Below, piece by piece: positions 1 through 64,000 of a stretch of DNA of 64,000 nucleotides. Under the pieces are notes generated by a model. It saw only the letters and a program-made list of their open reading frames with translations, did not search any database and had not been told where the DNA came from. Made by a program: the position numbers and the translations under genes. The stretch covers positions 478,046 through 542,045 of the forward strand of contig CAVYIM010000005.1 in assembly GCA_963768655.1 (NCBI GenBank). The letters are read 5' to 3'. The stretch's first letter is position 1; each line of letters starts with the position of its first letter. The stretch comes from an uncultured Chloroflexia bacterium (lineage in GTDB: Bacteria > Chloroflexota > Limnocylindria > Limnocylindrales > CSP1-4).

Positions 1-470
1 GCCGGGCTGACGGCGCGGCCGTCCCGCCCCCAGGCGACGCCGGCGAGCCGCTGGCCGACCTGACGGTCCGATCGAGCGAGCTCACGGCCATCGACCTCGG
101 GCCGGCGGACGTGGCCGCGGCCATCGACGAGATACCGATCCTCTGCCTGGCCGCCACGCAGGCCCGTGGCACGACCACGATCCGTGGCGCCGGGGAGCTG
201 CGCAACAAGGAATCCGACCGCATCGCGGGCATCGCCGCCGGCCTGACCGCTCTCGGAGCGCGGATCGCCGTCAGCGACGACGACATCGCCATCACCGGCC
301 CCACGCCGCTGGTGGGGGCCGCCACCGAGACCCTCGACGACCACCGGCTGGCGATGACCTTCGCCGTGGCCGGCCTGATCGCCCGAGGCAAGACGACCAT
401 CGACGTGGCCGAGAGCGCCGCCGTCTCGTACCCGAGCTTCTTCCTCGAACTCGAAAGGCTGAGAGCATGA
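1..470 (+). CDS. aroA: EPSP synthase, 3' part (runs off window start)
   Basis: C-terminal EPSPS motifs IDEIP, ELRNKESDRI, DDHRLAM, VSYPSFF; first gene of the shikimate cluster. Confidence 0.95.
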   Translation, partial: RADGAAVPPPGDAGEPLADLTVRSSELTAIDLGPADVAAAIDEIPILCLAATQARGTTTIRGAGELRNKESDRIAGIAAGLTALGARIAVSDDDIAITGPTPLVGAATETLDDHRLAMTFAVAGLIARGKTTIDVAESAAVSYPSFFLELERLRA

Positions 471-1369
471 CCAATCGCGTCGTCCTGATCGGCCACCCGG
501 TCGCCCACTCGTTCTCGGGAGGGATGCAGCAGGCTGCCCTCGATGCCCTCGAAATCGACGCCCGCTACGAGCTGTGGGACCGCCGGCCGCTTGACCTCGT
601 CGACGCCATCGCCGAGCTGCGCGGCGACGACTTCCTGGGAGCGAACATCACGATCCCCCACAAGGAGCATGTCGTCCCCCTCGTGGACAAGCTCTCCGAG
701 GAAGCGGCGGCCATCGGTGCCGTCAACGTGATCGCCCGCGACGGCAAGAAGCTCGTCGGCCACAACACCGACGTGGCCGGGTTCAAGTCGGCCCTCGACA
801 AGATCGTCGGCCGTCAGAAGATGCCGCGCCACGCCGTCGTCCTCGGCGCCGGCGGCGCCGCCCGAGCGGTCGTGTACGCGCTGATCACCGAGGGATTCCA
901 GCGTGTCGTGGTCTTCAATCGTCACCTCCACCGCGCCGAAGGGATGGTCCGGCATTTCGGCCGGAGCGCCTCGCACATGGATCTGCACGCGATGCCCTGG
1001 CACGAGTCGGTTCTCGAGGCGGAGCTGGCCAAGACCAGGCTCCTGGTCAACGCCACTTCCATCGGCCTGGTCCCGACCGAGACGCCGATCCCGGCCGAAC
1101 TCCTGCCGGCCGACCTGCTGGTGATGGATCTGGTCTACAACCCGCCCCAGTCGCAGCTCCTGCGGGACGCCACGGCGGCGGGCTGCACCACGTTGAACGG
1201 CGAACACATGCTGCTCCATCAGGGCGCGTGCTCTTTCGAGCTGTGGACGGGCAAAACCGCCCCGCTCGAGGTCATGCAGGCGGAACTCGATCGCGCCCGC
1301 GAACACGGTCTGCGCCAGATGCCGATCGACATGGGTCCGGCCGGCGAGGCCGGCCCGGCCGCGGGCTAG
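467..1369 (+). CDS. aroE: Shikimate dehydrogenase
   Basis: GHPVAHS, NITIPHK, GAVN, GHNTD, LGAGGAARA, NATSIG, DLVYNP motifs; ATGA overlap with aroA. Confidence 0.95.
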   Translation: MTNRVVLIGHPVAHSFSGGMQQAALDALEIDARYELWDRRPLDLVDAIAELRGDDFLGANITIPHKEHVVPLVDKLSEEAAAIGAVNVIARDGKKLVGHNTDVAGFKSALDKIVGRQKMPRHAVVLGAGGAARAVVYALITEGFQRVVVFNRHLHRAEGMVRHFGRSASHMDLHAMPWHESVLEAELAKTRLLVNATSIGLVPTETPIPAELLPADLLVMDLVYNPPQSQLLRDATAAGCTTLNGEHMLLHQGACSFELWTGKTAPLEVMQAELDRAREHGLRQMPIDMGPAGEAGPAAG

Positions 1370-1387
1370 GAAGGCCGGGCACCGGAG

Positions 1388-2674
1388 ATGGGCAGACTCC
1401 GCTTCCTGACCGCCGGGGAGTCGCACGGCCCTGCCCTCGCCGCGACGTTGGAGGGCATTCCCGCCGGGCTACCCATGACCGCGGACCAGATCGCGCTCGA
1501 CCTGGCCCGGCGCCAGCGCGGCTACGGCCGCGGCGCACGCAGCACCAGCATCGAGCAGGACCGGGCCGAGATCCTGGCCGGCATCCGCCACGGGCTCACG
1601 ATCGGGTCGCCGATCCTCTTGCTCATCCGCAATCGCGACTGGGACAACTGGACCCGGGTGATGGCGGTCGAGCCGTTGACGGACGAGGGGGCCGCCGAGC
1701 TGGCCCGGCTCGCGGAGGCGGGCGACAAGCGCGCCGCTCCGATAACGCGGCTGCGCGCCGGGCACGCGGATCTGGCCGGAGCGACGAAATACGGCTTCGA
1801 AGATGTGCGCAACGTCCTGGAGCGTGCCTCGGCTCGGGAGACGGCGGCCCGGGTCGCGGCGGGAGCGGTGGCGCGGGCCCTGCTCGCCGGCCTCGGCATC
1901 GACGTGTGGTCCCACACCGTCGAGGTGGGCGGAGTGGCGATTGAGCGTGCCTGCGCGACCCGCACGCGCGAGGAAGCGGAGGCGAGCCCGCTGCGCTGCC
2001 TCGACCCCGAGGCGGAGATACGAATGGTGGCGCGCATCGATGAGGCGCGCCAGGCCGGCGACACCGTAGGCGGCATCTTCGAGGTCGTGGCCGATGGCGT
2101 TCCGATGGGTCTGGGCAGCCACGTGCACTGGGACCGGCGCCTGGACGGCGCCCTCGCCGGCGCGGTCACGAGCATCCCGATCGTCAAGGGCGTGGAGTTC
2201 GGCCTTGGCTTCGCGCAGACGCGTCTGTTCGGGTCGGCGGTCCAGGACGTGATCCTGGGTCGCGACGCCGGCGGTGCCTGGCTCCGGCGCACGAACAACG
2301 CCGGCGGTCTCGAAGGCGGCATCTCCAACGGCGGGCCGATCGTCATCCGGGGCGCCGTGAAGCCGATCTCAACTCTGCCGCGGCCGCTCCCGTCGGCGGA
2401 CCTGATCAGCGGCGAGCCCGTGGAGAAGGCCCACTACGAGCGCAGCGACATCAGCGTGGTGCCGGCCACCGGGGTCGTGGCCGAAGCGATGGTCTGCCTG
2501 ACGCTGGCCGATTTCGCGCTCGACAAGTTCGGCGGCAATTCGATGGCGGAGCTGCTGGACAACGCCGCGCGCTACCGGGCCCGGATCGCCGGGGACGGTG
2601 GCCCGATCCGGCGCCCTGGCGCCGCGGCCCCGCGCGACGCCGCCGGCCGCGGGGCCCCGGCCGGGAGCGAGTAG
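1388..2674 (+). CDS. aroC: Chorismate synthase
   Basis: [55 protein letters not shown]. Confidence 0.97.
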
Positions 2675-2677
2675 ACC

Positions 2678-4360
2678 GTGGATCTGGTCCTGGTCGGCCT
2701 GCCCGGCAGCGGCAAGAGCGCCGTGGGCAGGCGGCTCGCCGCGCGGCACGGCGCCACCTTCGTCGACCTCGACGATCTGATCGAGCGCCGCGTCGGCCGG
2801 CCCGTGGCCGCCATCTTCGCCGACGAGGGCGAGGACGCCTTCCGGCGCTACGAACGAGAAGCCATCGTCTCGCTCGGACCGGCCGATCCGGACGCCCGGC
2901 TGCGCCGGGTCATCGCCACGGGCGGCGGCGCGGTCATCGACCCGCGCAACCGCTGGCTGCTGTATCGCGGCCGCTTCCCGGTCTGGCTGCACGCCTCGCC
3001 CGAAGTGCTCGGCCACCGCCTGGGGCGGAGCCCGAACGTCCGCCCTCTCATCTCCGGCCGCGATCCCGCGGTCGCGATTCGAGAGCTTGCGCTCGCCCGA
3101 GAGCGCTTCTACTCGCCGGCCTTGCAGGTCGGCACGACATCCCCGATCAACGCCATCGTCGGCGCCCTGGAGCACCAGATGGCCGGCGGCCCGACCAATT
3201 CCGTGATGCTCCTTCGCGCCGATACCTCGATCGGCCGGGTGGAGATCGGCCATGGCATCGCCGCCTCCGCGATCTCCGGGGCGCTGCGCCGGCAGCATGC
3301 CCGCCGCGCCATCCTGCTCGCCGAACCGCGGACCTGGGAGGTCGCCGCCGCCGGGATCGCCGCCGCGCTGGCCGCGGACGGCTGGCCGGTCGAGCGCGTC
3401 CTTCTGCCGCGCGGTGAGAACGCCAAGCGCCTGCGGGTCGTGGGCCAGGCCTGCCGCGAGCTTGCCCGTCTCCACGTCGATCGGCGCGAGACGCTGGTCG
3501 CCATCGGCGGCGGTGCGCTCACCGACGCGGCCGGGTTCGTCGCCGCCGTGTACCTCCGCGGCGTGCCGATCGTCCAGGTGCCCACGACGCTGGTCGGCCA
3601 GATCGACGCGGCGCTGGGCGGCAAGACGGCCGTGGACCTGCCGGAGGGCAAGAATCTCGTCGGCGCGTTCCACCAGCCCGTGGCCTTCGTGGCCGACGTG
3701 TCGCTCCTGGCAACGCTGCCGCCGAGACAGCTTCGAGCGGCTCTGGGGGAGGCCGTCAAGATGGGCGCCCTTGGCGACGACCGTCTGCTGGAGCTCATCG
3801 AGGAAGACGGCGAAATGATCGCGTGCGGCGAGCGGCGGCCGTTCGAGTCGGGCAGCCTGGCCGAGCTGGTCGAGCGGTGCGTCTGGGCCAAGGTCGAAGT
3901 CGCCAGCGCCGACGAGCGCGAGTCGGGCCCGCGGATGACGCTCAACCTGGGCCACACCATCGGCCACGGTATCGAAGCGGCCGCGGGCTACAGCAGGATC
4001 CTCCACGGCGAGGCGGTTGCCTACGGACTGCGCGGAGCCTTCGCCATCTCCCGAGCCCTCGACATCACGCCGCCCGAGCGCGCTCGGCGTGTCATCGCCC
4101 TGCTGGATCGGCTCGGGCTGGGAGTGGAGCCGCCGCCGGTTTCGCCGGAGTCCGTCGCCGAGCACATGGCCACTGACAAGAAGCACGCTCTCGGCCGCCT
4201 GAGCTGGGTCCTGCCGACCGCAACCGGCGTCGTCATTCGCTCGGACGTGCCCGCCGAGGCGGTCGCGGCGGGACTCGCGGCCGCCCTCCGACTCCCGCGC
4301 AGGGACGCCGCCGTGACCTCGAGCGTGGCCGCGCCCGCGGAGGCTGCGGTTCGATCATGA
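2678..4360 (+). CDS. aroKB: Bifunctional shikimate kinase / 3-dehydroquinate synthase (AroK-AroB fusion)
   Basis: N-terminal GLPGSGKS P-loop, DLD, ATGGG; C-terminal GGGALTD, PTTLVGQIDAALGGKT, KNLVGAFHQP, LNLGHTIGH, HGEAVA. Confidence 0.93.
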   Translation: MDLVLVGLPGSGKSAVGRRLAARHGATFVDLDDLIERRVGRPVAAIFADEGEDAFRRYEREAIVSLGPADPDARLRRVIATGGGAVIDPRNRWLLYRGRFPVWLHASPEVLGHRLGRSPNVRPLISGRDPAVAIRELALARERFYSPALQVGTTSPINAIVGALEHQMAGGPTNSVMLLRADTSIGRVEIGHGIAASAISGALRRQHARRAILLAEPRTWEVAAAGIAAALAADGWPVERVLLPRGENAKRLRVVGQACRELARLHVDRRETLVAIGGGALTDAAGFVAAVYLRGVPIVQVPTTLVGQIDAALGGKTAVDLPEGKNLVGAFHQPVAFVADVSLLATLPPRQLRAALGEAVKMGALGDDRLLELIEEDGEMIACGERRPFESGSLAELVERCVWAKVEVASADERESGPRMTLNLGHTIGHGIEAAAGYSRILHGEAVAYGLRGAFAISRALDITPPERARRVIALLDRLGLGVEPPPVSPESVAEHMATDKKHALGRLSWVLPTATGVVIRSDVPAEAVAAGLAAALRLPRRDAAVTSSVAAPAEAAVRS

Positions 4361-4830
4361 CTCGCGTCCTCGTGCTCAACGGCCCGAACCTGAACCTGCT
4401 CGGCACTCGCGAACCCGAGATCTACGGCCGCACGACGCTGGCCGAGATCGACGAGCAGCTGGTTCGACGGGGCGCCGAACTCGGCCTGACGGTCGAGACC
4501 TTCCAGTCGAACCATGAGGGCGTCCTGATCGACCGCCTCCACCGGCGCGACTTCGACTGGGCGATCGTGAACGCCGGGGGCCTCACCCACACCAGCGTCT
4601 CCCTGCGCGACGCTCTGCTCGGAATCGACCGGCCCTTCGTCGAGGTTCACCTCAGCGACCCGTCCAAGCGAGAGCCGTTCCGGCACGTCAACTTCCTGCA
4701 GGACATCGCCGCGCAGCGGATCGTCGGTCGGGGCGCGGCCGGGTACACCGCCGCGCTCGAGTTCATCGCCCATCGCCTGGGCGGCGCCCGCGATGCAGAC
4801 GACCAGGAGAGAGCGAGGCTCCATGACTGA
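4357..4830 (+). CDS. aroQ: Type II 3-dehydroquinate dehydratase
   Basis: LNGPNLNLLGTREPEIYG, FQSNHEG, NAGGLTHTS, EVHLS. Confidence 0.96.
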   Translation: MTRVLVLNGPNLNLLGTREPEIYGRTTLAEIDEQLVRRGAELGLTVETFQSNHEGVLIDRLHRRDFDWAIVNAGGLTHTSVSLRDALLGIDRPFVEVHLSDPSKREPFRHVNFLQDIAAQRIVGRGAAGYTAALEFIAHRLGGARDADDQERARLHD

Positions 4831-5155
4831 AGGGTCCGGAGGATCGAAGAGTTCCGCCGAACCGGGCGAGCTCGAGGCGCTGCGATCCCAGATCGACGAT
4901 CTGGACGCTCAGATCGTCAGGCTGCTCAACCGTCGAGCGCGGCTCGGCCTGCAGGCGGGGCGGGCGAAGGTCCGCAGCGGCCGCCCCGTCGCCGACTCGG
5001 AGCGCGAGCGCGAGGTGCTCGTCAGGGTCGCCATGGCCAACGACGGCCCGTTGCCGCAGGACGCGATACTGGCGTTGTATCGCCACCTGATCGAGACTAT
5101 CAAGCGGCTCGAGGAGCTGGAAGGCATCGGGCCGAAAGGTGATTCGAATGGCTGA
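4823..5155 (+). CDS. Chorismate mutase (AroQ/CM_2 type)
   Basis: LEALRSQIDDLDAQIVRLLNRR...K...VADSEREREVL signature; ATG at 4823 overlaps the aroQ end. Confidence 0.9.
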   Translation: MTEGSGGSKSSAEPGELEALRSQIDDLDAQIVRLLNRRARLGLQAGRAKVRSGRPVADSEREREVLVRVAMANDGPLPQDAILALYRHLIETIKRLEELEGIGPKGDSNG

Positions 5156-5306
5156 GACCAGGCCTCAGAAGGGCAGGATGCGCAGCTTGACCGTCGCTGC
5201 GCTGCTGGGCGTCTTCGTAGTGGCGGCCGTTCTGGCGGTGATCAGCCGGCTCTTGCCGGGTCGGCTCTCGCGGATCGTGCGTAGGCCGGGCGGCGGCGGC
5301 TCGTAG
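5148..5306 (+). CDS. Small putative single-pass membrane protein (52 aa)
   Basis: Manual translation MAETRPQKGRMRSLTVAALLGVFVVAAVLAVISRLLPGRLSRIVRRPGGGGS; ATG overlaps the chorismate mutase stop; AAAGGTGA SD upstream. Confidence 0.5.
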   Translation: MAETRPQKGRMRSLTVAALLGVFVVAAVLAVISRLLPGRLSRIVRRPGGGGS

Positions 5307-5464
5307 CCGGATCGGGCGTCGCGTTTCGACGATCGCCGGGGCAGCGGTCGCGAACGGGAGACTTGCCCGCTCGACCCCGTGGCGAACGCAGATGGTCAAA
5401 CGTCGCGAAGACTTCTGGGTCACCCCGATACGGAAATGGCCCCTGCCGTCCGACACCTTGGAGG

Positions 5465-7525
5465 ATGCCTGATACCCAGACCTCCGAGCGGACATCCAAT
5501 TCGGTCTGGGGGCGGCTGCGGTCACGTCTACGCCACATGAGCGGGGTGGGCCGCGGGATCGCACCCAAACTGGATCTGTTCGTGCTGGCCGTGACGTTGG
5601 TGATGCTGGCGTCGTGCATCGAGGCCGACTATCAGGCCGGTGCCGCCGTCGCCCTTCTGCTGGCCGTCCTGGTCGTCCTCCGACAGATGCTGACGGTGCG
5701 TCAGGTCGTGGAGATCGACCGGGCGCGTCGTCAGTCCGAGGCTCGCTTCGGCTGGCTGGTCATGAACTCATCCGACCTGATCATGGCCGTCGACTCCCAC
5801 CGCAAGATCGACTACGTGAGCCCTTCGGTAAAGCGCCTGCTCGGGGCCGGCGACGGCAAACTCCTCGGCGCCCGCCTGACCGACCTCGCTCATCCCGAGG
5901 ACGCCCGCGCCATCGAGGGGCTGCTGGACCGGGCCGCGCGCTCGCCAGGCGAACGCGTCAGCGTCGAGTGGCGGATCCGCCAGGGCGATGGGACGTGGCT
6001 GCCGGTCGAGACCGTGGCCACCAGCGGCGCGCTCGACGGCGACGCCCCCGGAGTGGTGCTCAACACTCGCGACCTCCAGGAGCGCAAAGCCCTCGAGCAG
6101 AAGCTGACGTTTCAGGCGTTTCATGATCCGCTGACCCGGCTGGCCAACCGCAGCCTCTTCCGAGAGCGCGTCGAGCATGCGCTGGAGCGGCGCCAGTCCG
6201 GCGATACTTCGGTGCTGTTCATCGACCTGGACAACTTCAAGACGATCAACGACAGCCTGGGACACGCCGCGGGCGATCACGTTCTGGTCGAGACGGCGCA
6301 CCGGTTGCGCTCGACTCTGCGCGCGGAGGACACGGCGGCACGACTCGGAGGCGACGAGTTCGCGGTCCTGCTCGAGGACGCCGACGTGACCGCTTCGGCG
6401 CGTATCGCGGAGCGCATCCGCTCGACGCTCGGAGTGCCGTTTTGGGTCATGGGCCAGGAGGTCTTCATCAGCGCCAGCATCGGCATCGCGACGCGCGAGC
6501 CGGGCGACACGGCTACCGAGCTGCTGCGCAACGCCGACGTGGCGATGTACACCGCCAAGACGAAGGGCAAGGCTCGCTTCGAGATCTTCGAGGCCAGGAT
6601 GCACGACGCGGTCGTGGCCCGCCTTGGCCTGGAGGCCGAGCTTCGCCGCGCCATCGACCGACGCGAGTTCGTGATCCACTACCAGCCCATCGTGAAGCTC
6701 GAGACGGGCGAGGTGATCGGGGCGGAGGCCCTCGTTCGCTGGCAGCATCCGACCCGTGGCATGGTGCCGCCGCTGGAGTTCATTCCGCTGGCCGAGGAGA
6801 CGGGCCTGATCGTGCCGCTCGGAGGCTGGATCCTGAGGCAGGCCTGCCGCCAGCTCGCCGAATGGCAGCGCCTCCGCGGCGGCGGCGAACCCTTCGTCAT
6901 GAACGTCAACCTGTCGTCGCGGCAACTGGTGCGTGACGTCATCGCGGACGAGGTCGCGGCAGCCGTGGATGAGTCGGGCATCCGTGCCAGCTGGCTCGTT
7001 CTGGAGGTGACGGAAACGGTCCTGATGGCGGACCCGGTCGTTGCCGCCACGGCCCTGGGGCACATCCGCGACCTGGGCGTGCGGGTGGCGCTGGACGACT
7101 TCGGCTCCGGCTACTCGTCGCTGAGCCATCTGCGCCGTTTCCCGATCGACATCGTCAAGATCGACAAGTCCTTCGTCGACGACGTCGCCAGCGGCGGCGT
7201 GGAGTCGGCCATCGCCCGAAGCATCATCGACCTCGGTCGGGCGATGCAGATCGACACCGTCGCCGAGGGGATCGAACTCGATGAGCAGGCGGAGATGCTG
7301 CGGTCACTGGGCTGCGAATTCGGCCAGGGCTTTTACTTCGCAAAGCCGCTGGAGCCCGCGGCCTGGGAGGAGCTGCTCCAGACCGATTTCATCGGCGGCG
7401 CCGAAGGCGGCGCCGATGGGAGTGGCGCGGGCGGGAGTGGCGCGGGCCGCCGTGCCGCGAGCAACCGAGGCGCGGGCAACCGGTCCTCCGACACGAAGCG
7501 GCGTCATCGGCGAGCCGCCGCGTAG
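5465..7525 (+). CDS. Membrane-anchored PAS-GGDEF-EAL diguanylate cyclase/phosphodiesterase
   Basis: Two hydrophobic helices, PAS (HPED), HDPLTRLANR, GGDEF, EALVRW, DDFGSGYSSL, VKIDKSF; start uncertain (5465 follows GGAGG; 5537 is an alternative). Confidence 0.93.
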   Translation: MPDTQTSERTSNSVWGRLRSRLRHMSGVGRGIAPKLDLFVLAVTLVMLASCIEADYQAGAAVALLLAVLVVLRQMLTVRQVVEIDRARRQSEARFGWLVMNSSDLIMAVDSHRKIDYVSPSVKRLLGAGDGKLLGARLTDLAHPEDARAIEGLLDRAARSPGERVSVEWRIRQGDGTWLPVETVATSGALDGDAPGVVLNTRDLQERKALEQKLTFQAFHDPLTRLANRSLFRERVEHALERRQSGDTSVLFIDLDNFKTINDSLGHAAGDHVLVETAHRLRSTLRAEDTAARLGGDEFAVLLEDADVTASARIAERIRSTLGVPFWVMGQEVFISASIGIATREPGDTATELLRNADVAMYTAKTKGKARFEIFEARMHDAVVARLGLEAELRRAIDRREFVIHYQPIVKLETGEVIGAEALVRWQHPTRGMVPPLEFIPLAEETGLIVPLGGWILRQACRQLAEWQRLRGGGEPFVMNVNLSSRQLVRDVIADEVAAAVDESGIRASWLVLEVTETVLMADPVVAATALGHIRDLGVRVALDDFGSGYSSLSHLRRFPIDIVKIDKSFVDDVASGGVESAIARSIIDLGRAMQIDTVAEGIELDEQAEMLRSLGCEFGQGFYFAKPLEPAAWEELLQTDFIGGAEGGADGSGAGGSGAGRRAASNRGAGNRSSDTKRRHRRAAA

Positions 7526-7779
7526 CTCGCTCTGCGTCGCGTCCAGTCCGTGGCCCGTTGCTGAGGATTATTCGCCCTCGGGCATGCTGCTGACTGCAAG
7601 AACGGCACGCGCCCGCCACAAGGCTGAGCTAGTCTCCTATTCAGACGTCCGGCCGATAATCCCGACGCCGCAGGGAGAAGCCGCAGGGGTCGCGATTGCC
7701 GGATCGGGACGGGACGTCGGTCGGGGATTCCTCGAGCCACGGCCGAGACTCGCCTGCATTGGGGAAGGAGAACCGTCAC

Positions 7780-9758
7780 GTGGCGACAGCCAGACGCCTG
7801 TACCTGTACGTGGTTTCGGCCGCCGGCCTGATCCTGATGGTGGCGGGGTCGGCCATTCTTCTGGAGGTCCTGATCAACAAGGTTGGCGTCGGTCAGCCGC
7901 CAACGGGCGGGGTACACGTTGACCGCGACATGCTGAGCCTGGCGATAGCCCTCGGCCTGGTCGGATTCGTCGTCTGGCTGGCCCACTGGTCCATCGTCGA
8001 ACGGATGGTCACCGGGCCGTCGGCCGGGGCGGCGGAGTTGGCACCTGGTACGGCCGATGCCGCGGCGGCCGAGCGCCGGTCGATCGTGCGGTCCGTCTTC
8101 CTGGCGCTCGTCGCATGGACCAGCCTTGTGTACGCGGCGACGCTCGGGGCCGGCCTCGCCGGCCGCGCGATCGCGGACGTCCTGGGCGCCCCGCAGGTCT
8201 CGCCGCTTTCGACTACGTCGCTTTCGGTCCCGTCGCTGCTGCCGATCGGCGACGCCTGGTCTTTGTCGATCATCCTCGTGCTTTGCGCCGTCTGGGCGTA
8301 CCACGCCTGGATTCGCAGCCGCGACGTCCGCCAGGGGCCGGCCATCAAGGGCGCTGCCGCATGGGTTTCGAGGTTCTACCTCTACTACGCGGCGTTCACC
8401 GGACTGGTCACAGTCCTTGAAATCTCTCCTCGCTGATCAACACGGCCGCGACCCAGGTGGCGCTTCCCGACCAGTCCGGCGTCACCTCCTACTTCAGCGA
8501 GCCGACGAACACGTTCACGAATGCGGGCTCCTCGGGATGGGAGCGGCCGGCGATCGCCGCTCTTGTGGGCATCGCGATCTACGGTGCGATATGGCTGATC
8601 CACTGGATCTACTCGAACCGCCTTTACTCGGGTTCGAGCGAGCAGTCGGCCCTCGAGCGCTCCTCGAGAGTCCGGCTCGCTTTCCTCATGACCGTGGTGC
8701 TCTACGGCGCGGCGACGATGGTCGGCGGTTTCGGCGCCGGGCTCGGTCAGCTGTTCAGCTCGGTTCTCGGTGTGAGCAACGCCGAGCCGTTGTGGTACCT
8801 GGTGCTCGTTCCGCCCGTTGCGGCGGTGCCAGCCGGGCTGGCCTGGTGGTGGCACCGGCAGCGCGCTTTCGCCGAAGCGACATCGCACCCGGACGGCATC
8901 TCGGCGAGCCGTATCGCCGGCTATCTGGTGGCCCTGGTCGGGTTGACGGCCTTCGCCGCGGCCCTGGAGGATGGCCTGGCCACGATTTTCGGGCAATGGT
9001 GGCCGCCTTCGACGAACGCCCTCTTCGGGAACATCGTCACTCCTGATTCTGTGTGGAAGTCAGCGGTCGCCGCCGACGGCGCACTCGTTCTCGTCGGCGT
9101 GGCCGTCTGGGTCGGGCCCTGGTTGTTCGCCCAGCGCCGGCGCGCGGCCGCTGCGATCGAGCGTGAGGTCGAGCTCGGATCCTCGTCGCGGGCCTACTAC
9201 TTGTACGTCATCGCCGGCGCGGCCGTGCTGGTCCTCGCCGGGAACGCGGCTGTCCTGGCGTACCGAGGCCTCCGCCTGGGCTTCGGGCTGCCCGAAACCA
9301 GCTTCGGCTCGGAGGTCAGCGGTGCGATCGCGGGAGCCCTGGTTGCGGCCTTGATCCTCGCCTACCACGCCCGCGTTCTGCTAACGGATAGGTCGAAGCC
9401 GGCGCCGATGGCGGGAGCGATGCCGGGGGCGGTGCCGTGGCCCGGCGCGCCGGCGGGCGGCCCGATGGGCGGCCCCGCGCCGATGCCGCCCACGCCGATG
9501 GCACCGCCGCCGATGCCGCCCGCGCCGATGGCCCCGCCGCCGATGCCGATGGCGCCGTGGCCCGGCGCGCCGGCGGGCGGCCCGATGGGCGGCCCCGCGC
9601 CGATGCCGCCCACGCCGATGGCACCGCCGCCGATGGCACCGCCGCCGATGCCGGAGACCGAGCCGATCCCCGGTCAGACCCCTGGTCCGGATCAATCCGG
9701 TGCAGGCGGCCCAGCCGGCCCCGCTCCGGCTGACGAAGGACCGGTCTCAAACAGCTAG
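7780..9758 (+). pseudogene. Multi-pass repeat membrane protein (DUF5671-like) with Pro/Met-rich tail, split by a 1-nt frameshift near 8421-8433
   Basis: Repeated RxxYLY modules (RRLYLY, SRFYLY, RAYYLY) in ORFs 7696-8436 and 8457-9758; they join as ...LEIS/SSLINTAATQVALP with one base restored; GAAGGAG SD before GTG 7780. Confidence 0.65.
9434..9650 (+). repeat. ~80-bp direct repeat (period 120) plus CCGATG micro-repeats encoding PWPGAPAGGPMGGPAPMPPTPMAPPPM twice
   Basis: gccgtggcccggcgcgccggcgggcggcccgatgggcggccccgcgccgatgccgcccacgccgatggcaccgccgccgatg at ~9434 and ~9554. Confidence 0.9.
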
Positions 9759-9872
9759 ACCTGGCATCGGCCTTCACAAGTCACGCTGGGCCCGGCGTCA
9801 GCCGGGCACCAGGTCCCAGCGATGGGGCGCAGCGCTCGTTCGGGGGCGGAAGCGGCGGGCGTTGCCTGCCGC

Positions 9873-10744
9873 TCACCGCGCCGTGGCGCCTCGAAGCTCC
9901 CCGACGAGACGGCCCATCGCCGAAACGTTCTGGCCGTCCGGGCCGAGGGCGTCGATCAGGGCCGAGGCGACGATGACCCCATCTGCCCCGGCCGAAACAA
10001 GCATCCGGACGTGGGCGGGACGGCTCACGCCGAAGCCGACAGCGACCGGGACCGGCGACTCCGCCTTCGCGGCAGCGACGAGGCCGCGTACCGACGGCGG
10101 CAGAGACGCGCGAGCGCCGGTCACGCCCACGAGCGAGACGCAGTACAGGAACCCGCCCGAGCGCCGGGCAACGGCGACCCTCCGCTCGGGTGTGGTCGTG
10201 GGCGCGATGAGGTAAACGACGGCCAGGCCCACATCCCGAGCCACGGCCTCGAACCGCTCACCTTCATCGGGGGTCATGTCCGCGACGATGACGCCCGCGG
10301 CGCCGGCCTCCGCCAGACGAGTGGCCACGGCCCGGCCGTCGCCGCCGCCCAGGATCTGGTTGGCGTAGCACATCGGCACGAGCGGCAACTCCGGCCGGGC
10401 CGCGCTGATCTCGCGCAGCAGCGCGACCGAGCCAGCCAGCGTCGCCCCGGCGCGCAGCGCGGCCGAGGTCGCCCGCTGGAGAGTGGCTCCGTCGGCGAGG
10501 GGATCGGAATACGGCAACCCCACCTCGAGCAGGTCTGCGCCCGCATCGGCGGCCGCGAGAGCCGTGGCGAGCGACGTCCCGTGGTCGGGATAGCCGGCCA
10601 CGACATACGGAATCATGGCCGCGCGGCCGGCGGAGGCGGCCCGGCCGAACGCGGCCGCGATCCGGCGCGCACCGGGCGTGGAGTTGGTGCCGAGGAACTG
10701 GGCCGGCGGCGGAGTGCCGGCAACGGATGCGGTCGGCGCCGCGC

Positions 10745-10748
<4 letters not shown>
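9873..10748 (-). CDS. trpA: Tryptophan synthase alpha chain
   Basis: IPYVVAGYP, LEVGLPYSDPLADG, YCVSLVGVTG, VGFGV, ADGVIVAS. Confidence 0.97.
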
Positions 10749-13761
<3,013 letters not shown>

Positions 13762-13765
<4 letters not shown>

Positions 13766-14838
13766 GCCGGCGTCGCCTCCAGGCTCTGTGCCTCGGCCGC
13801 CGCATCGGCGGCCTTCGCCGCGTCGCGGGCCGTCTTCGCGGCGCGAAGTCTTGCCAGCCGGGCCATCGCCGCGCCGGTGTCGATCACCTGCGCGGCGAGA
13901 GCGATGCCGCCGGGGAGATCGGCCGCTCGGCCGGCGACGATGAAGGCCGCCGCCGCGTTCAGCAGGACGACGTCGCGGCGCGGTCCGGTCTCGCCGGCGA
14001 GGACCGCCTCGACGAGAGCCACGTTGTCGGTGGGAGTTCCACCCGCCAGGGCGGCGAGCGGAGCGGGGGTCAGGCCCAGGTCGGCGGCCACGACCGCCTG
14101 TCGCGTCACGCCGGCGGGGGTGACGTCGTACATGACGCCCGACCCGTCGAGCGGCAGCTCGTCCACGCCGTCGCCGTGCACGACCAGCGCCCGTTCCGCG
14201 CCGAGCAGCCGCAACACTTCGGCCAGCTTCGGGGCAGCCGACGCGGCACCAACGCCCACCAGCTGGCGGCTCGTCCCGGCGGGGTTCGTCATGGGCCCGA
14301 TGAGGTTGAAGGCCGTCCGGACGCCGATCTCACGCCGGGTCGGTCCCGCGTGCCTCATGGCCGGGTGGTAGGCCTGGGCGAAAAGGAACGCGAATCCAAC
14401 CGTGCGCAGGGCCTCACCGGCCTCCGCAGGCGACAGGTCGGTCGCGACTCCCAGCGCCTCCAGCACGTCGGCCGAGCCACAGGCCGAGGTCATCGCCCGG
14501 TTGCCGTGCTTGGCGACCGGCACACCCGCCGCGGCCACGACCAGCGCCGCGGTAGTCGAGATGTTGAAGGTGTTGCTGCCGTCGCCACCCGTGCCGCACG
14601 TGTCGATGGCGCCGTCCGGCGCCTGGACCCGCAGGGCACGCTCGCGCATGGCGGCGGCGAAGCCGGCCAGCTCCTCGACCGTCTCGCCGCGCATCCGCAG
14701 GGCGACGAGCAAGGCCGCCAGCTGGGACGGCGTCGCCTCGCCGTCCATGACCGACCCCATGGCCGCTCGGGCCTCGTCCATGGCGAGGCGCTTGCCCTCG
14801 ACCACGCCCGCCAGGGCGGTTCTCACGACTTCGCTCAT
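13762..14838 (-). CDS. trpD: Anthranilate phosphoribosyltransferase
   Basis: DTCGTGGDG, FNIST, KHGNRA, GSADVLEALG, HPAMRH, RTAFNLIGP. Confidence 0.97.
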
Positions 14839-15605
14839 CGAACCATCTCCACGCGGCCCGCGACGGCCGCCTCTGTCGCTTTGTTTGGCTGGATTAGCGC
14901 CGCGGCAACGGCCGGCTCGGCCGCGCGGTGCGCCCCGGCCGCGCCGCCATCCCCGCCGAACCCGGCCAGGGCGAATGAGCCGCTGGCTCCGTCGAGGAGC
15001 GCGGCCTCGCCCTCTCGGGCCAGGCGCAGGAAGTTGGCCAGGAGGCGCGGCCCCTCCGGCGTCAGGACCGATTCCGGATGGAACTGCACGCCTTCGATGG
15101 GGGCTGTCAGGTGACGAATGCCCATGACCACGTAGTCGTCCTCGGTCCGGGCCGTGACGATCACGTCGGGCGGGAGCGTCTCAGGGGCCACGCTCAGGGA
15201 GTGGTACCGCGCCGCCATGAACGGCATCGGCATCCCGGCGAGCAGACCCTTGCCATCGTGGCGGACGCTCGACGCCTCGCCGTGGACGAGCGTCGGGGCG
15301 CGGCGGATGGTCGCGCCCAGGGCGGCGCCCATGGACTGCATGCCGAGGCACACGCCCAGCAGCGGGATCTTGCGGTCGATGGCGACGCGGACCGTATCCA
15401 TCGAGACGCCGGCCGAATCCGGGTCGCCGGGACCGGGCGAGACGACGATGCCGCGCAGGTCGGCCGCCGGGTCGTCGGCCAGGGCTTCGAGCCCGGCCCG
15501 GTCGATGGCGTCGTTGCGGAGCACGCGGACGTTCGCGCCGGCGGCCTCGAGCGCCTGGACGAGGTTGAACGTGAACGAGTCGTAGTTGTCGATCATGAGG
15601 ATCAT
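14835..15605 (-). CDS. trpG: Anthranilate synthase component II (glutamine amidotransferase)
   Basis: IDNYDSFTFNL, SPGPG, GVCLG, RYHSL, GVQFHPES. Confidence 0.96.
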   Translation of the reverse strand: MILMIDNYDSFTFNLVQALEAAGANVRVLRNDAIDRAGLEALADDPAADLRGIVVSPGPGDPDSAGVSMDTVRVAIDRKIPLLGVCLGMQSMGAALGATIRRAPTLVHGEASSVRHDGKGLLAGMPMPFMAARYHSLSVAPETLPPDVIVTARTEDDYVVMGIRHLTAPIEGVQFHPESVLTPEGPRLLANFLRLAREGEAALLDGASGSFALAGFGGDGGAAGAHRAAEPAVAAALIQPNKATEAAVAGRVEMVR

Positions 15606-17353
15606 CGGGACGCCTCCTCGCTGATGGCGGGACCAGCGGTCGCGGCCGCCACGGGGCGGTCCGCCGGGCCACGGAACGTTGTCGTGCCACTCCCCTGCCC
15701 GCTCGCGGCCTCAGCGGCGGCCTCGGCAACTGCCTCGGCCACGGCCATCTCGAGCGCGCCGCGGATCGCCCCGGCCTTGTGCTCGGTCTCCTCGAACTCG
15801 CGTTCCGGGACGGACTTGGCGACGATCCCCGCCCCGACGGTGAGGTGGATGAGGTCGCCCTTGAGCACCGCCGAGCGGATCGTGATGGCGGTGTCGAGAT
15901 TGCCGTCGTAGCCGAGATAGCCCACGGCCCCGCCGTACAACCCGCGCCGCTCCTTCTCGGCCTCGGCAATGAGCTGCATCGCCCGGACCTTCGGGGCGCC
16001 CGAGAGCGTCCCGGCCGGGAAGATGCTGCGCAGCGCGTCCAGGGCGTCGCAGCCCGGCTTCAGTCGCGCCTCCACGTTGCTCACCAGGTGGAGCACGTGG
16101 CTGTAGCGCTCCACTTCCATGTACTTGGTCACGGCCACCGTGCCGGGCCTCGCCACCCGGCCCAGATCGTTTCGCCCCAGGTCGACGAGCATCACGTGCT
16201 CGGCCCGCTCCTTGGGATCTCGCTCCAGGTTGTAGGCGAGCTGCGCGTCCTCCGCCGGAGTGGCGCCGCGTGGCCGCGTGCCGGCGATCGGGTGCGTGGT
16301 CATGCGGTCGCCCTCGACCCGGACCAGCAGCTCCGGGCTCGCCCCGACGACGGCGAACTCCGGCATCCGGACGAAGAACAGGTACGGGCTCGGGTTGATG
16401 CGACGCAGCGAGCGGTACAGCGCCACCGCGTCGAGCGGCTCGCCGGCGATGACCGGCCGCTCGAAGGTCTGGCGCCGGGCGATCACGACCTGGATGCCCT
16501 CGCCGGCGGCGATGGCATCGATGGCCGTTCGGACCGCGGCCTCGTACTCGTTCCGGTCCAGGCTGACTTCGACCTGGCGCAAGCCACTCCCCGAAGCGCC
16601 GCCGGGGGCTGCGGAACCGGCGTCCCGGCTGGCTCCGTCGCCAGGCCTGGCACCGTCCGTCCTTTCGACCGCAGTCGTTCGCCTGGTCAGGTTGGCGAGT
16701 TCCATGTCCGTGGGCCGGGCGGTTCGCTCGAGGGCGTCGAAAATCGCCCGCTCGGCGATGGCGTATCGACCCTCCAGGTCCGGCGTCTCGGTGTGGAGCG
16801 AGGCGACGGCTGAGAGCGTGTGCGTCAGGTGATCGAAGACCAGCACCAGGTCCGCCTCCTGGAAGGCGGCCAGCGGTGTGCCGATCGGGTCGCGTGCAGG
16901 CAGCGGCACCGTCGGCTCGAACGTCGAGACGGCGTCGTAGGCGAGCGCGCCCACCGCCCCACCCGGGAACCGGGGAATGCCCTCGTCCGGGAGGATCCGC
17001 CTCCGGGGCAGGAACCGCCGCAGCGCCGTCAGCGGATCGGGCGCCGGCAGCGTCTCGGTCGGAAGGTCCGGCGTGAAGTCGGTCACGCCGACCGGGCGGG
17101 TCTGGATCGTGGCCCGGCCGTCACGCACCGTGAGGAGCCGCCGCGGACCCACGCCCATGAAGGAGTAGCGGCCCAGCCGCTCGCCGCCTTCGACGGACTC
17201 GAGCAGGAAGGCCGGGCCGCCGTCGTCGAAGCGCATGAAGGCGCCGATCGGGGTTTCGAGGTCCGCGTTGCGAGTGGCCGTCAGCAGGATGGTGTCGGCC
17301 GAGCTGGACAAGCGCCGGACCTCGCGAAGACTGAGCGGATCTGTGAGTGCCAT
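15602..17353 (-). CDS. trpE: Anthranilate synthase component I
   Basis: FLLESVEGGERLGRYS, NPSPY, SPELL, PIAGTRPRG, KERAEHVMLVDLGRND, FPAGTLSGAPK. Confidence 0.97.
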   Translation of the reverse strand: MALTDPLSLREVRRLSSSADTILLTATRNADLETPIGAFMRFDDGGPAFLLESVEGGERLGRYSFMGVGPRRLLTVRDGRATIQTRPVGVTDFTPDLPTETLPAPDPLTALRRFLPRRRILPDEGIPRFPGGAVGALAYDAVSTFEPTVPLPARDPIGTPLAAFQEADLVLVFDHLTHTLSAVASLHTETPDLEGRYAIAERAIFDALERTARPTDMELANLTRRTTAVERTDGARPGDGASRDAGSAAPGGASGSGLRQVEVSLDRNEYEAAVRTAIDAIAAGEGIQVVIARRQTFERPVIAGEPLDAVALYRSLRRINPSPYLFFVRMPEFAVVGASPELLVRVEGDRMTTHPIAGTRPRGATPAEDAQLAYNLERDPKERAEHVMLVDLGRNDLGRVARPGTVAVTKYMEVERYSHVLHLVSNVEARLKPGCDALDALRSIFPAGTLSGAPKVRAMQLIAEAEKERRGLYGGAVGYLGYDGNLDTAITIRSAVLKGDLIHLTVGAGIVAKSVPEREFEETEHKAGAIRGALEMAVAEAVAEAAAEAASGQGSGTTTFRGPADRPVAAATAGPAISEEASR

Positions 17354-17506
17354 TGGGATCGCCTGTTGCCTTTCTTCGTTGTGGCGCCCGTCCGCCTGTC
17401 GAGGCGGAGCGGGCCCGCACCTTCGTCCCCTCTGCCCGCTTCTCCGGGGGCCTGGCGTCGGGCCCCCTCAGGGTCCCGGCGGTCGGCCCCGGAGAATGGC
17501 GGGGAA

Positions 17507-17835
17507 TCAAAACGACCTTCCGTCCAGGGACGAAAGGTCGATCCTTCCGCGGTGCCACCCACATTCGGCGATGCCGCTCTCTTGGCCGACGGGCCGGGCT
17601 CTCGGGTGGCGGCCGGTCGGTTGTCCGTACCTGCCGCCGGCGACTCCCGCCGATCGGTGCTGCCCTGTATCGCTGGCGCTCTGCGCCGGAGCCTACTGGC
17701 GAGCCCTGGAAGCTCGCGGTTTGGTCCGGTGGCTCACGGGGCCATTCGCTCCTGCTGCCGCCCCAGCTTCCACCAGCCGCTGGGTCTCTGTGCCGGCAAC
17801 CGGGAGGTACTCGTCCCGATCATCGCCCGTATTCC
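17507..17835 (-). promoter_or_regulatory. Trp-specific T-box riboswitch with intrinsic terminator
   Basis: Minus strand: stem I start GGGCGATGATCGGGACGAGTA, AGAGA and GGTGGAA motifs, specifier GAA-TGG-CC (TGG at 17744-17742), T-box AATGTGGGTGGCACCGCGG (17565-17547), terminator hairpin CGACCTTTCGTCC/GGACGGAAGGTCG-TTTT (17540-17509). Confidence 0.93.
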
Positions 17836-17848
17836 CGATGTGGCGCGG

Positions 17849-17878
17849 AGTCTACGGGCACGAGCGCTTCGGTGTCAA
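17849..17878 (-). promoter_or_regulatory. Sigma70-type promoter of the trp leader
   Basis: TTGACA (17878-17873), 18 nt, TAGACT (17854-17849), just upstream of the T-box. Confidence 0.7.
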
Positions 17879-18408
17879 ACGCCGTGGCCCGTGGCGGCCG
17901 GCGCCGCGCGGGTGGCGCGCATCCTGGTCAGATGCAAACCCGGGAGCGCGAGCCCGAACCGCGGCGCCTCCGAGGCCACTATTCCGTTGCCGCGGCAACA
18001 GCGGACCGTCGATCCACGCTCGGCGAGCGGCTTCGTGACCGCCGCCCGGGGCTTGTCGGCCGCCCGCCCACTGCCCGTTCCGGTCTCGCGCTACCCTCAT
18101 TCGCATTTGGGCAAGTTCGCCGCGGGCTAGCTGCTGCTCCGCGCCACCGAACCTCCGACGGCCAGAACGAGCGAACCTTCACGACTGATGCCCGCCTGGA
18201 CGTCAATCACCACGTTGGCGCGGACGTAACCATGACCACTCGCTCGTAGCAGCCATCCATGGATCCAGAGGCATATAAGGACATTACCAGCACTAGTACG
18301 ACCAGGACGCCATAGATGAACAACAGGAAAAGCAGCCACGAGACCTTTCCGATTCATCCGGCGGATATCGAAGCGCCCGGTATTTGCTGAGCATGCCCCT
18401 TTGGTGCC

Positions 18409-19344
18409 TTACCAGTACTCCTCGGTGTGGAGCGTGCCGATGTCGTGGCCCCTGTCGCGGACGAAGCCGCGCGCCGCCGCCCAGGCGATGACGGTCTCGA
18501 TCATGCCGGGATTGCCGCACAGGAAGATGTCGAAGTTGTCGGGCGTGACCGGCAGACCCGTCTCCTGCTCGACCGCGTCCGAGGCGATGACGTTCTGGAG
18601 ATAGCCGCTCCTGCCCCGCCAGGTGACGTCCTCGGCCGGCCGGGTGATGACCGGAACGTAATGGAAGTTGTGGCAATGTCGGGCCAGGCCGGTCAGCTCG
18701 GTCCGATAGCCCAGGTCCCACGAGTAGCGCGCTCCGTGGACGACCACGAACTGCCGCGGCCCGTTGCAAACGAGTTCGCTGCGCAGCATCGACATGTAGG
18801 GCGCCAGGCCGGTGCCGGTGCCAATCATCAGCACGTGCTTGCCCGGCGCCACCTTGTCGAGCGTGAAGACGCCCACCGCCTTGGGCCCCACGTACACGCG
18901 ATCGCGGAGCTTGAGGCTGAAGAGTCGCGGCGTCAGCTCGCCGCTCAGCACGAGGGTCAGGTAGAACTCGATGTACTCGTCGGCGCGGCTTTCCGACGCG
19001 ATCGAATATGCCCGGCGGATCATCCGATCGGGATCGGCGGCGGCGCGCTCGACGGCCGCAGCCTGGGCGTCGACAGCAGCCTGACTCTCGGCCGTGCCCG
19101 CGACGGCCGCGGACGCGGCCACGGCTCCAGCGCGCGGCGAGTCGGCGCGCGCGCCGGCCACTACGCTCGGCTCGGATTCGCCCTCAGCCTCATCGACCCG
19201 CGGCACGGACGCCTTGACGCCCAGGACGACGTACTGGCCGGCCTTGAACTCGAAAGGCAGCCTGTCCGGCACGACCCGCAGGATGATCAGGCCAGGGGCC
19301 ACTTCCACCCGACCGGTCACGGTTGCGTTGTATTCGGCCGCCAT
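18409..19344 (-). CDS. fpr: Ferredoxin/flavodoxin-NADP+ reductase with Ala-rich insertion
   Basis: FKAGQY, RRAYSIAS, GELTPRL, GTGTGLAPY, HGAR, FLCGNPGM, C-terminal EEYW; GGAGG SD before ATG 19344. Confidence 0.9.
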   Translation of the reverse strand: MAAEYNATVTGRVEVAPGLIILRVVPDRLPFEFKAGQYVVLGVKASVPRVDEAEGESEPSVVAGARADSPRAGAVAASAAVAGTAESQAAVDAQAAAVERAAADPDRMIRRAYSIASESRADEYIEFYLTLVLSGELTPRLFSLKLRDRVYVGPKAVGVFTLDKVAPGKHVLMIGTGTGLAPYMSMLRSELVCNGPRQFVVVHGARYSWDLGYRTELTGLARHCHNFHYVPVITRPAEDVTWRGRSGYLQNVIASDAVEQETGLPVTPDNFDIFLCGNPGMIETVIAWAAARGFVRDRGHDIGTLHTEEYW

Positions 19345-19566
19345 GCTGACCTCCGAAGCGCCACATCGGTCCGGCTGCTCATGCCTTCCCGTCGAGGAAA
19401 GGATACGAGCCCGGGCAGGAGGTGTCAGGACGTCGGACCTCCGGCCCGGACCCACGATGGAAGTGTTCGCGGGCCGGCAGCCGACCGGATAAGCTGAAGC
19501 GAGGAACGTGTGCGCCGTTGCCCGCGGCGCCATCGGGAACGCGCCCCGGAGGTTGGACTACCGGTC

Positions 19567-22500
19567 ATGAGCGACGCCGAACGGAGGCCTCCGAGGCAGC
19601 CAGCGGTCGAACGCGGCCGGCCCGGCCAGGACGGCGCGGCCGGTTCGGCCGGCGGGAGGATCGGCGGGGCCGGAGCGGCCGGCAGACCCGGCGGGTCGAG
19701 TGACGCGACCGCCGAACCCGGCCTGGCGAGTGATGCGACCCCTGGACCCGGTTGCACGCTGGACGGCCTGCTGGCGAGGACCGACCGGATCGACGTCTAC
19801 CGGGCGCGGCTCGAGCCGGCGAGAGGCTCCGCCACCCCCATCCTGGCGAAGTTTCTGCGCGCCGCCTCGCCGGCGGCGGAAGAGATCGCCCGGTTCGACG
19901 CCGAGCGCGAGATGATCCGCTCGCTGAAGGTCGACGGCGTAGCACGCCTCGCCAGCGCCACAAAGACCCTGAGCGGCCGGCCCGCCATCGCGCTCGAGGC
20001 CGTCCCCGGCGAGCAGCTGCGGACCTTCGTCGACGGCCGGCCGCTGCCCCTCGGCCGTTTTCTGTCGATCGCGATCGAGATGACCGCCATCGTCGGCCGG
20101 CTCCACGCCGCCGGCGTCACGCACAAGGACCTCACGCCCGACCGTTTCCTGTGGGACGAGAGAGATTCGCGCCTGACGTTGATCGACCTCGGCCGCGCGA
20201 CGCGGCTCTCGAGGGAGCGGCTCGCGCCCTCGGGCCGCGCGGTGATCGACGGCCGGCCGGCCTATGTCTCGCCTGAGCAGACGGGCAGGATGAATCGGCC
20301 GCTGGACCATCGAACCGACTTCTACTCGCTGGGCATCTGCTTCTTCGAGATGCTCACCGGCCACGTGCCGTTCGAATTGGACGACCCTCTCGAGATCGTC
20401 CACGGCCACATCGCCCGGCGGCCGGCACGAGTGGAAACACTGAACCCGGACGTGCCGGCCGCCGTCGGCGACATCGTGGCGCGACTCCTCGAGAAGAGCG
20501 CCCACGACCGCTATCAGTCCGCCGCCGGCCTCCGGGCCGACCTGGATCGCTGCCGCACCCAGCTGGTCGAAACGCATCGCGTCGAGCCGTTCCAGCTCGG
20601 GCAGGACGACGTCTCGACCGTGTTGCGGATTCCGGACCAGCTCTACGGCCGGGATCGTGAGGTCGAAACGCTCCTTGCCGCGTTCGAGCATATCCGCGCG
20701 GGCGGCACCGATTTCATCCTCGTCGCCGGCCGGTCGGGGATCGGCAAGACTGCGCTCGTCGGAGAGATCCACAGGCCGGTCGCCACCCGGCGCGGTCACT
20801 TCGTCGAGGGCAGGTTCGACCCGCTCGGGCGAAACATCCCCTACTCCGGCTGGATCGGCGCGTTCACCAACCTGGCCCACTCCCTGCTCATGGAGAGCCA
20901 GGCCGAGCTGGACGCGTGGCGGGCCCGACTCGCGGGCGCGCTCGCCACGAACGGGAGGGTCGTCACGGCCGTGATCCCAGACCTGCGTCTCGTGGTCGGA
21001 CCTCAACCCGATGTTCCCAACCTCGGACCATCCGAGATGCAGAATCGTTTCCAGCGCGTCTTCGGCGAGATCGTACGGGCTCTGGCCACACCAGAACGGC
21101 CACTGGTCGTCTTCCTCGACGATCTGCAGTGGGCCGATCAGGCAAGCCTGGCGCTGCTCGAATTGCTGCTGGCCGACCGCGAATTGGCCCACGTGCTGAT
21201 CGTCGGCGCATACCGGGACAACGAACTCGCCCCGGACCATTTGCTGACCGAATCGCTGGCACGGATCGAGAAGAGCGGCCGGCCCGTGACGACGATCAAG
21301 GTCGGCTCGCTGCGCGTTGGGGACGTGGCCCACCTGCTGGCCGACACGTTGCACTGCCCGATCGAGCGCACCGGCGAGCTGGCCCGGCTCGTGCACGCCA
21401 AGACGGACGGCAATCCGTGGTTCATCGCCGGGCTGCTCGAGGCCATGTTCGACTCCGGGCTGCTCGAATACAGCGGAGGCTGGCAATGGGATCTCGAGCG
21501 GGTCCGCCTGGCTCCGATCGGGGACGACATCGCCGACCTGATGGTCGGCCGCATCGCCGGGTTGCCGCCCGCCACGATGGCGGTCCTGAAGATGGCCGCC
21601 TGCACGGGCGTCGAGTTCGACCTGGACGTCGTGGCCCTGGCCCGGGGCAGGTCCGTGGCCGAGACGATCGCCGACCTGCAGCCGGCCTTCCAGGCCGGCA
21701 TCGTCGAGGGCTCAGACAGAACCGGCCGGTTCATCCACGACCGGGTCAGCGAGGCGACGTACAACCTGATCTCCGCCGAAGAGCGCGAGGATCTCCACCA
21801 TGCCATCGGCCGAACGCTGCTCACGGCGGCCGGCGGTGCCTGGCCGGAGGATCTGGTCTTCCGGATCGCCGAGCAGTTCAACGCCTCCGGTTCCCGCCTC
21901 ACTACCGCCGAAAGGCCTATCGCGTTCCAGGCAAATCTCCAGGCAGGACGGCGAGCCAGGGCCTCGGCGGCTTTCGAGGCCGCGTCCCGCTTCTGCGCCA
22001 GGGCAGCCGAGCTGCTGCCCGAGAACGCCTGGGAGCTCGACTACGCGACCACGCTGGCGCTCTACACCGATTGGGCCGAAGCCGCGTACGCGGCCATGGA
22101 CTATGGCCGCGCAGAGGAGCTCTTCGCGCTGGTCCTCGACCGGGCTGCCACTCTCACCGACAGGATCCGGATCCACGTCGCCCAGATCGAGTACTCCCTG
22201 GCCTCGATGCGCTTCGAGGAGGCCCTCGAGGTGGTCGTCACGGTGATCGGGGAGCTCGGCATCCCGTTCGTGCCGCCGGCTGAGATCGACGAAGCCGCCA
22301 CCGCGGAGCAGCTGGCCCAATTCATGGCCAACCTGGGCGACCGCAACCCGGCCGAGCTGGACCGCCTGCCGGCCGCCGCCTCCCCGTACAAGGAGGCGAT
22401 CGAGGTCCTCGCCTCGGCCGACCCGCTGCTGTGGCTGGCCTATCCCGGCGCCGCCTTCTACGGGGTCCTTCAAGGCGCGAACCTGTCCATGGAACACGGC

Positions 22501-25500
22501 GTCTGCGGGGCGACCGCCGGAACGCTGGCATCGCTCGGATCGATCCTGTGCGCCAGGGGTCAGGTCGAGCTGGGTACGGCGATATGCGAGGCCGGGCTGC
22601 GATTGCTCGCCCGCTTCGACGAGCCATATCGACGGGCGATGGTCTTGCTCACTTACCACAACTTCGTCGCCTGCTGGAAGAGCCCGCGGCGGCAATCGGT
22701 CGAACCGCTGCTGGCCGAGTACTACGAGGCGGCTCGGATCGGCGACAACCTCGGCGCGGCCAATCTGATCAGGGACCACCTGACGATGAGGTTGCAGTCG
22801 GGCGAAGAACTCCCCAGCGTGGCCGCCGCCTTCGACCAGTTCGCCGGCCCGTTCCTGCGCCTCAACCAGCCCAGCGCGGCCGTGACGTTCAGCATCCTGC
22901 GCCAGGCGACACAGGTTCTGTGCGGGAACGCTCCGGACCCGCTCGCGCTCGAAGGCGAGTTCTGGAGTGAGGCCCGCGACCTGCCTGAGCTGTGGAGGCT
23001 GAGATTCAGTGTCGCCATCGCCACCGTCGGCTTCGCGAAGCTCCTCATTGCGTCGGTCATGGGCGACTTCGGCGCCGCCCTGGAGTGGGTGACCCGCCCC
23101 GGTGTCGAGGAATGCAGGCGATCCGCGACGGGCCTCTACATGGAGTTCGTGTCGGCCGGCTGCACCGCCCTCGCCTACCTCCGCGGCGGCGGGACGGCGG
23201 ACGAACGGCGGGAGGAACACCTTGCCAGCGCCGAGGCGATCGCCGCGCGGCTGCGGACTGCGGCGGAGGAGTATCCCCCCAATTTCCTGCCGCTCTATGC
23301 CCTGGTCGCGGCCGAGATCGCCCGCGTCAAGGATGAACCCTGGACCGCAATTCGCCACTACAACCAGGCCATTGCCGCGGCGCGCGGCCAGGAGTTCCCG
23401 CATCTCGAAGGCCTGGCCAACGAGTTGGCGGGTCTCTTCTGGCTGGACCAGGGCCGCGACGCGTACGCCCGGCCGCATCTGGCCGCTGCACTTTCCGCGT
23501 ATCGGCGCTGGGGCGCGCGCCCCAAGGTAGCCCAGATGCTGGCCCAGCACCCGTGGCTTGCAGCGGAGGCGCGGGACGCGGGCGAGTCCGGGCCGCTCGA
23601 TCTGAGGACCGTCGTGAAGGCCAGCCAGGCCATCTCCGGCGAGATCGAGCTGGACCGGTTGCTGGCGCGCCTCCTGCAGATCACGATCGAGAACGCCGGG
23701 GCCGGCCGCGGCGTGCTGCTGCTGCGCCGGGGCAAGAGCCTGATCGTGGCCGCCGAGGCGTCGAGCGAGGAGCGAGCAGCGATTCTGACCAGCGCGCCTC
23801 TGGAGAGCCGCACGGACGTGGCCCACTCGATCGTCAACTACGTCGTCAGGTCGGGCCACAGCGTGCTCCTCGACGATGCCGCCAATGAGGGTGACTTCGT
23901 CGCGGATCCATCGATCGCGGCTCGCAAGCCACGTTCGGTGCTGTGTCTGCCGATCGCCCTCGGTGGCGCGCTGCTGGGTGTCGTCTACCTGGAGAACAAC
24001 CTGGCCGCCGGTGCATTCGGCCCGGACCGCCTCGAGGTCCTGGAGATCCTGTGCGCCCAGGCGGCCATCTCCCTGGAGAACGCCCGCCTCTACGCCGAGC
24101 GCGATCGAGCCGCCGAGGCTCTCCGCCAGTCGGAAGAGAAGTTCCGCACGCTCGTCGAAAACACCGCGGACGTGGTCTTCGCCATGGACACGGAGGGCTG
24201 CTTCACGTACATCAGCCCGGCCATCGAGGCCCTCTCCGGGTACATGCCGGCCGAGGTTGTCGGACGGAGCTTCCGCGAGTTCACGCTGCCCGAAGAGCTG
24301 GCTCGGGTGGCGTCCAGCTTTGCCGCCGCGCTCGGCGGGACGATCGCGCCGATCGAGTTCCGCGGGCTGGCGCGGGATGGCCGCGTCGTGCACATTCGCG
24401 TGTCCGGCCGTCCGCAGTTCGAGGACGGCAAGCCCGTCGGCTTCACGGGCATCTTCACCGACATCAGTGAGCGCCGCGAACTTCAGGAACAACTCCTCCA
24501 GGCCATGAAGATGGAGAGCATCGGCCGCCTGGCCGGAGGTGTCGCCCACGACTTCAACAACCTGTTGACGGCCATCCTCGGGAACGCGGAACTGGCCATG
24601 CTGGAGCTGCCGCCGGACGCTGAGGCCCGCGAGGCGATCGCCGAGATCGCCAAGGCCGGGCAGCGCGCTTCGAGTCTGACCAGACAGCTGCTCGCCTTCG
24701 CCAGCAAACAGATCGTGGCGCCGGTCAGGCTGAGCCTCAGCACTGTCGTCTCGGATTCCGAGCGAATGTTGAGCCGTCTGCTCGGCGAGGACATCGAGAT
24801 CACGACAGTCCTCGACCCCCATCTTGCCGCGGTCGAGGCCGACCCGGGGCAGATGGAGCAGCTCCTCGTCAACCTGACCATCAACGCCCGCGACGCCATG
24901 CCGAACGGCGGGCATCTGGTCATCGAGACTCGAAACGCCCTCGTGGAAGCCGGGGGGCCAGGCGGCAGCTCTGAGGTCGCGCCCGGGCCCTGGGTAGTCC
25001 TGACCGTCACCGACACCGGCGAGGGAATGTCGGCCGAGACGATGTCACACATCTTCGAGCCGTTCTTCACGACCAAGGAGGCGGGCAAGGGGACGGGTCT
25101 CGGCCTGGCGACCTGCCACGGCATCGTCAAGCAGAACCGGGGCCACATTTTCGTCTTCAGCGAACCGGGCCTTGGCTCGACCTTCCGCATCATGCTGCCG
25201 ACCGCGTCCCGCGAGGTCGCGGCCGCTGGCCACGAGCAGACGCCTCCGACGTCGATCGATGGAACGGAAACGATCCTGGTGGTCGAGGACGAAGAGCAGG
25301 TTCGACGGCTGGCGGTCCTCGGGTTGCGCGCTCACGGCTACACCGTCATCGAGGCCGCGGGCGGCGCACAGGCCCTGAAGATCGTCGGCCGCGCCGATAC
25401 CCGCCTGGACCTCGTCGTCAGCGACGTGGTGATGCCCGGCATGGGCGGCCTCGAGCTGGAACGGCGCCTGGCCCGGATCAGACCGGCCCTGCCGCTTATC

Positions 25501-25662
25501 CTGGCTTCCGGCCACGCCGAAACTCTGGTCGCCTCAGAGCAGACAGGCCGCGGCGGCGTGGCATTCGTCCAGAAGCCGTTCACGCCCGAGCAGCTCGCCC
25601 GCAAGGTGCGTGAGGTCCTCGATGCGACCGCGCCGCCGGAGTCGCCGCCGGCCGAAGGCTAA
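19567..25662 (+). CDS. Hybrid Ser/Thr kinase - AAA ATPase - GAF - PAS - histidine kinase - receiver protein (~2030 aa)
   Basis: HKDL..IDLG..SPEQTGRMNR..DFYSLG; LYGRDREV..GRSGIGKT..LDDLQWAD; GAF (YLENNL); PAS; AHDFNNLL, FEPFFTTK, GTGLGL; receiver VVEDE..SDVVMP..KPF. Confidence 0.92.
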   Translation: MSDAERRPPRQPAVERGRPGQDGAAGSAGGRIGGAGAAGRPGGSSDATAEPGLASDATPGPGCTLDGLLARTDRIDVYRARLEPARGSATPILAKFLRAASPAAEEIARFDAEREMIRSLKVDGVARLASATKTLSGRPAIALEAVPGEQLRTFVDGRPLPLGRFLSIAIEMTAIVGRLHAAGVTHKDLTPDRFLWDERDSRLTLIDLGRATRLSRERLAPSGRAVIDGRPAYVSPEQTGRMNRPLDHRTDFYSLGICFFEMLTGHVPFELDDPLEIVHGHIARRPARVETLNPDVPAAVGDIVARLLEKSAHDRYQSAAGLRADLDRCRTQLVETHRVEPFQLGQDDVSTVLRIPDQLYGRDREVETLLAAFEHIRAGGTDFILVAGRSGIGKTALVGEIHRPVATRRGHFVEGRFDPLGRNIPYSGWIGAFTNLAHSLLMESQAELDAWRARLAGALATNGRVVTAVIPDLRLVVGPQPDVPNLGPSEMQNRFQRVFGEIVRALATPERPLVVFLDDLQWADQASLALLELLLADRELAHVLIVGAYRDNELAPDHLLTESLARIEKSGRPVTTIKVGSLRVGDVAHLLADTLHCPIERTGELARLVHAKTDGNPWFIAGLLEAMFDSGLLEYSGGWQWDLERVRLAPIGDDIADLMVGRIAGLPPATMAVLKMAACTGVEFDLDVVALARGRSVAETIADLQPAFQAGIVEGSDRTGRFIHDRVSEATYNLISAEEREDLHHAIGRTLLTAAGGAWPEDLVFRIAEQFNASGSRLTTAERPIAFQANLQAGRRARASAAFEAASRFCARAAELLPENAWELDYATTLALYTDWAEAAYAAMDYGRAEELFALVLDRAATLTDRIRIHVAQIEYSLASMRFEEALEVVVTVIGELGIPFVPPAEIDEAATAEQLAQFMANLGDRNPAELDRLPAAASPYKEAIEVLASADPLLWLAYPGAAFYGVLQGANLSMEHGVCGATAGTLASLGSILCARGQVELGTAICEAGLRLLARFDEPYRRAMVLLTYHNFVACWKSPRRQSVEPLLAEYYEAARIGDNLGAANLIRDHLTMRLQSGEELPSVAAAFDQFAGPFLRLNQPSAAVTFSILRQATQVLCGNAPDPLALEGEFWSEARDLPELWRLRFSVAIATVGFAKLLIASVMGDFGAALEWVTRPGVEECRRSATGLYMEFVSAGCTALAYLRGGGTADERREEHLASAEAIAARLRTAAEEYPPNFLPLYALVAAEIARVKDEPWTAIRHYNQAIAAARGQEFPHLEGLANELAGLFWLDQGRDAYARPHLAAALSAYRRWGARPKVAQMLAQHPWLAAEARDAGESGPLDLRTVVKASQAISGEIELDRLLARLLQITIENAGAGRGVLLLRRGKSLIVAAEASSEERAAILTSAPLESRTDVAHSIVNYVVRSGHSVLLDDAANEGDFVADPSIAARKPRSVLCLPIALGGALLGVVYLENNLAAGAFGPDRLEVLEILCAQAAISLENARLYAERDRAAEALRQSEEKFRTLVENTADVVFAMDTEGCFTYISPAIEALSGYMPAEVVGRSFREFTLPEELARVASSFAAALGGTIAPIEFRGLARDGRVVHIRVSGRPQFEDGKPVGFTGIFTDISERRELQEQLLQAMKMESIGRLAGGVAHDFNNLLTAILGNAELAMLELPPDAEAREAIAEIAKAGQRASSLTRQLLAFASKQIVAPVRLSLSTVVSDSERMLSRLLGEDIEITTVLDPHLAAVEADPGQMEQLLVNLTINARDAMPNGGHLVIETRNALVEAGGPGGSSEVAPGPWVVLTVTDTGEGMSAETMSHIFEPFFTTKEAGKGTGLGLATCHGIVKQNRGHIFVFSEPGLGSTFRIMLPTASREVAAAGHEQTPPTSIDGTETILVVEDEEQVRRLAVLGLRAHGYTVIEAAGGAQALKIVGRADTRLDLVVSDVVMPGMGGLELERRLARIRPALPLILASGHAETLVASEQTGRGGVAFVQKPFTPEQLARKVREVLDATAPPESPPAEG

Positions 25663-25680
25663 TCGTTCGCCCGGCCACGA

Positions 25681-26586
25681 TCAGGTCTGTGTCGGAAACC
25701 CCGCCAGACGAGCGGCCGGCCCGTCCGGTTGCATCACGCTCTTGAGGCTCGCCCACGGAATCAGGACGGAGGGCATCCCAACCGCGGAGGTGCCCACCTG
25801 GAACTCGGCGAACGTGACCTTGAGGCCGGAGGGTGTGAGGGCCCAGTTGTCGAAGTTGTCCGCCGCCGCGGCCGCACCGGCGTCGACGACCGTGGCGTTG
25901 TAGTCCTTGCCCAGCGACTTGCGTAGCTGCGCCTTGGACTGCTCGGAGATGATCGCCGCGGCCGCCTGCGTGTCCACGAAGATCTGGTCGAAGCCAAGGC
26001 GCTGGCCGCTGTCGAGCGCGTAGTTCAGTGTTTCGATGGTGGTGTCAGGGTGCCCCGGCGTCGTGTCGTCGACCCATTTCAGCGTGAAGCTCACCAGGTC
26101 CGGCGAGATCATGTTGACGGTGAACAAGCCGGTCAGGGTGTTGGTCTTGCCCGGAAGCTGCTGTACCGCGGCGGGACCAGCCTCGAAAGTCTGGATCTGC
26201 GTGGTGACTTCATCGTAAATGTCCTCATTCATGACGCCCGCCAGGGGTGTGCTCCCGACCTGGAACTGCGGATAGCGCCAGACAACGAACCAGAGCCGGC
26301 CGGGATCGTGATCGCCGCTATAGATGGTGAGGATGACCGGCGTCGTCGTGGGGATCGGCACGGTCATCAACGGCGAAGCTGTTTCGGTCGGCGAAGCCAG
26401 CGCCGTTGGCGCTTCGGGGGCGATCGTGGGCACGGCCGTAGGGCTCGCGGAGGGTGAGGGCGTCGCGTCGGGCGTCGTGTTCGCGAGGATCGTCATGGCG
26501 GTCGTCACGCCCACGAGACCGACGAGCGCGAGTCCCGCGATCGGAAACAGGGCCTTGATTCCTCTCACGAGGGGGTTCGACTCCAT
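25681..26586 (-). CDS. Membrane-anchored RsiV/PdaC-like (DUF3298/DUF4163) protein
   Basis: N-terminal TM helix, Pro/Thr linker, YPQ, GHP..TLNYAL.SGQRL, FDNWALTPSGLKVTF..FQVG...G.P.V.IPW pattern. Confidence 0.7.
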   Translation of the reverse strand: MESNPLVRGIKALFPIAGLALVGLVGVTTAMTILANTTPDATPSPSASPTAVPTIAPEAPTALASPTETASPLMTVPIPTTTPVILTIYSGDHDPGRLWFVVWRYPQFQVGSTPLAGVMNEDIYDEVTTQIQTFEAGPAAVQQLPGKTNTLTGLFTVNMISPDLVSFTLKWVDDTTPGHPDTTIETLNYALDSGQRLGFDQIFVDTQAAAAIISEQSKAQLRKSLGKDYNATVVDAGAAAAADNFDNWALTPSGLKVTFAEFQVGTSAVGMPSVLIPWASLKSVMQPDGPAARLAGFPTQT

Positions 26587-26705
26587 GGCACGAGTATGGA
26601 CCGACAGGCGCTTTCTCCGCTTGTAGGAGGCTCGGGAGACCCGCGACGGCCGTCAGGGGGCGACTGGTGGCTCAACGCACGTGACATGGGAGCCCTCACT
26701 TGAGC

Positions 26706-26743
26706 TGAGATTGCCACAAATCTCTCGATCAGCGGTATTCAAG
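26706..26743 (-). repeat. Degenerate third copy of the tRNA-Ser 3' att core (old attR)
   Basis: tgagattgccacaaatctctcgatcagcggtattcaag versus tgagattcgaactcacgggactctcgtccagcggttttcaag (28643-28684); flanking similarity continues to ~26850. Confidence 0.7.
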
Positions 26744-27183
26744 TCCAGGCGACAGCGTTTGCGGATCAAGTGCCCAAGCACGGATCACCCATCCGCCCAG
26801 GCTTTGCGACCGGCTCGGTTCGCCCCTGCGGCTGCCGGCCGCTGCTGCCGAAGGGCCCGACCTCGGCCCAAGGCGCTGCCACGCTCGGCTGGGCTCGATC
26901 GCCTGAGCGCTTCTTGGGCTCGAGGGAGCAGCCACATCGCTCACGTAGTACGGGGACAGTGGCCACGAGTTCGGGACAGGTGACGGGCAGCAACCACTAT
27001 CCCCCCCACACGAACCCGCTTCGACCGCTGGTTTCAGGCCGAAGCCGACTGCCTCGCCTAACTAGCGAAGCCGCACGGTTCTGCCAGGAATCTGCCCGCG
27101 CCCGGCGCGACGCGTAGATGAAACCGCCGGAAGGGGAGAGCTGAGCCTTCGATCGCGGGTCTGGGGACAGGCTGCTCCGGCGC

Positions 27184-27375
27184 TTACTTGACCTCGCGCT
27201 CCAGCAGGACCGGCAGCGTCTTGGTCGCGAACGAGGCGTGCGCCATGAGATCCACGGCCACGACGCGCCAGCCGTCCTTGGCGAACACGTTGAGGTGCTC
27301 CACCAGCTGGTCGAGGCGGGCCTCGGGCTCGTCCTTCCAGTGCACCTGCTCGACCTTGTACTCTACGCGAGCCAC
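27184..27375 (-). CDS. Small DUF4177-like protein (63 aa)
   Basis: EYKV...LNVFAKDGWRVVAV...LLERE pattern; AAGGAAGGAG SD before GTG 27375. Confidence 0.65.
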   Translation of the reverse strand: MARVEYKVEQVHWKDEPEARLDQLVEHLNVFAKDGWRVVAVDLMAHASFATKTLPVLLEREVK

Positions 27376-27725
27376 GGCATGCTCCTTCCTTGCTTCGGGG
27401 CTGGCGTCCGCGAGCCCCACCGAACTCGACTCTGCGCAAAGCGTAGGAGCGGTGTGCGCCACGAAAGATCGAATCTTTGTCAAATTGCGGGGGAGCTTCC
27501 GTGCGATCCACCGCGCTAACACCTGGGCGAATGGGTCGCCGCCGAGGGCGCCATCCGGAACCTGCCGCAGGACAAGATCCGCACACCCGACCAGGCCGAC
27601 TGGCACCGCGTCTACGTGGGGTCGACTGAGGCTACCAGCACGCCTTCGCCTGCGACGGTCCGCTCTCGGTCAATCCGTTCCGCCGGTCTCGACGGCGGCC
27701 TCGCTCAATCCCCTCCTGACATCGG

Positions 27726-28168
27726 AGTGACGCCCGCGTCTGGCTCCATCTGGTACGCCACCGGAGCGCGTTGAAGTGCCGCATCCATGCCACGCTCATG
27801 ACCTTCGGCCACCAACTCCCGGTCACTGACCTGTTCGGGACATCCGGCCGCGAGCGACTCGCGGGCCTGGCGCTGCCCAAGCCTTGGGCCAGGACCATGG
27901 CCGCGAGCCTGGCCATGGTCGACGAGCTCGACGAGCGGATCGACGAGTGCGGGCGAGAGCTCATACGCCTCGGCGTCGGCCACCCCTACATCCCGCTGCT
28001 TCTGACCGTACCCGGCGTCGGCCCGCTTCTCGCCTACAGCATCGCGTCCGAGATCGGCGACATTGCCCGCTTCGCCAGTCCGAAGAAGCTCACCGGATAC
28101 ACCGGCCCGTGCGGCCGCCAGCGTGGCGCCAAGGTCGCCCACGCCGACATTGCCCGCCAGCTCGCCGC
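27726..28168 (+). pseudogene. IS110-family transposase fragment with internal deletion
   Basis: LHLVRHRSALKCRIHATL, LLLTVPGVGPLLAYSIASEIGDIARFASPKKLTGYTG joined directly to RQRGAKVAHADIARQLA; no N-terminal DEDD domain. Confidence 0.8.
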
Positions 28169-28480
28169 GACTGACTCCCTGCGGGTTCTCGACGACGATC
28201 TCGTACCTGGCGGAGTGATAGCGGAAGGCGATCTCGTAGCCCGGCCAGGCCCGCGGGATGCATGGGTCAAGAAGGAGCGTCGTTCCGCGCAGACGGAATC
28301 CGAGGATCCACTCGACGCCGGCCTGGTACATCCAGCCCGCCGACCCGGTGTACCAGGTCCAACCGCCGCGGCCGACATGCGGCGGTTCGGTGTAGACGTC
28401 GGCCGCCATCACGTACGGCTCCACCTTGTATCGCTGAACCCCCGCCCGCGTGCTGGCGTGGTTGATGGGGTTGAGGATTG
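28165..28480 (-). pseudogene. C-terminal fragment of a GH94 / cyclic beta-1,2-glucan synthetase (NdvB/ChvB-like) protein
   Basis: LNPINH..RYKVEPYVMAADVY..PHVGRGGWTWYTGSAGWMY..PCIP..W..RYEIVVENP.GVSRG. Confidence 0.85.
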
Positions 28481-28548
28481 ACGGCGGGGCTTCTGCCACG
28501 GCAGCGTTCCTCCTTCATAGGAGCGCGTACCTGTTCTGGATCTTGTGC

Positions 28549-28801
28549 TGTTGCTTACCGGCGTTGCTACCGGCAGTTCGCAGGCTGAGCCGCCGACAAC
28601 CTCAAATGGCCCAATTCACGCTCAGGTGAGTGGCGGAGAGGGTGAGATTCGAACTCACGGGACTCTCGTCCAGCGGTTTTCAAGTCTGGGTCGAAGCGTT
28701 CGCGGGGGTTCGTCGATGGCCAATTCACGAGGGAATCGGCCAATTCCCGGGCCTCGAATCCGCCGACGTTCGCCCCTGTTGCTACCGGCTGTTGCTACCG
28801 G
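28549..28801 (+). repeat. Paired TGTTGCTACCGG direct repeats on both sides of the att core (putative integrase arm sites)
   Basis: Near-exact copies at 28549-28561 and 28562-28573; exact copies at 28777-28788 and 28790-28801, also 41258-41269 and 41270-41281; degenerate pair ~26827-26850. Confidence 0.8.
28630..28684 (-). repeat. att direct repeat: 55-bp exact duplicate of the tRNA-Ser 3' part
   Basis: gtggcggagagggtgagattcgaactcacgggactctcgtccagcggttttcaag is identical to 41337-41391. Confidence 0.95.
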
Positions 28802-28846
28802 TAGGCTGCCCGTCGTGACCTGCAGTAGTTGTGCCAACTTGATCGA

Positions 28847-30050
28847 CTAGACTCCCGGTTTGGGCCCGCCGGCCGTCGCCAGCGCTTGATCTACCTCAGC
28901 TTCGGTCATCTCCCGGTCGTTCTCAGGACTCTCCTGCGAGGGAGGGGGGAACAGCGGAACGATAACTGCCCTCGCAAGAGACTGATCGATCCCTGACAGG
29001 AACCGCCCCACCGAGTACGTCTCCGCGAGGATATTCCATAGCTGGTTGCGCAAGACGAAAAGCGTTCGCATCGTGATGGCGCTCACAGTCACTCCACCGA
29101 TCGCCCCACTCCTAGAGGCAGCACCTAGACGCGCCATTTCCCGACCAGGCCACTCGTCGTCAGTCCGGCCCCGCATCGTGAGATCGAATTGAGCGATCCG
29201 CTCGCCGAGGTCTAGGAGTTGTGCCTGCAGCGGGCCAACGCGGAATGTCGAGGACGTAGCGTCGAACTCCAGGAACTCGCCGCTAGCCACGGAATCGTCG
29301 AGAGCCTTTCTCCGTAGCCCGCGAGCGCCTGCCGGCGCCAACATCCAGAACCACGTCAGCCGGCGAGCCTGGTCATTCGTAAGGTCGACCTCGGAATCGC
29401 GCCCAGCGTCATCTTCGCGGAGTTCCGGAATCGATTCCTTCGAGAACACGCTAGGTATCGGCAAAGCCGGGTGGCCAGCTCGGGCATAGTGGCAAGCTTT
29501 GATGTTCGCCCTGAGCTCCCAGAGGAGATTGGCCTCCAACGCGCGGCGGCGCAGTGGACGGGACAGGCGGAGGACCGCTCCGAGAGTGTCGGCGACGTCG
29601 CGGAAGGAATCGAACTTGTGGATCCAGTTGGAAACTCCCGGCCGTTCGGCCGCGACCTCGGTGAGGAAGGCTCGAAATCAGCGGCCAGTCTTCGATATCC
29701 GGCACCGACTCCACGTTGTGCCGCCAAGAGTTGAAGACCGAGCCCCTAGCGAAGGGGATGAGCTGGAGCCTGCCCTCGGATGCCAACTGTCGCGCCCGAC
29801 GGTATTCGGCTCGCGTCACCGAGATCCCATCATCGAACTGGGACCCGTAGCGGTCTCCGACGATGAGGACGAAGTAGTCGGAGGCCTCGATTGCTTGGAC
29901 CGCGGCAAGCCGGGCGGTCTCATCGAGTGAATGCGGAAACGTCGGGAATTCGCTCAAAATGACTTCGAAGCCGGACTCCTCAAGGAAGTACTTGATGGTC
30001 GAGCGCAGGTCGGCCAAATCAACGATTGTCGAGCTCACGAATACCCGAGG
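28847..30050 (-). pseudogene. DUF4062-domain protein, frameshifted near 29670
   Basis: RVFVSSTIVDLADLR...EASDYFVLIVGDRYGS...SVTRAEYRRA; continues in another frame FLTEVAAERPGVSNWIHKF...LEANLLWEL into ORF 28847-29539; no clean start codon. Confidence 0.7.
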
Positions 30051-30095
30051 AGTCCCGGCGAGCTGCGGAGAGCCTCCGACCCTTCGATTCCACTG

Positions 30096-30749
30096 CTACC
30101 CTGTCACTTGGTCTGTCGTGATCCGGAGAGGAGCAGCGCCTTCTACGTTCGGCGCGATCTCGACAAGGCGGAGACGGACGAAGACTCCGTCTTTCGGTTC
30201 TGGCCGCCATTCGTACCGCTGCAGCACGCCCTGTCCGAGCACTCCCATGGTCTGGATGTCATAGATGATTTGCTCAGGCCAGAGTGGTGGCCTGCCCGGC
30301 TTCGCCTCCGCCGACTGGACGAAATCGTTGATGACGCCGCGGAAAGTCCCCTTTTCACCGGGCATCAAAGCGTTGGCAAGCTCCAGTGTCATCTCGGCGG
30401 AGCCTATCGGCGCTTCCCAATGCGGACCCACGACGGGGCTCTTTGGAGCGCGAAGAACGAGTCTTGGCCTGAGGACAGCCGCCGAGTCGCTTGGGTTGGC
30501 CACCTCGAGCTCGATCGTGTGCGGCCCGTTCGAGTAAGCCGGCGGGCTCGCCTGAACGATCACCGCGGCAATGATCTGCGCGTCTCGCGCTCGGTTGCGC
30601 TCAGTGGCCTCCGCCAGGTCTGCCTGGCGTTTGAGCACGCCGACCATGTTGTGGTTCTGCCAAGCGTAGTAGGCCGTGACACCGACCAAGACCAAGGTCC
30701 CCGCGGCGAGGATCACGGTCGCGGCCGCAAGAACCGTGTTTGAGTCCAT
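30096..30749 (-). CDS. Hypothetical protein with N-terminal transmembrane helix
   Basis: 217-aa ORF; hydrophobic VLAAATVILAAGTLVLVGVTAYYAW; GAAGG SD. Confidence 0.65.
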   Translation of the reverse strand: MDSNTVLAAATVILAAGTLVLVGVTAYYAWQNHNMVGVLKRQADLAEATERNRARDAQIIAAVIVQASPPAYSNGPHTIELEVANPSDSAAVLRPRLVLRAPKSPVVGPHWEAPIGSAEMTLELANALMPGEKGTFRGVINDFVQSAEAKPGRPPLWPEQIIYDIQTMGVLGQGVLQRYEWRPEPKDGVFVRLRLVEIAPNVEGAAPLRITTDQVTG

Positions 30750-31613
30750 TGCCTTCGCCCTCTATGGTCGATGGGTCATCGACCACTCTTGACGTGTTCA
30801 CCCACAGCAGGAGGATCGATGCAGAGCCCGACGATCTCGCAAACTTGGGCACCCCATCGGGCTGCGAGTTGCGGTCCTTCTACTCGATGGGGGCCGGCCA
30901 CTGGACGATGGCATCTTGCCATAGCCGCGCCTGTCCCTCGATGCCTAGAGAGCAGATCCGGCTCGCCGTGCCGAGCAGGTGCGCTATCAAAGGGCCAGCC
31001 ATCGCCCTGAGGTGGATCCCACGGAAGGCACCCTCCACGACGAGGTGCTGCCCATCGGGCCGCTGCTCGATCCGATGACTTGACAGCGCCGAGCCTCCGA
31101 GGTGGGCCCAATCGCTGGATATGCGGAAGATGACCTGGTAGGCCTCCCACATGGCACTATCGCCGGTCGCCAGGGCCATCGCTTCGCTTGATGGGAGCAG
31201 CGGGCCGCGTTCACCGATCTTCTCGCCGGCATCCCGGGCTCGATTGCGTACGTCAGCCACGTTGGCCTCCATCTCGGCCATACGCTCGGTTGAATAGACC
31301 GGACCGCTGCTACTGCCTCGGCGAGTTCTGAACTCTCGAAATGGCGCAGCGCGGGCGATCCGATTCCGATCGTCTTCTGCGAAATGCATCTCGACGCGAA
31401 GGGGTGGGTCATCTTCGATCCAGCGCAGCAGGATCGCCGCGTCGGCGACTGTTCGGAGCAGGATCGGTGCCGTGATGCCGAGGGGATCGGCCACAGCCTC
31501 ACGCCGGAGCCCGCGGTACACCTCGAACGCCTGACGAGCGAGGCCAAGAACGACCACGCACGGCTTGCCTCGTTCCTCCACTGGGACATCGAGATAGCCC
31601 GCGAGTTTGTCTA

Positions 31614-32750
31614 GTGTCCCGGGCTGCAGCAGGCTAGGCAGTTCTGCCGTTCGCAGCTACAATTCGGTGCATGCCGAACCACGCAGCGCCCCCATTGACC
31701 ATCAGCGAGTCTGAGCGAGCGTCGCTACGAGCCCTCTTGCGAGCAGGCACGACCGAGCAACGCCTGGTGATGCGAGCCCGGATCGTGCTCGCCGCCGCCG
31801 ACGGGACCGCGAACGAACGCATAGCTGCGCAGCTCGGGGTCCACCGCATGACGGTGCTGCTGTGGCGCGGACGGTTTCTGCGTGAACGCATGGCCGGTCT
31901 CGCAGATTTGCCCAGGCCAGGCCGCGAACTGACCTATGACCGGGCCGCCCGCGATCGGGTCATCGCCTTCACCCTGGAGCCGCCGCCTTTCGGGACTACC
32001 CACTGGAGTTCGCGGGCCATGGCAGCGCGGACCGGCATCAGCGTCACGACCATCCAGCGCATCTGGCGCGAGGCGAACCTGAAGCCGCACCGGACCGAGA
32101 CGTTCAAGTTCAGCACCGATCCCGATCTTGTGGCCAAGGTCCGTGACGTCGTGGGGCTGTATCTGAACCCTCCGGAGCGAGCGATCGTGCTCAGCGTCGA
32201 CGAGAAGACCCAGATCCAGGCTCTCGAGCGAACGGCCCCGATGCTGCCGCTCAAGCCCGGCCAGGTCGAGCGCCATACCCACGACTACAAACGCAACGGC
32301 ACCACTCAGCTGTTCGCCGCTCTCGAAGTCGCCACTGGCAAGGTGACCACTCAGACGCGGGCTCGCCACACGGCTGCCGACTTCCTGGCCTTCCTGCGCG
32401 AGATCGAGCGGGCCTATCCGCAGGGAGAACTTGCGGTCGTGCTCGACAACGTCAGCTCCCACAAGACGCCGGCCATCCGCGAGTGGCTCGAAGCTAATCC
32501 GCGAGTTAGCTTTCACTTCACCCCCACCAGCGCGTCCTGGATGAACCAGATCGAGACCTGGTTCGGCATCCTCTCCCGTCAGGCTATTCGCCGGGGCAGC
32601 TTCCGCTCCGTCAAGGAACTCATCGCGATGATCGTGGCCTTCACGGCCAGCTGGAACGAGGGCTCTACGCCCTTCGCCTGGGTCAAGACCGCCGATCAGA
32701 TCCTGGCCAAGGCGGTGCGCAAGCCCTCAGTGATCGGCGAATCGGGACAC
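31614..32750 (+). mobile_element. IS630-family insertion sequence
   Basis: Terminal inverted repeats GTGTCCCG/CGGGACAC flanked by duplicated TA (31612-13 and 32751-52). Confidence 0.92.
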
Positions 32751-32753
32751 TAG
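31671..32753 (+). CDS. IS630 transposase
   Basis: HTH, THWSSR, FKFSTDP, VDEKTQIQAL, HDYKRNGT, LDN.S.HK, HFTPTSASWMNQIETWF; the stop codon uses the target TA. Confidence 0.95.
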   Translation: MPNHAAPPLTISESERASLRALLRAGTTEQRLVMRARIVLAAADGTANERIAAQLGVHRMTVLLWRGRFLRERMAGLADLPRPGRELTYDRAARDRVIAFTLEPPPFGTTHWSSRAMAARTGISVTTIQRIWREANLKPHRTETFKFSTDPDLVAKVRDVVGLYLNPPERAIVLSVDEKTQIQALERTAPMLPLKPGQVERHTHDYKRNGTTQLFAALEVATGKVTTQTRARHTAADFLAFLREIERAYPQGELAVVLDNVSSHKTPAIREWLEANPRVSFHFTPTSASWMNQIETWFGILSRQAIRRGSFRSVKELIAMIVAFTASWNEGSTPFAWVKTADQILAKAVRKPSVIGESGH

Positions 32754-32849
32754 AACCGCCCCGCCGCTTCTATGGCCTCCAGGAACGGCGCGGGCTCTGG
32801 CATATATATCCTTCTTGGGTGATTTGGAGCTTTACGCCATGAAGGCGCC

Positions 32850-33419
32850 CTATAGCTTGCCCGCAATCCTCACGATGCGATGCGGCTCAACCAGCTTGGC
32901 GATCTCGGCGGTGAACCTGTCGCCCAGCGACGGCCAATTCCAGAACGTGAGGCTCAGCGAGCCCGCAGCGAGCCAGGGTTCGAGTCTCCATTCACGAACC
33001 GGATAGTCAGCACCGCAAACCTCGCACGTAAACCCCGCGTCGTCCGACCCGTCGTACCAGAGCCCGATCACGTCCCCCCAGTCGTCCGGAAGTTGCCGAG
33101 TGTGACCACGCGGGCATTTCCCGACCTCGTCCCAGCCAACCGACACGGAAACGTTTCGTACGGCCGACAGGTCTAGGCCGTTGGTCCGAAGTTGTCGCAG
33201 ATCGCTCCGCTTATCCTCGGGGATCTCATCTTCAGGGTCCACCCACTCCGCGTACCGTTCGCCCGGTCCGTACCCTCCGCCCGACCCAGGAACGCAGTCG
33301 GAGAGCGCACGTTCGACGATGCCCTGGGCCCACAGCCAATCGAGCGCTCGAGCCGCAAGGCTCTTCGCCTCCGCGTCGGAGGCGTCGACGTCCACGATGG
33401 CTTGAAACCCGTCGCCCAT
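32850..33419 (-). CDS. Hypothetical protein with possible Zn-ribbon (CPRGH / CEVC)
   Basis: ORF with GAGGGG SD before ATG 33419; C-terminal TFWNWP. Confidence 0.65.
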   Translation of the reverse strand: MGDGFQAIVDVDASDAEAKSLAARALDWLWAQGIVERALSDCVPGSGGGYGPGERYAEWVDPEDEIPEDKRSDLRQLRTNGLDLSAVRNVSVSVGWDEVGKCPRGHTRQLPDDWGDVIGLWYDGSDDAGFTCEVCGADYPVREWRLEPWLAAGSLSLTFWNWPSLGDRFTAEIAKLVEPHRIVRIAGKL

Positions 33420-33497
33420 GATCGTCCCCTCTTGTCTCGGTGTCTCGGCCGCGCACCTTCGAGATTGCCATCGTACCGGAAGCAAACCAGGGCTCGT

Positions 33498-33773
33498 TCA
33501 GCGGCGCGGTTGTTCGTCGGCGGCGAGTTCAGCGATTGCCGAAGCTGGAACCAGCCGGCGGCGGCCAACCTTGATCGACCGCAAGCGCCCGGCGCCGATC
33601 GCAGCGTAGATGGTCGTCCTGCCCACTCCCGTCAGCTCGGCTGCCTGTTCGATCGAGAGCAACTGCTCCGCGACGGTCTCATGGCTGTTGGCCTCAGCTC
33701 GGACCGCGGCCAGGATCGCGTCTGCCAGGGCATCTGTCGCGGCTCGGATGGCAGCCTCGTGATCGGCGCTCAT
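33498..33773 (-). CDS. Excisionase-like HTH_17 DNA-binding protein
   Basis: LLSIEQAAELTGVGRTTIYAAIGAGRLRSIKVGRRRLVP. Confidence 0.88.
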   Translation of the reverse strand: MSADHEAAIRAATDALADAILAAVRAEANSHETVAEQLLSIEQAAELTGVGRTTIYAAIGAGRLRSIKVGRRRLVPASAIAELAADEQPRR

Positions 33774-34013
33774 CGCTCGCAGGTTTCGGGCCACTTGCCT
33801 TCGATCGGCACTTACCCGTTGATCGCCCGGAGGCCGGCCATTTGCTCGCCAATTGGTCGCGGCCCCTGCGTTTCTTACAATTCTTACAACTCCTGTAACA
33901 ACGACCCGGGGCCCAATTCGCGGCCGCCAGCACCTCCTCGACCTTACGGAGCCGCCGCCACAGAGTCAACGGATTCTGCGTACCGTTGGGCGTACCGTCG
34001 GGGAGGATTCCAC

Positions 34014-34042
34014 TTTACAAGCTCGTTGGAAGAGCATACAGT
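34014..34042 (+). promoter_or_regulatory. Sigma70-type promoter of the MNT-HEPN pair
   Basis: TTTACA (34014-34019), 17 nt, TACAGT (34037-34042); AAAGGAG SD before GTG 34074. Confidence 0.55.
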
Positions 34043-34073
34043 GGCGTTGTAATTACCTGCAAAGGAGTTGTAG

Positions 34074-34613
34074 GTGCTGGCTCCGTCCGTTGCGAAGGTG
34101 AACGCGGTGCTGCAGCTGGCCAATGAGCGGCCGCTCCGCCCCTATACGATCACGAGCCGACTCGGCGATGGGTGGCTTCACAACAAGACGGTCTCCGCGT
34201 TGCGCACCCTGGAGCGCATCGGGATCGTTCGGCCCGTTCAGCGTCAGCGGCACACCGAGTACGAACCCAACCCCGAGAGCCCATACGCCGACGTCGCCCA
34301 CCAGATCGCTCTCATCGACCTGGGCATCCACGACCTGCTGCCGGCGAACTCGCAGGTTGTAGCCATCTACGTTCACGGCAGCGTCGCCGAGGGGTCGGCG
34401 AGCCCCGCTAGCGATCTCGACGTCCTGTTGATCGGCAAGATCGATCCGCGCGAAGCTCGGCAAGCGCTGGCGCCGGTAGAGCGAATGCTGGGTCGATCGC
34501 TCGATGTGAGCGTCCGAAGCGCCGCCGAGGTCCGCGAGGCGGTCGCCGCCGGCGATGCGTTCGTGACCGAGATCCTCTCCCGCGGCGTTCGAGTGTGGGG
34601 GATCTGGCGATGA
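34074..34613 (+). CDS. wHTH + minimal nucleotidyltransferase (MNT) antitoxin
   Basis: IYVHGSVAEGSASPASDLDVLLIG (GS..DxD) and distal D; HTH-like N-terminal region. Confidence 0.85.
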   Translation: MLAPSVAKVNAVLQLANERPLRPYTITSRLGDGWLHNKTVSALRTLERIGIVRPVQRQRHTEYEPNPESPYADVAHQIALIDLGIHDLLPANSQVVAIYVHGSVAEGSASPASDLDVLLIGKIDPREARQALAPVERMLGRSLDVSVRSAAEVREAVAAGDAFVTEILSRGVRVWGIWR

Positions 34614-35041
34614 AGCTGACGCTGAAGGACGAGCGGCGGCTCGAAGTCATCGGCGAGGGCCTGCTGGAAGCGCGAAAGACGCTTGATCGCAAGGACCTGA
34701 CCGAGTGGGAGGCCCGACTCGTCTACGACCGCGCGGTCGACTACCTGAACCAGACGGTCGATCTGTACGTCCGAGTTTGCGGCCTCGGCCGCCAGGACAA
34801 CGCGAAGCTTCGCCTGAGCGCGGTGATCGCGGATCTGGCCCGGCGGGGCGTTCGCGACCTCCCCGATGAGGAGGACGTCTGGGAGGAGATCGACGAGCGC
34901 AATGCCAGCGTCCACGACGGATCGGTTACCCGGTCAAGTCGACCCCAGGCGGTCCTGACCGAGAAGAACGCGCGGGCCCTCTTGCGGGCGGTTCGCGCCG
35001 TCCTGATCCCGCCTACCGGCGAACAGACCGCACATTCCTAG
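34610..35041 (+). CDS. HEPN-domain protein (putative RNase toxin)
   Basis: Rx4H motif RNASVH in a helical ~140-aa protein; ATGA overlap with the MNT gene. Confidence 0.7.
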   Translation: MKLTLKDERRLEVIGEGLLEARKTLDRKDLTEWEARLVYDRAVDYLNQTVDLYVRVCGLGRQDNAKLRLSAVIADLARRGVRDLPDEEDVWEEIDERNASVHDGSVTRSSRPQAVLTEKNARALLRAVRAVLIPPTGEQTAHS

Positions 35042-35910
35042 GGCGCCAGCGCGTCGCCTTGGGACTCTCCGCCGCCGGCCGCCAGAACCTCGAGCCAGGC
35101 TCGAGAACCGACAGGTTCAGGCAGCCACCGCGGTGGTGCCGTGAGCAGTGACCGCAGCGAGCGTGGCTCCTGGCCGCGCACGAGCGGCTGTAATGCCGCG
35201 TCGAGGGAGCCGGCGGCCAGTTCACCTCGGGTGATGACCCAGGCCCGAGGAGGCAGGTCCAGCGCGGCCGCCGATCGCATCATCCACTCGGCCCGGAGCT
35301 GTTTCGGAACAACGACGAGGAGTTGCCAGTTCGGTCGGGTCGAGAGCCGGCGCCCATAGATGGCGAGCGTGGCGCGGACGCCCGGCCGTTGGGTCGTGCC
35401 TTCGTCGGTTTCGAGCGCCAGGACCGCAGAGCCGGCCTCGGTCGTGACGAGAGCGATGCCATCGGGTCGCAGGAAGCGGGTCAGCATGTTCCCGCACATG
35501 CTCTGCGTGAGCCAGAGCTGGACAGCTGGACGCTCCCGGTCGCCGGTCCGGTTGAGGGCACAGATGGTATCGACCGTATCGAGCGTGCGGCGAAGGTAGC
35601 TCGTGGACGGGAGAGGTCCGACGATGCCGAGATGTTCGCGGCCGAACTGGCTGAGGCGGTATGCGTACTCGGCTTGACCGTACCGTTCCTCGGGGATGGC
35701 GATGCGCTCGAGCAGGTTGGATCGATACAGGCGGAGCAGGTGCTTCTGGCTGACGCGGAGGGATTCGTAGACGAGTTGGGCGAGCTGGACTGCGGTCGCT
35801 GCGCCGGCGCAGCTGAGGAGACGAAGGCAGGCTCGATCGGTGATCGGCAGCTTCTGCGGATCGATGTCGTGAGCGCTGCCGGGATCGATCCTTCGGAAGG
35901 CAGCGCTCAT
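35038..35910 (-). CDS. Replication-relaxation family protein
   Basis: N-terminal wHTH (TDRACLRLL..ATAVQLAQLVY..LLRLYRSNLL..YAYRLS) and nuclease-like core RPDG...LETDEGT. Confidence 0.75.
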   Translation of the reverse strand: MSAAFRRIDPGSAHDIDPQKLPITDRACLRLLSCAGAATAVQLAQLVYESLRVSQKHLLRLYRSNLLERIAIPEERYGQAEYAYRLSQFGREHLGIVGPLPSTSYLRRTLDTVDTICALNRTGDRERPAVQLWLTQSMCGNMLTRFLRPDGIALVTTEAGSAVLALETDEGTTQRPGVRATLAIYGRRLSTRPNWQLLVVVPKQLRAEWMMRSAAALDLPPRAWVITRGELAAGSLDAALQPLVRGQEPRSLRSLLTAPPRWLPEPVGSRAWLEVLAAGGGESQGDALAP

Positions 35911-36157
35911 AGGAGATCTTCCCTTTGGCCCGAGCGCCAATTCGTGCGTGAATCGGGCGATTCCGGCGAGGGGTTAACGCGTAGCCAAGCGCATAGCCAG
36001 GCGCGCACTCCGGCGAACGGCGAGCGCTCCGCCGCGAGGAACGGCGCGGGCCTGTTGCCAGGTCGAGCGGTGGTCATACATGGCAGCGTGCAGGACCGCC
36101 GCGCGCTGAGTCAACGGAGGCCGCGTACCATCGCGCGCACCGTTCGATGAGTTCGGC

Positions 36158-38748
36158 TCACAGCCTCGGGTCGACGGGCTCGCTTTCGAGTGCGAGCACG
36201 GCAAACGCGCACTCGTGGACGCGACGCAAGGGTTCGTTGCGGACGAACCGCTCCAAGCCTTCGATGCCCAGAGCGAACTCGCGGGCGGCGAGACCACGCT
36301 TGCCGGCCAGGTGTCGTGAGCGCAGGCGCTCCAGGTTCTCGGGCAGGGTGTACTCGGGGCCGTAGATGATCCGCAGATACTCAGCGCCTCGGCACTTGAT
36401 GGCGGGCTGAACTGGCTTGCCAGACTTACGACCCGGGGCGAAATCGAAGGGCTTGACGACCATGCCCTCTCCCCCGCTCCCTGTCAGTTCGAGCCACCAG
36501 GCAACGCCGGCCGCGACAGCCTCCGGGTCGGTCACGTCCACGACCCGATATGGCGTAGCGAGGAGGAGGCCCTCGTCCTCCTTGCAGATCCGAGCCAGGG
36601 CCTCCATATGCCAGACATGGTCGCGATCGCTATGGACGTGGCCTTCCGACGCCAGGAGGTGGAACGGCGCCAGCTTCAGGCCCGCGAGCGAGGTCACCGG
36701 CCATGTGTATCGCTGATAGGCATCCACGTACAGGTCGGCCATCTCTTGGCGGGTGGCCATGTGAGCGGCAAGGGCGTCGGTGGGCACGCCGCGGGCAGCG
36801 GCGGTCTTGAGCGCTTCGACGACGGCGGCAAGCGACACCTTTGCCGCCACTCCAACCGGCGCGTATTGAGCCCGGATCAACTCCTGGGCCTTCGCCGACC
36901 AGGGCATCAACTCGGCGTCGATCACAACCCAGTCGCTTGAAAGTTCATCCCACGTTCGGGCGGCCGTGAGCGCAGCCTGGATGCGCGCGAGGAACGCCGT
37001 CTCGAGTTCGTGATCCTCGAAGAAGCGTCGGCCCGTGCGGGTGAAGCAGATGCCGATGCTGCCATCGCTCACGCCGAAGCGACGCATCGCCGCTGCTTCA
37101 TCACGGCAGACGATGACCACCGCGCGCGAGCCCATGTGCTTCTGCTCGATCACTACCCGGCCGACGCCGTGGGACCGGAAGTATGAGAACGCGTCGGCAG
37201 GGTGCTCAAGGAGCCCTGGTTCGTTGCTCGTCTCGGAGGGCGACATCGTCGGCGGGAGATAGACGAGCCAGCGCGGGTCGACCGCGAACCGGCTCATGAC
37301 CTCGATCGCCGCGGCGGCATGCTCTTCGCTGACCGCGACGCGGCCGCCCAGACGCGTGTCGATGAAGTGCTTGCCGGCGACATCGGCCAGGTCCAGGACG
37401 TCGTCGTTGACCTGCTGGGCCGATAGACGTGGCGCCTGATCCTCGGGCGGTAAGAACGGACGGGCAGGTTCGTAGTAGGTGCGCAGAGCCGGGACGGAGA
37501 CCAGCTCCATCTCCGGATATCGCAGCGCCGTCAGACGGCCGCCGAAGACGCAGCCCGTGTCGACGTTGATCGTCCGGTTCAGCCACTCCGGCTCGGGAAC
37601 CGGGGTGTGGCCGTAGACGACGGTTGCGCGACCGCGGTATTCGGCCGCCCAATTGAGACGGACCGGCAGGCCGAACTCGTCGGTCTCACCCGTTGTGTCG
37701 CCGTACAGGGCGAACTCGCGGACCTCGCGCGAGCCGCGACCGTGCATCTCCTCCTTGAGCCCCGCGTGGGCTACGACGAGCTTGCCGTCGTCAAGGACGT
37801 AGTGGCTGCGCCGCTCGTCGATCCAGTTCTTCAGATCGGTTCGCGTTGCCGCTCGGGCATCCTCTGGGAGCTTGTCGATCTCCGCGAGTGAGTCGGCCAG
37901 CCCGTGCGTGATCTGGACGTTTCGACCGCCCAGCGCCCGGACCAGCTTCTGTTCGTGGTTACCCATGACCGCGAGTGCGGAATTCGGCTTCGAGCATGTT
38001 CCGCGCGATCCGAACCGAGTCCAGGATTCGTGGACCGCGGTCCACGAGATCGCCGACGAACACGACCATCCGCCCGTCGGGATGTCGATAGGTCGGTCCG
38101 GCGTCAAGGCCGAAGCCATTGCGCCGCTCGACCGCCTCGTACCCGAGCTGGCCGAGCAGGGCTTCGAGTTCGTCGGCGCAGCCGTGCACATCGCCGATGA
38201 TGTCGAACGGGCCGTGCAGATCCTTACGGTTCGTCCAAAGCGGCGCCCGAGTCATCTCGATCGAATCCGAGATCCTCGAGATGGACCGTCCAGACGTGCC
38301 GGAAGCCTTCGCGCCCGAGACCGCCGATTGAGCGCCGGAGAGCGGTGCGCTGCCGCGCGAGGACATGCCCCAGGCCCTGGCGGTCTGGTCGACCGCTGTT
38401 TCGCTCCTCGCAGACTTTCTCGGGAATGTCGAGCACGATCGCCACAGGCAGCACGTGGTACTGCCGGGCAAGTGCGATGAGCGGCTTTCGCGCGTCGAGC
38501 TGGACGTTGGTCGCGTCGATGACGGTCAGCCGGCCGGCCGCCAGCCGCTTACCCGCGACGAAGTGGAGCGCTTCGAATGCGGGCGTCGTGGCCGCCTGAT
38601 CGTTCTCGTCGTCCGCAACGAGCCCACGGAAGAAATCGGAACTGAGCACCTCTGTGGGCAGGAAGTGCTGCCGCGCGAACGTGGACTTGCCGGATCCCGT
38701 CGTCCCGATCAGGACGACCAGCGACATGTCGGGTAGTTCGATCTTCAT
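36158..38748 (-). pseudogene. pnkp: Polynucleotide kinase-phosphatase-ligase (Pnkp) with two +1 frameshifts (~38267, ~37985)
   Basis: Kinase GTTGSGKST, DATN; phosphatase GDVHGC, GDLVDRGP, GNHE, YGHTP, DTGCVFGG; ligase YLPPTM, KHMGSR, EGMVVKP, KCRG, DPRL; removing one base at each site joins the three ORFs. Confidence 0.9.
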
Positions 38749-40133
38749 CGCTGGAAGACCGCCATCTGCGTGGCCGAGCCGACGATGGGATCGACCGGCC
38801 CGATCGGCAGGCGACGAACCTCGTAGCCGAACTTGGCCGCGACGGAGTCGGACCAGGCGGCGAACTCGTCGCGCGTCCACTCGAAGCGGTGGTCGCGGTG
38901 GCGGAACCGGCCTTCCGGGAGCGTCTCGAAGCGGACGTTGAACTCTGAGTTCGGAGTAGTGACGACGACGGTCGCCGGCTTCGCGAACTCGAAGACCACG
39001 CGCTCCAAGGCCGGCAGGCGACCTACCTCGAGATGCTCGATGACCTCCATGAGAACAGCCGCGTCGTATCCGGCCAGACGGGCATCGCGATATGTCAGGG
39101 AGCCCTGGATCAGCTTGAGACGAGCCCGCTGGCGCTCGTTCATTCGATCCGTCCGAAGCTTGCGGGCCGCGATCTCAAGCGACCGCGCTGAAACGTCCAT
39201 GCCGACGATCTCGGTGAAGGCGCGATCCGCGAGCATCTCAGAAAGCAGGCGGCCTTCGCCGCATCCGAGATCGAGAACGCGGGCGGCGCCGGCGGACCGC
39301 AGGGCGGCCATGACCGCACCGACGCGTTCGTCGGACAGGCGCATCGGCTTCTCGACGGCGGCCTCTTCGGCGTCGCGGTGGTCTTCCTTCTCGTCGGGGT
39401 CGGGCTCCTCGTCGGCGGTGAGCTGGCGAAGAGCCTCACGCGTCAGGCTGCCCTGTCGGGCAAGGTATCGATTGGCGATCAGCTCACGATCGGGGTGCGC
39501 GGGCAGCCAGCCCTCGCCGCGGCGCAGGAGTTTGGCGATTTCGTCTTCGGTGACCCAATAGTGCTTCTTGTCGTCGAGGACCGGGATGAGTACGTAGAGG
39601 TGCGTGAGCAGGTCCTGAAGGCGGAGGTTGGCCGTGAGGGTCACCGTGTAGTAGGGGCTGTTGCCCCAGTTGGCGAAGGTCTCGGTCAGCGGATGAGCTT
39701 CCGTGGTGACGGTGTACCCGAGGGGCTCGAACAGCCGGCGGATCAGGTTCTCGCCGCCGCGCGACGGCAGGGTTGGAAAACCGACCTCGAATGGCAGCGG
39801 CTCATCGACGAGCTCAGGCCGGCCGGTGCTGCGACCGCCCAGCGCCGATCCGAAGACCTGGCCGATCGCGACGCTCATGAACGACGAGGCGACATACGGC
39901 CGGTCGTTGACGTAGGGCTCCAGCGACGCGCCCTGATGGCGACCTCTCGCCAGGCCGACCGGGTCGATATCGAGCAACAGCGCCGCGGTGCAGCGATCGT
40001 TCGACGCCTCCGGGTAGAAGACGTGCGATTGCCCGAAAGCAAGCTCGCGCGAATGCACCCGACCGGGGCTCTTGTGGAGCAGGTACCCCAGGTCGGTCGC
40101 GGGCGGCTTGGTCAGAGTGATGGTGAGAAGCAC
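38745..40133 (-). CDS. hen1: 3'-terminal RNA ribose 2'-O-methyltransferase Hen1
   Basis: PATDLGYLLHK, YVNDRPY, DDKKHYW, VLDLGCGEG, EVIEH, TTPN.EFN, RHRDHRFEW; ATGA overlap with pnkp. Confidence 0.95.
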   Translation of the reverse strand: MLLTITLTKPPATDLGYLLHKSPGRVHSRELAFGQSHVFYPEASNDRCTAALLLDIDPVGLARGRHQGASLEPYVNDRPYVASSFMSVAIGQVFGSALGGRSTGRPELVDEPLPFEVGFPTLPSRGGENLIRRLFEPLGYTVTTEAHPLTETFANWGNSPYYTVTLTANLRLQDLLTHLYVLIPVLDDKKHYWVTEDEIAKLLRRGEGWLPAHPDRELIANRYLARQGSLTREALRQLTADEEPDPDEKEDHRDAEEAAVEKPMRLSDERVGAVMAALRSAGAARVLDLGCGEGRLLSEMLADRAFTEIVGMDVSARSLEIAARKLRTDRMNERQRARLKLIQGSLTYRDARLAGYDAAVLMEVIEHLEVGRLPALERVVFEFAKPATVVVTTPNSEFNVRFETLPEGRFRHRDHRFEWTRDEFAAWSDSVAAKFGYEVRRLPIGPVDPIVGSATQMAVFQR

Positions 40134-40237
40134 CCGCGGATTGTGACAGGGATACCCGAGTAGTTCCTGCATGCTGAGTAGCCAGTCGGAGCACGATTCG
40201 GCGGCACAGGGGTGGCATGAGTCGGACCACTCTGTGG

Positions 40238-41184
40238 CACGGGGTCGGTGAAGACGAGACCGTCGAGATCCTGCCAGACCGTGCCGACGGCCTTGCGGTC
40301 GGCCTCCTGAGCCGCCCTCTGCCTGGTCAGCGCGTCGCGAGCCATCGATGGCAGCGGGATCGTCCGCCGGCTCTTCGGTGTCTTCGGCTGCGACAGACCC
40401 CAGCTGCCGTCCTTGGTCCGGACAAGCGAGTGGCGGACCGAGAGCGTGCCGGCCGTGAAGTCGATGTCGCTCCAGGCCAGGCCGAGCAGCTCGCCGAGAC
40501 GAAGGCCTGTCGAGGCAGCCAGCGCGAACACCATGCCCATCGGATCGTCCCGGGTGGCGTCCAGCAGGCGCCGAACGTCGGCGGCCGCCAAGTAACCGAC
40601 GGGCCGATGCGGGACATATGGCGGCCTCGCGTCCGCTGCCGCGTTCCGCCCAATGCGGCCATCTCGGACCGCGTCGGCAAGGGCACGGCGGAGCGTCGCG
40701 CGGACATGCCGGACAGTGAGTGGCGAAAGGGGCCGAGGCGGCAGACCGTGCACCAGGGTCTCGCCTTCCTTCGGCCTGCCAGCATCCACGAACCTCGCCA
40801 TCGCGCGCTCAACCTGGATTGGAGTCAGTTTCGCGAGGGAGAGCTTGCCGAACGCGGGGATCAAGTACGCCCGGGACATGCTGCTCGCGGCCGCGCCAGG
40901 TGGCCGGGCGGATGCGCGTCCGCTCGCGCTCGAGCCAGTCGGTCAGGTACTCGGCCACGGTACCCGATCCTGCCGGCGTCAAAGTTCCGAGCTTGAGATC
41001 GCGCCGGAGCTCGTCGAGCTTGTCTCGGGCTGCCTGGGAGGTCGCGCCTCGAACGACCCGGCGGTGACGTGAGCCGTCGTCATCGGTCCAGGTCAGCGCG
41101 CCGCGCCAGCCTTCGCGGGTTTCGTAGACGGACCCCTCGCCGCGGAGCGGTGGCGTTCCTTCGGGCGGCGGTGGCGTTTGTCAC
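40238..41184 (-). pseudogene. Tyrosine integrase, frameshifted (~40873, ~41145) and C-terminally truncated
   Basis: RGEGSVY arm-binding N-terminus, TVAEYLTDWL, LAKLTP, LRRALADAV, TGLRLGELLGLAWSDIDF, PKTPKSRRTI, GLVFTD; ends before the HxxR and Tyr boxes. Confidence 0.88.
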
Positions 41185-41337
41185 GGTAGCGTTCCTCGAT
41201 GACCGGGGCCTCGTAGGGTCCCGGGAGGCTAACGCGTACCGTTCGAGACTGCATCTCTGTTGCTACCGGTGTTGCTACCGGTGCCGATTCCTCGTCCCGC
41301 CAGTCGGCCCCAAGCGGCCATTTCACGCTCAGAATCG

Positions 41338-41423
41338 TGGCGGAGAGGGTGAGATTCGAACTCACGGGACTCTCGTCCAGCGGTTTTCAAGACCGCCGCA
41401 ATAGACCGCTCTGCCACCTCTCC
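41338..41423 (-). tRNA. tRNA-Ser(TGA)
   Basis: GGAGAGG acceptor stem, anticodon loop CTTGAAA, long variable arm, GTTCGAATC T-loop, encoded CCA. Confidence 0.96.
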
Positions 41424-41993
41424 GCGGTGGGGCGTGGATAGTCTACCTGCAGCCAGTTCCACGACGTCGTCGGACCCGCCGCCCTGAACACGCGGCGACA
41501 ATCGAACCGCCGACACGAGCACGCCGAGCCCCAGCCGTATCTCATCCTGACAGGTGCATGTCGTCGTTCGATGCTCCGTCATCGTGGCGGGAGCGAGAGC
41601 GGCTTCAGGCAAGCCCGCGCCATTGTGACCTCGAAGGAGAGGCGATGCCGACGAGGAGGCCGCCCTGTTGGGTCTCCGAGCAGCCGATGGCTTGGCAGCA
41701 GAAACCCGACCGCCGATCCCGACCGCAGATGTAGAACGTCGCGATCGGTGGCCTGACACAAGTGCCCCGAGACTCCGACCATCCGGCCGGGTCTCTCCCG
41801 ATTCAATGGCAATCGCAGGCTTCGCCGGGACCGTTGCCGGTGTTCAACGCTTGTACGGGGATCGGACTACGGCGCCGGGTACCTGAATTGGTCGTGTACA
41901 CCCATTTGATCCCATCTTGCCCTGCCGTAGGCGGTCGTAACCTCAAACAGGAACACGCATTCGATCCGCTGCCGATGCCACGAATGCGGAGGG

Positions 41994-42076
41994 ATCCACG
42001 AAAAGGCACACCCGCCGTGAGGCGGGGCCGCAAAGCCACGGAACTCTGGGTGAGTCAGCCGGGCTACCGAATGGGA
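41994..42076 (+). ncRNA. Cyclic di-GMP-I (GEMM) riboswitch
   Basis: AAAAGGCACACCCGCC-GTGA-GGCGGGGCCGCAAAGCCACGG...CAGCCGGGCTACCGAATGG fits GEMM P1/P2 (GNRA loop)/P3; G at the position equivalent to G20. Confidence 0.85.
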
Positions 42077-42084
42077 GTGGGGTT

Positions 42085-43056
42085 ATGCCGCGTTTCAGCT
42101 GCGTCCATTCGACTACACGCCGGAGCGACGCTGGCCCCGGCTCGAGTCACGCCAGATCCGGTCGGACGGCGATCGCACTCCTTCTGGTCGGAGGCTTCCT
42201 GTTCGCCTCCCCGCTGTCGGTCGCGGCGCAGGCCGCGCCCACCGCGGCGCCCGCAGCCGCGTCCACCGGGGCGTCCGGCTCTGGGACCGCTGGCCCAGAC
42301 GCGGCGGTATCTCTCAGCTCGCAGCCCACCGCGGCCGCGTCCATCGCCTCGCTGCTCGGCAATCCCGCTCCATCGGCGGCAGTCGTCACTCGAACCTTCG
42401 ATCTGTACGACCCGCGAGCCGAGCGCTACCAGAACCCCGATCTCACGGCCTGCACGGCGGCGTCCACGCTGTCGATGCTGAACACCATCGCCTACTCCTC
42501 CGGGTCGACCGTCGGTTTCGTGTGGAAGCCAACGACCACCTACAAGGAGCAGGAGTCGATCCTCGCCTTCGAGCGAGCGCACATGACGATGCTGGTCAGC
42601 TCTGCCGGAACCGATCCGCACGGCTGGCGCAACGCCCTCAACTACTTCGGCTGGGGCAGCATCTACGCCGGCGTCTATGTCGACGCCTCGTACTCGACAT
42701 TCGACGCCGCCGCGAAAGCGGCAGTATCGGCCCTGGCCAGAACTCACAAGCCCGTCGGGATCCTCGCCCTCGCGGGCGGACATGCACAGTTCATCACGGG
42801 CTACGAAGTCCAGGGCGCCGACCCGAGCACCGGATCGACCAGTTACTCCATCGTCGGCGTGTATCTCACCGACCCCTACCAGTCCGCCGGTCACCGCGAC
42901 ACCTTGATCACCTACGCGCAGTGGCACGCTGGCGGGAAGTGGATTCGCTTCTCCCCGTATCTGCAGATCGACTCGCCGCATCGCGACCCGATCGACGGCC
43001 ACATCGGCAAGAGCGAGTGGTACGGGAAGTGGGTGATCATCGCCCCGGTCAAGTAG
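42085..43056 (+). CDS. Secreted papain-fold (C39-like) cysteine peptidase
   Basis: Signal peptide, Ala/Ser linker, YQNPDLTACTAAS (Q..C), GHAQFITGY (H), VYLTDP (D). Confidence 0.7.
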   Translation: MPRFSCVHSTTRRSDAGPGSSHARSGRTAIALLLVGGFLFASPLSVAAQAAPTAAPAAASTGASGSGTAGPDAAVSLSSQPTAAASIASLLGNPAPSAAVVTRTFDLYDPRAERYQNPDLTACTAASTLSMLNTIAYSSGSTVGFVWKPTTTYKEQESILAFERAHMTMLVSSAGTDPHGWRNALNYFGWGSIYAGVYVDASYSTFDAAAKAAVSALARTHKPVGILALAGGHAQFITGYEVQGADPSTGSTSYSIVGVYLTDPYQSAGHRDTLITYAQWHAGGKWIRFSPYLQIDSPHRDPIDGHIGKSEWYGKWVIIAPVK

Positions 43057-43129
43057 CGGCTCGATGTCCCAGTCCGGTCGCCACCCGGCCAGACCGGCGC
43101 CCCAACTCGATTGATGGCGGTACCGAAAC

Positions 43130-43795
43130 GTGATCGATCTGCTGCAGCCAGCTATTCAGAAGGTCGTCGAGGTCGCTTCCCGCAAGGGCGTGGCCCTCGA
43201 TATCCGGCTCATGCCCCACTCCGCGCACGGCGCCGCAGGGGCCGCCGAGGCCGTGCATGCCGATCTCGGCCAGATGGTCAAGGTCCTTGTCTTTGTGGCC
43301 CCTCGGCCCGAGAACCGGCTGGCGCCGGTCGTGTGCCTCGTCTCGGCTCGCAACCAGGTCGATCTGGCATTGCTCGCGGCGGTCACGGGCGAGGTCGCAA
43401 TTCGAGCGGCCAGCGCGATGGAGGTACAAGACCTGACCGGGTGCACGGTCGACGCCGTCGCGCCGTTCGGACACGGCCGTGACGTGCGCGTCCTGATGGA
43501 TCAGGATCTGTGCGCCTACCAGTGGACCTGGGCCGCCGCGGGCGACGGCTCGGCTGTTTTCCGGGTCGCGCCCCGGACGTTACGGATGCTGTCCAACGCC
43601 GTCGTGGCCCCGGTCGCCACGGCCAGCCGGCTGGCGGTTCGCCGGGCCTACTGGGGCGGAAGGCTGCCCGAAAGCCGGGCAGGTCGACCGGAGCATGTGC
43701 GAGTGTCTTCAGCTCTTGAGCACGCCCACCATGCGGCCCGCATCTCGCCCCTCGACGGGCATCGCCTTGGGCCAGTAGCGTGGCAAGCTGAATGA
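43130..43795 (+). CDS. YbaK/EbsC aminoacyl-tRNA deacylase family protein
   Basis: AAEAV..LGQMVKVLVF, VDL..LA, TGCTVDAVAPFGH, MDQDL..WAAAG. Confidence 0.8.
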   Translation: MIDLLQPAIQKVVEVASRKGVALDIRLMPHSAHGAAGAAEAVHADLGQMVKVLVFVAPRPENRLAPVVCLVSARNQVDLALLAAVTGEVAIRAASAMEVQDLTGCTVDAVAPFGHGRDVRVLMDQDLCAYQWTWAAAGDGSAVFRVAPRTLRMLSNAVVAPVATASRLAVRRAYWGGRLPESRAGRPEHVRVSSALEHAHHAARISPLDGHRLGPVAWQAE

Positions 43796-44626
43796 GACAC
43801 GCACCCCCGCGGATGTCTCGTCGAGCCATATCCGGCCGCCATGCGCCTTGACGAGCTGGCGGCAGAAGTCGAGGCCGGGTCGTAGGCTCAGATCCGCGCC
43901 ATCCGGCGTCGCCAGCTTGATGTCGTGGTCGAACGAGCTGGCGCGACCCACCGAGGCGAGCGGCAGAGCGGGGGCCCCGATCCGAGGCGAGCGCGACTCG
44001 AGCGGCGAGCCCGAATCCGAGGTCTCGCTTGCGAGCGGCTCATCGCCTCCTTGCGCGCTGACTACCACCCACGCCCCGGTCGAGCGTGCGCCAACGCGCA
44101 CGGCCCGGCCGTCGGCCGAGTCACTGGCGGTCGCCGTGACGAGAATCCGCAGGACGGAGACGATCCACACGGGATCGGCATTTACCAGGGGCAGCGCCGC
44201 GGGCAGCTGGACAATCAGTCGCGGCGGGTCGGTCTCCTCGTCGAGCTGGCGGCCAAGCTGGCTCAGCAGACTGCTGATCGCAACCGCCTGACACATCGGC
44301 CGCCCGTCGTTCTTCGAGGTGGTAACCGAGAGCACCTCCTCGGTGAGCTCGGCCACGTGCTCACTCGCAACCGAGATTCGGGCGAGGTAGCGGCCCCGTT
44401 CCTCATCGTCCAGATCCAGGTGGAGCAGCGTCTGGCTATAACCGCTGACCAGCGCCAGAGTTGTCCGCAGCTCCCGGGAGAGAGCTTCGAGCAGGGCCGA
44501 CCTCGCAGAATCGTCGGCCGTCTGCACGACACTCGAGTACCTGTCGCGCGGGCGCCCGCCGGCGCGCGCCGGCTGCGACGCGGGGCGGACCGGAACCGCG
44601 CCGACCAGTCTCAGTTCTCGGACCAT
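43709..44626 (-). CDS. Degenerate histidine-kinase-like protein lacking the phosphoacceptor His
   Basis: SRELRTTLALVSGYSQTLL (H replaced by R), LPLVNADPV, GLDFCRQLVKAHGGRIW; GGGAGG SD before ATG 44626. Confidence 0.75.
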   Translation of the reverse strand: MVRELRLVGAVPVRPASQPARAGGRPRDRYSSVVQTADDSARSALLEALSRELRTTLALVSGYSQTLLHLDLDDEERGRYLARISVASEHVAELTEEVLSVTTSKNDGRPMCQAVAISSLLSQLGRQLDEETDPPRLIVQLPAALPLVNADPVWIVSVLRILVTATASDSADGRAVRVGARSTGAWVVVSAQGGDEPLASETSDSGSPLESRSPRIGAPALPLASVGRASSFDHDIKLATPDGADLSLRPGLDFCRQLVKAHGGRIWLDETSAGVRVSFSLPRYWPKAMPVEGRDAGRMVGVLKS

Positions 44627-44662
44627 CGAGACGCCTCCCTGTGTCGCGCCTGTCTCGACGGC

Positions 44663-44724
44663 AAAAAAAACCCGCCACGGCATAGGTGCCGGAGCGGGAC
44701 TTCTCCGAATCGTAGTCCCGGAGA
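44663..44724 (-). terminator. Intrinsic terminator with overlapping antiterminator (attenuator) in the pseudo-kinase leader
   Basis: Minus strand CCCGCTCCGGCA-CCTA-TGCCGTGGCGGG-T8 (44698-44663); competing GGGACT/AGTCCC stem (44719-44696). Confidence 0.8.
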
Positions 44725-44815
44725 TAGGCTGGAGTAGGTCTAGTCCGGTGCGCCGCCGTTGTCAAGCTGGGTATCTGCCCATGTGCGTCTGCCGAGCCCG
44801 GAGTGGTTCAGATCG

Positions 44816-45391
44816 TCAGGGCGAAACCCTGACCACTCCGGCAAGGCTCATAGCGCACTCGAGGCCCACGACGACGCTGTCGGCCGTGACGAGGAGCCGG
44901 CGCGCGGCGTCGGGTGAATCGATGAGACCATCTGCGACGATCGGCCGCGGCAAGCTCTCGAGGTCGCCCGCCGTCAGGTGTGACAGGACCGGGCCAGGCG
45001 AGATGACGGTGCCGACGCCCGGCCTGGCCGGGTGGCTCTCGAGGGCGCGTTTCAGGCCCGTCGAGTCGAAGGCGAAGATATGGACGAGACCAAGTGCGCC
45101 CGCTTCGGCGGCGAGTGCGGCGAGGGCGGGCCGTCGCGTCATGACGATCCCGATCCCCAGGCTGCCCACGACGAACCTTGCCCCTGCCTCGTCAGCGTTC
45201 AGGCCATCCACGCCGTCCAGGTCAACGGCGAGCCTCTCCCGGCCGGCCTCTGCCTGGACCACAAGGGACGTCAGATCCAGGTCACGCAGGAGTATCCCGA
45301 CCTCCACGTCGCCCGCCCCGTCAAGGGATAGGCGTCCGGAGCCGGCGACGAAGACCGGGGGCAGGATCTGGTGCGATGGGCTGTCAGGCAA
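44816..45391 (-). CDS. glpP: Glycerol-3-phosphate-responsive antiterminator GlpP-like paralogue 2
   Basis: AVDLDGVDGLNADEAG, IVMTRR, HIFAFDS, ISPG, PIVADGLI align with the GlpP pattern. Confidence 0.7.
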   Translation of the reverse strand: MPDSPSHQILPPVFVAGSGRLSLDGAGDVEVGILLRDLDLTSLVVQAEAGRERLAVDLDGVDGLNADEAGARFVVGSLGIGIVMTRRPALAALAAEAGALGLVHIFAFDSTGLKRALESHPARPGVGTVISPGPVLSHLTAGDLESLPRPIVADGLIDSPDAARRLLVTADSVVVGLECAMSLAGVVRVSP

Positions 45392-45974
45392 GCTGAGCTC
45401 CCCACAGGCTCTGGGTGCTGGTCGTCACGCCGGCCGCCCCGGCGGCCAGCGCGGCACGTGCTTCCGCCGCGGTCCGTATGAAGCCGCCGGCAAGGAGCGG
45501 CACGTCCATTTGAGGGAGGAGATGGCGCACGTCCGGCAGGATGACGCCAGGCAGGATCTCCACGATGTCCGCTCCGGAGCGAGCGACCGCGGACAATCCC
45601 GAGTCGAGCAGGCTGCGCCGGACGAGCAGCAGACGATGGATCCCGACCATGTGCTCGCGGCGGATCGCGGGCATGAGCTGGCCGTGGGAGCTGATGACCG
45701 CATCGACGCCGGCCCGGGCGAGCCAGACGACGGCGGCGCGATCCGGCCGCAACCCGTCGACCAGATCTAGGTGGACCGCCACGAGCTTGCCGGCAGCATG
45801 GACGCGGACCACCAGAGGTCGCATCTCGAGCCCGTCGCCGCGCAGGATGAAGAGCGTCGAAACGGCACTCGCGAGGGCCGCCTCGAGATGCGCGTCGGAC
45901 GTGATCGCAGCGCAGCAGGGCGACGCGGCCAGCCGAGCCAGGAACTCCGAAAGTTTGGCCGAGGGAGCTGCCAT
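45384..45974 (-). CDS. glpP: Glycerol-3-phosphate-responsive antiterminator GlpP
   Basis: GKLVAVHLDLVDGL..D, ADIVEILPG, PLLAGGFI, AGAAGVTTS..LW. Confidence 0.88.
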   Translation of the reverse strand: MAAPSAKLSEFLARLAASPCCAAITSDAHLEAALASAVSTLFILRGDGLEMRPLVVRVHAAGKLVAVHLDLVDGLRPDRAAVVWLARAGVDAVISSHGQLMPAIRREHMVGIHRLLLVRRSLLDSGLSAVARSGADIVEILPGVILPDVRHLLPQMDVPLLAGGFIRTAAEARAALAAGAAGVTTSTQSLWGAQLA

Positions 45975-46050
45975 TCCGCGTCCTCATCGTCCTGCCGGAG
46001 CTACAGCTTAGCCCAGCGCCGCAACGGCAAGACCGATGCGACTCGGTCTG

Positions 46051-46458
46051 TCAGTGATAGGAAGTGATCACCCAGGTCAGCCAGAGCCCGTAGGCGACGA
46101 TCACGACGCCCAGCCCCGAGAGGACGCGAGTGATCCAGGACTCGACCTTCGGGCTGAACCCGAAGTCGAACAGCACGGCGCGCAGGCCGAGCAGGCCATG
46201 CCAGGTCACCGCGACGAGGAATACCACCTCGAGCACGACGACCGCCGGGTTCGACATGTAGGCCACGACGTCGGCGAAGTCGCGCAGGCCGTTCTTGACG
46301 ACGAAGTGGTTGGCAATCATGTGGAGCGTCACGAGGACCAGGACCAGCATTCCTGTCACGGCCTGCAGAATCCAGCCCCATGTGGGCTTCGTCACTTCGC
46401 CGGAAGGGCTCCACGTCGTTCCGGTCCGATCGCGCGGGGGTTGCTCTCGTGTGGTCAT
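46051..46458 (-). CDS. sdhD: Complex II-type hydrophobic anchor (SdhD-like)
   Basis: Three TM helices; WILQAVTG..LHM, WHGLLGLR..LFD (two His haem ligands). Confidence 0.85.
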   Translation of the reverse strand: MTTREQPPRDRTGTTWSPSGEVTKPTWGWILQAVTGMLVLVLVTLHMIANHFVVKNGLRDFADVVAYMSNPAVVVLEVVFLVAVTWHGLLGLRAVLFDFGFSPKVESWITRVLSGLGVVIVAYGLWLTWVITSYH

Positions 46459-46462
46459 TCCT

Positions 46463-46894
46463 CTACCCCACCTCGATGATGCGGAGGGCGGCAACGACAA
46501 GGACGATCGCGCCGAGCACCATCAGCGCCACCAACATCGCTCTCTGTCGATCGACCACCAGGCCGAAGCCGACGAGCGTCACCCGGATTCCGTTCAGCCC
46601 GTGGAAGAGCAGGCCAAAAATCAGGACGATGTCGAAGAAGAGGAACACCGGGCTCAGAGCGACCGAGACGAAGTCGTTCCAGGCCGACGGCCCGCGAGCC
46701 AGCAACGACAGCACGATGAGGTGGAGGAAGAGATAGAGCAGGATTCCGAGTCCGGTCAGCCTGTTGATAATGAAGGCCCATCCCCCAAGGCGCCGGCCGC
46801 GAGGATCGCCCCAGCCGGCCACGCCGCGCCTGCGCCGGCTCGCGCCTTCGGCTCCGCGCTGGACCGAATTCCGCTCGACTGATTCCTCTCTCAC
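46463..46894 (-). CDS. sdhC: Complex II-type cytochrome b556 subunit (SdhC-like)
   Basis: WAFIINRLTG..YLFLHL, FHGLNGIR; GTG overlaps the sdhB stop. Confidence 0.85.
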   Translation of the reverse strand: MREESVERNSVQRGAEGASRRRRGVAGWGDPRGRRLGGWAFIINRLTGLGILLYLFLHLIVLSLLARGPSAWNDFVSVALSPVFLFFDIVLIFGLLFHGLNGIRVTLVGFGLVVDRQRAMLVALMVLGAIVLVVAALRIIEVG

Positions 46895-47664
46895 GAATGC
46901 CTCCCGCCAAAGATGGACCGCAGCCGTTCGGCCGCCAGCCGCCGCCGCAGAAGCATGATCTTGCCCGCCGGATCGACATTCGACGGGCACGCATCCGAGC
47001 ATTCGAAGGCGGCGTGGCACCGCCAGGTCCCCTGCGCATCGTCGGTGAGCTGGAGCACTGCCTCAGGATCGAGCCCGCGCGGCTCCTCGACCGCCCGCCA
47101 GGCCGCAGCCAGCGCCGCCGGCCCGAGATATCGCGGGTCCGTAGCGACGACCGGGCAGGCCGAGAGGCAGAGCCCGCATTCGATGCAGCTCTCGAAGCGC
47201 CCGTAGCCCTCGACACCGGGCGGCACGGCTGACCCAGTCAGCCAATCGCTCTTCTGCACGAGGGCTCGGCCGATGGCGTTGAATCTGGCGTAGAAGTCGA
47301 CCATGTCCGTGGCGAGGTCCGCAACAAGGGCCTGATTCGCGATCGGCTCGACCTTGACGACCGAGCTCCGGAGCTCTACGACCTTGGTGACGCAAGCCAT
47401 CACCTCGCGGTCGTTGACCCGCATGCCGCACGTCCCGCACGACGCATGGAAGCACGAGTGACGAAGAATGAGAGTCGGATCGAACCGAGTGCGGATGCTA
47501 GTGAGGGCATCCAGGACCGTCGTCTCCTCGGCCACGTCGACCGTGAACTCGTCGAAGTGGGGGGCGCGGTCGCCTTCCTTGTAACGAAAGACGCGGAAAC
47601 GGACCGGCCGGCCCGTGCCTTCGGTGGCATGGGTATCTCTGTGCGGATCCATCACGGCGCTCAT
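46891..47664 (-). CDS. sdhB: Complex II-type iron-sulfur subunit (SdhB/FrdB-like)
   Basis: TVLDAL, SCFHASCGTC..MAC [2Fe-2S], CIECGLCLSACP, YLGPAAL, WRCHAAFECSDACP; ATG overlaps the glpA stop. Confidence 0.92.
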   Translation of the reverse strand: MSAVMDPHRDTHATEGTGRPVRFRVFRYKEGDRAPHFDEFTVDVAEETTVLDALTSIRTRFDPTLILRHSCFHASCGTCGMRVNDREVMACVTKVVELRSSVVKVEPIANQALVADLATDMVDFYARFNAIGRALVQKSDWLTGSAVPPGVEGYGRFESCIECGLCLSACPVVATDPRYLGPAALAAAWRAVEEPRGLDPEAVLQLTDDAQGTWRCHAAFECSDACPSNVDPAGKIMLLRRRLAAERLRSIFGGRHS

Positions 47665-48863
47665 GCGTAGTAGGCGGTATGGGGGAGCAGGGGATACTCC
47701 CGCGTCCGGCACGGGCTCTCGATCCCCAGCTTCCTGCAGACGACGTCGGCGGTCGCCTCAGCCATCGCCCGGAGAGTCGTCGCCTTACCTCCGGAGATGG
47801 TCACGATGCCCTCGACGCCCTCTTCGGCCTTGTGGTCGAAGCACTTGAACGTCCGGCTCAGCTCGCGTCCGGACGCGGCACTCCGCTCGCCGACGAGCGG
47901 GCGCGCAGCCGACCAGGTGGCGCGTGTCTGGGCCGACCGGATCGTCGGGATCAGCGCCGAGCCCGACTGGAACATCATCTCCACGTGGTCTGCAGGAACG
48001 GTGAGACGGTCCGGGTCGTCGGTCACCCAGGAACTTGTCCCGATGACAGAGAGCTCGCGCTGGGGCACGACTATGTCCCCGTCGCCGGATTCGTGGAGCC
48101 GATTGATAACCATGTTGCAGAAGCGGCCCCGGACGGCGACCAGAATCCCAGGAGAGGGCTGGATCGGCACGTCGACGCCGGCCATACGGGCGACCCTCTC
48201 GCCCCAGGGTCCGGCTGCGTTCACGACAAGGTCCGCGCCAATCTCGTAGCGCCGGCCGTTGGTATGGTCCTGCACTGACACTCCTGTGACGCAGTGGCCA
48301 TTCGGCCGCTGGACGATCGTCATCGCAACGGCCTCGGTGAACGGCCTGATCGTCGCCCCGTTCCGCTTGGCCGTGGCGAAGAAGCGCAGTGGCAGGCGCA
48401 TCGCGTCCATCGTCCCGTCCGGGACCTGGACCGCGCAGCGCAGCGCCGGGTTGAGGTTTGGTTCGAGGCGCAGCGCTTCCTCGCGTGTCACCCGGCGTGC
48501 CGGGATGTTCGAGGCGAGGCAGGACTCGAAGAAGCGCGGCTCGTACGCCTCGTCCTCCGCCGTGATCGCCACGAACAGCCCGTCGTTCAGCTCGAGCGAA
48601 TCGGGAGCGATCCGGCGAAGGATCTGGTTCTCCTCGATGCACTCCACGGCCGACTCCCGGTCCTTCACCGCATATCTCGCCCCGCTGTGCAGGAGACCGT
48701 GGTGCCGGCCGGTAGTGCCGGATGTCAGCTCACCCCGCTCGACGAGCGTGACGCGCAGACCGCGCAGCACGAGGTCGTGCGCAACTGCTCCTCCGGTTCC
48801 CCCTCCCCCGATGATGACGACGTGGGGCGCGCTTCTTACTTGAGACATCTGTGCCTGAGGCAT
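47661..48863 (-). CDS. glpA: FAD-dependent glycerol-3-phosphate dehydrogenase, GlpA-like, without C-terminal BFD domain
   Basis: IIGGGGTG, SGTTGRHHGLLHSGARYAV.D.ESAVECIEEN, VNAAGPW, GDGDI, RPL, ISGGKATT.R.MAE, CRT. Confidence 0.9.
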   Translation of the reverse strand: MPQAQMSQVRSAPHVVIIGGGGTGGAVAHDLVLRGLRVTLVERGELTSGTTGRHHGLLHSGARYAVKDRESAVECIEENQILRRIAPDSLELNDGLFVAITAEDEAYEPRFFESCLASNIPARRVTREEALRLEPNLNPALRCAVQVPDGTMDAMRLPLRFFATAKRNGATIRPFTEAVAMTIVQRPNGHCVTGVSVQDHTNGRRYEIGADLVVNAAGPWGERVARMAGVDVPIQPSPGILVAVRGRFCNMVINRLHESGDGDIVVPQRELSVIGTSSWVTDDPDRLTVPADHVEMMFQSGSALIPTIRSAQTRATWSAARPLVGERSAASGRELSRTFKCFDHKAEEGVEGIVTISGGKATTLRAMAEATADVVCRKLGIESPCRTREYPLLPHTAYYA

Positions 48864-48918
48864 CTGTACGTCACGTCTCACGCGTGTTGGCCGACCTTCG
48901 CGGCTGCTGCTTGAACCC

Positions 48919-48946
48919 CGGTGGGCCGGCCTGGGCCGGCCCACCG
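48919..48946. other. Perfect GC-rich inverted repeat between glpK and glpA
   Basis: cggtgggccggcc-tg-ggccggcccaccg; no U-tract. Confidence 0.7.
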
Positions 48947-48962
48947 AAGCCCGTCAGAGGTG

Positions 48963-50459
48963 CTACTCGACCCAGTCGAAGGTCCGGGTCACGGCCTTCT
49001 TCCAGAGCTTGTAGTCCTTCTCGCGAGTGGTCGCGTCCATTTCGGGCGCCCACTCCTTGTCCTTCTGCCAGTTGGCCCGCAGGTCCTCGACCGCGGCCCA
49101 GAAGCCGGTCGCGAGGCCGGCTGCGTAGGCCGCGCCGAGGGCTGTCGTTTCAGCCACCTTAGGCCGGACCACCGGCACGCCCAGGACGTCGGCCTGGAAC
49201 TGCATGAGCAGGTTGTTGAACACCATGCCGCCGTCAACCTTGAGGGCCTTGAGCGGAACGCCGGAGTCGGCGTTCATCGCGTCGAGAACCTCGCGGGTCT
49301 GCCAGGCCGTCGCCTCGAGAACCGCCCGGGCGATGTGGCCCTTGTTCACGTAGCGGGTGAGGCCGGCGATGACTCCTCGGGCATCGCTCTTCCAATACGG
49401 AGCGAAGAGCCCCGAGAAGGCCGGCACGAAGTACACGCCGCCGTTGTCGTCGACGGTCTTGGCCAGGTCTTCGATCTCCGACGAGGTCTTGATCATGCCC
49501 AGGTTGTCGCGCAGCCACTGGACGAGGGCGCCGGTGATCGCGATCGAGCCCTCGAGGGCGTAGACCGCGGGCTGGTCGCCGATCTTGTAGCCGAGCGTCG
49601 TCAGCAGACCGCTCTTGGACGGCACTGCCTTCGTGCCCGTGTTGAGGAGCATGAAGCAGCCGGTGCCGTAGGTGTTCTTCGCCTCGCCGGGCGAGAAGCA
49701 TGTCTGGCCGAAGAGGGCGGCCTGCTGGTCGCCGAGGTCACCGGCAACGGGCACGCCAGCGAGATCGCCAACGGCCTTGCCATAGACGGCGCTCGACGGC
49801 TTGACCGCCGGCAGCATGGAGCGCGGGATGGTCATGAGCTTTAGGATCTCGGGATCCCAGTCGAGGGTCGCAAGATTCATGAGCATCGTCCGGCTGGCGT
49901 TACTCACGTCGGTGACGTGAACGCCGCCGTTGACGCCGCCGGTGAGATTCCAGATGCACCACGTGTCGATGTTCCCGAACAGCAGGTCGCCTGCCTCTGC
50001 CTTGGCGCGGGCGCCGGCGACATTGTCGAGAATCCACTTGACCTTCGGACCGGAGAAGTAAGTTGCGAGCGGCAGGCCGACCTTGGCCCGCAGGCGGTCC
50101 TGGCCGCCCTGCTTGGCAAACTCATTGATGATCACGTCCGTCCGGGTGTCCTGCCAGACGATCGCGTTGTAGACCGGCTTGCCGGTCTTGCGATCCCAGA
50201 CGACCGTCGTCTCGCGCTGGTTGGTGACTCCCACCGCAGCGAGGTCCGAGGCGGCGATGCCCGCCTTCTTGAGCGCGCCACGGATGACCTCGCCGCAGCG
50301 GGTCCAGATCTCCATCGCGTCGTGCTCGACCCAGCCCGGCTTGGGGTAGATCTGTTCGTGCTCTTTCTGATCGATCCCGACCACGCCACCGCTGTGGTCG
50401 AAGATCATGAAACGTGTGCTTGTGGTGCCCTGGTCCAGGGCGCCGACATACTTGGCCAT
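48963..50459 (-). CDS. glpK: Glycerol kinase
   Basis: [69 protein letters not shown]. Confidence 0.98.
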
Positions 50460-50728
50460 ACGGACCTCACTTCGTTCGCTTCGACCAGAAGAACGTTCCT
50501 ATCGGGCAGCCTCGGATCACACGCCCGCGGCAGGCCCTCAGGAGTGCACACCAAGAGTTGCGGGGGTCCTGGTGACCCTCGCTGCGCTCTCTGACATTGC
50601 TCACCCGACACCCTGGCTGAGGCGTCGTGAGCTTCCCTACGAACCTCTTCGCCACCACACGGCGTCAGCCCCGCGTGTCGTCCCGCCGGCGCGAACGAGA
50701 TCGAGCCGGCGGCGACGGACAGGGACGA

Positions 50729-51493
50729 CTAGTGCGGAATCTGCAGGACGATGTAGTTCGTGAAAGCGACGTAGTAGACGATCGCCGCCAGGGCGCCGCC
50801 GATCAGCGGGCCGACGACAGGAACCCACGAGTACGCCCAGTCGGAGCCGCCCTTGCCGGGGATCGGCAGGATGGCGTGGACGATGCGCGGACCCAGGTCG
50901 CGGGCGGGGTTGATTGCGTATCCGGTCGTGCCTCCCAACGAGAGGCCGATGACCACGACCAGCAGACCAACGGGCAGCGCGCCTAGATCGGCTGGCGCCT
51001 TCGATCCCGGTTGGCCGAACGCGAAGATCACGAAGACGAGCACGAAGGTGCCGATGATCTCCGAGATCAGGTTGAGGGGCAGGTTGCGGATGTTCGGCGC
51101 TGTGCAGAACACCGCCAGCTTCAGGGCCTTGTCTTCGGTAGCCTTGAAGTGGTCCCAATAGTGGAGTGACACCAGGGCCGCACCGATCATTGCGCCAATG
51201 AACTCACCGGCGATGTATGGAGGAACGGCCTGCCAGGTGATACCTGTGCTGCCCTGCTTGATCGATTCCATCGTTGCGAGGCCGAGTGTCACGGCCGGGT
51301 TGAGGTGAGCGCCGCTGAGCGGTCCCGCCACAACCACGCCGCAAAACACGGCCAGACCCCATGCCATGGTTATGACAATCCAGCCGGCATTCTGGGCCTT
51401 GGATTTCGTCAGCAGCACACCCGCCACGACGCCATCGCCCAAAAGGATGAGCGTCGCGGTTCCGAAGACCTCAGCGAAGAACTTCTCCCACAT
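50729..51493 (-). CDS. glpF: Glycerol uptake facilitator (MIP family)
   Basis: [10 protein letters not shown] and [17 protein letters not shown] motifs; GAGGAG SD. Confidence 0.96.
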
Positions 51494-51796
51494 TGGCTGT
51501 CTCCTCGATATCCGTGAGAAATGGATTTTTGCGAGGACAGACGCAGGTCGACTTGTTTCGGGTCGTCGGAGTTGGCGACCTCGGACGGTAGATCGCGGCT
51601 CGACGGCGCCACATCCGGGCGCGGAGCACGCGCCACGACTTGAGCCTTCTCTCCTCCTTTCCAGCCCAGCTCGACGGCCACACTGAATGGGCGCGTAGAG
51701 GACTCCCGGACGAACCGGTCGGATGAACTCTAGGTCTGGAAGCGGCCGAAGAACCTCAAATCATTATCCAAAAGCGCCGCGGGACGGGCTGCCTCG

Positions 51797-62427: not shown

Positions 62428-62892
62428 CTAGCTGCCGAGCTGCACGAGCCGCCCGCGGATGCGTTGCATCGACATCCGTTCGGCGAAAGCAACGAAAACG
62501 GTATCGTCGCCGGCGATGCTGCCGACGACCTCCGGCCAGCGCGTTCGATCCAGCGCGGCCGCGATCGCGTGCGCGGAGCCGGGGAGCGTCCGCAGGACGA
62601 GCATCAGGCCCGCCTCGCGGATCTCTACCGGAAGGTCGTGCAGGAGCGCACGCAGCCGCTCCTCGCCGGTGCTCTCGGCCTCGGTGACGCGAGCAGGCAC
62701 GATGTACGACTGGACCCCGTCCTGGTTGGACTTGATGAGACCCAGCTCCGCAACATCCCGGCTGATCGTGGCCTGAGTGGCCCGGAAGCCGCGGTCGCGC
62801 AGGGCGGCCGCGAGTTCCTGCTGGGTGCGTATCGGCCGCTGACCCAGCAGGTCGCGGATCTCGCGCTGCCGAAGCCGCTTCATCACTTCCAT
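62428..62892 (-). CDS. argR: Arginine repressor
   Basis: IRTQQEL, ATQATISRD, RTLPGSAHAIA..LD, GSIAGDDT. Confidence 0.95.
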   Translation of the reverse strand: MEVMKRLRQREIRDLLGQRPIRTQQELAAALRDRGFRATQATISRDVAELGLIKSNQDGVQSYIVPARVTEAESTGEERLRALLHDLPVEIREAGLMLVLRTLPGSAHAIAAALDRTRWPEVVGSIAGDDTVFVAFAERMSMQRIRGRLVQLGS

Positions 62893-62940
62893 CGCACCGC
62901 CGCCCTCCCCGAGCCGTCCGCTAGCATCGTTCGACCGCTC

Positions 62941-63777
62941 TCATGCGCCGTGCGGTGAGAGCAGGATGACGAAGACCGCGATCGCGGCCAGGACCCGATA
63001 CACGACGAACAGGGTAACCGGCTGACGCCGCAGATATCCAAGCATGAAATGGATGGCGAGGATGCCCGAGGTGGCCGCCGCGACGAAGCCGATCACCACC
63101 AGGCGCGCCTCCGGGTTCACGCCCGCCTCGCCGGTCACGAGCTTGCGAGCCTCCCACAGCCCGGCACCGGCCACCACCGGTGTGGCCATGAGGAAGCTGA
63201 ACCGGGCCGCAGCCTCTCGGTTCAGGCCTTCGAAGAGCCCCGCGGCGATGCTGATGCCCGAGCGGCTGATGCCCGGAACGAGAGCCACGACCTGAGCGAT
63301 GCCGATTCCGAGCGCCCCTCCGAAGGTCATCTCCTCCATCTCGCGGACCTTGCTACCCCAGCGGTCGGCGAGCCACAGGATCGCCGCGCCGACGCAGAGC
63401 ATCACGGCCACCCGGGCGGGCTCGCGAACCCACGACTCGATGGTGTCGCTGAGCAGCGGTCCTACGAGCACGGCGGGGACTGTGGCCACGACGATGAGCC
63501 ACGCCATCTTGCGGTCCGGGTCGTCGCCGATGGAGCGGTCGCGGATGCTGGCCAGTCCGGCGGGGATGAGCGTCAGCCAGTCGCGCCAGAAGTAGAGGAC
63601 CAGGGCCAGCAGCGTGCCCATGTGGAGCATGACGTCGAACGCCAGCGAGTTGATGAAGGGATCGTTCCAGCCCATTGCCCATGGCACGAGGATCAGGTGG
63701 CCGGAGCTGGAGACGGGCAGGAACTCGGTCAGACCCTGTACGACGCCCAGAATCAACGCCTGGATGGACAGGTCCAC
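62941..63777 (-). CDS. uppP: Undecaprenyl-diphosphatase
   Basis: GVVQGLTEFLPVSSSGH, HMGT, PGISRSG, AARFSFL. Confidence 0.96.
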   Translation of the reverse strand: MDLSIQALILGVVQGLTEFLPVSSSGHLILVPWAMGWNDPFINSLAFDVMLHMGTLLALVLYFWRDWLTLIPAGLASIRDRSIGDDPDRKMAWLIVVATVPAVLVGPLLSDTIESWVREPARVAVMLCVGAAILWLADRWGSKVREMEEMTFGGALGIGIAQVVALVPGISRSGISIAAGLFEGLNREAAARFSFLMATPVVAGAGLWEARKLVTGEAGVNPEARLVVIGFVAAATSGILAIHFMLGYLRRQPVTLFVVYRVLAAIAVFVILLSPHGA

Positions 63778-63902
63778 GCGATGTCTCCTTCGGTGCGGGT
63801 GGATTGAGAGTCCCGTACAGCAGTATGGCCGCGGGGACGGACGCGGCGTCGAATGTGCGCGGGCCGGCGGTCGGCTGACTGCCGGCCCGCGAAACGTCTC
63901 GC

Positions 63903-64000
63903 CTAGCGGATGAAGAGCGGCGCCATCACCAGGGTGATGGTAGCCAGCAGCTTCACCAGAACGTGGAGAGAGGGACCGGCGGTGTCCTTGAAGGGATCGC
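63903..64000 (-). CDS. hppA: Membrane H+/Na+-translocating pyrophosphatase, C-terminal end (partial)
   Basis: [31 protein letters not shown]. Confidence 0.88.

Follow-up and report, generated by a model that had tools for sequence, protein, structure and literature searches.

The window analysed here, a stretch of 64,000 nucleotides from an uncultured Chloroflexia bacterium, raises the question of how this organism passes electrons from glycerol 3-phosphate (G3P) to its quinone pool. Seven genes follow each other in the order glpF, glpK, a short glpA, genes similar to sdhB, sdhC and sdhD, and then glpP, all on the minus strand (Table 1), and neither sdhA nor glpB nor glpC is found within the cluster, nor does any gene there carry PF02910. 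The ATG of the sdhB-like gene overlaps with the TGA stop of glpA (ATGA), and the sdhC frame starts at a GTG that shares bases with the TGA stop of the sdhB-like gene (GTGA). The original prediction had described this layout from glpF to sdhD, including both overlaps and the three missing genes, and had proposed a hybrid G3P:quinone oxidoreductase in which GlpA takes the place of SdhA on a di-haem complex II chassis. The layout is confirmed and the function is well supported in silico, but the novelty was overstated, as discussed below. In each of 80 public loci, which belong to Chloroflexota, Actinomycetota and one Binatia MAG, the short glpA has the SdhB-like gene directly 3' of it; as this order is repeated in all 80 related loci, the arrangement is far beyond chance. 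It is likely that the four genes from glpA to sdhD encode one membrane-bound G3P:menaquinone oxidoreductase, which would be the respiratory G3P dehydrogenase of the organism.

Table 1. Genes of the glycerol cluster, in gene order, with their positions in the window and their family matches
Gene product	Length	Position	Strand	Family matches
GlpF, glycerol facilitator	254 aa	50729-51493	-	PF00230 MIP 5.5e-46; TIGR00861 189.9 bits (cut-off 171)
GlpK, glycerol kinase	498 aa	48963-50459	-	TIGR01311 746.5 bits (cut-off 590)
Short GlpA-type FAD flavoprotein	400 aa	47661-48863	-	PF01266 DAO 5.9e-46; TIGR03377 441.5 bits
SdhB-like Fe-S subunit	257 aa	46891-47664	-	PF13085 1.7e-24 and PF13183; TIGR00384 180 bits (cut-off 88)
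SdhC-like membrane subunit	143 aa, counted from GTG	46463-46894	-	PF01127 2.3e-12
SdhD-like membrane subunit	135 aa	46051-46458	-	PF01127 3.6e-13
GlpP-like G3P-responsive antiterminator (final gene of the cluster)	196 aa	45384-45974	-	PF04309 5.7e-40

The top family matches of the flavoprotein are GlpA models (TIGR03377, 3.9e-132; NF008313, 1.2e-112), and GlpD models come next. The C-terminal end of the protein reads ...CRTREYPLLPHTAYYA, the TIGR03377 match spans profile positions 1-378 of 530 and leaves positions 379-530 unmatched, and no BFD-type domain is detected by Pfam at E <= 0.01, which bears out the proposed absence of the canonical C-terminal domain. Because this C-terminal third of the profile is unmatched, the protein stays below the equivalog cut-off of TIGR03377 (441.5 vs 552.8 bits), and it is also below that of NF008313 (377.3 vs 425 bits). 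A DAO_C domain (PF16901) is absent from the protein as well as from the genome. Annotation pipelines label the short GlpA merely as "FAD-dependent oxidoreductase". Its residues R63, R321, R337 and K360 are invariant in 60 homologues and align with R54, R317, R332 and K354 of E. coli GlpD, which have a role in G3P binding; no paper naming Arg317 turned up in the literature searched.

It could be argued that the complex does form but oxidises another small alpha-hydroxy or amino compound and delivers those electrons to quinone, as the DAO superfamily covers many substrates, the solved relatives include glycine oxidase and sarcosine oxidase, and the TIGR03377 score is under the cut-off. Also the neighbourhood is not uniform: among the 74 loci with room upstream, glpK directly precedes the short glpA in 57, is found elsewhere in the locus in only 3 of the other 17, and is nowhere in the locus in 14. 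Against such a substrate speak the ranking of the GlpA models and the four invariant residues, the glpK that is directly upstream in those 57 loci, the glpF that is present in 44 of 80 loci, and a DhaM-like PTS protein that is encoded upstream at one of the glpK-less loci. Moreover, the genome has glpF and two copies of glpK together with no other G3P dehydrogenase candidate, and a substrate other than G3P is altogether improbable. No GlpA/GlpD homologue other than the short GlpA was found in the genome, and since the latter is 88.6% complete, the missing genes are to be read as not found: this concerns glpD, GlpB (no TIGR03378 match) and GlpC, for which the best TIGR03379 match, elsewhere on the contig, reaches 93.7 bits vs a cut-off of 279.9. 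The second glpK, on contig C7, does not belong to another glp operon.

In the SdhB-like protein, all three cysteine sets that had been noted for a [2Fe-2S], a [4Fe-4S] and a [3Fe-4S] cluster are found (CxxxxCxxC...C, CxxCxxCxxxCP and CxxxxxCxxxCP), and none of the 11 cluster cysteines varies among 60 homologues. Among solved structures, E. coli FrdB comes closest to this protein (3.7e-37), and the SdhC of Mycobacterium smegmatis Sdh2 comes closest to the SdhC-like protein (6LUM_C, 1.8e-16). The two transmembrane histidines that had been seen in each anchor subunit are confirmed and invariant in 60 homologues. Those of SdhC align with His C47 and His C87 of 6LUM, which are given as ligands of haems bD and bP in the accessible text of the structure report (PMC7447783). 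In SdhD, three histidines are invariant (H46, H51 and H87); of these, H46 and H87 match both ligand positions of 6LUM_C in the alignment. By alignment, the anchor subunits appear to match the type A complex II pattern with two histidines each for two b haems. As far as Sdh2 is described in that text (PMC7447783), it shares with the window a three-cluster SdhB and two small anchor subunits, and the four histidines of the window fall at its bP and bD ligand positions. The systems differ in the flavoprotein, which in the window is a DAO-family GlpA and not an SdhA/FrdA, and in the NRLTG motif of SdhC, which is indeed present where 6LUM_C has HRITG.

A rival explanation would be that two unrelated enzymes share one operon, with GlpA acting alone as a peripheral GlpD- or GlpO-like protein and the SdhB/C/D-like proteins being a spare set for an SdhA encoded elsewhere. 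GlpD functions without Fe-S partners, as is textbook knowledge. In one genome (G161), the two components are even unlinked: the short glpA is followed by a convergent LacI-type gene and has no adjacent sdhB, and the GlpA-type sdhB is found on a different contig, next to genes of the DegV and PfkB families. In the window genome, the canonical sdhA and sdhB frames appear broken in the assembly, that of sdhA several times. The sdhBCD of the cluster are, however, not the only set in this genome, because a separate sdhCDAB locus exists, which had been named as a point to check and which has its own sdhB, sdhC and sdhD; this locus, on contig C6, holds the sole strong PF02910 match, next to a weak match of 21 bits on C4. 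The contigs of 4 public runs have 1-base indels relative to the assembly between positions 5588 and 6280 of this locus (L005), in 12 tabulated places, 8 of which are common to all four runs, and in 12 more, while between 16 and 24 gaps are seen in the long contigs. These contigs come from populations of relatives that are 90-99% similar and not proven to be the same strain. The pattern points to a local assembly error, and a pseudogene status of the canonical sdhA was rejected for this reason.

Other evidence argues for a functional relation of GlpA and SdhB. Besides the adjacency in 80 of 80 loci, neighbouring genes in related loci are mostly separated by -4 to +15 nt, so that they usually overlap or nearly touch. 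In the SdhB tree, the SdhB of the window belongs to a clade of 43 GlpA-linked SdhBs (SH-aLRT 95) and is thereby set apart from 20 SdhA-linked SdhBs, which a branch with SH-aLRT 99 separates from the rest; these 20 are the weaker SdhB matches that were fetched from other Chloroflexota, each of which adjoins an sdhA. GlpA and SdhB occur as single-chain fusions in 31 protein clusters (DAO and Fer2_3 domains, 570-752 aa), carried also by the isolates Cellulomonas sp. SG140, Cellulomonas sp. P24, Pengzhenrongella phosphoraccumulans, Isoptericola sp. b490 and Actinotalea sp. M2MS4P-6, and at one locus (L112) the in-frame fusion is followed by sdhC and sdhD.

Structure prediction, in which the GlpA-SdhB pair was scored and the membrane subunits were left out, gave values of 0.94, 0.95 and 0.94 for this pair vs 0.01 for the best of 3 controls. 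In the calibration of the method, 58 of 80 solved complexes and 2 of 110 mismatched pairs attain the mark applied. Between the runs, at least 96% of the contacts agree, and the partner pLDDT is at least 91. In the model, the [2Fe-2S] loop of SdhB (residues 63-76) contacts GlpA residues 44-53 and 314-319, and also the C-terminus of GlpA (394-400) is within the SdhB interface. As none of the solved structures pairs a DAO-family flavoprotein with SdhB, the result is not copied from a like complex. The docking of GlpA on the SdhB-like subunit, which the original prediction implied, is a predicted one that is supported by the natural fusions and by synteny, and two unrelated enzymes in one operon are very improbable.

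The synteny is also conserved across two phyla. In draws of genomes, a short GlpA was found in 20 of 401 Chloroflexota, 19 of which have the adjacent SdhB, and in 13 of 301 Actinomycetota, where all 13 carriers have it. SdhC and SdhD are both detectable in 64 of the 80 loci, and a CCG domain is fused to SdhB in 7; within the clade, the SdhCD pair of most members is swapped for this SdhB-fused CCG domain in others. In the same genus, the SdhB gene is present at 19 of 19 distinct loci with a GlpA of at least 53% identity, and at 0 of 10 loci with GlpD-like matches of at most 44% identity. In other species of this genus, a GlpD-like gene adjoins glpK instead of the short GlpA module, and judged by these sequences the module and GlpD appear to be interchangeable within the genus. 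One might still suspect that the module, even if functional elsewhere, is a decaying or non-expressed remnant in the window genome, as indel-ridden stretches exist elsewhere in this assembly and a search of sequencing runs found no RNA set with the operon. But all seven reading frames are open, the overlaps and every cofactor ligand are kept, the proteins of the closest relatives are 85-91% identical with unchanged gene order, and the genome keeps glpF and glpK with this module as its only G3P dehydrogenase candidate, which makes a remnant extremely improbable.

The complex of GlpA with the SdhB-, SdhC- and SdhD-like subunits may then work as follows. Glycerol would enter via GlpF and be phosphorylated by GlpK, and the short GlpA, whose family is evident and whose substrate is suggested by context and residues, would convert G3P to DHAP on a non-covalently bound FAD. 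Having no Fe-S tail of its own and neither GlpB nor GlpC, GlpA would dock on the SdhB-like subunit at the place that SdhA has in complex II. The electrons would leave FAD for the [2Fe-2S] cluster and go on via the [4Fe-4S] and [3Fe-4S] clusters, along a path that is presumed from complex II (the ligands of all three are present), and they would reach menaquinone at the SdhB/SdhC/SdhD interface, with quinone type and site as the alignment suggests. Two putative b haems, held by two histidines of SdhC and two of SdhD, may take part, as they do in di-haem succinate:menaquinone reductases of type A; the positions of their ligands are found, and the alignment suggests the haem content. The G3P/DHAP couple is far more reducing than the succinate/fumarate couple, so that menaquinone would be reduced without any contribution of the membrane potential. 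In Bacillus subtilis, GlpP activates its operon in response to G3P, and by analogy the GlpP of the window probably does the same. A glpP is found in only 5 of the 80 loci: in L037, L038, L039 and L041, the four closest relatives, it directly follows the module, and in L109 it is placed elsewhere in the locus.

The known respiratory G3P dehydrogenases resemble this module only in part. GlpD (E. coli 2QCU, Bacillus 3DA1) has the FAD domain, the substrate-side residues and the place beside glpK in common with it, but it is a monotopic enzyme with DAO_C as its C-terminal domain and without an Fe-S partner, whereas the window protein lacks DAO_C and is followed by three partner genes. E. coli GlpABC shares the GlpA-family catalytic subunit and an electron transfer via Fe-S proteins towards quinone; in the window, GlpA has no C-terminal domain, and an SdhB-type three-cluster protein and a two-subunit integral anchor replace GlpB and GlpC. 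In the accessible text of Schmerling et al. 2025 (PMC11962113), the GlpA-CoxG of Sulfolobus acidocaldarius is likewise a truncated GlpA with a separately encoded protein for membrane association, but that partner is small, CoxG-like and free of redox centres, unlike the full Fe-S and haem wire of the window. Closest is a "GlpA-SdhBCD" complex, which the same text draws for Thermofilum pendens and its relatives on the basis of gene order. There, too, a GlpA-cluster flavoprotein without the canonical C-terminus is followed by sdhB-, sdhC- and sdhD-like genes, and both systems, known from their genes, are read as membrane-anchored electron-transfer complexes; the likeness rests on gene order and the published description, and the Thermofilum proposal concerns archaea whereas the window set is bacterial. 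Because this complex had already been drawn (PMC11962113), the wording "candidate new respiratory complex" in the original prediction claims too much, and what is new is the wide bacterial distribution together with the fused and the CCG-domain variants, which belong to the bacterial set and are not mentioned in the accessible text of that proposal. In the literature searched, subscription journals not covered, no biochemical work on such a complex was found; GlpA-SdhBCD is named in that paper and its preprint only, nothing was found that treats the two enzymes together in Chloroflexi, and the matches for such an operon were, by their titles, enterobacterial omics papers. The same accessible text states that canonical bacterial glpA co-occurs consistently with glpB and glpC (PMC11962113); the bacterial loci found here contradict this rule, and the statement is thereby corrected.

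A more far-reaching reading would be that the complex-II Fe-S/di-haem chassis serves generally as a quinone-reducing socket into which a DAO-family flavoprotein can fit, and that the two-haem transmembrane wire couples the enzyme to the membrane potential, with menaquinone reduced at a distal outer-face site. Given that G3P is far more reducing than succinate, such coupling is conceivable, but this reading as a whole is doubtful. If it were true, it would mean a new bioenergetic mode of glycerol respiration, unlike those with GlpD and GlpABC, in about one in twenty of the sampled Chloroflexota and Actinomycetota species. As for the complex itself, its formation is directly testable, as fused forms occur in cultured, harmless relatives of Cellulomonas. 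If the complex is real, it would be a third type of respiratory G3P dehydrogenase, wired by Fe-S clusters and haems, beside GlpD and GlpABC, so that the textbook list of these enzymes would be too short, and the electron-transfer module of complex II could serve a flavoprotein of another superfamily.

Seven tightly packed genes occupy the minus strand of the window at 45384-51493, and reading along this strand they are glpF, glpK, a short glpA, three genes resembling sdhB, sdhC and sdhD, and a glpP-type gene. The original prediction had described the order from glpF to sdhD, a GlpA without its C-terminal domain and overlapping codons at two gene borders, and its description of the sequence proved correct in every detail. 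The order is borne out by the ORFs and by Pfam and NCBIfam matches, the ATG of sdhB is overlapped by the glpA stop codon (ATGA), the GTG opening sdhC is overlapped by the sdhB stop codon (GTGA), and the ATG of sdhD is preceded by a GAGG-type stretch. In the flavoprotein, which ends in ...CRTREYPLLPHTAYYA, DAO is the sole Pfam domain seen, and the match to the GlpA equivalog model TIGR03377 covers only profile positions 1-378 of 530 (441.5 bits versus a cut-off of 552.8).

Genes of the operon in the window and related genes elsewhere in the genome
Feature	Location	Strand	Match or remark
glpF	first of seven genes	-	MIP, 5.5e-46
glpK	second gene	-	TIGR01311, 746 bits
short GlpA-type flavoprotein, 400 aa	third gene, 47661-48863	-	GlpA family models
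SdhB-like, 257 aa	fourth gene, 46891-47664	-	
SdhC-like, 143 aa counted from GTG	fifth gene, 46463-46894	-	
SdhD-like, 135 aa	sixth gene, 46051-46458	-	
GlpP-type antiterminator	seventh gene	-	PF04309, 5.7e-40
canonical sdhC-sdhD-sdhA-sdhB	contig C6, locus L005 about 3700-7020, outside the window		frames of sdhA and sdhB broken
second glpK	contig C7, 45591-47078, outside the window		94% protein identity to the window's glpK
partial GlpC-profile match	contig C5, 30618-31679, outside the window		lies in an open frame of 987 aa; covers profile positions 48-396 at 93.7 bits

The surroundings of the operon contain some further features. Downstream of glpP, an ORF at 43709-44683 (-) has weak matches to HisKA (6.2e-07) and HATPase_c (3.3e-04) and encodes a short, perhaps soluble histidine kinase. 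At 41996-42072 (+) there is a match to the c-di-GMP-I-GGC riboswitch (61.5 bits, gathering score 59), directly followed by an ORF of 323 aa (42085-43056) whose N-terminus by eye resembles a signal peptide. A tRNA-Ser(TGA) gene (41338-41423, -) lies beside a 255-aa ORF (40112-40879, -) whose product by eye resembles the C-terminal region of a tyrosine recombinase/integrase, and this region (40112-41423) may be the edge of an integrated element. The G+C content of the window is 63-76%, with a dip to 0.63-0.64 at 28-34 kb.

The association of the short GlpA with an SdhB-like protein is conserved across genomes. The short GlpA (386-424 aa) has relatives in the thousands, 7063 of 8000 scored candidates having been accepted, and the best 120 are 69-91% identical; named sources are Candidatus Limnocylindrales, Chloroflexi, Anaerolineae, Promineifilaceae, Solirubrobacteraceae and one 'Deltaproteobacteria' MAG, and the annotations go no further than 'FAD-dependent oxidoreductase' or 'glycerol-3-phosphate dehydrogenase'. 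When 185,579 species-representative genomes were scanned with two GlpA peptide patterns, 517 of the 569 pattern matches were confirmed as relatives, and the best 80 of these, all from MAGs, were kept. An SdhB-like gene lies immediately 3' of the short glpA in all 80 loci, with SdhC- and SdhD-like genes both present in 64 and SdhC alone in 5, a contig end within 1.2 kb in 4 and another partner in 7, and the glpA-sdhB and sdhB-sdhC gaps in related loci are mostly -4 to +15 nt. Phylum-wide draws were queried with P0088, a natural single-chain GlpA-SdhB fusion, so that the positions of the matches told whether the two parts adjoin. Among 401 evenly drawn Chloroflexota genomes, a short-GlpA-type match of at least 49% identity occurs in 20 (a 155-residue fragment in one genome, G077, was left out), and the SdhB part is adjacent in 19 of them, 18 by the listed matches and one (G357) across a contig break; among 301 Actinomycetota genomes, 13 have a match of at least 52% identity, and the SdhB part is adjacent in all 13. 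A small number of genomes marked as unpublished are counted in both denominators; no carrier is among them. The one Chloroflexota carrier of the draw without an sdhB after its short glpA is G161, where the flavoprotein gene (55% identical; L138 on contig C34) is followed by a convergent LacI-type gene, and a GlpA-type SdhB (43% identical) is encoded on another contig (L139 on C33) beside DegV- and PfkB-family genes.

Within the window's genus, all 19 distinct loci whose GlpA is at least 53% identical have an SdhB-like gene directly 3' of it, a count that takes in the window's own locus and leaves out L036, a repeat of L020. Several species have two paralogous glpA-sdhB sets. The SdhB-like gene is found downstream in none of ten loci with GlpD-like matches of at most 44% identity. 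In six of these ten (L022-L027, from six species), a gene for a GlpD-like protein that is 25-38% identical to the short GlpA adjoins glpK on either side and there is no sdhB, so that close relatives carry one dehydrogenase type in place of the other.

Further evidence comes from natural gene fusions. With the junction region of P0088 as query, 31 clusters with DAO and Fer2_3 on one polypeptide were retrieved (P0088 and P0121-P0150; 570-752 aa, 62-100% identity over the junction), some of them from the cultured isolates Cellulomonas sp. SG140 and sp. P24, Pengzhenrongella phosphoraccumulans, Isoptericola sp. b490 and Actinotalea sp. M2MS4P-6. Four fusions at a greater distance (P0155, P0158, P0159 and P0178) were matched as well. 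In an Actinomycetales MAG (L112), an in-frame fusion of 689 aa, 74% identical to P0088, is followed by sdhC- and sdhD-like genes. Such fusions speak for a physical complex of GlpA and SdhB.

In seven of the 80 loci (L084, L091, L093, L097, L100, L101 and L111; gene at about 7100-8900 in each), the SdhB-like protein is 516-567 aa long, with a CCG domain of the kind known from GlpC, HdrD and TfrB at its C-terminus, and neither SdhC nor SdhD was detected after it in any of the seven. Hosts are Solirubrobacteraceae, other Actinomycetota and one Binatia MAG. A tree of 68 SdhB sequences was calculated from the window's protein, every second of 59 complete separate-gene loci (30), the seven CCG forms, ten fusions and 20 SdhBs of other Chloroflexota, each confirmed beside an sdhA; the frame-broken SdhB of the own genome was left out. 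In this tree, which came from a quick search with midpoint rooting only and no bootstrap, the 20 SdhA-linked proteins are split off together by a branch with SH-aLRT 99, and apart from them 43 GlpA-linked proteins form a clade (SH-aLRT 95) of 31 separate-gene forms, six Cellulomonas-type fusions and six CCG forms. The Binatia protein and the four distant fusions are placed outside this clade on long branches. As the CCG forms nest among SdhCD-type Solirubrobacterales sequences, the tree indicates that the anchor was swapped inside the GlpA-linked clade and the GlpA-SdhB pair was kept. In two other loci (L082, 3200-5872; L099, 4440-5888), glpA-sdhBCD is directly preceded by the gene of a GlpC-like protein (Fer4 and CCG) and, at a greater distance, by glpK; parts of the classical and the SdhB-type G3P dehydrogenase may occur side by side in these genomes.

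An interface between GlpA and SdhB is also predicted by complex modelling. The pair alone was modelled with FAD and [2Fe-2S], using alignments of 60 sequences for each protein, and reached docking scores of 0.94, 0.95 and 0.94, the best of three controls scoring 0.01. In the calibration, 58 of 80 solved complexes and 2 of 110 mismatched pairs came up to the mark, counts that hold only roughly here because self-made alignments and added ligands entered the runs. At least 96% of contacts are shared between the runs, and the partner pLDDT is at least 91. In the prediction, SdhB 63-76, the loop with three [2Fe-2S] cysteines, lies against GlpA 44-53 and 314-319, with further contacts between SdhB 5-13 and GlpA 288-291 and at the GlpA C-terminal tail 394-400. 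The GlpA stretch 44-53 and the one following it are the peptides that had been picked as most conserved by the locus scan. SdhA-SdhB complexes are well known to structure-prediction models; the solved relatives of GlpA are GlpD, GlpO, glycine oxidase and sarcosine oxidase, and as no structure pairing a DAO-family flavoprotein with SdhB was found among them, the docking result is not the memory of a like complex. The model supports GlpA-SdhB binding at the level of a prediction.

One alternative would be that the genome has no other sdhBCD and that these subunits pair with an sdhA encoded elsewhere. The assembly (3.37 Mb, 9 contigs, rated 88.6% complete), in which the window is contig C5 478046-542045, contains a canonical sdhC-sdhD-sdhA-sdhB row on contig C6, where one more Fer2_3 match lies together with the sole strong match to the SdhA C-terminal domain; the glp-linked genes are therefore not the sole set and do not have to supply a lone sdhA. 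The frames of sdhA and sdhB on C6 are interrupted by several frameshifts, and decay to pseudogenes was considered and rejected. Contigs from four public runs, from populations of 90-99% similarity, show 1-base indels relative to the assembly at L005 5588-6280, with 12 places tabulated, eight of them common to all four runs, and 12 further untabulated, and long run contigs have 16 to 24 gaps over the broken stretch, which thus looks like a locally error-ridden part of the assembly.

In the same assembly, no other GlpA/GlpD homologue was found by tblastn with the window's proteins, family searches found neither GlpB nor a GlpD-type DAO_C domain, and the best GlpC match stays below the cut-off (93.7 bits versus 279.9) and probably belongs, rather than to a GlpC, to a fused FAD-linked oxidase with CCG domains. 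The short GlpA hence appears to be the only candidate respiratory G3P dehydrogenase in this genome at 88.6% completeness, which has retained glpF and two glpK copies, the second without glpF, glpA or an sdhB-like gene within 8 kb.

That G3P would be the substrate is suggested by several observations. The best family matches of the flavoprotein are two GlpA models, followed by GlpD and G3P oxidase models. R54, R317, R332 and K354 of E. coli GlpD (2QCU), residues with roles in G3P binding and catalysis, align with R63, R321, R337 and K360, which are invariant in 60 short GlpAs. Of 74 loci with at least 400 nt of room upstream, 57 have glpK as the adjoining upstream gene, and 3 of the 17 others have it at another place in the locus; glpF occurs in 44 of 80 loci. 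The Binatia locus, one of those without adjacent glpK, has a DhaM-like PTS protein upstream.

The predicted cofactor ligands are likewise present. All 11 cysteines of the three cluster motifs in the SdhB-like protein (C71, C76, C79, C91, C160, C163, C166, C170, C216, C222 and C226) are invariant in 60 aligned proteins, and the closest solved relative is E. coli FrdB (3.7e-37). Among solved structures, SdhC is closest to SdhC of M. smegmatis Sdh2 (6LUM_C, 1.8e-16), which has HRITG in place of the NRLTG noted from the sequence. The two expected histidines of the window's SdhC (LFLH-LIV and LLFH-GLNG) are invariant and align with His C47 and His C87 of 6LUM, which are, with His D65 and His D107, the ligands of haems bD and bP (PMC7447783). 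In SdhD, H46, H51 and H87 are invariant; H46 and H87, 41 residues apart versus 40 for the SdhC pair, align with these 6LUM_C histidines. In this histidine pattern, the anchor matches the di-haem type A. SdhC R46 (the arginine of NRLTG) and the SdhB W-R-C-H stretch (W214, H217) are also invariant and would correspond to residues of the proximal quinone site in E. coli SQR.

The operon and the candidate complex stand, and the claim of a new complex has to be restricted, as its kind has already been proposed for archaea. Schmerling et al. 2025 (PMC11962113) give a 'GlpA-SdhBCD (T. pendens)' scheme for Thermofilum-related archaea, derived from phylogenetic clustering and downstream synteny, which is the closest described match to the bacterial operon, and say that canonical glpA in Bacteria co-occurs consistently with glpB and glpC. 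Neither a bacterial form nor any biochemical test was found in full-text searches, which covered few subscription journals. The window's set is a bacterial member of the kind proposed there for archaea, for which evidence of broad occurrence, of natural fusions and of a variant with an exchanged anchor is added.

The mechanism of the original prediction, with GlpA in the place of SdhA on an SdhBCD chassis, is the best supported one, and we regard such a complex as likely. G3P formed by GlpK would be oxidised on the FAD of GlpA, the electrons would travel along the three SdhB-type clusters and be handed to menaquinone at the membrane subunits, and two b haems would be available for cross-membrane transfer. 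Menaquinone is the quinone of Chloroflexota and Actinomycetota, and the G3P/DHAP couple is a stronger reductant than menaquinone by about 100 mV, so that the reaction, unlike succinate oxidation, would need no input of membrane potential.
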